Source: an uncultured Candidatus Poseidoniales archaeon
GTDB lineage: Archaea; Thermoplasmatota; Poseidoniia; Poseidoniales; Thalassarchaeaceae
Reading direction: 5' to 3'
Assembly (NCBI GenBank): GCA_964645485.1
Contig: CAZXZO010000020.1
Span: 1-40,097 of the forward strand
DNA length: 40,097 nucleotides
Shown in pieces: positions 1 to 40,097 of this stretch. The notes under the pieces were generated by a model. That model saw only the letters and a list, made by a program, of their open reading frames with translations, ran no database searches and had not been told where the DNA came from. The position numbers and the translations under genes are program-made. Position 1 is the first letter of the stretch; the number at the start of each line of letters is the position of its first letter.

Positions 1-1
1 A

Positions 2-45
2 GGCGCGAGCACGCCTCCATTTTGTTGTATTTAAGTGCTCGCGCC
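2..45. repeat. 11-bp perfect inverted repeat pairing with the 3' end of tRNA-Glu
   Basis: GGCGCGAGCAC (2-12) is the exact reverse complement of GTGCTCGCGCC (35-45). The latter covers the tRNA 3' acceptor strand and discriminator base. Confidence 0.85.
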
Positions 46-110
46 GGGATTCGAACCCGGGTAGACAGGATGAAAACCTGCAATGATGGGCCGGACTACA
101 CCACGCGAGC
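36..110 (-). tRNA. tRNA-Glu (UUC)
   Basis: The reverse complement reads GCTCGCG TGGTGTAGTCCGGCCCATCATT GCAGG-TTTTCAT-CCTGT CTA CCGGG-TTCGAAT-CCCGG CGCGAGC A. It has a 7-bp acceptor stem, a TTC anticodon and a canonical T-loop. No intron; CCA is not encoded. Confidence 0.95.
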
Positions 111-154
111 CACAGCCTCGGGGCGAGGGTTAGGTGTAAAACCAAATCGGTTGT

Positions 155-754
155 TCACTCATCTTCATCGCCCTCTGAAAGGCCATCCCACCAAAGCCAT
201 GCAGGATAGAGAAGAAGTGCACCCAAAAGTGAGGCAACAATGAACTGCCACCCTGTAAGGAAATCAATGAACTGCTCTCCATAGAAGCCAATCACCAGGA
301 CTTCTAATCCGAACCTCATAGACCGTCCAATTAACCCAGCAAGAAGGAACGTGCCTCGCTCCATTTTACCTATCCCAGCACACCAACCAAGAACTTTGTA
401 CGGTATTGGGGTGAAAGCGGCAATAAAAATGCCGAAACCACCATGTCTTTTGACTAAAGTATTGAATTTCCGAACAGCACTTTCGGATGCAAATCGTTCA
501 AGCAATGGTTGCCCCCATTTGTCTCCCATCCACCATGCTACCAAAGAGCCAAGTACGCTAGCAATTGTTACTACCAAGAAAATTGACACCAACCGTATGG
601 GATCAGATGTACTCGCTGCCATCGGAATAACAAGCGCATCTGGCGGAATTGGTTGGATAAACGCCTCAGTGAAAGACATCAATCCAAGGCCCGCGAGGCC
701 AATAGAGCCAAACCAAAGAGTAACCTCTTCTGCGAGTCCTGAAAAACTACTCAC
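155..754 (-). CDS. YqaA/DedA-family (VTT domain) membrane protein
   Basis: Motifs SFTEAFIQPIPPDALVIP, ASVLGSLVAWWMG, FIAAFTPIPYKV and GRSMRFGLE, with several hydrophobic helices. GTG start; an in-frame stop lies at 764-766. Confidence 0.85.
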   Translation of the reverse strand: MSSFSGLAEEVTLWFGSIGLAGLGLMSFTEAFIQPIPPDALVIPMAASTSDPIRLVSIFLVVTIASVLGSLVAWWMGDKWGQPLLERFASESAVRKFNTLVKRHGGFGIFIAAFTPIPYKVLGWCAGIGKMERGTFLLAGLIGRSMRFGLEVLVIGFYGEQFIDFLTGWQFIVASLLGALLLYPAWLWWDGLSEGDEDE

Positions 755-840
755 GTTTCTTCGCTAACCATTCCATGCATCAATCTTCGCCCTTGTGGTG
801 AGACCGGCACGCTCATTGAGTGGTGCTCTAACCAAGTGCC

Positions 841-1320
841 ATGCGTGTTTTGGACACTGCGGCCCTACTTCACTGGCCTTTACCCCAATTATCGGGGTGC
901 GTCGTATTTTCTCAAAGAGATGAACTTGCCAAACTATCACTTGACAGAGAGATGTTGTTGGATGGGGCTGATTTACAGTGGTCCACGCCATCTGCTAACT
1001 CATTTGAAAGAGCAACTAAGGTGGCAACTGATAGTGGAGATTTGGCTGGTATATCACCTGTTGATTTAGAAATTTTGGCGCTTGCTTTAGAGTTGGAGGC
1101 AACTCTTGTGACAGATGATTATCGTCTGCAAAATTGCTGTTTAGTTGCTGGAATAGAGCATCAACCAGTTTTGACTGATGGAATATCTGAACGTTGGCAA
1201 TGGCAGTTAGTCTGCTCCGGATGTGGTGCAATTAGTAATGAGCAGAACATATCCAAAAAGCGTGGTGAATATGGCAATTGTGGCGATTGTGGCTCGCCTT
1301 ACAATATTCGAAAAAAGTAA
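841..1320 (+). CDS. nob1: Archaeal Nob1-family rRNA-processing endonuclease (PIN domain plus Zn ribbon)
   Basis: PIN motifs VLDTAALL, SPVDLEILALA and LVTDDYRLQN, followed by W-x3-CSGC...CGDCGS. Confidence 0.9.
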   Translation: MRVLDTAALLHWPLPQLSGCVVFSQRDELAKLSLDREMLLDGADLQWSTPSANSFERATKVATDSGDLAGISPVDLEILALALELEATLVTDDYRLQNCCLVAGIEHQPVLTDGISERWQWQLVCSGCGAISNEQNISKKRGEYGNCGDCGSPYNIRKK

Positions 1321-1321
1321 T

Positions 1322-1594
1322 TCACTCTTCTGAGAGGTCATCCTTGACTTCATCAGAAGTTTTTCCTTCAATTTCAATTCCTGCCGATTCTGCTTTTTCA
1401 GTGAGTTCTGCTGTTTCGGTTTTACCACCGCGCTCTAAGTCCGCTTCGGTAGCGCTTTGAGAATCACTAATCCCTTTCTGAAATTCACCTTTTGCCATGC
1501 CAAGAGAACGGGCTAACTTAGGTAATCTTTCGATTCCAAAAAACAATACAAAAAGGGCAAGAATGAACAGCATCTCTGAACTTGACGGCATCAT
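1322..1594 (-). CDS. tatA: Twin-arginine translocase TatA/TatE subunit
   Basis: N-terminal TM helix followed by FGIERLPKLARSLGMAKGEFQKG (FG motif plus amphipathic helix) and an acidic tail. Start placed at ATG 1594 rather than the ORF-track start at 1633. Confidence 0.85.
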   Translation of the reverse strand: MMPSSSEMLFILALFVLFFGIERLPKLARSLGMAKGEFQKGISDSQSATEADLERGGKTETAELTEKAESAGIEIEGKTSDEVKDDLSEE

Positions 1595-1696
1595 GGTAAC
1601 TATCTCCAAACCCTTCGCGCAGGTTTTATCCATTGAATGATTCGGCTTAAACCACTACAAATTGAGGAAAAATAACCTCAATGGGGTAGAGTCGAC

Positions 1697-1957
1697 TCAA
1701 CCACCACTTACCGGCGGTAGAAATGCGATTTCACTAGCGTCTGGGATTTCAACATCCGGAGAACAGAATTCTCCGTTAAGCGCAACTTTCATTCCTTTCT
1801 CAAGCATGTCTGCAATATGCATACGCTCTGCTAGATCCTGAATAGTGCTACCAACTAGCAGTGGAAACTCTAGAGTTTTTGTTCCAAACTTCTCCCCAAG
1901 AGGACCGAATAATAGGACAGTGAATTTGACCGCTCTGGCGGCTCCCTCCTCTCCCAT
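1697..1957 (-). CDS. MoaD/ThiS-family ubiquitin-like sulfur carrier (MoaD/SAMP)
   Basis: Beta-grasp pattern VLLFGPL...VALNGE and C-terminal EIAFLPPVSGG di-glycine. Likely start ATG 1957. Confidence 0.9.
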   Translation of the reverse strand: MGEEGAARAVKFTVLLFGPLGEKFGTKTLEFPLLVGSTIQDLAERMHIADMLEKGMKVALNGEFCSPDVEIPDASEIAFLPPVSGG

Positions 1958-1980
1958 GGTTTGACCAAATGTGCGTCGAG

Positions 1981-1987
1981 TATTATA
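1981..1987. promoter_or_regulatory. Candidate bidirectional TATA box for the divergent MoaD/SAMP and ABC-ATPase genes
   Basis: TATTATA (TATAATA on the minus strand) lies 24-25 nt from both ATG 1957 (-) and ATG 2012 (+). This spacing fits leaderless archaeal transcripts. Confidence 0.5.
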
Positions 1988-2011
1988 GGTGTGCAACCCG
2001 CCCGATACAAC

Positions 2012-2725
2012 ATGACCACAGTACTTCAGGCACAGCAGTTGTGGAAGGTATACGACACCGGCTCAGTTAAAGTGAAGGCACTCAAGGGGGTTGACTTGGA
2101 AATTTCTCAAGGAGAAATGGTTGCAATCATGGGTCCATCAGGATGCGGAAAAACCACTTTTTTGAATTGTGTTTCAAGCCTTGATGACTTTACTACAGGA
2201 GAGGTATTCGTTGATGGTCAATCCCTATCTAAAATGTCTGATAGAGAAAGAACTGATATGCGGAAAAACCACCTTGGATTCGTATTTCAATCATTCAATC
2301 TGATACCAGTTCTTTCAGCAGTTGAAAATGTTGAACTACCACTTATTTTGAAAGGAAAATCGGGTAAAGATGCAAGAGCAATAGCATTAGATGCGCTTGA
2401 TTCTGTTGGATTAAAAGATTGGTCGGGCCACCTTCCAGCAGAATTATCTGGAGGGCAACAACAACGAGTTACAATTGCTCGAGCCTTTGCTCATCAACCC
2501 GCATTAATTCTAGCTGATGAGCCCACTGGGAACCTAGATACAGCAACTTCTGATTCGGTGATGGCATTACTTGGTGACCTTAACAAGAACAAAGGAATCA
2601 CATTCGTCATCGTAACCCACGAAGAGGAAATTGCTCGACACTGTACTAGACTAGTTACAATCCAAGATGGCTTGATTATAGGTGACGAGCAAATTGAGAA
2701 AGCCGATAACAATGAGGAAGAATGA
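2012..2725 (+). CDS. ABC transporter ATP-binding protein, LolD/MacB/SalX (type VII) family
   Basis: Walker A GPSGCGKTT, GFVFQSFNL, signature LSGGQQQRV, Walker B LILADEPTGNLD and IVTH. Likely start ATG 2012. Confidence 0.95.
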   Translation: MTTVLQAQQLWKVYDTGSVKVKALKGVDLEISQGEMVAIMGPSGCGKTTFLNCVSSLDDFTTGEVFVDGQSLSKMSDRERTDMRKNHLGFVFQSFNLIPVLSAVENVELPLILKGKSGKDARAIALDALDSVGLKDWSGHLPAELSGGQQQRVTIARAFAHQPALILADEPTGNLDTATSDSVMALLGDLNKNKGITFVIVTHEEEIARHCTRLVTIQDGLIIGDEQIEKADNNEEE

Positions 2726-2731
2726 CTGGAG

Positions 2732-5700
2732 TTGATTAACTTGTCAAACTCAAACGAATCCCCTGGCTTTGGGGGTGAGACCAACAGAACTAAGAGATTA
2801 GGAAAAACTCTTGGTTTTAGCATTTTATTCCTCGTAATCACTATATTTTGTACTAAAATGATAGTTGGTGTAGTCAAGTCAACATCATATGATGGAGTTG
2901 GATTTGGTTGGTATGCTACTGCAATCAGTTTAGGATTAGTCGTTGCACTTGTCTCTTTACAATTACTTGATTTTGCAATATCAGGAAGAAGGCGAATGTT
3001 GGCCCAGATGGCTATCAGCAATCTTCGTCGCCGTAAGCGCAATACTGCACTTGTAATTGTTGGACTTCTAATTGGTTCAGCAATCATCACTAGTAGTTTA
3101 GTTGTAGGCGATAGTCTTGATGCAACTCTACAAGCAGAATTTGCAGAATCTTTAGATGAAGCAGATATTATCATCAGCGGAACAGATCTTTTCCGCAATC
3201 CAGTTTGGCTAAATCAGACAAATATGGAAGGATTTGTGGACACATTGTTTAACAATTCAGACATCGATGCAGTTTCTATTGGAATCAATATGCAAATTGG
3301 TTTGAAATCAGAATTACACCAAACTGTTGAGGCGAATAATGCTCATTGGTTAGCGATGGATGAAGATTACCAGAATCAAGGAACATGGAAACCATTTGGC
3401 GGAGACAATGGACCACTGTACTCGGAGATAAAAAATGGCGAGGCGTACATCAGTGAGAGAGGCGCTGAAAAAATGGAATTACAGATTGGTGAGACCGTTG
3501 AAGTAAGTTGGTCTGCAGTTTCAGAAACCGGTGAAGTACAAAGAAAAACTACCAATTTGACAGTACAGGAAATTGTGCCAACAAAAATATCCGGATATGA
3601 ATTCGGAGGGGATGCGTCGATTTACACGAGTTTATCTCAGGCTCAAGAAATTCTAGGGAGGGAAGGAGAAATTAATCGAATAGCAATCTCAGCGAGGGGA
3701 GGTGTACTAGATGCACAAAGTGCAGAGGACCGGGCTTTACCATTCATCAATTCAACTCTTGACGAGTTCATTATTGCTGGGGATTCAGGCTTAGAGATTG
3801 CTTCTGTACCTGAGGATCTTTCCTTAGCAGTGCAACGAATAAGCGGAGAGGGATTACTTTACGGTAATGAGGTTGAAAGTTTGAGAGAAAACATTTCTGC
3901 CACATCTCCAGATGCTTCCATCGCTGAATTGTTAATGGCTCCAATACTGCAGATTTCAAGTGGTGGTGAAAATTTAACAGGACTAATTTCTGCAGAAGTT
4001 ACCACAATAGACTCCGATGCGATTGCTGATTGGTACGCGACTCCTTCTGGACTTTCAGTTCAAACAAAAAATACCAGCCTCTGGTCTCAATGGGTTCCAC
4101 GTGGTAGTGAATCTAAGGCAGTGCTCTCAGTTCAGTCAGTTCGAGATGGGGCGGCCCTATCTTTGCACTCAAATGGAGTTAGGCTATCTACGTTGAGTGA
4201 AGATGAAGATTCCCGCGATATTACCATGCCTGAAGGCGATGGGGAGTTAGTCAGTTTAGTGGTTACTGATGCTGACCTTGGGGTTGCTCTCCGCATTAGT
4301 GAAGAGGGGGCAAATCTACTGTTTGGAGATGCTTATAGTGACGGGGCAATTGTATGGGATTCTGCCTCAATTGACCTTTCAACTTTTAGCGAGAATATAG
4401 AAGGTGGCGGTCTAGCATTAGAGGATGATTCTCTGTACCTAAGATTAGAGGGTCCATTCACTAGTTCAACCTGTGAAATACCTGTACAAGAAATCAATTC
4501 AGAATTTAATTCTTGCAATTGGAATGTTGACCCACCTTCAAGCCGTTCAATTGCCAATTCAGGAGGCCTATCTTGGGACGTATATGGCCAAGATTTACAA
4601 TCTACATCTGCCCGTCTAAATGGCTCTATTGTTTCAGCACATGATTTAGGTTTACCAGCCGGTGAAATCCTATCCGTTTCTCGCTCTGCAGTCCTGGTAG
4701 AAAGTGCCGGCCTATTCCTTTGGAATGGAACTGGTTTTTCCCTTGCAGACACACAACCTGCCCCGGGTGCTGACAACCGGACTTCCTGGAGTGATGGTCA
4801 TAGAACCATCATCACTTCCCCTTACGGAGTTCTAATTTCTGATGGTGCGAACGTATCGGGTCGGTTACCTTACCAGATTTCAATTGATGGCATCTCTAAC
4901 TTACCGCTTGTAGCAATTGCATTGACTGAAGGCGTTGGAATCCCCAACCCAGAACCCGGTTCTCTTTATCTTTCATCTTGGTCAGCAACTGGGTTGGCAT
5001 TGACTCCACCTGAATCTTTGCAAGTTGTTGGATTAATGGCTGCAGCAAGAGGTATTTTTGAGCCAATTGACTTGAATTACACGTTTACAATACCAGAATT
5101 GCCTGCTCCGCCTGGCCAACCCGGGCTAGACGATATTTCCATCGCTGTGGTAAATATCTCCGATGCTCAACTTTTACTGAATCGAGACGAACCAGTCCGC
5201 AGTATGGTGATGGTCAGCGGTTTGGCACTGGCTTTGGATGACAATATGTCCAAATTAGAGGCTAATATCACCGCTTGGGCTGATGAGATTTCAACAGCGG
5301 AATCAGTGGGAATCAAAACAGTCGCTCTAAAATCAGAGATTAGAGCTAATACGGCTGATTCTGGTGCTAATTTTTCGGCCTTATTCCTGATTTTCGGCTC
5401 CTTCGTCATTTTTGCTGGAATTTTACTAGTGATGAATCTGTTTGTAATGCTCGCCGATGAACGGAAATCCGAGATGGGTATGCTGCGGGCACTTGGGATG
5501 CATCGTGGAGAACTACGGGGAATGTTCGTGATAGAAGGCACCATAATTGGCTTGATGTCAAGTGCCGTAGGAGCGTTTGTTGGCATTGGAGTCGCTAAAT
5601 TATTGATGTCAGGTCTGGACCGAGTTTTGGCCCAAACCTTCCAACGAGGCATCCTCTTTTCATGGGAATGGCACAGTCTTTTGAGCGGATTTTCAATAGG

Positions 5701-7486
5701 ATTCTTAGTTACTTTCATGACACTAATGGCTACTTCCATTTACATTTCAAGACTCAACGTTGTGGCCGCAATGCGGGATATTCCGACTAGAATCAAAGGT
5801 TCTCTCCCCTGGTGGACCATTCTAGTTTCCTTGTTCATGTTAGGGTCAGGCGTAGTTTCTGGAGTGCTTGCATTCATGATAGGTGACCCACAGACTGGGA
5901 GTCGATACGCATGGTGGTTAACAGCAGGTTTCCTATTCCTTTTCGGCTTAGTCCCACCTCTTTACTTCCTGTTTTCAAAATTTTTGCCAGAGTCACTTTC
6001 GTTCGGGGGGTCAAGAATATCTCGTACAATTCTTACTCCTCGATTAACTATGACAATCCTTGGACTACTCATGTTTGGCTGGGGTATTTGGACCGACCCA
6101 ATTCGAGATGGTTGGGAATTAGGTGATTCTGCCTTCATTATTTTGGGTCTTTTCTTAGTCGGCGCAGGCGTATTATTGTTGACAAGTTTAGCACCAATGA
6201 TTGCCCGCTCGTTAGCAAAAGCAGGCACGAGAGTTTCAAGCCGACTTTCATCGGTGTTACCAACCGCACTCGCATATCCATTAGCAACACCTTTCAGGAC
6301 TGCAATGACCATGGGGATGTTCAGTTTGGTGGTTTTTGCCGTAGTTGTCTTATCTGGCTATTCCGCACTTGTCGGCAACTGGCTTGGTGATATCGGTGAA
6401 GATGCACGTGGTGAATGGGAGATCGTTGCATATGGTGATTTAGACCTTGGAGACAATTCTAGCGAATGGGATTTGGGAGAATTAAAATCATCAGATTTCG
6501 ATGCGATTGCAACGATGCATACCGCAACTGTTCAGGTGTACCAGAAAGGTGAAACTGATTTAGAAAACAAATCTGTGTATACGAATATCCGCGGTTTTGA
6601 TTCAAATTTCACTAGTTTGAATGGGTTACCCCTGCATTCTTGGGAACCAAGTTTGGGTAATTCAAATGAAGAAGTTTGGCAGGCTATCCTTGACAATGAC
6701 ACACTAGTCGTGGTTGATTACACAATGGCTGTGGAAACCTATCAGGGTGAAGGAGGTGTCTTGGAAGAAGGCATGGGTCTGAACATTGGTGATGCCATAA
6801 TTGTCCAGGACCCATTCAATCCAGCCATTAACGCCACTTTCTTTATCGGGGCCGTCATGAATGAAGAAAGTGGCTGGTTTGCGAGTGGTGTAAGCGTTGC
6901 CAAACCAATCACAATTGAGCGATTTGAAGCGACTCCGTCCTCAATTTGGTTCTCAATCCCATCGGATGCCACTCTAGAAGATCAAGAAGAAGTTGCAAAA
7001 ATACTTCAATTTGAGTTAGTTGAAGAGGGTGCGATAGTGTTTGCAATAGAAGTGCAGTTCAAGGAGATTCAATCATTCATTTTTGCTATGTTCAGCCTAC
7101 TCCAAGCATTCCTTGCTTTAGGGCTCATTGTCGGCATTGCTGGGCTTGGTGTAATTACTATTCGAAATGTGTCAGAGAGGGCTCACCAAACAGGGATATT
7201 ACGAGCCCTCGGATTCCAGCGAAGTATGGTTATTGCAGGATATCTAACAGAGTTGACTTGGGTCAGTCTTTTGGGTATTTTAAATGGGGCTGCTGTTGGG
7301 GTTGGATTCCATTACCAATTGTATGTTAAATTCCTCAAGGATGAGGGGGCAGAATTCGTGCTACCTTGGGGCCAAATAACTCTGATTATTTTAGGGGCTT
7401 ATTTGCTCACTATTTTGGCTACTGCTTGGCCTGTAAGAAAGGCCGCATCAATCCATCCTGCAGAGGCTCTCCGTGACATTGAATGA
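2732..7486 (+). CDS. Large FtsX/MacB-like ABC permease (two fused MacB-PCD/FtsX modules) with an expanded extracellular region, 1584 aa
   Basis: NLRRRKRNTALVIVGLLIG TM1 motif and two FtsX signatures (ERKSEMGMLRALG, ERAHQTGILRALG). C-terminal PVRKAASIHPAEALR. TTG start 6 nt after the ATPase stop. Confidence 0.9.
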   Translation: MINLSNSNESPGFGGETNRTKRLGKTLGFSILFLVITIFCTKMIVGVVKSTSYDGVGFGWYATAISLGLVVALVSLQLLDFAISGRRRMLAQMAISNLRRRKRNTALVIVGLLIGSAIITSSLVVGDSLDATLQAEFAESLDEADIIISGTDLFRNPVWLNQTNMEGFVDTLFNNSDIDAVSIGINMQIGLKSELHQTVEANNAHWLAMDEDYQNQGTWKPFGGDNGPLYSEIKNGEAYISERGAEKMELQIGETVEVSWSAVSETGEVQRKTTNLTVQEIVPTKISGYEFGGDASIYTSLSQAQEILGREGEINRIAISARGGVLDAQSAEDRALPFINSTLDEFIIAGDSGLEIASVPEDLSLAVQRISGEGLLYGNEVESLRENISATSPDASIAELLMAPILQISSGGENLTGLISAEVTTIDSDAIADWYATPSGLSVQTKNTSLWSQWVPRGSESKAVLSVQSVRDGAALSLHSNGVRLSTLSEDEDSRDITMPEGDGELVSLVVTDADLGVALRISEEGANLLFGDAYSDGAIVWDSASIDLSTFSENIEGGGLALEDDSLYLRLEGPFTSSTCEIPVQEINSEFNSCNWNVDPPSSRSIANSGGLSWDVYGQDLQSTSARLNGSIVSAHDLGLPAGEILSVSRSAVLVESAGLFLWNGTGFSLADTQPAPGADNRTSWSDGHRTIITSPYGVLISDGANVSGRLPYQISIDGISNLPLVAIALTEGVGIPNPEPGSLYLSSWSATGLALTPPESLQVVGLMAAARGIFEPIDLNYTFTIPELPAPPGQPGLDDISIAVVNISDAQLLLNRDEPVRSMVMVSGLALALDDNMSKLEANITAWADEISTAESVGIKTVALKSEIRANTADSGANFSALFLIFGSFVIFAGILLVMNLFVMLADERKSEMGMLRALGMHRGELRGMFVIEGTIIGLMSSAVGAFVGIGVAKLLMSGLDRVLAQTFQRGILFSWEWHSLLSGFSIGFLVTFMTLMATSIYISRLNVVAAMRDIPTRIKGSLPWWTILVSLFMLGSGVVSGVLAFMIGDPQTGSRYAWWLTAGFLFLFGLVPPLYFLFSKFLPESLSFGGSRISRTILTPRLTMTILGLLMFGWGIWTDPIRDGWELGDSAFIILGLFLVGAGVLLLTSLAPMIARSLAKAGTRVSSRLSSVLPTALAYPLATPFRTAMTMGMFSLVVFAVVVLSGYSALVGNWLGDIGEDARGEWEIVAYGDLDLGDNSSEWDLGELKSSDFDAIATMHTATVQVYQKGETDLENKSVYTNIRGFDSNFTSLNGLPLHSWEPSLGNSNEEVWQAILDNDTLVVVDYTMAVETYQGEGGVLEEGMGLNIGDAIIVQDPFNPAINATFFIGAVMNEESGWFASGVSVAKPITIERFEATPSSIWFSIPSDATLEDQEEVAKILQFELVEEGAIVFAIEVQFKEIQSFIFAMFSLLQAFLALGLIVGIAGLGVITIRNVSERAHQTGILRALGFQRSMVIAGYLTELTWVSLLGILNGAAVGVGFHYQLYVKFLKDEGAEFVLPWGQITLIILGAYLLTILATAWPVRKAASIHPAEALRDIE

Positions 7487-7560
7487 TACAAAACTTATGC
7501 ACCAAAATCAATACGATTGTGCGTTTACAGAAGAATAACCTAACAAAGTCCCGCGCATAG

Positions 7561-7604
7561 TATAAATATGAATTGAACAGGTGGGACAATCCCTTAGTGG
7601 GAGG
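7561..7604 (+). promoter_or_regulatory. TATA box and Shine-Dalgarno sequence of the 1065-aa surface protein gene
   Basis: TATAAATA at 7561-7568; GGGAGG at 7599-7604, 8 nt before ATG 7613. Confidence 0.6.
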
Positions 7605-7612
7605 ACTGTGAC

Positions 7613-10600
7613 ATGAAGAGAGCAACAAGTTTGGTTTTAGCGCTGCTGATGTTAATGAGCGTCGTAGCAAGCCTAAACCCAATAGAATTGAATGAAAGTG
7701 AACCGGTGGAAGACACCAACGCCAGAGCTGATTATGAGGTCTGGTTGATGGGTGCGAATTCACCGCGAGAATCAACGACCGATATGACCGGTACGGTAAG
7801 GAATTCCGTAGATGCCGGTGAAGCGATATTGTTTGATATCGTGGTCAAGAACGATGGTAATAACGACATATCAGAACTGACAGTAACTGTAACTGTTGAT
7901 GATGGTGTCGAAGCAACTCCATTGTTTATTGACGCTGAAGACGCAGCAGTTTGTGATGACACAATTTCTTGTGGAATTCAAACATTTGCATCTGGCGATT
8001 ATTTGGCTAACGGCCATTATATTGTTCGTGATTCCACAGGTGGAAACCTAGTTTGGACACCAACTGTGCCAGGAATGTACACTGTTCACATTGAAATTGA
8101 TACAGGTGACCAAGATACTGATCTTAACAACAACATTCTAGATTATGATGTTAACGTAATTGATTGGTACGATATCTCAACAGAACTTGCATGGGATGCT
8201 GGCGATGACCCAATGACTGGAGCCGGCCCGCATGACTTCACCATGACCGCATTTGTCAATGGCAGTGCACAATGGGACCCAAGAGATGTTCAGATGGAGG
8301 TAACCATGGGTGGATTATTCACTGCATTCCAAGATGATGGAACAAACACCATGGCAGTATCAATGTTTGATGCTGATGGAGATGGCTCGTTTGACGACTG
8401 TCCTGAAGGACCAGGTGCTAGTTCATGTACATGGACTGTAACTTTCGGTGACCTTTATGGAGCAGGTCAAGCTAATGACATTGAAGTGTATAGTAACCTT
8501 TCAATGGATCCACCAACACATCAGAATGCAAGCGATATTGGCGAGACCCGCTCGGTTCCTGCATTCCAAACAGCATACACCTTTGCAGGTACAATTCAAG
8601 GAGATACAGCAAACGCAAATGGCGTGGGGACATTCACAGTCCAATCGGCTCTAACTCAGTACACTATGTACGAACTAGTCTCAACTGATTACGGCACAGC
8701 GCCTGGCGCAAACGCATCGAATAACGTAGTCAATGAAATGTTAGAAACAACATCTACGTTAGATGATAGAAACGGAAACAATGATGCGTTGTTAACTGCA
8801 ACCTTTGCTTCCTATCACGATGTACAAGTAGTCAATATCGAAGCAGGCAACCCTCGTCAAGAGAGTGGCCGTTTGGATGCAGGAATGACTCGAGTCTTTG
8901 CAACTATTGCTCACAGTGGTAGTGACCGAACAATCAACTATGATTGGGCAGTTACATTCAACGTGAAGGATTCCAATGGTGACGATATCATTGGTTCACC
9001 TTTCGTTGCAACAGAGTGTGACAATCCAGATGACCCTGCTACTTCCTCACCACACGAGTACTTGGGAGAATTCCACCCAGCTACTCTAGAAGCAACCGCT
9101 TGTGCTGAGATTATGATTGACCCAGGTATGCTTTCGGTTAGTGCAACTATTGATTTGCTTGATACAACATTAACTGACACAGACTCTGCAAATGATTGTG
9201 GTACAGGAAACAATCCTGTTTGTAAGGATGACATGAACGCAGCGAATGATATGCGCACAGGTCACTTCGAAGTTCTAAATTCAGGCCCATCTGCATACTT
9301 GACAATGGATGAAATTGAGGGTGACATCATTAGTGGCACACAAATTACATTCTCTGCACGTGCGGAGCACCTGAGTCAACCTGACTTAGATCAAGACGGA
9401 AGCCCGGACCCATTCGGATACGTATGGTCTATGTCTGGCTCTGAAATGGACCCACAATTGGAGGCATGTCTTGGACAACCTGATTGTGTAATTGACATCA
9501 ACCTGATGTGGCTAGGATCTCCAACAATGATTGTTACAGTAACAGATCACTGGGGAGCTGATGCATCGGCTCAACTCACATTCAATGTGTGGAACAATTA
9601 TTCACACGTTGATTCTGGCGATTGCTGGGATGCAGAGTACGATATCCTGTATGCTGGTAACACACAATACACTGCACAATTCTCAGACGCAGATGATGCA
9701 ACTGGACAGGAACTCAGTGGAAGCCCAGGTTGGGATTCAGTTTGTACATTCAATATGGACGTAAGTGGAATACTTGCTCCTGAAGATGTAAACAGCGAAG
9801 ACCTAGTTGTGACAGTAGACGCTGATCCATCAGTTGGCCATTCCCTTTGGTATGAAGGCGGTACAGGATGGGTTGAGATGACAGGTACAACTCAAGCACA
9901 AGTAGATGCAGACACAATTAGCCTATCATGGGGTAATGATGGTACACTACCGTCACGTTCTTCATCTCGATATGCGGTATTTGCGTCAGCAACTATCGGT
10001 CAACCACCACAGATTGGTATTGACTCGTTAACTGCAACTCTTGGAGCGGCTGGAGTAATTGACCTTTCATGGGCGATTAACAACTCGCAACTCACCGGAG
10101 CAAACGATTACGGTGTACTGTACGTCAATGATGATGGAGCAGCGCTTGATGGTACACGCAGTACCTTTGACCTAACAACAACAACTCACACAATCGCTGG
10201 AACACACGGTACAACATACGAGTTCCTCGTACGCGTAGAGAACGGAGAAGTTGGAACTGATGGTAGCGCCCTATACGGGACACCTGTAGATTCAGGAAGT
10301 GCAACTGCAGACGGTCAAGTTGACCCAACAGCAGGAGCAGATGACCTAGAGGCTGCAAGTTCTGGTGAATCAAGCCTCCACTTCACATGGAGTGCTGCAG
10401 ATGCATCTGATGTAGACCACTGGATGATTTGCTGGTCACCATCGCAACACACAGCACTTGAAGTTACAAGCCTAATCAGTGCAGGTAACTGCCACTCAAC
10501 AACTGACTCAAGCACTGATGTTACAGTGGACAGGCATTCAGGTTCAGGTGTCTTCTACTACTCAGTGAATGCAATGGACTCAGTTGGAAATATGGAGACA

Positions 10601-10810
10601 GCAGACTCTAGCGCAGGTCTTCGATTTACTGATGACAGTGGACCAGGCGTGAATATTGACGACACCATTGGTGTTGAAGGTGGAGACGGAGAAATCCCAA
10701 CCCAAGCTTGGATTGCAATCGGCATACTTGTCCTAGTGGCAGTGATTGCTGGTGCTTTCATCCTAACCCGCGGTGGCGGCGAAGGCGATTCCGACGAATT
10801 CGACTACTGA
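7613..10810 (+). CDS. Membrane-anchored cell-surface protein (CARDB/Ig-, PKD- and FN3-like domains), 1065 aa
   Basis: Sec signal peptide MKRATSLVLALLMLMSVVAS and a CARDB-like start (FDIVVKNDG...DTDLNNN). Dx[DN]xDG Ca-binding loops (DADGDG, DLDQDG) and two FN3-like C-terminal modules. TM anchor WIAIGILVLVAVIAGAFIL, then an acidic tail. Very D/T/G/A-rich. Confidence 0.85.
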   Translation: MKRATSLVLALLMLMSVVASLNPIELNESEPVEDTNARADYEVWLMGANSPRESTTDMTGTVRNSVDAGEAILFDIVVKNDGNNDISELTVTVTVDDGVEATPLFIDAEDAAVCDDTISCGIQTFASGDYLANGHYIVRDSTGGNLVWTPTVPGMYTVHIEIDTGDQDTDLNNNILDYDVNVIDWYDISTELAWDAGDDPMTGAGPHDFTMTAFVNGSAQWDPRDVQMEVTMGGLFTAFQDDGTNTMAVSMFDADGDGSFDDCPEGPGASSCTWTVTFGDLYGAGQANDIEVYSNLSMDPPTHQNASDIGETRSVPAFQTAYTFAGTIQGDTANANGVGTFTVQSALTQYTMYELVSTDYGTAPGANASNNVVNEMLETTSTLDDRNGNNDALLTATFASYHDVQVVNIEAGNPRQESGRLDAGMTRVFATIAHSGSDRTINYDWAVTFNVKDSNGDDIIGSPFVATECDNPDDPATSSPHEYLGEFHPATLEATACAEIMIDPGMLSVSATIDLLDTTLTDTDSANDCGTGNNPVCKDDMNAANDMRTGHFEVLNSGPSAYLTMDEIEGDIISGTQITFSARAEHLSQPDLDQDGSPDPFGYVWSMSGSEMDPQLEACLGQPDCVIDINLMWLGSPTMIVTVTDHWGADASAQLTFNVWNNYSHVDSGDCWDAEYDILYAGNTQYTAQFSDADDATGQELSGSPGWDSVCTFNMDVSGILAPEDVNSEDLVVTVDADPSVGHSLWYEGGTGWVEMTGTTQAQVDADTISLSWGNDGTLPSRSSSRYAVFASATIGQPPQIGIDSLTATLGAAGVIDLSWAINNSQLTGANDYGVLYVNDDGAALDGTRSTFDLTTTTHTIAGTHGTTYEFLVRVENGEVGTDGSALYGTPVDSGSATADGQVDPTAGADDLEAASSGESSLHFTWSAADASDVDHWMICWSPSQHTALEVTSLISAGNCHSTTDSSTDVTVDRHSGSGVFYYSVNAMDSVGNMETADSSAGLRFTDDSGPGVNIDDTIGVEGGDGEIPTQAWIAIGILVLVAVIAGAFILTRGGGEGDSDEFDY

Positions 10811-10868
10811 AGTTGAAACCTCCTAGGAAAGTGAGTAACACAAAGACCTGCATTAGCAGGAAACCCTC

Positions 10869-10910
10869 GGACAGGGGGCCCTACGGGCCCCCTGTCCTTT
10901 TTTTATTTTT
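10869..10910 (+). terminator. Hairpin plus U-tract terminator downstream of the 1065-aa gene
   Basis: Perfect 13-bp stem GGACAGGGGGCCC-TAC-GGGCCCCCTGTCC (10869-10897) followed directly by TTTTTTTATTTTT. Confidence 0.8.
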
Positions 10911-11285
10911 TACAAATTTTAGCTTCAACAAATTATTATTCCTCTTCAATAATTAATTTCCAAAGAGATCTAAAAATAATCTAAAAGAATTGAATTTCGA
11001 TTTAATCACCTGATTCTCAAAATGAGTTACAATTTAATTCGGTTAAATTGGGACTAATAATTCCGTTATTATTTATATAAAAAGCACGGTGAAAATAACT
11101 TAGTCAACTGGGTGAAATCAGTGTTACAAAATCTTTGTACTACATTTTTTTTGTACTTTTTTTAACATTAAATATGGCTACAGTACCCCATTCCAAATCA
11201 AAGCATCAAAGGATATGCACCCATATGGTTATATGCGCGACAAAGCGTGCCAAGGAGTACCATACGATAGTTTGGGGTATGAACA

Positions 11286-14200
11286 ATGGTGACAAATAAA
11301 AATAAAGTGACCTTTGGGGGCAGTTGGCTTTTGCTAACGCTCCTGATGATTGGAATGAGTTGGAGCGCTGCGGTTTCGCCGGTAACGGAGAATTTGCAGA
11401 CTTCTGAGAACGATGGGGCAGAGTCAATTGATGACCTGCTGACTCTACCGGATGAAGCAATTAATCCGGCAGATAATGATGAATTTGGATATGACGCAGG
11501 AGCTGAGTTAATCGGTTCCCGTACGGAAACCGCCAAAACCTTCCTGAAGGATGATGGTGATTTCGAAGTTATTGTCTCTCCAGTGCCGGTCCATTACATG
11601 GATGATGGTGCCTGGGAAGAGATTGACTTGACAATCGAATCTAATGAAGGGGGATGGAGTGTAACACAGAACACATACGAAACCTACTTCGGAAACGATG
11701 CTCGTCATGGTGTCCAAATGGTAGTAGATGGGCAAACCATTCGCTACGGTATTATGCCACAAGTTGTGGTTCTAGATGGTATGACACTATCTCCAGAACC
11801 TTACATGGGTATGCCGGCAAGTGAGCCTATCGATGTTGGTGCAAATGTGATTAGATATCCTATGCTAACTGGCATCTCGCTTGACTACAAGGTGACTTCA
11901 ACACAGTTGAAGCAGAACCTTGTCATTCGAGAAGCACCAAATCTACTTGACCACCAGAAGGATTCAGGGTACTTCGGTATTGCAGAAACAATGTATCTGC
12001 CTACCGGTTTTGCTCTCTTCCTAGGGGAGTCGCCTATTGCTGATGGAGAATTGGTTAAGACCAACCAATCTCTAAGTATCCGCAATTTGGAGACAGGTGA
12101 GTTATTGGTATCCATTCCGCAACCTCTCGTTGAAAGTATTGAGCCTTCAGAAGAAGGACCACACATCGGCGAGTACGTTATTCGGGTTAATGGAGAAGAG
12201 ATTAGTCTGACAACAGTTGTTGAGAACACATGGCTAATGGACAGCGATAACCGCTCGTTCCCAATTGCTATCGATCCAACAATGGACAAGGGTGCACAGC
12301 GTGCTGGATATGCATACTACTACCGCATCACTCGATGGGGTTGGTACACATCCACTTACGAATATGCATTCTCTAGCAGTTCTTTGTTGTACACTTGCAG
12401 AGGTTCTGGCTCATGGTCAAACACTTGCTCTTCGTCTAGCTACTCATGGTACTACCGATATGCATGGTACCGCTTTGACTTTGGTAACGCGTTGCCAACT
12501 GGTGCAACTGTTAACAGCGTAGATTTCAAATCTAACGTTGGGAGGTATCAGAGTGGGGCACGGAATTTCGAAGTTGCTGTACTGAAGTCTGGTTCGAGTC
12601 AATCAAGCAATATGATTGATCCAAGCAGCTATCTGTATAGTAGTGGTAGATATTTGAACCGCTATATCAGAAACAGCGCTGCATCGTCTTCGTCAACTTC
12701 CTTGAGTGACCCAGGTTACTATTGGAATGGTGGAAACGTACGGTCCATTTCAATGAACAGTAATGGAGTTAGTGACGTGCAAGACGCAGTTGATGGTTCT
12801 GGAGCAGGTTCCAGCGGTCACATCCTTGGACTAGGTCTAAGGAATACCGCGAACGCACCGTTCTGGTATTGGTGTAGCACAGGATACTACAGTTACTACG
12901 GCTGCACATCCACGTCAGATTATCCACATCTGCATTTGGATTACAGTGGTGGTTCTGATACAGCACCTCCCGAAGACGATTTCGTTGCTTACACTGATCT
13001 TATCACACACCGCCCAGAGCAGAGAACATTCTGGCTGGGTCTACGTGATACAACAGGTGTAGACACCACGACAAGTGGTGGACCGTCTCTAAGTTACAGT
13101 GTCGATAATGGTACATGGACAAATGTTCGTGCTACCACTCTAGGTACATGTACTGCTGGTTCATGGTGTAATTTCCGAGCTGTAATTCCTGCAGTTCAGG
13201 AAGGCGAATATGTAGAATATTTCTGGGCATTCCAAGATTTGGTTGGCACAGTTGCTGGTACAACCGGTAACCCCAATTTCAAGACTTTGCCCGTGGGTGG
13301 AACTGGTTCCCCAAGCAGTGTAACTGCGCCAAGTTCCCCGTACAACTACTTCGTACAACCTGATGAACAAGCAGATGCTTACAACAGTGATGGAACTCCT
13401 AACAACAAGTGGCAACTGAAAATTGACCAACTAACAAATTACAGATACTACTCTGTTTACCGGTACTTCGATGAGCAAATCACATACTACGAAGATACTG
13501 GAGAATACATTTGGGAGTATGATACTTCCAACTGTGGAACAGGTAGTTATCAGTGTTTCAACACTGGCGCAGCATACCAAATGAGATACAGCCCAACAAT
13601 TAGCTCGTACTCATATTCAAATTGTGCATCGTCAGCAACTTGTGAAGTGACAGAGCCTAGTGGATTGTCATTAGGTGGCCAACACGGCCCTGGAATGTCC
13701 ACAATTTGGTGGTACAATTCCGCTGCTGGAGCATTCACTGTTGTTGGATTGGATGATGAAACTGGAATTGACCAACCTGTATCAGGTGCGTCAGTAGGTA
13801 CAAATGGCGGTGGTCGTAATTGCGATGACTGTTACTCAGCTGTACCAATCCCTGGTGACATCACCATGAAATTCGGTTCATTGAGTGTTAACGCAAGTTA
13901 CTCCTCAAGCAGTAGCACAAGGAATTGGTTCTGTGTAAACAGCAATAACCACCCACTGTACTTCTTGAGCAGCAGCAGTAGCAACCCTTACTGCCTATAC
14001 TCATACAGTACTTACCGCTATGACCGACAATTCAACGGTTGGATGGCTCCTGGTTACGATGGTCGATGGTCAAGTAACACCGACATCACCCAGAAGGTTA
14101 GCACTGTTAGGCCGATGCCTGACATCTATCCGCCTGTGTTAGATTATACCGGTTTGATGGATACCCACAGTGAAGATGATCGAACTGTGACAGTAGGTAT

Positions 14201-17200
14201 TACAGATGCTGGAGATCCTCCCACTGGCCTGAACACTTCTTCAGGCACAGATGCTAATGGTGTACTAGAAGGACCACACATGGTTTACAGAGTCTACAAT
14301 GATACTAGCCAAACATGGGGTAACTGGATTACTCGTGCAATGGCACAAGAATCGGGCAAAACTCGAGCACAGTGTGAACTTTCAGTATGTGACTGGTCAG
14401 CAACTCTGCCTGGTACAGACCGCGAAAATATTGTTGAGTACAGTATCCGAGCAAAGGATAACAATGGAAACTGGAACAATACTACCGCTTCAAGTTATCA
14501 GATAGGAACGCCAACAAAGGTATTCACCATTGAATGGCATGACATGAATTGTGGATTTGGTTCCCAATACACATGTTCGTATCAAGTAAAGATGTACGAT
14601 GTAACTAATGAAATAGAATTCCATTATGATACAAGTTCAAATGCGTACTATGATTACGAGAATATCGGATATCAAAAGGGTGGTTCAACAGCAATTGGTG
14701 CAACTCTCAGAGAGAGAGGTACTGGATATCAAGCAGGTGCGAATCCATTCGATTACAACTACCGAATTTCAACAGATGGAAACGCTCATGCAAACGAGCG
14801 AATGACTGCTGGAATGACTGAATTGTACAACTACGATGAAGTCTTTACTGGTACATCAAATGGACGCCCGTACACATACTACTGTACAAGATACTGGTCT
14901 AGTTACCGAAATCAGTGTGCAGATGTTATTGACATCCCTGCAGGATTTGACATTGACTACTTTGGAACCACATACAGTGGTAACAACAGTCACAAGATGC
15001 ATGTAATCCGCCACGGTGCGGCTGCATTCAGCACGTCAACATCTACAACACCAATGCAGATGTCGTACTACGGTTGGGGTGGCTATTGGCCAACTTTCCC
15101 AAGCAGTGCTTCGTACATTAACAACGCACAACTTGCACCATACTTTGGTTACTATGGCGCTTACTACTGCTACAACAGTGGAAACGCAGACTGTAGTATC
15201 CGTACAAAGACCATCCCGTTCGATGGCGCTGGTATGGATGTCTATGCTGATATCACCCAAGACACAATTTGGGACGCAGAAATGAGTCCAATTCGTATTG
15301 TGCCAAGCGGTGATTACCTACGCGTAACAGCAGACCTAGTGATTGATGCAGGTGTTGAAGTTCAATTCGCAGCCGGTAAAGGATTAGATATGGCTGGGAC
15401 ATGTTCTCGCTTGACAACTAATGGAAATGCAACTCACCCAGTTACAATTACCAACCTTGGTAACTCTGCTGGTAAGGGAATTGCATTCACAAGCGGTTGT
15501 ACAGACACAGATGACAGGCATATGTTCAACAACACTGACTTCAGCAACTTAGATGTTGCAATCAGTGCTGGTAGCCGGCATGGTAGTGCACCACATCACA
15601 ACGGAAATGTAGGTAACTTTACCTTTGACACAGTCACATTTACCGATGTAGATACAGCAATCAAGCACGGTTCAGGAACAGGTACTGGTTTTGATCTCTC
15701 TGGAGTATCAATAACCAATGCAACAGATTCCTGTATTGACTTGCCTGATGATGCTGTATTATCATGGATTGAAGGTTCTGCAACGAACTGTAATATGGGT
15801 AGTTCATCTACTGAAGGTGCTCTAAAGACTGGTGACGGAAGCGTCATTTATCTGGAGAATCTAACAATTACAGATGCGGCACACAATGGTATCATTGGTG
15901 ACTCGACCTCGATGCATGCTAGCAATGTAAGCATGTCAACAAGCGGGCTATCAAGCACACAAGTTGGAGGAACAGGTCTAGGCCACACTTCAACTGCAGC
16001 ATCTGGTACAAGCTTGTATGCTAACAATGTTGATGCAGCAGGATATGCAAATGCTTTGGTATCTTATGCTACAGATAGCATGTCATTAACTGATATTACT
16101 GGTGGTTCAATTTCGTTGGCTCCAGCAGGTACCGCAGGTACCGTGCTTGGTGACTCGGGTTGGTCTGCAAGTGGAATTACCAGTACTGGTAATATGCTGA
16201 TGTCAAGGACGACTCCAAGTTCAATGGATAATGTCGACTTAGACGGTTATCTACGAATGGATGGAACTGCAGCAAGCGGTGACCTAATGACAATCACAGG
16301 TCTAGCTGCTGACGGTCTTACAATCGCTGGATGTGGTTGGAATGTTCGAGCAAATGACGCTGACCTTGGTGATTCAACCAACGGTGTATGGGCAACCGCT
16401 TCGTGTACTTCAAGCAGTGCTTCAAGCACTTTGACTGTAGCAGGCGGGACCATGGACGGTTCTTCCTCTAACGGAAATATCGTTTATGCTCGTAATGCAC
16501 AAGTCACAATTGCAGATGTTGCAATCACTGGTCAAACATCAACTGGTGCGAATGTAGCGCAAGCAAGTACTAATGGTGATGTAAGATTAATCGGTGTCTC
16601 ATGGAGAGGTAACGATTGTGCTGATGCAAATGGCTGGACAGGAATGTCTGACTGTTGGGTTGATGTTTCATCATCCTCAGGCGCAATATATGTCGGAGGA
16701 ACTGCTCAAGTCGCAGCATACCGTGTAATGAACTTCATACCAGTATTTGTTGCAGACCATGCAGTCTCGACAACTACAGTAAGCACATCGGGTACTTGCC
16801 CAGGTGCGGCTTGTGTTGTCACTGATGTCACATCAGTCGGTACTTCTTACACAGATAGTACTGGAAATGCAACTGTTTGGTTACTCCAAGATAAGTTAGA
16901 TAAAAGCAGCGGATCAACTGCTGTATCTACATCTTACACAGACCACCGTATTGCCATTGCTGGCGGTGCAGGTCAAAATGAGACTACACCAGCAGATGAT
17001 TGGTACACATCAACATGTCAGATTAACGGCATGGATTGTTCAATGCCTCTAAGTCCAGGTGACCAAATCTACATGAAATTGGAAGCATTCCCACAAGATT
17101 GGAATGGTGCTACAAAGGATTGTACATGGTTGGGTACAAACACATCTGTATCCAATGGTTACCTACTATACACAATGCAAATAATCACTCTATCAACTGA

Positions 17201-20200
17201 CTTAGTTCTAGATGGATGCAAGTTGCATTTGAATGGAACGAAGATGATGATTAACCGAACTGCAAACAATAATCCAACAATCACTATCCAGAACGGAGGC
17301 GAATTACTGCTCTCCGAAGGTGGTGGCGAAATTGGAAACATGAAGGCTGTTACAAGTTCATATGGTTGGGAAATGGATATCTTAGCCGGTGGTAAATTCG
17401 TTGTAGACAATGGAAACATCCGGGACATGCATCAAAACTCTAACACAGGTGGAATGATGAATGTCGGTGAAGGAACGCTTGAACTGAAGAATGGCGCCAT
17501 AGTTTATGGAAGCCAAACAACATCTTCAGATATGGCTACCATCAAGGTTGATGGAGGAACTCTGTTAGTCAACGATGCCTCAGTTTACAATGCTGGTCAG
17601 ACCGGTGTTGGTCTTTGGATTGAAGATTCAGGCTCCAGCAGTATTCAGAACATCGCTGTTAGCGGTGCAGATACTGGTGTAGTGATTAAGAATGCAGCTC
17701 CAGCAATTGATGGATTCACCCTCAACGACAACACTGTCGGTGTAGAAATTGATGGTGGAATGACTCTACCAAGCATCTACCGGTCAACTCTGCTATCAGG
17801 TCAACAACGTGGTTGGGAAACTTATGAAATTGACTTGTCTGGATTAGCAAACAACTTCAATTACATTCAGTTTGGTTTCAACAATGTCTACGAAGGTGGA
17901 AACGTTCACCCAAGATACAACTACTACTCAAGTCGTTACTTCGCTGTATACGACCGTATGCGTATCGGACTAAATGATGGAATTGACAACGATGCAAATG
18001 GTGTCGGAGATGAAATCGAGAATTTCACTCTGAACTCAGCAGGTAAGGCAATGACTGGATACTATACATCCGGTGACACTTCAAACCTTGGTGACAGAAA
18101 TAATCCGGACCACCCTTCAAGAAACGATGGATGGGCTCGAAATGATTGTAATTACTATGGTTACCAATATAGCCCAGGTGGATCCTACCAGTATGGTTAC
18201 TACTACTACATGAACAACTATGGTCCATACACACAAGGTAACACCAACTACTACGGTGCAAACGCTTACCCAAGCGACTTCGGGTTCACTCTCGATATTG
18301 CTGATGGTTTGACAGGTAGCCAGAATTACTACCCATACAATTACTGGGGCTACTACTGGCCAAGTTGGTACTTCGGTAGCGGATACCAGGGTGGCGTTTT
18401 CACACCACCAGAGGGATTCAACGGTCTATGGGGATACTACAACGTATGTCTCTCATACGCATACCGATACCAGACACCAACACCTAACGGATGGAGAATG
18501 TCATGGCCAATTGTTGATGTCAGCAGTGCAAGTGTCACTGAGGTATCAGCATACATCGATATTCTACACAACTACGCAGATTACTACGGTGACCGATATG
18601 ACTTCGTATTCCGTGGTGGAAGCGACATCAATGATTTGATGAATTCGAATTGGGGTAGGGAATTTGGTACTGCAACATTAGATAACGGTGTTATCAATGG
18701 TGCTGATACTGGTATCCATATTGCTGGCAACTATGCTGCAGGCGGAATTAGTGCTGTAACAGTCAACGACCCTGTAGATGAAGGTGTATTGGTTGATGGT
18801 ACTTCAGCGGTTGAAATGGATGGCTTAACTGTCAACAACGGTCGCTACGGTATTCGTACGACCAGCGCTGCAGGCGGTTCATTGGAAGCAACTAACTCTG
18901 CTCTAGACAACCAATCACAAGATGGAATTGTCTTAGGCGCTGCGTTCAAGTTGGACCTAAGTGGTGCAATCACAAACGCTTCAGGTGCTGCAATCAATGT
19001 ACTATCAACAAGCTCCCAGGATTGGAGTTTCGATAGCCTGTCACTGACAAGCAACAACGTTGCTTTGAACCACGATGGTTCAGGTGAACTTACTTGTACA
19101 GATTGTACAACAGGTAGTAACTCCAATGATGTGACAACTTCAGGTTTGGTTACTTGGGTTGAAGGAGATATTGATCTTGCAACGGTGAGCGCGTCCGGTT
19201 CTGGACTCTTACAGAGAGCCAGATTAGCTGATATAACGATAACAGCAGATGGTAGCGGTGTAGCCGGAACTGGTGTCAGCATGATTGACGCTCTGAGTAA
19301 GAGAGTGGCATCTGGTGAGACTGATAGTTCAGGTACAGTAAGTGACATGGTGTTCCACACCAATTATGTTGACGCGTCGGGATTAACCGTCGTCAACCTT
19401 GCTGGATATAAGATAATGAGTGTTGGTAAAGTGTCTTACAGCACAACAGTTGCTGACTTTAGATACGCTATCAAGACCGTAAGTTTAGTTGATGGCCCAG
19501 GTAATAGCGATACAGTTGCTCTGACGGATAACTTCGATGCACGTGTATGTTATAGTTGGTCTTATTCAAATTACAACGTACTACAATCTTGTTCGGGTAC
19601 CCATTATCTTGGAACTACAAGTTCAAGAACCAAGAGTGATGGAAATGGAGGTTCAATTACTGAATACGGATATTACGGGGCAATGCCTAGCAATATGGAG
19701 AACAAAGCGATCCTGATGGACTCGCCTTGGTCATACACTGGTACAACTGGTGCATCATTCAATGGTTCAACAGTTATTTTCAGTGGCTTCTACAATAACC
19801 AGAACTCCAACCTGTATGTCCGAAGCTATCAGGGTGACATCTATACTGATGACACTACAATGGCAGCAATAAGTCCGAAGGATACTGCTTACTTTAGCCT
19901 AGGATATTACGGTGGTTACAACTATGGTAATTTCTTCGTAAACGATTCCACACTGATTAACATCGGTACGATTGGAAGTGGGGCAGGATACTACAACCGT
20001 AATCCGGAGATGCATGTTACTAACAGCGTGTTAGTGTCATACTCGCAGTTGACGGATGTTCAATCTGTATATCAGCAAGAAATCTGTATCTCGTCTGCTG
20101 GAAGTGATTACGGCGACTGGGTTGTTGATAACAACACCATGTACGACTGTACTGTTGGAGTCATGATCTACTCTAACTACTACGCAACCAGTCCTTGGTA

Positions 20201-23200
20201 TGGTGGAACAGGTACAGATGGTGCTCGTTGGAGTAATAACACCATGTATGATAGCACTTATCTGCCACTCTGGGTTTATCTGAACTCAGATGCTGATGAC
20301 CTACTAATTGACAATAACACCATAACTGGCTCAAAGAGAGTAGGTTACGGTATATACGCACAAGACGACCAGTTGAACAGTGTAGAGATTCGTGGTAACA
20401 CAATCGAGACTGCTGACGAACCGATCTACATGCGAAATGCAAAGAATTGGGACATCAACAATAACACAATCCAAGGTGACGGAGACTCTGCTCACTCTGG
20501 AATTTATGTTAGAAACGGTGAAGGTTCAATCTCAGATAACACACTAACTGACTCAGATGGTGGAATCAATGTATTCGGAGTTCGCTCTGGATATGATGTC
20601 GACCTCTCAAGAAACACAATTAGTGCATCTGGTGGACGAGTTTCACCAACTGCAACTGGTATCTATGTAGAGAACTGTGGACTTGCAGAAGTTACAATGG
20701 CAGGAAATCTTGTCAGCACAACATCTAACGCTCTAGTGTCAGATGGTTGTGATGTTTCTGATGTTGGCAGCACATTCGCCAGCGCAGGTGGCTCAGCATC
20801 ACAGATTCACTCTGTGAACATTGAGGCATCTCAGTTCAATCCAACAATTAAGAACATCAGCACAGGTGATACTGTACGATGGGTATTGACTCAATACAAC
20901 AGTGACCCTAACAACTTCCAGCACTCAACAACCAGTAACACATCTGGACTTTGGGACAGTTCACCGTTGAACTTGGGTGGCACATTTGCCCACACGTTCA
21001 CAGCACCTGGTACTTACGAGTACCATTGCAGTGTCCACAGTTTCATGAGTGGTGTAATTAATGTAGCAAACAGCTCAGGTGCGAGTAACCTACAGACATA
21101 CGGAATTGACATCCTTGATGGCAGCGAAGACATCTCCCTTGATGGTACATCCATCGGTGGATTCAGTCTAGCATACCGACAAGATGGTGGTACACTGAAT
21201 GTTGAAGGTGGATCAGTTGTCACTGGTGACAACGGTTTCGACTTGACCAATGTTGACGTAACAGTTGACGGTCTAAGCGTATCTGCAGACAGTGGTTTCG
21301 GTGTTGGTTTGGATGTTTCATCTGATACAGGCCGTCACACATTGGACGTTGCAAACATGGATACATCTGGTGGCATTGGTATGCTGGCAGATGGTCACAC
21401 TTCATTCCGTTGGAATGGTGGTGACTCCACAGCAACTACAACCCTGCAAACCCTTGGTGGAGCATCAGGTACTATTGAGAACATGACTGTCACAACAGAT
21501 GGTCCATGGAGATCTAACCACGGTGCAAGTTTCACCCAGATTAATGCTGGTGCGTACTCAACCATCACAAGCGTTGGAAATACACTCAACCAGAGTATGT
21601 TGACAATCGGAACCAGTGCGGTCGTTCACGAGGGTAACCTCCTAGACCTAACTGTTACACACATGGGTGGGGCAGCAAGCAATGTTGGATTGATGATTAA
21701 GTCAACCGACCTTGGTCGCTCAGAATACGTCAGCCCATCATGGCGCTCTAACATCATCTCCGTAGGAGAAGGTGCAGGCGGCGCAGCAGCGGTTACTGAC
21801 TGGTTCGTAAGCCATCCACTTGGAATTGCTAACATTGCTGACGATGCAATGCCTGGTCCAGTTGCAGTCAATCCTGACCCAACTAGCCAAGCAATGGGAT
21901 ACATGACTTGGGATAACTCAAATCTGTACATCATGCTGACCGGAGTGACCTTCTTGGTCACAGACGGTATGTGGTATCTTGATACCCAGCAAGGTGGTTC
22001 AAATGTTGGTGACAACTGGTATGTCAGTCACAATCTGCCATTCGAGGCAGACTACATGCTATGGGCAGAAGACCGTGCAAACTGGGGTATCCGCAAGGTT
22101 ATGCCTGGTGGCAACTGGGTCGATGTTACAGCAGCATGTACTGGTATGCAAGCAGCACCTGGATTTGGTTACCCAGGAGTCACTCCAACATGGAGTGGTA
22201 TCTCTGAGTTCGCAATCCCATGGGACTGTATTGGAAGCCCAACAGGTCGAATCAAGACTCTAGCAATCATCCAGAATGAAAACTCTGGTCACGTGCTTGG
22301 TGTTTACCCACCACAGCTATGGAACCAGACTAGCGGTGCTGCTCAGACATTCGGTGACTTCGGTACACTGCAATTGACTGGTGGCGATTTGGCTGATGGT
22401 ACTCTAGATGACTTCCTGCTAATCCACCGAACTTTCACAGCAACTGGTGCAACAACACCGCGCGCATACGATGTGACAGTTAAGGTAAGAGATGCAGATA
22501 ACATCTATTGGGACTGGGGTTCACATAGTTCGCTTGCAATGGATCAGAATCAGGATATCACAATAGATATCTTACGTGCAAAGCCAGTCATTGCTGACTT
22601 GGTTGATGTATCGTATGATGAAGATTCGGGTTCACATGTTGTGTCGCTGACAGATAAGGCTGCAGATTATCAGCAGGCTTCAAGCACGCTGTCATGGACT
22701 GTAACAAATGATGCTACAAATCCGAGCAATGCTACATCACCGTTCGCATATGATTTGACCGGTCAAACACTGACCATCTCTCCAGATGCGAATGAGTTCG
22801 GCAACCAGAGACTATACCTGGTTGTTACTGATGGACATGGATTGTACAGTAGTCAGTCAATGCTTGTAGGTGTAGAGAACGTCAATGACGCTCCAGTCAT
22901 CAACAACCCACGACACGCAACTGGCCTACCAGTATTCACTGAAGGAATTGATGTGAATGGAAACGCAGTTTACAACTCATACGACGAACCTCAAAGGGCA
23001 CATCCAGTGACCGGTGAGGAGAGAGAATGGGATCTGCTAACTAAATTCCTTGGTGGCTCAGCTGGTGAAGGATTTGTTCAGGATTTGGGAATCGGTGACG
23101 GTCTAGCAAATGAGCAAGACAGGAACGCTGACAACAACAGTGAGCAAGCACCGCAGACCTACACTTGGACAGCAGTTACTGACCCAGTAGATTGTGTAGC

Positions 23201-25208
23201 ATTCGATGTAAGCATAAACGGAGGAACCACTCTAGAAATTGACCTCAACGAGGCAAATGAAGATGGTGGAACCTGTGACATTGTTCTAGACCTATCAGAC
23301 GGTGCATCAGTCAATGATGCTGCAACAACAGTGAGTGTACCATTTACAGTACAGCCTACCAACGATAATACTCGTATTATCCCATGGGATGTTAACAATG
23401 GTTCAGTCATCACTACAAAGTATATCGATACAAGTGGTGCAATGGTAGACGGTAACATCAGACAAACTGGTCAAGCAGCCAACAATGATGGCGATGCTTG
23501 GTGGTGGTCTGTAGATGAGGACACAGAGGATCCAGACTTACTAACGATTGATCTCAGCAATATGATGAGTGACAACGATAACACTAACCAACAACTATAC
23601 TGGACAATCGATGACTCACAGTACTACCTTGACAAGTGTCAATACACAAACTACTTCTCAGTAGCAATTGACAATGATGAGCATACAATGACTATTGATT
23701 TGATTCCTGATGCAACCACAGACGCAACAAGTGCTGAGTGGGATATGCTACAGGATGCAGATGGCGATGGTGTACCAGATGATGGTATCCACCAGAAGGC
23801 ACCAAGATCCGGTGACTACTGTCTGATGAATCTGATTCTGTGGGACCCTGTTTCACAGAGTGAAGTTCCACAGTATGACTACGTTCAGTCAGACGCATGT
23901 ATTGCACTTGACCAAGATGGCGATGACACAACTAACTGTTATGCACAGACATACAGTACTCACGAGTTGAGTATTAATGTCCACAACATAGTGGAATTGC
24001 GACCAGACTACAACTTCAATGAAGTACGTCTATCCCCTGACCCATTTGACTTCAAGGGAATTGACGGTGTTCTGCGTGAGACTATGGTACCTGTGTCAGT
24101 TGAACTACAACACACAGATGGTGACCAACCAATCAACTCGGATGGCACATACAAGTACCTATACGATCTGCAAGTGTCATTCTATGTGGTTGACTCCGAT
24201 TGCGCAGGCTGTGATGGGACATACCAGAGCAGCGTACGACTTGGAAGCAATGGTCCAGGAAACGGTGCACTAGCACTACCTGACTATGGTTCATCTGTTG
24301 AAGTTGGAAACTACGTCCGATTGAACAAGACATCTGAGGATGTTCGTGTATTCGTTGATGTAATGACAGTGAATCCATTCACTGGCCAATACACTGACAA
24401 CTCGAAGTACGAGAGACCAGCTCTAGAAGAGAAGAACTGGGCAGACAACAACATGACTGCTTCACAAACCAACAGCGAATTACCACTCATTGTGGAGACC
24501 AAGGCAGCACAGAGTGTTGCTTCGTTCGCTCCAACATTGATGGCAGTCGGCCTAGTCGGCGTATTCGTTGGTGCTCTACTTAGCCGCTCCCGAGCGGAAG
24601 AGGACGAGGAAGAGTTCGAGGAGGAATCAATGCTTGACGATGACCGTGCAGTTAGCCCGGTTATCGCAACCATCCTTCTTGTGGCAATTACAGTCGTCTT
24701 GGCTGGTGTAATATACGTGTGGGCAGGCTCACTCGCAGACACCAGCACTAAGGGTGTACCAAGGTTGACCTTCACAGCAGAAGCAATTACCGTACAAGAG
24801 ATCAGTGGACTAGAACAGGATGAATGGCACTGGAGAGTTACCACATCATATGCAGCGACAGACCTTGCAACTCAAGCAGTGACTGTCTCAGTATTGTGGA
24901 CTAACGCTAGTGGACAGCAAGTGTACAAGACAGCACTCGCACCTGGTGGCGGAGATGCAGAGAATGTATACGGATTCGCCCCACGTAACAGCGAGAATAT
25001 GGTAACCTTCTGGGATGACATATCTCACTGTGAGCGCGGTGGTGCACCTTGTATCACAACCTTCGGTCCTGGTGACAGAATCTTCATCAGAATGACAGAC
25101 AATGATGGTCTTATTGACTCAGCATTGATTGACATTCAGTACGAATTGCCTGGTGGCGCTGCGTACATGTTGAAGCAGTACACTGCATCACCAACCAGCA
25201 TACGCTGA
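11286..25208 (+). CDS. Giant multidomain cell-surface protein/adhesin with a C-terminal archaeal type IV pilin domain, 4640 aa
   Basis: A single uninterrupted ORF. In order it encodes: a signal peptide; a WapA/DNRLRE-like module; Ig-like repeats; long right-handed beta-helix segments; a cupredoxin; a DOMON/CBM9-like domain; cadherin/Ig-like repeats (ENVNDAPVI, QPTNDNTRI); a TM anchor; an acidic loop; a class III signal peptide; and a pilin domain. Confidence 0.9.
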   Translation: MVTNKNKVTFGGSWLLLTLLMIGMSWSAAVSPVTENLQTSENDGAESIDDLLTLPDEAINPADNDEFGYDAGAELIGSRTETAKTFLKDDGDFEVIVSPVPVHYMDDGAWEEIDLTIESNEGGWSVTQNTYETYFGNDARHGVQMVVDGQTIRYGIMPQVVVLDGMTLSPEPYMGMPASEPIDVGANVIRYPMLTGISLDYKVTSTQLKQNLVIREAPNLLDHQKDSGYFGIAETMYLPTGFALFLGESPIADGELVKTNQSLSIRNLETGELLVSIPQPLVESIEPSEEGPHIGEYVIRVNGEEISLTTVVENTWLMDSDNRSFPIAIDPTMDKGAQRAGYAYYYRITRWGWYTSTYEYAFSSSSLLYTCRGSGSWSNTCSSSSYSWYYRYAWYRFDFGNALPTGATVNSVDFKSNVGRYQSGARNFEVAVLKSGSSQSSNMIDPSSYLYSSGRYLNRYIRNSAASSSSTSLSDPGYYWNGGNVRSISMNSNGVSDVQDAVDGSGAGSSGHILGLGLRNTANAPFWYWCSTGYYSYYGCTSTSDYPHLHLDYSGGSDTAPPEDDFVAYTDLITHRPEQRTFWLGLRDTTGVDTTTSGGPSLSYSVDNGTWTNVRATTLGTCTAGSWCNFRAVIPAVQEGEYVEYFWAFQDLVGTVAGTTGNPNFKTLPVGGTGSPSSVTAPSSPYNYFVQPDEQADAYNSDGTPNNKWQLKIDQLTNYRYYSVYRYFDEQITYYEDTGEYIWEYDTSNCGTGSYQCFNTGAAYQMRYSPTISSYSYSNCASSATCEVTEPSGLSLGGQHGPGMSTIWWYNSAAGAFTVVGLDDETGIDQPVSGASVGTNGGGRNCDDCYSAVPIPGDITMKFGSLSVNASYSSSSSTRNWFCVNSNNHPLYFLSSSSSNPYCLYSYSTYRYDRQFNGWMAPGYDGRWSSNTDITQKVSTVRPMPDIYPPVLDYTGLMDTHSEDDRTVTVGITDAGDPPTGLNTSSGTDANGVLEGPHMVYRVYNDTSQTWGNWITRAMAQESGKTRAQCELSVCDWSATLPGTDRENIVEYSIRAKDNNGNWNNTTASSYQIGTPTKVFTIEWHDMNCGFGSQYTCSYQVKMYDVTNEIEFHYDTSSNAYYDYENIGYQKGGSTAIGATLRERGTGYQAGANPFDYNYRISTDGNAHANERMTAGMTELYNYDEVFTGTSNGRPYTYYCTRYWSSYRNQCADVIDIPAGFDIDYFGTTYSGNNSHKMHVIRHGAAAFSTSTSTTPMQMSYYGWGGYWPTFPSSASYINNAQLAPYFGYYGAYYCYNSGNADCSIRTKTIPFDGAGMDVYADITQDTIWDAEMSPIRIVPSGDYLRVTADLVIDAGVEVQFAAGKGLDMAGTCSRLTTNGNATHPVTITNLGNSAGKGIAFTSGCTDTDDRHMFNNTDFSNLDVAISAGSRHGSAPHHNGNVGNFTFDTVTFTDVDTAIKHGSGTGTGFDLSGVSITNATDSCIDLPDDAVLSWIEGSATNCNMGSSSTEGALKTGDGSVIYLENLTITDAAHNGIIGDSTSMHASNVSMSTSGLSSTQVGGTGLGHTSTAASGTSLYANNVDAAGYANALVSYATDSMSLTDITGGSISLAPAGTAGTVLGDSGWSASGITSTGNMLMSRTTPSSMDNVDLDGYLRMDGTAASGDLMTITGLAADGLTIAGCGWNVRANDADLGDSTNGVWATASCTSSSASSTLTVAGGTMDGSSSNGNIVYARNAQVTIADVAITGQTSTGANVAQASTNGDVRLIGVSWRGNDCADANGWTGMSDCWVDVSSSSGAIYVGGTAQVAAYRVMNFIPVFVADHAVSTTTVSTSGTCPGAACVVTDVTSVGTSYTDSTGNATVWLLQDKLDKSSGSTAVSTSYTDHRIAIAGGAGQNETTPADDWYTSTCQINGMDCSMPLSPGDQIYMKLEAFPQDWNGATKDCTWLGTNTSVSNGYLLYTMQIITLSTDLVLDGCKLHLNGTKMMINRTANNNPTITIQNGGELLLSEGGGEIGNMKAVTSSYGWEMDILAGGKFVVDNGNIRDMHQNSNTGGMMNVGEGTLELKNGAIVYGSQTTSSDMATIKVDGGTLLVNDASVYNAGQTGVGLWIEDSGSSSIQNIAVSGADTGVVIKNAAPAIDGFTLNDNTVGVEIDGGMTLPSIYRSTLLSGQQRGWETYEIDLSGLANNFNYIQFGFNNVYEGGNVHPRYNYYSSRYFAVYDRMRIGLNDGIDNDANGVGDEIENFTLNSAGKAMTGYYTSGDTSNLGDRNNPDHPSRNDGWARNDCNYYGYQYSPGGSYQYGYYYYMNNYGPYTQGNTNYYGANAYPSDFGFTLDIADGLTGSQNYYPYNYWGYYWPSWYFGSGYQGGVFTPPEGFNGLWGYYNVCLSYAYRYQTPTPNGWRMSWPIVDVSSASVTEVSAYIDILHNYADYYGDRYDFVFRGGSDINDLMNSNWGREFGTATLDNGVINGADTGIHIAGNYAAGGISAVTVNDPVDEGVLVDGTSAVEMDGLTVNNGRYGIRTTSAAGGSLEATNSALDNQSQDGIVLGAAFKLDLSGAITNASGAAINVLSTSSQDWSFDSLSLTSNNVALNHDGSGELTCTDCTTGSNSNDVTTSGLVTWVEGDIDLATVSASGSGLLQRARLADITITADGSGVAGTGVSMIDALSKRVASGETDSSGTVSDMVFHTNYVDASGLTVVNLAGYKIMSVGKVSYSTTVADFRYAIKTVSLVDGPGNSDTVALTDNFDARVCYSWSYSNYNVLQSCSGTHYLGTTSSRTKSDGNGGSITEYGYYGAMPSNMENKAILMDSPWSYTGTTGASFNGSTVIFSGFYNNQNSNLYVRSYQGDIYTDDTTMAAISPKDTAYFSLGYYGGYNYGNFFVNDSTLINIGTIGSGAGYYNRNPEMHVTNSVLVSYSQLTDVQSVYQQEICISSAGSDYGDWVVDNNTMYDCTVGVMIYSNYYATSPWYGGTGTDGARWSNNTMYDSTYLPLWVYLNSDADDLLIDNNTITGSKRVGYGIYAQDDQLNSVEIRGNTIETADEPIYMRNAKNWDINNNTIQGDGDSAHSGIYVRNGEGSISDNTLTDSDGGINVFGVRSGYDVDLSRNTISASGGRVSPTATGIYVENCGLAEVTMAGNLVSTTSNALVSDGCDVSDVGSTFASAGGSASQIHSVNIEASQFNPTIKNISTGDTVRWVLTQYNSDPNNFQHSTTSNTSGLWDSSPLNLGGTFAHTFTAPGTYEYHCSVHSFMSGVINVANSSGASNLQTYGIDILDGSEDISLDGTSIGGFSLAYRQDGGTLNVEGGSVVTGDNGFDLTNVDVTVDGLSVSADSGFGVGLDVSSDTGRHTLDVANMDTSGGIGMLADGHTSFRWNGGDSTATTTLQTLGGASGTIENMTVTTDGPWRSNHGASFTQINAGAYSTITSVGNTLNQSMLTIGTSAVVHEGNLLDLTVTHMGGAASNVGLMIKSTDLGRSEYVSPSWRSNIISVGEGAGGAAAVTDWFVSHPLGIANIADDAMPGPVAVNPDPTSQAMGYMTWDNSNLYIMLTGVTFLVTDGMWYLDTQQGGSNVGDNWYVSHNLPFEADYMLWAEDRANWGIRKVMPGGNWVDVTAACTGMQAAPGFGYPGVTPTWSGISEFAIPWDCIGSPTGRIKTLAIIQNENSGHVLGVYPPQLWNQTSGAAQTFGDFGTLQLTGGDLADGTLDDFLLIHRTFTATGATTPRAYDVTVKVRDADNIYWDWGSHSSLAMDQNQDITIDILRAKPVIADLVDVSYDEDSGSHVVSLTDKAADYQQASSTLSWTVTNDATNPSNATSPFAYDLTGQTLTISPDANEFGNQRLYLVVTDGHGLYSSQSMLVGVENVNDAPVINNPRHATGLPVFTEGIDVNGNAVYNSYDEPQRAHPVTGEEREWDLLTKFLGGSAGEGFVQDLGIGDGLANEQDRNADNNSEQAPQTYTWTAVTDPVDCVAFDVSINGGTTLEIDLNEANEDGGTCDIVLDLSDGASVNDAATTVSVPFTVQPTNDNTRIIPWDVNNGSVITTKYIDTSGAMVDGNIRQTGQAANNDGDAWWWSVDEDTEDPDLLTIDLSNMMSDNDNTNQQLYWTIDDSQYYLDKCQYTNYFSVAIDNDEHTMTIDLIPDATTDATSAEWDMLQDADGDGVPDDGIHQKAPRSGDYCLMNLILWDPVSQSEVPQYDYVQSDACIALDQDGDDTTNCYAQTYSTHELSINVHNIVELRPDYNFNEVRLSPDPFDFKGIDGVLRETMVPVSVELQHTDGDQPINSDGTYKYLYDLQVSFYVVDSDCAGCDGTYQSSVRLGSNGPGNGALALPDYGSSVEVGNYVRLNKTSEDVRVFVDVMTVNPFTGQYTDNSKYERPALEEKNWADNNMTASQTNSELPLIVETKAAQSVASFAPTLMAVGLVGVFVGALLSRSRAEEDEEEFEEESMLDDDRAVSPVIATILLVAITVVLAGVIYVWAGSLADTSTKGVPRLTFTAEAITVQEISGLEQDEWHWRVTTSYAATDLATQAVTVSVLWTNASGQQVYKTALAPGGGDAENVYGFAPRNSENMVTFWDDISHCERGGAPCITTFGPGDRIFIRMTDNDGLIDSALIDIQYELPGGAAYMLKQYTASPTSIR
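20808..21065 (+). other. Cupredoxin (plastocyanin/amicyanin-like) domain within the giant protein
   Basis: HSVNIEASQFNP...ISTGDTVRWV...QHSTT...FTAPGTYEYHCSVHSFMSGVINV. Ligands are H3213, C3248, H3251 and M3254. Confidence 0.9.
24630..25208 (+). other. Archaeal type IV pilin/archaellin-like domain (class III signal peptide), in frame at the C-terminus of the giant ORF
   Basis: M-L-D-D-D-R-A|V-S-P-V-I-A-T-I-L-L-V-A-I-T-V-V-L-A-G-V-I-Y-V-W matches the archaeal pilin N-terminal consensus (K/R)(G/A)|(V/I)SP(V/I)(I/V)(G/A)x(I/V)LL(V/I)AITV. About 185 aa of mature domain follows. GAGGAGG at 24618-24624 precedes ATG 24630. Confidence 0.85.
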
Positions 25209-25223
25209 ACTGTGTAATACGAA

Positions 25224-25380
25224 GCGCCTTCGGGCGTTGAATGCAGGGATGCTTAGGGGCTCTTGCCCCTGAGCACCCGACCTTCCGAAATTGAGCGAAA
25301 GCTCGGTTTCGGTTAGGCTGATTTGGCCCCGCCTCAACTCGGCATCTGCTGAGGAAGGGCGGGGCTTTTTCTCATTTTTT
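25224..25380 (+). ncRNA. Candidate structured RNA element / 3' UTR of four GC-rich hairpins ending in a U-tract
   Basis: Four hairpins: GCGCC-TTCG-GGCGT (25224-25237); GGGATGCTTAGGGGC-TCTT-GCCCCTGAGCACCC (25246-25278); CCGAAATTGAGC-GAAA-GCTCGGTTTCGG (25285-25312); and GCCCCGCCT...GGGCGGGGC (25326-25365). These are followed by TTTTTCTCATTTTTTTT. Confidence 0.45.
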
Positions 25381-25562
25381 TTCGAAAATGGAATTTTTCC
25401 TCAAATGCATCAGTCCTTGGAGAGAAGGCGGGGCCAGTTCTCATTTTTTTCGAAAATGGAATTTTTCCTCAAATGCATCAGTCCTTGGAGAGAAGGCTGG
25501 GCCTTTTCTCATTTTTTCTTCAAAAATGAGATTATTCCGCAAATACATCAACCATTGTTGAG
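25355..25562. repeat. Tandem repeat with a ~68-70 bp unit, three copies (third degenerate)
   Basis: CGAAAATGGAATTTTTCCTCAAATGCATCAGTCCTTGGAGAGAAGGC occurs at 25383 and 25451 (period 68). A diverged third copy starts CAAAAATGAG at 25521. There are no spacers. Confidence 0.9.
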
Positions 25563-25650
25563 AAATATTTTTCTCTAAGTTTTTAGATTTCAGTTGTTTA
25601 ATCATTCCATTGATATATTACTAGTAAGACGGCAAACTAGAGTTGTGAGT

Positions 25651-26331
25651 ATGGACTTAAAATCAGTGGTCTTCGATTGCGATGGGGTCCTCATAGACAC
25701 CATTTCTTCGTGGCGCATTATTCACGAACATTTTGGCACAAGTAGTGGGCCTATGCTAGATAAATTCCTCAAAGGCGGGATTTCAGATGCAGAGTTCATG
25801 GCCGATGATATTCAACATTGGAAAGGAGTGAATCCAAAAATCCATCGTGATGAATTAATGCGTTGTTACCAAGGAATATCTCTCAATACTGGTGCAAGAG
25901 ATTTGGTAGATGCTCTCAAAGCAAAAGGAATAGCGGTGGCGATTGTTAGTGCTGGTGTTGACTTGCTAATTGGATCAATTGCCCAGATGTTGAAAGTTGA
26001 TGATTGGGTATCCAATGGCTTCGAGTATGATGAAGATGGCTTTCTTCAAGACGAGGGGGTTGTGAGGGTACCTGCTCATTACAAAGGTGATATGGTTGAG
26101 AAGTTATGTCGAATTAATGGTTTTGAACCTCACGAGATTTGTTCAGTAGGGGATAATCACACAGACCTATCCATGATGATTCCGGGAAGCAAATTTATTG
26201 GCTTCAACCCGAGTAAAGAAATGGCGTTTGAGGGATTTAGAGAGGCTGGAGTGCCAATAGTGGAAGGAAATGACTGCCGAGACCTTTGGCCACACCTTTT
26301 TCCCGGTGAAACTTTCCCTTCTGAAAGTTAA
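25651..26331 (+). CDS. HAD-superfamily (subfamily IB, phosphoserine-phosphatase-like) hydrolase
   Basis: Motif I FDCDGVL, motif II IVSAG, motif III lysine (HYKG) and motif IV VGDNHTD. Likely start ATG 25651. Substrate uncertain. Confidence 0.85.
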   Translation: MDLKSVVFDCDGVLIDTISSWRIIHEHFGTSSGPMLDKFLKGGISDAEFMADDIQHWKGVNPKIHRDELMRCYQGISLNTGARDLVDALKAKGIAVAIVSAGVDLLIGSIAQMLKVDDWVSNGFEYDEDGFLQDEGVVRVPAHYKGDMVEKLCRINGFEPHEICSVGDNHTDLSMMIPGSKFIGFNPSKEMAFEGFREAGVPIVEGNDCRDLWPHLFPGETFPSES

Positions 26332-26556
26332 GGATTTTTGGCATCTCGGTTTGAGGTAAGAATCCAATTTCGTAGCAATTTGGTAGTTAGTTGCTCGTTT
26401 CTTCTCAATACAAGGGTACTGTCAAATCTTCCAAGCATCCATCCAAATTATCAAGCAGATGGATTTGAAACTGTATCAGTGGGGTTTTCGTTTCTTTGCG
26501 ATACGAGGCTACCAACAGATTTTCCACACCTTATGCAAATTCATCAAGCAGATGCG

Positions 26557-28233
26557 TCAAGCAAATGGAATTGAAGCGGTTTTGTGCGTATTCAAATTGA
26601 CAACGGTCAAAATACATGGCTTAGGTTGGAATCCTAGCATTCGCATGTACCCTGTTTGGTCCTGCCAGGTGCTACTCTGAATCAGTGTGGTTCCTTTGTA
26701 ATCCCCACAGTGATGGCCGTGCACGTGACCTGTGACAAAGATGTCCGGTATCTCTTCGATTACCATGTGGTCCTCTGGTTCAGGGGAGAGAGGAGTTTTC
26801 CCACCCCAAGATGGTGCTAAGTGCCGTCTTTCCAACATTTCTTCCATGGCGATCTCTGGTTCGCCGAAAGTAACGCGTTTTATTGATGATACAAAATCCA
26901 TTATGCTCACTCCGTGATAGGAAAGAGTACGTACTCCGTGAAGGCTGAAATCACATGGGTTGCCAACAAATGTGGCGCGGTTGAAATATTGCTGAATCAT
27001 TGGGTCTAATGCTGGTTGTGGTTCTGCAGGGCGCACTGCATCATGGTTTCCCGGCAGGATAATTGTCTCTACCCAATCTGGTAATAACTCGGTTAAACGA
27101 GCCACTTCTTCGTATTGGTGATATATGTCGACAATCTCTAATTCTTTATCTTGGTCTTTGTAAATCCCTACGCCATCTACAGCATCACCTGAGAGAACTA
27201 GATATTTGATGGTCTTTGCAAGAGGGTCTTCGTGAAACCATTTTACCAATTTCTCCCATTGTGAGTGAAGAAACGTTTTCGAGCCAACATGAATATCTGA
27301 TATGAAGGCAGCAGAAACTGCTTGGTTATCTTCCGCTCGCCTCTTTGTGTGTTTTGGGGTAGGCGCTAGATGGATATCATCTACAATCAGCATGTCCCTG
27401 CTTCCTGGGTTGATGAATCCTGTGACGCCGACGACATCATCTTCCATTAATCCGCCAATAGCGATGGTGTTGCGACGCTTTGCAGCGGGTGAATTATCCA
27501 TTGCGCGTGGGGGACGTAGAACACAAAAAATCTCGCCACTAGTATCTTCTACCTTGAAGTGAAGATTCTCACCCTTATGCCTAACATCGTTGACTAGTCC
27601 AACGATTGTGGCTGTGTTATTGCTGTTTGAAAAACGTGATTTATCGCGAGATAGTTGACTAGTTTCTATCGGCCTATTTGGAAGTCTTCCAGAACTTACT
27701 AGCATCCGCTTTATTTTTTCAAGTCGGCTATTGAAGCATGAAATAATGTCGTTCAATTTCCCTTCTGTTGTGCTTTTTCCTGTGATGTCAAAGTGTACAT
27801 CTAACTCAACGTCGACATCTGTTGCTACCATTGGGAATCCATCAAGAGCAAAATGTGGTAGGTCATGTGGTCTCGCGGCTGGCTTTGGCTCTGGTGGATT
27901 AATTGGGGCAATTACACGACCGGGTGAAGGCTTGTCGTCAACTTCTTTCCCTGATGAATCAAGTACGGGCACCATCTCATTGAAATTTTGCGATTCAGGT
28001 TTTCCAATTGAACCATCATCTTCTGCATTCTGATTATTGTCTGGATTAGCTAATTCTTCAAGGTTTGATAAGATTTCATCGTTCAATAAGCCAGTGATTC
28101 CTTGGTCCTCTGCAATCGAAATTAATTGGTCTAGGTTATCGATTTTCAACAAACGTTCACTAATATCTGCGGCTGGAAACAATTTGGCGGCGAGTAATTT
28201 CAGCGAGATTATACGCCAACTCCCGTCCGCCAT
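26557..28233 (-). CDS. polB: DNA polymerase II (PolD) small subunit DP1
   Basis: OB-fold (IVGLVNDVR...VEDTSG) and calcineurin-like phosphoesterase motifs SDIHVGS, GDAVDG, PGNHDA and GHVH, plus STWQDQTGYM. Confidence 0.95.
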   Translation of the reverse strand: MADGSWRIISLKLLAAKLFPAADISERLLKIDNLDQLISIAEDQGITGLLNDEILSNLEELANPDNNQNAEDDGSIGKPESQNFNEMVPVLDSSGKEVDDKPSPGRVIAPINPPEPKPAARPHDLPHFALDGFPMVATDVDVELDVHFDITGKSTTEGKLNDIISCFNSRLEKIKRMLVSSGRLPNRPIETSQLSRDKSRFSNSNNTATIVGLVNDVRHKGENLHFKVEDTSGEIFCVLRPPRAMDNSPAAKRRNTIAIGGLMEDDVVGVTGFINPGSRDMLIVDDIHLAPTPKHTKRRAEDNQAVSAAFISDIHVGSKTFLHSQWEKLVKWFHEDPLAKTIKYLVLSGDAVDGVGIYKDQDKELEIVDIYHQYEEVARLTELLPDWVETIILPGNHDAVRPAEPQPALDPMIQQYFNRATFVGNPCDFSLHGVRTLSYHGVSIMDFVSSIKRVTFGEPEIAMEEMLERRHLAPSWGGKTPLSPEPEDHMVIEEIPDIFVTGHVHGHHCGDYKGTTLIQSSTWQDQTGYMRMLGFQPKPCILTVVNLNTHKTASIPFA

Positions 28234-28314
28234 ATCTTCAAGGCGGACGAGGATGTTCTAAGCAATTGCGCTTGTAAATTTCAATGCAAATTGCTGAAGT
28301 CAGAATTAAATTTC

Positions 28315-29034
28315 TCATTCTTCGTTCCAAGCGATGTCTGAATCAGGTATCGCAGGTTCTTCACTTGGCTCAGTTTCAGGGTCTTCATCACCCTCTGTCC
28401 AGGCCACATCCCCATGCCAATCTCCTGTTTGAGGTCCTTCTGAAAGAACATCTAGGGCTGCTGGTATACTAGTTGGTGAAGTTGACTCATCATCTTCTTC
28501 GGAAGACTCATCCTCATCATTTTCTTGGTCAAAATGTTGTTCCCACACTTCAAGAGCAACGCGTAGTGCAAAAGTTGTGAAAGCCTCTTTGTTACTGTGG
28601 CGGTCACCTTGGCCAAATTCAGCACACTTAGTTGTAACTTCTTCGTTAAGTTGAACTCCGACCCACACTAGACCTACTTCTTTGGAATCTGTTGCACCAG
28701 TTGGGCCTGCAATTCCGGTTACGGCGATAGTCAAGCCTGCTCCGGATTTCTTTGCGGCTCCAATTGCCATTGCCTCGGCAACTTCTTTGCTGACTGCACC
28801 AGCAGCCCCTTCTTCGGCCACAAATATGCTCTCATCAAGGCCAAGTTGTTTGATCTTTGATTCATTTGAATAAGTCACCCACCCTTGACTAAACCAACGG
28901 CTTGCGCCTTGGATATCAGTGAGAGCAGAAGCAATCATCCCACCTGTGCAGGATTCTGCAGTGGCGATGTGCATATCAGAACGTTTGATGCGGCGGGCTA
29001 GTAAGCCTGCTAACACCGATGCGTCTTGTGCCAT
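28315..29034 (-). CDS. CinA C-terminal domain protein (NMN deamidase PncC-like) with an acidic tail
   Basis: Motifs ATAESCTGG, GWVTYSNESK, VSKEVAEAMA and VTGIAGPTG. About 70 aa of acidic extension follows. Likely start ATG 29034. Confidence 0.9.
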   Translation of the reverse strand: MAQDASVLAGLLARRIKRSDMHIATAESCTGGMIASALTDIQGASRWFSQGWVTYSNESKIKQLGLDESIFVAEEGAAGAVSKEVAEAMAIGAAKKSGAGLTIAVTGIAGPTGATDSKEVGLVWVGVQLNEEVTTKCAEFGQGDRHSNKEAFTTFALRVALEVWEQHFDQENDEDESSEEDDESTSPTSIPAALDVLSEGPQTGDWHGDVAWTEGDEDPETEPSEEPAIPDSDIAWNEE

Positions 29035-29221
29035 AACCAACGCCCCGACTCGGTCCCTTTTGACTATATGGGCGGCGGGAAATCTTGCATTTGATACATT
29101 TTTCTTAAATTTGCATTTTTATCCGATTTCGGTATAATTTCTTGGCAATTAGAGTCAATTGTGGGGATAAAATTTCACCCAAAAAATCCTCAAAACATGC
29201 AGATTCTAAGCGATTTTTGTA

Positions 29222-29294
29222 TGGGCCCGGGCGGATTTGAACCGCCGATATTCGCCTTGTAAGGGCGACGTCATAACCGCTAGACCACGAGCCC
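29222..29294 (-). tRNA. tRNA-Val (UAC)
   Basis: The reverse complement reads GGGCTCG TGGTCTAGCGGTTATGACG TCGCC-CTTACAA-GGCGA ATATC GGCGG-TTCAAAT-CCGCC CGGGCCC A. CCA is not encoded. Confidence 0.95.
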
Positions 29295-29363
29295 GACTAA
29301 CAGGCCGAAGAACCTCCCCATTATGAACCACGCGACCCCGTAGCCTTTTGTGTAAGGACTGTA

Positions 29364-30440
29364 GTGGCTTTGTCCGTGAGCGAGATTTCGGACTTGTTGG
29401 CGCGGCTTGAAGCCGCTGATGTGCCAATGTCGCCAGCGATTCGCGATGCGATGCTTTCAGTTGGGGTTGAATCATTTAGTGACTATGACCCCACACCGTT
29501 CTACCATGACCGCCCATTAGTTTTTACAGAAACTGATGAAGGTGGGGTCAAAACAATTTCAGCACCCCACATGATTTGCACTCTTCTACATCACTTAGAA
29601 TTAGAAGAAGGTGATGAAGTTCTGCTTCTTGGTGCAAAGGGAGGATACTTGGCTGCATTGATTGGCCATATAGTAGGCCCAGATGGTGGAGTAACTGTTG
29701 TAGACCCCAATAGGCAGGTGATTGACCATGTGCGAAATCATCTCAGAGATTTTGAAAGTGAAGCAACTTTCCACACACGGAAAATGAGACAGATTAGTCA
29801 CACTCCACCAAATCTACCATCTCCTCTAAATCGAGTGTTGGTGACTGGCTCCCTTACCGAATTGCCACCATGGGTGGAAGACAGAGTTGCCGACGGGGGA
29901 TTCATAATCGCTCCACTTGGAGGTAGAATAGCACAACGGCTAATCAAGAGAGAAAAGCAGGGTGATTTGTTTGATACTGACTTAGGTGGGGTGCTTTTTG
30001 GCCCTGTAGACATCTGTGAGACAGAGGCTGAACCAACTGATTCGAGGGAACTTGCTGGCTTGTTTGAGGATGCTTTGGAAATTGGGACAGAGTTGGGAGT
30101 CTTTGACCCCGAAGAGGCTGACAGTTTGCGAGCCTTAGCGGCTGAATTAAGACAACTTCCTGAAAATTTGCCGCCAATTGCATTGGTTGGCGATGATGAC
30201 GATGACCCGTGGAGCACTGATGATGAAGATGCAAATGACATCTTCATTCATTTTGATGAAGTCAAGGAAGAATTTTCAGAACATCCACTATTTGATTTAT
30301 TGGCAAATGCATCAGAATGGTTGACTCCATTATGGCCTACGATGATGGCATTGTTGGAAACAAAGATGCAACATCCAGGGGCTCCGGATGCAACTTTTGA
30401 AGACTTTGGATTTGGTCATCATGAAGATTTAGTCCCGTGA
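29364..30440 (+). CDS. pcm: Protein-L-isoaspartate O-methyltransferase (Pcm)-like protein with an acidic C-terminal extension
   Basis: TISAPHM, LELEEGDEVL, GYLAAL-x4-VGPDGGV and GGFIIAPLG. The SAM motif is degenerate. GTG start. Confidence 0.75.
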   Translation: MALSVSEISDLLARLEAADVPMSPAIRDAMLSVGVESFSDYDPTPFYHDRPLVFTETDEGGVKTISAPHMICTLLHHLELEEGDEVLLLGAKGGYLAALIGHIVGPDGGVTVVDPNRQVIDHVRNHLRDFESEATFHTRKMRQISHTPPNLPSPLNRVLVTGSLTELPPWVEDRVADGGFIIAPLGGRIAQRLIKREKQGDLFDTDLGGVLFGPVDICETEAEPTDSRELAGLFEDALEIGTELGVFDPEEADSLRALAAELRQLPENLPPIALVGDDDDDPWSTDDEDANDIFIHFDEVKEEFSEHPLFDLLANASEWLTPLWPTMMALLETKMQHPGAPDATFEDFGFGHHEDLVP

Positions 30441-30463
30441 GGATTCGTGACTTGATGGTGTTT

Positions 30464-30871
30464 TCAATCATTTAATTTGGCAAGGCGTTCAAGAGATTCT
30501 GCAATTGGTGGACTCTTCCAACTTGTAGTGTGTCTGCTTGTTTTTGGAGGATATAATTCATCAGAAATTGACATGTCAATTATGTCTTGTTTTGTCAGAG
30601 AATCAAATCCACAATTTGGCCAAGGCTCAACTGTGATAGAATCGTCTTCCATATAGTTGAACAAAACAACGGGCAAACGAAGTAAATTTAGGATCTTGCC
30701 AACAGCGTGGCGGTGGTGCCCATCAAGTATAGCGCCGGTTTGCTTATCTACTAGCAAAGGCTTGGTGTAACAACCCCATTTTTTTGTGATTTTTGCTAAT
30801 TCTTCAACCTTTTTCGGCTTAGTTTCTTCGTGAGCCCTAAGCCACTCAAGAGCAACAAGTTCCACTTTCAT
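30464..30871 (-). CDS. ParB/Srx-fold protein related to SerK/SbnI serine kinases (short form), 135 aa
   Basis: Motifs AHEE, KPLLV, ILDGHHR and YPPKTSRH. Confidence 0.7.
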   Translation of the reverse strand: MKVELVALEWLRAHEETKPKKVEELAKITKKWGCYTKPLLVDKQTGAILDGHHRHAVGKILNLLRLPVVLFNYMEDDSITVEPWPNCGFDSLTKQDIIDMSISDELYPPKTSRHTTSWKSPPIAESLERLAKLND

Positions 30872-30943
30872 GACTCCTCGTCGCCACTCCCCTTGAAAGC
30901 AATTACCGCACCCCGACTCCCTGTGGGACCATTCGGGAGAGTC

Positions 30944-32251
30944 ATGTCGTTGCCTGTTGGGGCACTCGCGGACCTAGAGGGTAGAGACTTGCCTATAAGG
31001 CTAGAATCTTGGGTAGAATCTCTGCCTGAAGACCTTCTAAAAATCGTTAAAATATTCGCTGAAAATGGTGCTGGAATTTGGGTTGTAGGTGGCAGTATTC
31101 GCCAAGGATTGAGTGGCGTTGAACCAAACGATTATGATTTGGCAACCGATTTCAAACCAGAGCAGGTTTTGCAACATTTCCCCAATTCTATTGAGACTGG
31201 TGTAGAGTATGGTACTGTTACTGTGCGCCTTGGTAATGGAGGCGATATGTTTGAGGTGACAACTCTTCGGTGTGACCAAGAATATCTTGATGGGAGAAGG
31301 CCTGAATCAGTAAAATTTGGGACTTCATTAGCCGACGATTTAGAAAGGCGTGACTTGACAATCAATGCCATGGCAATTGACCTTGCAAGACAACAGTTGT
31401 ATGACCCCTATAATGGTCTGGAGGACCTTGAGAATGGTGTCCTCAGGGCTGTGGGTGAGGCCCAACTCAGATTAGAGGAGGACGGTCTTCGTATTATGCG
31501 CGTTTATCGATTCATGGACCAAGGGAGTGGTGGATTATGGCATCCTAATGAAGGACTTTCAACAGCACTTATTGAGTGTCGTGTAATGCTGAAAAACGTC
31601 AGTGTTGAGAGAATTTGGCAGGAATTAAGGCGGATTCTGGCGGGCAGTCATGCAGCAGATGTGTTGAGTCGGATGGAATCTGATGGCGTTGTAAACATTG
31701 TTTTCAATGGTCATTCTTTTGATTTGAATGGACAATCTTCACTCAAGATGAAAACTCCAACTTGCCCAGTGGTTGAAGCCCGATTAGCAATCATGTTCCA
31801 AGAAAATAACCCATCTGACCTATTCAGAACTTTGTCTCTGCCAAAAGCCACAATCAAGAGGGTCGGTGAATTGAGGAAATATATGGGGGAATTACCTCGG
31901 ATGGATGATGTTGGTCAACTACGGATTTACCGTGCAGTTCTTGGTGAAGGTGTTGATACTCAAATTGCCTGTGAACTTGCTATTGACACCGAAGGTGCCC
32001 AAGGTGTTCAAAGTGCTCTAAATCAACTGGCCCAGAATGATGCCAATGATGTCGCATTAGCAAATGGAAATTGGATATCCGAATACACAGGGATTCAGCC
32101 GGGCATAAGACTTGGACGACTGAAAGATTATCTTCACAGGCTACAAGTAGAAAACAATATTTCATCACTTGATGAGATACAATCTATGCTTGATGAAATT
32201 GAGTGGGAAGATGGTAACCCAAGTGATTGGCCACGATTAGAATGGCCATAA
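30944..32251 (+). CDS. cca: Class II tRNA nucleotidyltransferase (CCA-adding enzyme, bacterial/eukaryotic type)
   Basis: VGGSIRQ...DYDLAT, EVTTLR, flexible loop YLDGRRP, DLERRDLTINAMA, EDGLR and VSVERIWQEL. Likely start ATG 30944; the ORF-track start at 30830 overlaps the divergent gene. Confidence 0.85.
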   Translation: MSLPVGALADLEGRDLPIRLESWVESLPEDLLKIVKIFAENGAGIWVVGGSIRQGLSGVEPNDYDLATDFKPEQVLQHFPNSIETGVEYGTVTVRLGNGGDMFEVTTLRCDQEYLDGRRPESVKFGTSLADDLERRDLTINAMAIDLARQQLYDPYNGLEDLENGVLRAVGEAQLRLEEDGLRIMRVYRFMDQGSGGLWHPNEGLSTALIECRVMLKNVSVERIWQELRRILAGSHAADVLSRMESDGVVNIVFNGHSFDLNGQSSLKMKTPTCPVVEARLAIMFQENNPSDLFRTLSLPKATIKRVGELRKYMGELPRMDDVGQLRIYRAVLGEGVDTQIACELAIDTEGAQGVQSALNQLAQNDANDVALANGNWISEYTGIQPGIRLGRLKDYLHRLQVENNISSLDEIQSMLDEIEWEDGNPSDWPRLEWP

Positions 32252-32294
32252 ATGCTCAAGGTATTGGGTTTGAATCCTAAGTTTGAACTGGTGT

Positions 32295-33467
32295 TCATTT
32301 TAAATTTCTAGCGATCACTAATCTCTGAACTTCTTGAGTCCCTTCATAAATTTGGGTAATTTTTGCATCTCGGAAGAATCTCTCGACGGGGAATTCAGTA
32401 ACATAGCCATACCCACCGTGGATTTGTACAGCCCGTTCAGTGACCCACATTGCCGTATCTCCAGCGAACAATTTTGCCATGCTCGCTTCATTTGTGTGTC
32501 GAGGAGAACCTTCTTCGTAGTGTAATTGCTTGGCATGGGCAGCCCGGTAAACTAGTAATCGGGACGCATCAATTCTTGTTGCCATGTCAGCAAGATATGA
32601 AGTAATCATCTGATGGGCTGCTAGTGGCTTGCCAAATGTCTCTCTTTCGTGAGCATATTTCAGTGATGCTTCAAATGCTCCTTGCGATATTCCCAGAGCT
32701 TGAGCGGCAATACCAATGCGAGAGTTGTCCAAAGCATTCATGGCAATTGAGAAACCCTTGCCAACTTGTCCTAGAACATTCTCCACAGGCACCTTGCAGT
32801 CTTCAAGAACTAAGGTGCATGTGTCACTACTTCGGATTCCGAGTTTGTCTTCCTTCTTGCCAACAGTGAAGCCATCAAATGCTTTTTCGACAATAAATGC
32901 AGTAGTCCCACCATGTTTCTTGACGCCATATTCTGGATGCTCAACTACCTTGGCGAATAAAACATAAATGTCTGCGGATGCACCATTTGTGACCCACATT
33001 TTCATTCCATTGAGAACATAATGTGAACCATCTGGTGATAACTCTGCTTTGCATGAAAGTGCTCCCGCATCAGTGCCAGCGCCGGCTTCTGATAGCGAAT
33101 AAGCACCCACTTTGTCTGAGGCAAGTTGGGACAAATATTTCTGTTTCTGCGGTTCTGTTCCATGCAGTGAAATAGTTTTGCAACAAAGTCCAACATGGAC
33201 ACAGTAAAATACTGCAAAAGACGCATCAACACGAGCTAATTCTTCGATGATGATGGCTTCGCTGACATCATCAACTGGCATCCCACCATATTCCTCTGCA
33301 ATCGTAATCCCTTGTAGTCCAGTTTCTTGGCAAAATGTCTGCCATTCTTCAGTAGGAGCGATTTGTTCCTTGTCTCGAAACTCAATAGTTGGAGGGAGTA
33401 CCGACTCGGCAAAATCTCTCACCATGGCTCGAATCATACTTTGTTCGTCACTTTGCCTGAAGTCCAT
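32295..33467 (-). CDS. Acyl-CoA dehydrogenase (short/branched-chain type)
   Basis: Motifs LSEAGAGTD, LNGMKMWVTNG, KLGIRSS, QIHGGYGY and IYEGTQEVQR. AGGTGAGG SD precedes ATG 33467. Confidence 0.95.
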   Translation of the reverse strand: MDFRQSDEQSMIRAMVRDFAESVLPPTIEFRDKEQIAPTEEWQTFCQETGLQGITIAEEYGGMPVDDVSEAIIIEELARVDASFAVFYCVHVGLCCKTISLHGTEPQKQKYLSQLASDKVGAYSLSEAGAGTDAGALSCKAELSPDGSHYVLNGMKMWVTNGASADIYVLFAKVVEHPEYGVKKHGGTTAFIVEKAFDGFTVGKKEDKLGIRSSDTCTLVLEDCKVPVENVLGQVGKGFSIAMNALDNSRIGIAAQALGISQGAFEASLKYAHERETFGKPLAAHQMITSYLADMATRIDASRLLVYRAAHAKQLHYEEGSPRHTNEASMAKLFAGDTAMWVTERAVQIHGGYGYVTEFPVERFFRDAKITQIYEGTQEVQRLVIARNLK

Positions 33468-33604
33468 TCGCCTCACCTGTTATTGCGCTACTAGCCCCCT
33501 GTTCATAATTGGTCGCTCTTAACGCGGGAGGGGAGAATTTTGGTGTAGAAACTCAAATCGTTAAATATGAGGCGAAAGTCGGCGCGGCAAAAGGAGGAGC
33601 ATTC

Positions 33605-34117
33605 ATGACAGAAGGCGAAGATTTCATAGAATTTCAAATTATAGACGACAGAAAATATTCGAAAGACCACCTTTGGTATCAAAAGTTAGAGTCTGACGAT
33701 GAAACAGGTGACTTGTACAAGATTGGTATTAGCGATTTCCTACAAGCAGAACTTGGTGATATGATTCGTGTAGTACTCGCTCAGCAATCAAATGTTGATG
33801 AGTATGATGAGTTCAACGATGAAGACCAAGATCCGGACCAAATTGGTACAGGTGCAAAAGATGCTGGGGCAAGAGGGCACGAAGTTCTCGAGGGTGATAC
33901 TCTAGCAACACTCAGGACTTCAAATGGTAGACACGTGATTTATGCTCCAGTTTCTTGCCACGTTGTTGAATTGAATGGTGAAGTCGAGGATAGTCCTGAA
34001 TTAGTTAATGAAGGACCATATGGTGATGGTTGGTTGATGAATATCCGACCTGACGAGTTAGACGAAGAGGACCTTCTAACGCCTGATGAATACCTTGAAT
34101 ATCTCTATGAAGTCTGA
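33605..34117 (+). CDS. Glycine cleavage H-protein-like protein lacking the lipoyl-lysine
   Basis: YSKDHLW, IGISDFLQAELGD, IYAPVS and PELVNEGPYGDGWL match GcvH, but ESVK is replaced by RTSN. AGGAGG SD precedes ATG 33605. Confidence 0.85.
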   Translation: MTEGEDFIEFQIIDDRKYSKDHLWYQKLESDDETGDLYKIGISDFLQAELGDMIRVVLAQQSNVDEYDEFNDEDQDPDQIGTGAKDAGARGHEVLEGDTLATLRTSNGRHVIYAPVSCHVVELNGEVEDSPELVNEGPYGDGWLMNIRPDELDEEDLLTPDEYLEYLYEV

Positions 34118-34157
34118 ATTCTTGGAACTGAAAAAGTTCGTATGATTTATGACTACC

Positions 34158-35714
34158 TTAAGCAACCCAACGATATGTTCGTGCACCTTCATAGGTTCCT
34201 TCTGATTGAACCTCCACAAGAGCAAACTCACCTTTTGGCTCAACAACTGAAATTTCACGCAGTCCTTTGTGGAGTTCTTCGTAGGTAGATCGGTCAATAG
34301 CAATTCGCCCAGCCATTCTCTCAAACATATTCCAGCGAGATACGATTTCCCGCCATTGTGGTGAAACCTTTCCTTCAAACACCTTTGCTTTGGCTCCTGA
34401 ACCATAACCACACAAGCCAAAATAATCATTTTCTATATTTTCATTATCTTCATAATCTGACTCAAAGGTCGACATTATTGCTAGGAATATAGAACCAGTG
34501 TATTGGTTGCCAATTAGGCTAGAAGCACGTTGAGCCTTCTCAATTCTAGTGTTTTGGAATTCTTGGTAATGACTTGTCTTTGAAATTGCTCTGCGGTACA
34601 AATCTTGGGCTCTATCCCATTCAATCTCTCCTTCAGGTGTATCTTCAAAATCTGCTCTATCAGGTTCCTCACCAATTTCAGCGATGACTTCTTGCCACAT
34701 TGGTTCATTTCGGCGGTCATGACGGAATACATCTGGAAACATTCTCTTTGCCTGGAATGCATAAGGAAGATGCATAATGATTCGAATCCATTGTTCTGTT
34801 AGAATTGCATCGGTTTTAGCATCATATCTTCCACTCTTCACGGCTTTTCGTTGGAAGTCTAAGAAAGCGGTTTTCACAGCTTCTTGGTAACATCGATTGG
34901 AAAATTGTCCATCAAAAACCGGTTCATCTCTGTGGACCTGTACTTTTTCTTCACCGTGAGCAAATATACCAAGTCGCCGTACGGTCGATTCTGGAAGATG
35001 TTTGACCATTCTTTCGGCTACTCCCTCTTTGAGTGTCTCCCCAGTTTCTCGTGCAAGTTGTACCACGTGGGTGATGATAGAGGTAAGGGATACTTCGCGG
35101 CGTGGCTTGAAGAAATCGTGTACGGGGGTTGTTGAGATACCCCATGTATCTGGAATCGAAATAAGACGAGGATTGTGACGCACAAGAATAGCGCCTCCAC
35201 CTGCACCTTGGGTGTACTCACCACTTGATTCAAGGTCATACTTGGCGTTGTCAGAGAATACAACGACTCCAACTCTACCACCTTCCTCACCACCTCTAGC
35301 GACCCAGTCTAGGGTGTTGTGCAATGCGTCAACCGCGCCGATGCAAGCGAATGTCATGTCAACAACGTCACAGTTTCGGAAGCAGTCTTCGCCATATTGT
35401 TTTGAATAGCGTTGAGTAAGCATGTCAAGAATGTAAGTAGCGGTTGGTTTTGCACCGTCTAGAGCAGATTCCGTTCCAAGATACATTCTGCCGATTTTGT
35501 TAGGGTCTAATCCATTGCGGTCTATCAGCCGGGTGACAGCATTTGCACCCATGGTTGCAGTATCTTCATGGATGTCTGGAACAGACATCGCTGAGAGACC
35601 TAATCCTCGATTCAGTTTACCATAGTCTGCGCCTCTCATCTCCGCAAAATCCTTCATATCGAAGTAAATTTTTGGGAAATGGATTGCGATGTCATCTATT
35701 CCGACTTCAACCAT
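34158..35714 (-). CDS. mvaS: Hydroxymethylglutaryl-CoA synthase (bacterial MvaS-like type)
   Basis: GTESALD (catalytic Glu), FACIGA (catalytic Cys), GEYTQGAGG, HLPY (catalytic His), GNQYTGS and GYGSG. Likely start ATG 35714. Confidence 0.9.
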   Translation of the reverse strand: MVEVGIDDIAIHFPKIYFDMKDFAEMRGADYGKLNRGLGLSAMSVPDIHEDTATMGANAVTRLIDRNGLDPNKIGRMYLGTESALDGAKPTATYILDMLTQRYSKQYGEDCFRNCDVVDMTFACIGAVDALHNTLDWVARGGEEGGRVGVVVFSDNAKYDLESSGEYTQGAGGGAILVRHNPRLISIPDTWGISTTPVHDFFKPRREVSLTSIITHVVQLARETGETLKEGVAERMVKHLPESTVRRLGIFAHGEEKVQVHRDEPVFDGQFSNRCYQEAVKTAFLDFQRKAVKSGRYDAKTDAILTEQWIRIIMHLPYAFQAKRMFPDVFRHDRRNEPMWQEVIAEIGEEPDRADFEDTPEGEIEWDRAQDLYRRAISKTSHYQEFQNTRIEKAQRASSLIGNQYTGSIFLAIMSTFESDYEDNENIENDYFGLCGYGSGAKAKVFEGKVSPQWREIVSRWNMFERMAGRIAIDRSTYEELHKGLREISVVEPKGEFALVEVQSEGTYEGARTYRWVA

Positions 35715-35824
35715 GTTAACCACTAATCCAATTCCGCTCGCACTTTGCATTAGAACCCTCCTCCGTCCGGAATAACCATGGTGGCCTAATTGCTAGTAAA
35801 TTTGACATTCGAGAGGCTATTTAC

Positions 35825-36937
35825 TCAAGGTCCTGTGATAGAATTGATTTCATCGAGAAGTTCAGGTTTATTGTCAAAATGAGTTGCCAAAGGTGCCAAA
35901 GTTTCTGATAAAGCATCAGCGACACCAAATTTGAAGTCGAGAGGGTGAATTTCTCCACTCGAGATTGCAGATTTCAAGGAGTCCAAATTATCCCAAGTAC
36001 TAGGCTCTCCGTACTCTGGTTTAGGGGTAATTGTAAGGGCTCCTAACTCTGGCAGAATTATGTGCTCAACTAATTCGTATGTTGGGGAATTATCGTCTTG
36101 TGGGTCAAGGTATGCTTTGCGCATCTTTTTACGCATTTTTTTGGCGTTATCATGTAGTAAAATTGCTCCAGACGGATCTGATTTGCTCATCTTGTGGTCA
36201 AAAGATTCCATTCTTGCACCAGAGGCTTTGAGTCCCGAAAGAATTGGAGTGTGGACACAGGTTGCTTTGAGCCAATTATGGCGGTCTGCAACCTGTCGCA
36301 TGTACATGTGTGCTTTGCGTTGGTCCATTCCTCCTATCGCGATGTCAATTTGTAACTCAAAAATGTCGGCTGCTTGCATTGCTGGATAGAAGAATTTTGA
36401 CAAGTCGCCATCGGATGAATCCTCGGCTCTTCCCATAATGCTGAAGGTGCGGCGTACGCGGTCTAAACTCATGTTTTTAGAACATTTTAGAACTCTAGCC
36501 CAATAATCGCCGGAGTCCATTAGTTCACTCGCGTAAAGGAATCGAAGTTGGCCTGCTCCCTCACCTTCTTCTGGGTGCCCAAGGAGGGCTCTAAACACCT
36601 CTTCCATGTAGCGGCCAGTGGTCTGGATTTTGTCCATATCGCCGCCAAATTTGTCATTCACCCAGGCGTGCCAATCGGCGAGGAAAATTAGCACATTGAC
36701 ATCAGCGTCGAGTAAGCGTTTGAGAGTTTGTGAAATTACCTTCCAGCCAATATGCGCTTTCCCTGATGGCTCAAAGCCGACATAGGCACGGAGTATTCCA
36801 TCACTTGCGTGTGAAGTGGAATTACTTAGGCAATTTACTAGATGATTTACACCAACTACCTCATCAGCATCGGTGAACATGGCTAAGACCTTCTCTTTGT
36901 GCTTTGATGAAAGCGGAGAGAGGTCTTCATCTTCCAT
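35825..36937 (-). CDS. tyrS: Tyrosine--tRNA ligase (archaeal type)
   Basis: YVGFEPSGKAHIGW, LADWHA, YPAMQAAD, GGMDQRK, KMSKS and HPLDFK. Confidence 0.95.
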   Translation of the reverse strand: MEDEDLSPLSSKHKEKVLAMFTDADEVVGVNHLVNCLSNSTSHASDGILRAYVGFEPSGKAHIGWKVISQTLKRLLDADVNVLIFLADWHAWVNDKFGGDMDKIQTTGRYMEEVFRALLGHPEEGEGAGQLRFLYASELMDSGDYWARVLKCSKNMSLDRVRRTFSIMGRAEDSSDGDLSKFFYPAMQAADIFELQIDIAIGGMDQRKAHMYMRQVADRHNWLKATCVHTPILSGLKASGARMESFDHKMSKSDPSGAILLHDNAKKMRKKMRKAYLDPQDDNSPTYELVEHIILPELGALTITPKPEYGEPSTWDNLDSLKSAISSGEIHPLDFKFGVADALSETLAPLATHFDNKPELLDEINSITGP

Positions 36938-36943
36938 GTTTTC

Positions 36944-37027
36944 ACCCTCAGAACATTTTGCCCAGTTTTTGACCCTCAGAACATTTTGCCCAGTTTTTGA
37001 CCCTCAGAACATTTTACCCAGTTTTTC
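36944..37027. repeat. 28-bp tandem repeat, three copies, spanning the end of the upstream gene and the tyrS leader
   Basis: ACCCTCAGAACATTTTGCCCAGTTTTTG at 36944 and 36972, with a near-identical copy at 37000 (ACCCTCAGAACATTTTACCCAGTTTTTC). Confidence 0.95.
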
Positions 37028-37528
37028 ACCACGGCTTGCTGCTCGGGTGAAGTCTCCCCGGTCGATGCATTCCTGAATTTCAGTGATTAATTCTTCAGCG
37101 AGAGCTAATTTCTCTTCACTTACATCTGACATTTTCATGAAATGCCGGGCTTGGGAGACTGCAGATTTTGCCTTTGATGCTTTCTTTGCAGATTCTTTTG
37201 CTTTGTCTCCGCGTTGTTTTGGTGAATATCCTGTTGCAGAATCAAGGAACTCCGACCATCTTCGGCGTGAATCCATTGCTTTCTCTCTCCCGCCCTCGGC
37301 TTCAAGGAATTCTTGTAAATCGCTACCTTTCATTTGTTCAACATCGGTAACTAACTTGCCTTTGTCATTATAATTAGCAGTGACTTTTAACAAGATTCCA
37401 AAACTTCCTTCAAATGCGTCATCACCAGATGCTTGCACATTGTCAAAGTAATTACGTGCAAGAGCCCCCAGTCCTCCGTTTCCTAATACATCCTTAACTA
37501 TCCCGCGCTTAACCTCAAAGGTCTCCAT
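37004..37528 (-). CDS. Conserved archaeal hypothetical protein, DUF5611-like, with a helical C-terminal extension
   Basis: M-x2-F-x-VKRG start, YFDNV...SFGIL and WSEFLDSATGYSPKQR resemble DUF5611 as I recall it. Likely start ATG 37528. Confidence 0.6.
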   Translation of the reverse strand: METFEVKRGIVKDVLGNGGLGALARNYFDNVQASGDDAFEGSFGILLKVTANYNDKGKLVTDVEQMKGSDLQEFLEAEGGREKAMDSRRRWSEFLDSATGYSPKQRGDKAKESAKKASKAKSAVSQARHFMKMSDVSEEKLALAEELITEIQECIDRGDFTRAASRGEKLGKMF

Positions 37529-37627
37529 GTACGGGCCCGAGAGCCTCATGTTGTTCAAACTTATTCACTCAAACACCCTTGTTCATCATCCGTGAAGGAT
37601 AAATCACCGGTGCGGGTGGGGTTGTTC

Positions 37628-38890
37628 ATGCGGCGGGTCACCATACCTCTAGTATTGCTCCTCTTAGTCTTTCCAACTGCATTGGCTCAGGAGAGTACCT
37701 CGGTGGTAACAGTGACCACGGAACTGTTCATTGGTGAAGCAGATATGGGGATAGAAGCGCTCGCGGTTTCGCCATCAGGAGATGACGTCCTTTTAGTTGG
37801 AACATTGGGGTATTCTCATTTTATTTCAGCAGGGGAACCGTTTGAACAGGTTCAACTTCACTCAAATGATCAAGATGACCTAAATGATGTTGATTGGCAT
37901 CCCCAAGGACTGAGCGCCTTAATTGCTGGGGATGATGGAACACTCTTACGATACTCAAGAGATGACCACTCGGTTACTCATGTACCTGGTTCAACAGCCA
38001 ATTTGATGGCTCAAACTCTCAATGCTGTAACTTGGGATTCATCCGGTAATTGGGCTTACGTCGGGGCAGATAGTGGCGTTATCACAAGATTTAGAGAAGA
38101 TGCAAACGGTAATTCAGAATATTTCCCCTTGAATAACAGCAAGAATTCACCGATTCTAGACATCAGTTGTCTGCACAAGATGCATGCAATGTGTTTGGTA
38201 GCGACTGAATCGAATGGCTTGGCTGTCATTGACCAACAGCATGACCTTCACTGGCTTTCAGGAAGTGAAGGAACAAGATGGTTTTCTGTAGAATGCCCTC
38301 ACATTGAGAGAGACCGATGTTTTGGAGTTGGCCAAGGACATTCAGTTGGTGTAGTCGAACTTGATTTGAACAATCCTACTGAATCATTTGTGTCAGTAAA
38401 AAATGTTGAAATTTCCGGTGAATTTACAGGGATACATGTTCGTGACAATAATCACTTACTTTTGCAAACTGCACCCTTCGGGTGGGTTGATTGGGATATC
38501 AAAGGTGGGACTGATGAATTGGGCCTAGCCTATCCATGGCTGGAAAATTCAGATGCCTCAGCGGATGATGCAACACTTGGTGGAGAGATACTAGTGGGTG
38601 GCTGGTCTATCAATTCCGACGAAGGATATGCTATCACTTCTTACGGTCGTGTGGTGTATTATTATCCTCCGCAAAATACAATTTCAGAAAATCTAGCGGC
38701 ATCCCTTGCTCCGATGCTTGTTATTATCGCAGTGCCTGGTGTTGTTCTAGGATTGATTTACATGAGTTCGCCTGCTTTACAGAAAAGATACATGGCTTGG
38801 TCAAATGGTCGTTTGGCTGCAAAGAGAGAGGCGGCAAAAGTAGGGAAAGGCAAATCACAAGGTAAAGGCCGAAGGGGTGCTAAAAAGTGA
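37628..38890 (+). CDS. Secreted WD40/YncE-like beta-propeller protein with a C-terminal membrane anchor
   Basis: Signal peptide MRRVTIPLVLLLLVFPTALA and blade repeats (LNDVDWHPQG, LNAVTWDSSG, ILDISC). C-terminal TM helix followed by a Lys/Arg-rich tail. Confidence 0.75.
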   Translation: MRRVTIPLVLLLLVFPTALAQESTSVVTVTTELFIGEADMGIEALAVSPSGDDVLLVGTLGYSHFISAGEPFEQVQLHSNDQDDLNDVDWHPQGLSALIAGDDGTLLRYSRDDHSVTHVPGSTANLMAQTLNAVTWDSSGNWAYVGADSGVITRFREDANGNSEYFPLNNSKNSPILDISCLHKMHAMCLVATESNGLAVIDQQHDLHWLSGSEGTRWFSVECPHIERDRCFGVGQGHSVGVVELDLNNPTESFVSVKNVEISGEFTGIHVRDNNHLLLQTAPFGWVDWDIKGGTDELGLAYPWLENSDASADDATLGGEILVGGWSINSDEGYAITSYGRVVYYYPPQNTISENLAASLAPMLVIIAVPGVVLGLIYMSSPALQKRYMAWSNGRLAAKREAAKVGKGKSQGKGRRGAKK

Positions 38891-38955
38891 ATCATAAGAC
38901 ACAATCGGAGCATTGATGAGCCGTTGCAGGCCGCAGTTAATCCAAGGTGACAGAG

Positions 38956-40097
38956 ATGGTTTACGAAGCACTTGATTTCTATGACCTAGATTCACAACTT
39001 AGTGAAGAGGAAATAATGGTCCGCGACATGGTTCGAGACTGGGTTGATGATGAAGTAATTCCGAAAATCGAAAAGGCTTGCAGTGAGGGTGTTTTTCCAG
39101 ACGAATGGCGCGTAGCACTTGGTGAAATGGGTGTTCTTGGTGCGCCACTAGAAGGATATGGATGCCCGGGTCTTTCCTATGTGGCTTATGGCGTCATTTG
39201 CCGTGAACTAGAACGGGGTGACTCTGGGCTCCGCTCGTTTGCAAGTGTGCAAGGTTCTCTAGCAATGTATCCAATTTGGGACTTTGGTAGTGAAGAACAG
39301 AAAAACAAATATTTGCCGAAAATGGCATCTGGTGATTTAATCGGATGTTTCGGTTTGACTGAGCCAGATTATGGCTCTAATCCAGGTGACATGATTACTA
39401 GGGCTGAGGACAAAGGCGACCATTACTTGTTGAATGGTGCAAAAATGTGGATTACCAATGGTACGATTTCTGACTTGGCAGTTGTTTGGGCAAAATTGGA
39501 TGGAGTCATTCGTGGTTTTATTGTTGAAACCGGTGATGACGGATATTCTGCTCCTGAAATGACAGGGAAGCACTCGCTGAAGGCTAGTGTGACAAGTGAA
39601 TTAGTGTTTCAAGATTGCAAGATTCCAAAAGACAGGATTTTGCCGGGTGTGAAGGGACTTAAGGGGCCTTTCTCTTGTTTGAACAATGCTCGATACGGGA
39701 TTTCGTGGGGCGCGATTGGGGCGGCTCAAGCGTGTTTTAGTTCAGCAAAGGAATATTCGCTTTCGCGTATTCAATTTGACCACCCAATCGCTTCTTACCA
39801 ACTTGTGCAGAACAAGTTGGCTTGGATGCTGAGAGAGATTACCAAGGGGCAATTACTAGCGCTTGAATTAGGTCGCAAGAAGGATACTGGCTCATGGATT
39901 CCTGAACATATTTCACTTGCGAAGATGAACAATGTTGACATCGCTCTTGAAATCGCTAGAGAGGCTAGAGATATTCATGGTGCGAATGGAATTTTAGATG
40001 AGTATTGCATCATGCGTCACATGGCAAATTTGGAATCAGTCAAGACCTATGAAGGTACACATGATATTCACAATTTAATTTTAGGTCGCCATATCAC
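38956..40097 (+). CDS. Acyl-CoA dehydrogenase, glutaryl-CoA dehydrogenase-like (runs off the right edge; absent from the ORF track)
   Basis: My translation from ATG 38956 (AGGTGA SD upstream) gives MVYEALDFYDLDSQLSEEE...RELERGDSGLRSFASVQGSL...GCFGLTEPDYGSNP...NGAKMWITN...HMANLESVKTYEGTHDIH. Confidence 0.9.
   Translation, partial: MVYEALDFYDLDSQLSEEEIMVRDMVRDWVDDEVIPKIEKACSEGVFPDEWRVALGEMGVLGAPLEGYGCPGLSYVAYGVICRELERGDSGLRSFASVQGSLAMYPIWDFGSEEQKNKYLPKMASGDLIGCFGLTEPDYGSNPGDMITRAEDKGDHYLLNGAKMWITNGTISDLAVVWAKLDGVIRGFIVETGDDGYSAPEMTGKHSLKASVTSELVFQDCKIPKDRILPGVKGLKGPFSCLNNARYGISWGAIGAAQACFSSAKEYSLSRIQFDHPIASYQLVQNKLAWMLREITKGQLLALELGRKKDTGSWIPEHISLAKMNNVDIALEIAREARDIHGANGILDEYCIMRHMANLESVKTYEGTHDIHNLILGRHI

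Follow-up and report, generated by a model that had tools for sequence, protein, structure and literature searches.

Why should a giant surface protein carry, in frame and beyond its own membrane anchor, a complete prepilin? The question arises from a 40,097-nt stretch of DNA (the window) in a metagenome-assembled genome, estimated to be 82% complete, of the Thalassarchaeaceae (MG-IIb), a lineage of Marine Group II (MG-II), which is among the most abundant archaeal groups of the surface ocean. An earlier note on this DNA had proposed that a giant adhesin and a type IV pilin are encoded in a single frame, and this was confirmed, since positions 11286-25208 of the forward strand translate into 4,640 residues without a stop. 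A complete prepilin in frame beyond the anchor suggests one chain that is cut by the prepilin peptidase, and we give an even chance to the reading that the gene is a two-part precursor, whose internal class III signal peptide would be cut to leave an anchored surface protein and a free pilin. The features on which this reading is built are the following.

11286..25208, forward strand: giant open reading frame of 4,640 residues (P0001), a single stop-free frame with its stop codon at 25206-25208; putative precursor of surface protein and pilin module
11286..11372, forward strand: Sec-type N-terminal signal peptide, about residues 1-29, read off the translation and not from a predictor score (Lys-rich n-region, hydrophobic core, SWSAA)
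20817..21065, forward strand: cupredoxin/plastocyanin-like domain of the ectodomain, about residues 3178-3260 (Pfam PF00127, 24.0 bits against a cut-off of 21.2, E 5.3e-5)
24522..24581, forward strand: TM1 stop-transfer anchor, S4413-L4432, SFAPTLMAVGLVGVFVGALL, from the translation, with a conserved SFAP motif at its start
24582..24650, forward strand: loop S4433-A4455 of 23 residues, predicted to be cytoplasmic, from translation and alignment
24618..24632, forward strand: SD-like GAGGAGG (24618-24624) and in-frame ATG (24630-24632, Met4449), a possible internal start
24648..24653, forward strand: predicted class III signal peptidase site Ala4455/Val4456, at position 1 of the Pilin_N/TIGR02537 profiles
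24651..25205, forward strand: mature pilin module V4456-R4640 of 185 residues, with a hydrophobic helix at its N-terminus (about 4458-4489) and a head folded as a beta-sandwich

The order of these elements fits the topology that had been predicted: a Sec signal, the ectodomain, a stop-transfer anchor with flanking Arg, the loop and an N-in/C-out pilin helix. The translation also bears out the claimed mature pilin of 185 residues, and of the interval 24508-25208 given for the feature, the end stands at the stop codon, while the start has to be moved a few codons downstream, to 24522, where the TM helix begins. In an alignment of 21 sequences, the TM1 columns V, S, F, P, and G are invariant, and the helix predicted over this region covers residues 4415-4441. 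The loop passes from a basic SRSR patch through an acidic run to the prepilin-leader-like MLDDDRA, its final residues align with the leaders of the solved pilins 8fj5 and 8gi2, and apart from the flanking Arg and an Ala at -1 that never changes, its sequence is variable. Judged by this sequence, the loop resembles the tail of an adhesin run together with the leader of a pilin, which is what one would expect had an upstream stop codon been lost.

The fusion is genuine. Two other samples yielded contigs that span the junction with 0-1 differences and free of indels (in one sample a 17-kb contig at depth 218), and a 1,766-nt contig of an RNA library, derived from a relative of ~94% identity, bridges it without a gap, in agreement with the earlier claim that neither a stop nor a frameshift separates anchor and pilin. 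At least 80 species-level genomes, drawn from both MG-II families and including single-contig genomes, contain the same uninterrupted frame, and orthologous stop-free frames of ~4,500-5,500 residues occur in three families of the order. The frame is unbroken in 53 of the 61 relatives compared, every large frame is free of stops, and no split form was seen among them. Together with purifying selection on the pilin module, whose dN/dS of 0.075 within the genus is the lowest of the three partitions, the junction-crossing contigs and the species-level genomes rule out that we are dealing with an assembly or sequencing artefact or with a recent pseudo-fusion of one genome, a reading whose probability is practically nil and for which nothing was found, the incompleteness of the metagenome-assembled genome being its sole context. 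The fusion is thus conserved across the Poseidoniales and not unique to this assembly. We found no description of an adhesin-prepilin fusion in the searchable literature, and to that extent the architecture is as undescribed as had been supposed, but automatic annotation has already assigned Pilin_N to the C-terminal end of such proteins or labelled fragments of them “flagellin-like protein”.

The identity of the C-terminal module as an archaeal pilin is supported by profiles, alignments and structure prediction. The prepilin motif reads RA followed by VSPVIATILLVAITVVLAGVIYVWA, with the mature part starting at V4456 (nt 24651), and the giant frame scores 40.3 bits with Pfam Pilin_N PF07790 (cut-off 25.2, E 6e-10) and 49.5 bits with NCBIfam TIGR02537 (cut-off 20), so that by these profiles the motif is far above chance. 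Over LDDDRAVSPVIATILLVAITVVLAGVI, the chain can be aligned to the leader and helix of a solved pilus subunit, 8fj5 of Haloferax volcanii (E 1.3e-5), and leader and helix also align with the filament-forming pilins 8gi2 and 9myg, likewise solved. All 21 aligned sequences read Ala-Val-Ser-Pro-Val-Ile across the predicted site, and the first 18 residues after the site are invariant between families with only 45-50% overall identity, while TM1 and the loop nearby vary; this matches the true pilins of the same genome. The basic half of the (K/R)(G/A) rule that had been invoked for the site did not hold, given that position -2 of the fusion family may be R, G, A, E, S, Q, M, or T, that the genome's standalone pilins (...EQA/V, ...ETA/V, ...NEA/V) have no basic residue there either, and that only the Ala at -1 is invariant. 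The AF2 model of the module has a head with pLDDT of 85-90, and its best Foldseek matches are archaeal pilins and archaellins, 8fj5 (E 2.4e-4) and then 8rey, 7ofq, and 9eq7; as modelled, therefore, the domain has the archaeal pilin fold that had been claimed for it.

The cassette of anchor, loop, and prepilin also terminates unrelated large proteins of other Thermoplasmatota, which share with it an (S/A/G)F(A/V/D)P-TM-basic anchor, and its presence at the ends of such proteins beyond MG-II is new. The most informative case is a genome (G291) with nine large paralogues of 1,498-2,424 residues, each ending in the cassette, in which DNA identity rises from ~0.5-0.8 to ~0.9 at the predicted site and falls to ~0.4 past the stop. 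There, the mature pilin of 161 residues shows 98.4% protein identity and a dN/dS of 0.013 at dS 0.68, against 0.13 in anchor and loop and 0.15 in the ectodomain. This near identity, with a constraint that sets in from the predicted cleavage site on, argues for a discrete, shared mature product. In two MG-II genomes with two giant paralogues each (G034 and G050), the pilin modules have diverged from each other, so identity between copies is no universal rule.

An enzyme that could make the cut is encoded in the same genome, on contig C27, where P0005 is a class III signal peptidase homologue, a divergent aspartyl peptidase of the FlaK/PibD type in which both catalytic Asp motifs (D27 and GGAD172xK) are invariant. 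In profile searches, P0005 did not reach the Peptidase_A24 Pfam model; its family profile matches FlaK 3s0x (E 1.7e-7), and all 16 members of its alignment match Arc_PepC_II. This peptidase type is single-copy in 12 of 12 genera carrying the fusion, is present in 5 of 5 cassette carriers outside the order, and was not found in five genera that lack both fusion and pilins. The pilus machinery is represented by T2SSE ATPases and T2SSF platform proteins at two loci (C2 and C19), not adjacent to the giant gene. When the peptidase alignment was docked with the cassette alignment, the score was 0.60 (best of three controls, 0.00). This passes a mark that 58 of 80 solved complexes and 2 of 110 mismatched pairs also reach; scores of 0.60 or less belong to only 7 of those 80 complexes, plus both mismatched pairs that passed. 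The runs share at least 78% of contacts with a partner pLDDT of at least 63, and the modelled pairing gives cleavage weak support, as a pass in the weak class. As a whole, the earlier reading is partly supported: an interrupted junction, a fusion confined to one assembly, a genome devoid of peptidase and ATPase, and a non-pilin C-terminal fold, all named there as refutations, were each looked for, and none was found.

Taken as a precursor, the protein would export its ~4,380 ectodomain residues by means of the Sec signal until the SFAP-TM1 helix halts the transfer, with the 23-residue loop remaining in the cytoplasm; the pilin helix would then be re-inserted N-in/C-out, placing the beta-sandwich head outside, and P0005 would cut after Ala4455 at the cytoplasmic face of the membrane. 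Evolutionary evidence and the weak docking point to such a cleavage into two products at 1:1, namely, a giant protein left anchored in the membrane with a short, acidic tail, and a free pilin of 185 residues. The released pilin may then join the type IV filament pathway served by the ATPase and platform loci, probably together with the pilins of separate genes that have the same helix. Most likely, the fusion would tie the making or positioning of the adhesin to the pilus.

Several points speak against cleavage. To our knowledge, no class III signal peptidase cuts internally behind another TM helix, and the loop is strongly acidic, while classical prepilin leaders are basic; the genome's own pilins are, however, likewise acidic beside the site. 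A 1:1 output would be a costly source of pilin if this were the major subunit, and the unmatched Peptidase_A24 model, the distance of the pilus genes, the weak docking class, and the divergence between paralogues in G034 and G050 also count against it. It is conceivable, though we hold it to be unlikely, that the chain stays uncut, with TM1, loop, and pilin helix forming a permanent two-pass hairpin anchor, whose pilin-like module either docks the giant protein to the platform or base of the pilus or is one more Ig-like domain outside the cell. The sequence itself predicts a hairpin topology, internal cleavage by such a peptidase was not described in the literature searched, and TM1, which has a conserved SFAP motif of its own, accompanies the pilin module in unrelated proteins, suggesting two helices that work as a unit. 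Nevertheless, a plain anchor needs neither an invariant peptidase site and assembly helix next to a variable TM1, nor a dN/dS of 0.013 over the whole mature part of nine paralogues, with the constraint setting in at the site. In solved archaeal pili, moreover, the N-terminal helices pack into the core of the filament, with no leader left on them (PMC12448462), so that an uncut subunit could not enter the filament.

An internal start is still less probable, and we regard it as a distant third: the pilin would be made mainly by initiation at Met4449, as an ordinary prepilin MLDDDRA/VSP…, with the in-frame fusion arising incidentally from the loss of a stop codon or contributing pilin only as a secondary source. 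The SD-like GAGGAGG lies 5 nt upstream of Met4449, the sole GGAGG followed after 3-9 nt by an in-frame ATG in the 13.9-kb frame, and GGAGG precedes the starts of some genes of the window (at 7613 and 35750); this motif is limited to the window's genus, however, and also simply codes for Glu-Glu. The codon is ATG or TTG in 26 of 34 loci from three families, but a start-capable codon is absent in about 8-9 of the 34, including a member of the same genus (L022), and from the G291 family. A trough of synonymous divergence at Met4449 in the window's genus (pS 0.061, rank 2 of 541 windows) could be explained equally well by local recombination and is missing in 17 Poseidonia genomes (pS 0.389 vs. 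0.424 overall). Stops should have reappeared somewhere if the fusion were incidental, and there are none in any large frame. Internal initiation is also compatible with cleavage of the full-length chain, in which case the 1:1 ratio could break in the window's genus.

The closest known relatives of the module are the haloarchaeal Pilin_N/DUF1628 adhesion pilins (Haloferax volcanii 8fj5; Natrinema PilA2 8gi2), of the same Pfam and NCBIfam family, with a near-identical leader end and helix (…DD(S/R)A/VSPVI(G/A)…ILMVAITV…) and the same fold of N-terminal helix and beta-sandwich head. Their head domains cannot be aligned with it by sequence, and they are proteins of 130-170 residues with the signal at the extreme N-terminus, whereas here it lies ~4,450 residues in, behind a TM helix. 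Modular type IV pilins (Streptococcus sanguinis PilB, PMC8179133; archaeal SPIII adhesin proteins, PMC13705601) also unite pilin and adhesive domains on one chain and link adhesion to the type IV filament, as the fusion would; in them, the adhesin is grafted onto the C-terminus of an N-terminal pilin module and rides the filament after leader cleavage, whereas here the order is reversed and cleavage would part adhesin from pilin. In the case of the PilY1/PilC tip adhesins (Kingella PilC1/2, PMC13711793; PilY-like arCOG03511, PMC13705601), a large adhesin is likewise coupled functionally to pilins, but non-covalently and as separate gene products, with neither a TM anchor nor a shared precursor. 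Non-filament surface proteins with a prepilin-type signal and a dedicated assembly system share this use of the signal, which in them is the N-terminal signal of the functional protein itself, with no ectodomain upstream. PGF-CTERM/archaeosortase A substrates resemble the cassette in that a short motif borders a C-terminal TM helix on its outer side, with basic residues after the helix; the genome encodes ArtA and seven canonical PGF tails, the cassette anchors did not match the PGF_CTERM model, and one cassette outside MG-II reads PGFDP. The motif of the cassette studied here is SFAP, 228 residues from the C-terminus, whereas canonical PGF tails lie ~25 residues from it.

The giant gene lies in a single uninterrupted forward-strand frame of 4,640 codons (11286-25208), which opens with a Sec-type signal peptide and encodes a very large ectodomain where Pfam recognises little besides a cupredoxin domain. 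On translation, the layout that the earlier note had drawn for the fusion, an anchored surface protein running straight into a prepilin, proved correct to within a few codons:

Start of the giant ORF, forward strand: Sec-type signal peptide (translation)
20817-21065, forward strand: plastocyanin/azurin-type cupredoxin in mid-ectodomain, residues ~3178-3260 (PF00127, 24.0 bits, cut-off 21.2)
24522-24581, forward strand: TM1 helix SFAPTLMAVGLVGVFVGALL, S4413-L4432 (translation)
Between TM1 and the pilin helix, forward strand: loop SRSRAEEDEEEFEEESMLDDDRA (translation)
Up to the stop codon at 25206-25208, forward strand: pilin part of 185 residues, opening with VSPVIATILLVAITVVLAGVIYVWA… (translation)

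The context directly upstream of the giant gene (window 1961-10810) comprises an ABC ATPase, a MacB/FtsX-type permease of 1,584 aa with a very large extracytoplasmic insert, and an anchored surface protein of 1,065 aa with DUF11 and fn3 domains and an acidic cytoplasmic tail; no pilus genes were found among the neighbours adjoining the giant gene. An antisense ORF over the junction (24311-24844, reverse strand) was rejected as a chance frame: it encodes a low-complexity product and is anywhere from 108 to 186 codons long in the closest relatives.

The C-terminal part of the giant protein is a real pilin module. It exceeds the cut-offs of both Pilin_N (PF07790; 40.3 bits vs. 25.2, Pfam) and TIGR02537 (49.5 bits vs. 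20, NCBIfam), and it shows the small residue at -1 (G or A, directly followed by a hydrophobic helix of ~20-30 residues) by which the class is recognised, namely A4455|VSPVIATILLVAITVVLAGVIYVWA, with Ala at -1 in 21/21 sequences. Whereas the class carries its signal at the extreme N-terminus, after a short leader, the motif here starts at residue 4456 of 4,640, preceded by a TM helix and, before that, the Sec-exported ectodomain. In the solved pilins 8fj5 (Haloferax volcanii) and 8gi2 (Natrinema), leader and helix align with the end of the loop and the helix of the cassette, and the AlphaFold2 model built from the 21-sequence alignment has a long helix followed by a beta-sandwich head, with pLDDT 85-90. 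The best Foldseek matches in the PDB were the H. volcanii type IV pilus, the Cuniculiplasma filament, and several archaellins (8fj5 and 8rey being among the top entries), with E values of 2e-4 to 1e-3 and TM-scores of just 0.35-0.56; with this helix and beta-sandwich, and with archaeal pilins and archaellins as top matches, the pilin fold presumed by the earlier note is borne out. In addition, the same genome encodes three ordinary pilins, of 165, 170, and 507 aa, with helices that hardly differ from that of the cassette and leaders that likewise end in an acidic stretch plus Ala, and a regex scan of all six frames found exactly four class III motifs in the genome, with that of the cassette alone being internal. 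Processing of the site by a class III signal peptidase and assembly of the product by an ATPase/platform machine are predicted on indirect evidence, namely the presence of the enzyme and the machinery, a step in constraint at the site, and weak docking support. The giant protein can be classed as the precursor of a type IV pilin whose signal occupies an unprecedented place; class III (prepilin) signal peptides are, to our knowledge, regarded as strictly N-terminal. In modular pilins, the pilin module is N-terminal and the adhesin stays on the mature pilin, whereas here the order is reversed, with the ectodomain first and the pilin last.

An artefact of assembly or sequencing is excluded by contigs from other samples and by the conserved frame in relatives. 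In a second sample, a 17-kb contig of depth 218 covers the junction, as do contigs of a third, with 0-1 differences and no indel, and a 1,766-nt marine metatranscriptome contig from a relative (~94% identical) spans the anchor, loop, and pilin without a gap; all these cross-sample sequences are contigs, and as such cannot reveal a transcript start, an expression level, or an internal 5' end. Among 60 relatives, contigs of sufficient length show the C-terminal 391 residues as part of a 4,500-5,500-aa frame that no stop codon interrupts, one of these relatives being a single-contig genome, and the class-level genome sample gives the same stop-free picture. According to the named records, the close relatives of the window are Candidatus Thalassarchaeaceae (MG-IIb), while copies 45-50% identical sit in Poseidonia/Poseidoniaceae (MG-IIa), and the full cassette was matched in the best 80 species-level genomes. 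The fusion is thus widespread in MG-II and not private to this genome, and DNA and RNA-library contigs cross the junction intact, two points that the earlier note had asked to be checked. About half of the Thalassarchaeaceae genera have neither the fusion nor any pilin, a pattern of absence that mirrors the published distribution of the MG-II “flagella operon” (PMC6461757). A split form with separate adhesin and pilin genes was not found among the large frames of the relatives searched, and the short matches in the representative-protein search look like contig-edge fragments.

Across MG-II families that are otherwise ~45% identical, the Ala at -1 and the following 18 residues are invariant or nearly so, and position -2 of the cleavage motif shows no conservation. 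Ahead of TM1, the V-x-S-F-x-P columns are invariant in the alignment across families; TM1 itself is variable in sequence and followed by Arg residues, and the loop is variable, mostly acidic, and 17-24 residues long in the giant-family alignment. Within the genus of the window, the mature pilin is the most constrained of the partitions (dN/dS 0.075; anchor plus loop, 0.107; final 255 codons of the ectodomain, 0.171), which marks the module as functional and no relic. The fusion may have arisen when a stop codon separating an adhesin gene from a pilin gene was lost, an origin that fits the loop, which looks like the cytoplasmic tail of an adhesin run into the leader of a pilin, the similar acidic tail of the neighbouring surface protein, and the Met or Leu that often stands seven residues ahead of the predicted site.

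A search with Peptidase_A24 (PF01478) gave no match in the genome itself (82% complete) and none above the cut-off in five relatives (94-98% complete), where the best was one weak match of 20.9 bits vs. 26.5. We did not take this miss as absence, and the sub-threshold match led to a divergent FlaK-like family, only 3/16 of whose members match PF01478, at E values of 0.03 or worse. Its member in this genome, P0005, is a conserved polytopic membrane protein of 333 residues on contig C27 with two catalytic Asp motifs, D27 (LDxKxRRVxN) and GGAD172xK, that are invariant in 16 orthologues down to 28% identity. The family profile matches FlaK (PDB 3s0x) with an E value of 1.7e-7, and GGADxK aligns with the FlaK GGGDGK; P0005 as a single query matched nothing in NCBIfam or among PDB sequences, FlaK being reached by the family profile only. 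Arc_PepC_II (PF06847), the archaeal A24 C-terminal domain, matches in 16/16 members (best E 4e-11), P0005 scoring 28.9 bits against a cut-off of 29.9 and the orthologue in another genome, G021, 31.2 bits. The peptidase gene sits in a small cluster:

Contig C27, 6046-10949 (locus L045): P0005 cluster with the 170-aa pilin, two KaiC/ArlH-like ATPases, a 194-aa protein of no family, and a lamin-tail-domain protein

Away from this cluster, there are two ATPase plus platform loci, on contigs C2 and C19, and so the genome holds, in the FlaK-like P0005 and these two loci, the peptidase and pilus machinery on which the earlier reading turned. The peptidase gene is single-copy in 12/12 genera carrying the fusion, was not found in five sampled genera without fusion and pilins, and has divergent copies in two further genera; since the sampled genomes are kin, this co-occurrence is a description and not a test. 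Structure-prediction docking, in which the peptidase alignment was paired with that of the cassette, weakly supports an association of the two, with a score of 0.60 against 0.00 for the best of three controls. The pass mark was reached by 58/80 solved complexes and 2/110 mismatched pairs, and scores of 0.60 or less occurred in just 7 of those 80 solved complexes and in both of the mismatched pairs above the mark. Contacts agree between runs to at least 78%, and partner pLDDT is at least 63.

The cassette also occurs outside the giant family. When 1.8 billion representative proteins were searched exhaustively, 21 clusters of the giant family came up at E < 1e-30, together with unrelated proteins that end in the same anchor-loop-prepilin stretch, such as one of 1,215 aa and one of 2,342 aa, the latter next to a similarly built protein of 2,410 aa. 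In these, the loops are basic, not acidic, and the anchors open with PSFAP, PAFVP, or PGFDP; in a phylum-level search, the carriers fall in other Thermoplasmatota families, and a peptidase homologue is present in all those examined. Judged by this distribution, the cassette is portable, and its presence in unrelated Thermoplasmatota adhesins suggests a general coupling module rather than the oddity of one lineage.

The strongest new evidence in this analysis comes from the paralogues of one other genome, G291, of another Thermoplasmatota family, which has at least nine cassette-ending genes of 1,498-2,424 aa, several of them in tandem:

Contig C26 of G291, at 8002, 13042, 20524, 27909, and 35190: cassette genes (loci L181-L189 throughout)
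Contig C15 of G291, at 3601 and 10945: cassette genes
Contig C2 of G291, at 27862: cassette gene
Contig C37 of G291, at 7906: cassette gene

The DNA identity of these paralogues is 0.52-0.79 upstream of the predicted site, ~0.9 from exactly the site to the stop codon, and down to ~0.4 past it. Their mature pilin has a protein identity of 98.4%, with dS 0.68, dN 0.009, and dN/dS 0.013, compared with a dN/dS of 0.13 for the anchor plus loop and 0.15 for the ectodomain, and a dS of 0.68 means that recent gene conversion alone does not explain this identity. Selection evidently holds the nine precursors to one mature pilin over its whole length. Such a constraint step would be expected if the part after the site were released and had to fit a common structure, and a membrane anchor would need none.

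Because this constraint fits a released product, unlike a membrane anchor, we favour, with about an even chance of its being right, the cutting of the giant chain into an anchored surface protein and a free mature pilin. The ectodomain would be exported via Sec and transfer stopped at TM1, the pilin helix would insert back into the membrane, the FlaK-like peptidase would cut after Ala4455 at the cytoplasmic face, and the mature pilin would join the type IV filament pathway. That the chain stays uncut, as a hairpin anchor or docking module, agrees with the topology and with SFAP-TM1 travelling alongside the pilin module, but it leaves the invariant site and the whole-length constraint on the mature part unexplained, and in the archaeal pili solved to date the leader is absent and the core is filled by helices (PMC12448462), so we think it rather unlikely. 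We have stronger doubts that internal initiation at Met4449 is the main route to the pilin: it has real support in this genus, the only GGAGG plus spacer plus in-frame ATG of the 13.9-kb ORF being located at the junction, where synonymous divergence among seven close relatives reaches its minimum (pS 0.061, rank 2/541 windows), but the start codon is not universal, the SD-like motif is limited to the genus of the window, and the synonymous trough was not replicated in 17 Poseidonia genomes, which also rejects it as a general feature. In this genus, initiation at Met4449 may supplement cleavage as a source of pilin rather than take its place.

In the same seven relatives, pS is 0.05-0.10 for codons -50 to +15 around the site (window 24500-24700) vs. 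~0.3 overall, the lowest of the last 585 codons; this trough could come from an internal initiation region or from local recombination.

The SFAP anchor was rejected as a known sorting signal, matching neither PGF-CTERM, PEF-CTERM, nor other sorting-signal models and not being terminal. A PGF-CTERM substrate is recognised by a TIGR04126 match located some 25 residues before the C-terminus; four cassette anchors gave no TIGR04126 (PGF_CTERM) match at E up to 10, and the SFAP motif is 228 residues from the C-terminus, compared with 25-46 for the seven canonical PGF-CTERM tails of the genome. The three-part build is nonetheless common to the cassette anchor and PGF-CTERM, and the genome encodes the following:

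Contig C7, 31032-31952, reverse strand, outside the window: archaeosortase A (TIGR04125, 87 bits, cut-off 75)
Contigs C6, C10, C17, C22, C25, C32, and C38: seven proteins with canonical PGF, TM, and basic tails

Archaeosortase A is present in 19/19 genera sampled of the order, fusion-free genera included. Once the peptidase had cut, the cassette anchor would be nearly terminal, and sequential processing is therefore conceivable, though improbable. The cassette might then be a portable two-protease maturation signal, an idea to which we give very little credence: the class III signal peptidase would free the pilin on the cytoplasmic side, the giant protein would keep a sortase-like tail of SFAP, TM helix, basic patch, and short acidic end, and archaeosortase A or another SFAP-recognising enzyme would take off this tail, leaving the adhesin lipid-anchored or released. 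If this were true, Thermoplasmatota adhesin families (nine in one genome) would each donate an identical subunit to a common filament on deployment.

The MG-II archaea are heterotrophs, uncultured and abundant across the globe, and their attachment to particles and algae has been inferred mostly from “flagella” genes; tying their largest conserved surface protein to a pilin provides a concrete, testable handle on attachment. An internal class III signal cut behind another TM helix would widen the known action of prepilin peptidases and would bring “polyprotein” processing into type IV filament biogenesis. In the searchable literature, which has most subscription journals outside it, no description was found of a class III signal peptide at an internal or C-terminal position, or of this MG-II protein, which upholds the earlier suspicion that the architecture lacks a functional description. 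Censuses of archaeal type IV filaments (PMC4858521, PMC13705601) make no mention of either, and the MG-II comparative paper (PMC6461757) and the Thermoplasmatales filament paper (PMC12448462) keep the same silence on an internal class III signal and the giant protein. Automatic annotation already puts Pilin_N at the end of such proteins, with fragments labelled “flagellin-like protein”. What is new here is the identification of the peptidase family, the occurrence of the cassette outside Poseidoniales, the jump in constraint that nine paralogues show at the predicted site, the contig support across samples, and the testing of the internal-start alternative.

Two RNA-library contigs from different studies, X4 and X7, both end at 25287, ~80 nt past the stop codon and within a hairpin-rich stretch (25224-25380) beyond which one DNA contig runs; the shared end weakly suggests that transcripts terminate there. 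A 208-aa protein, P0092, has two N-terminal TM helices followed by …ETPDDRA|VSPVIGVILMVAITVVLA… and may be another internal class III signal, of the haloarchaeal type, or a miscalled start. In P0036 (707 aa), another protein with Sec export and a C-terminal anchor, the ectodomain contains the beta-sandwich head of the cassette pilin without the pilin helix, and the head is therefore a mobile module.
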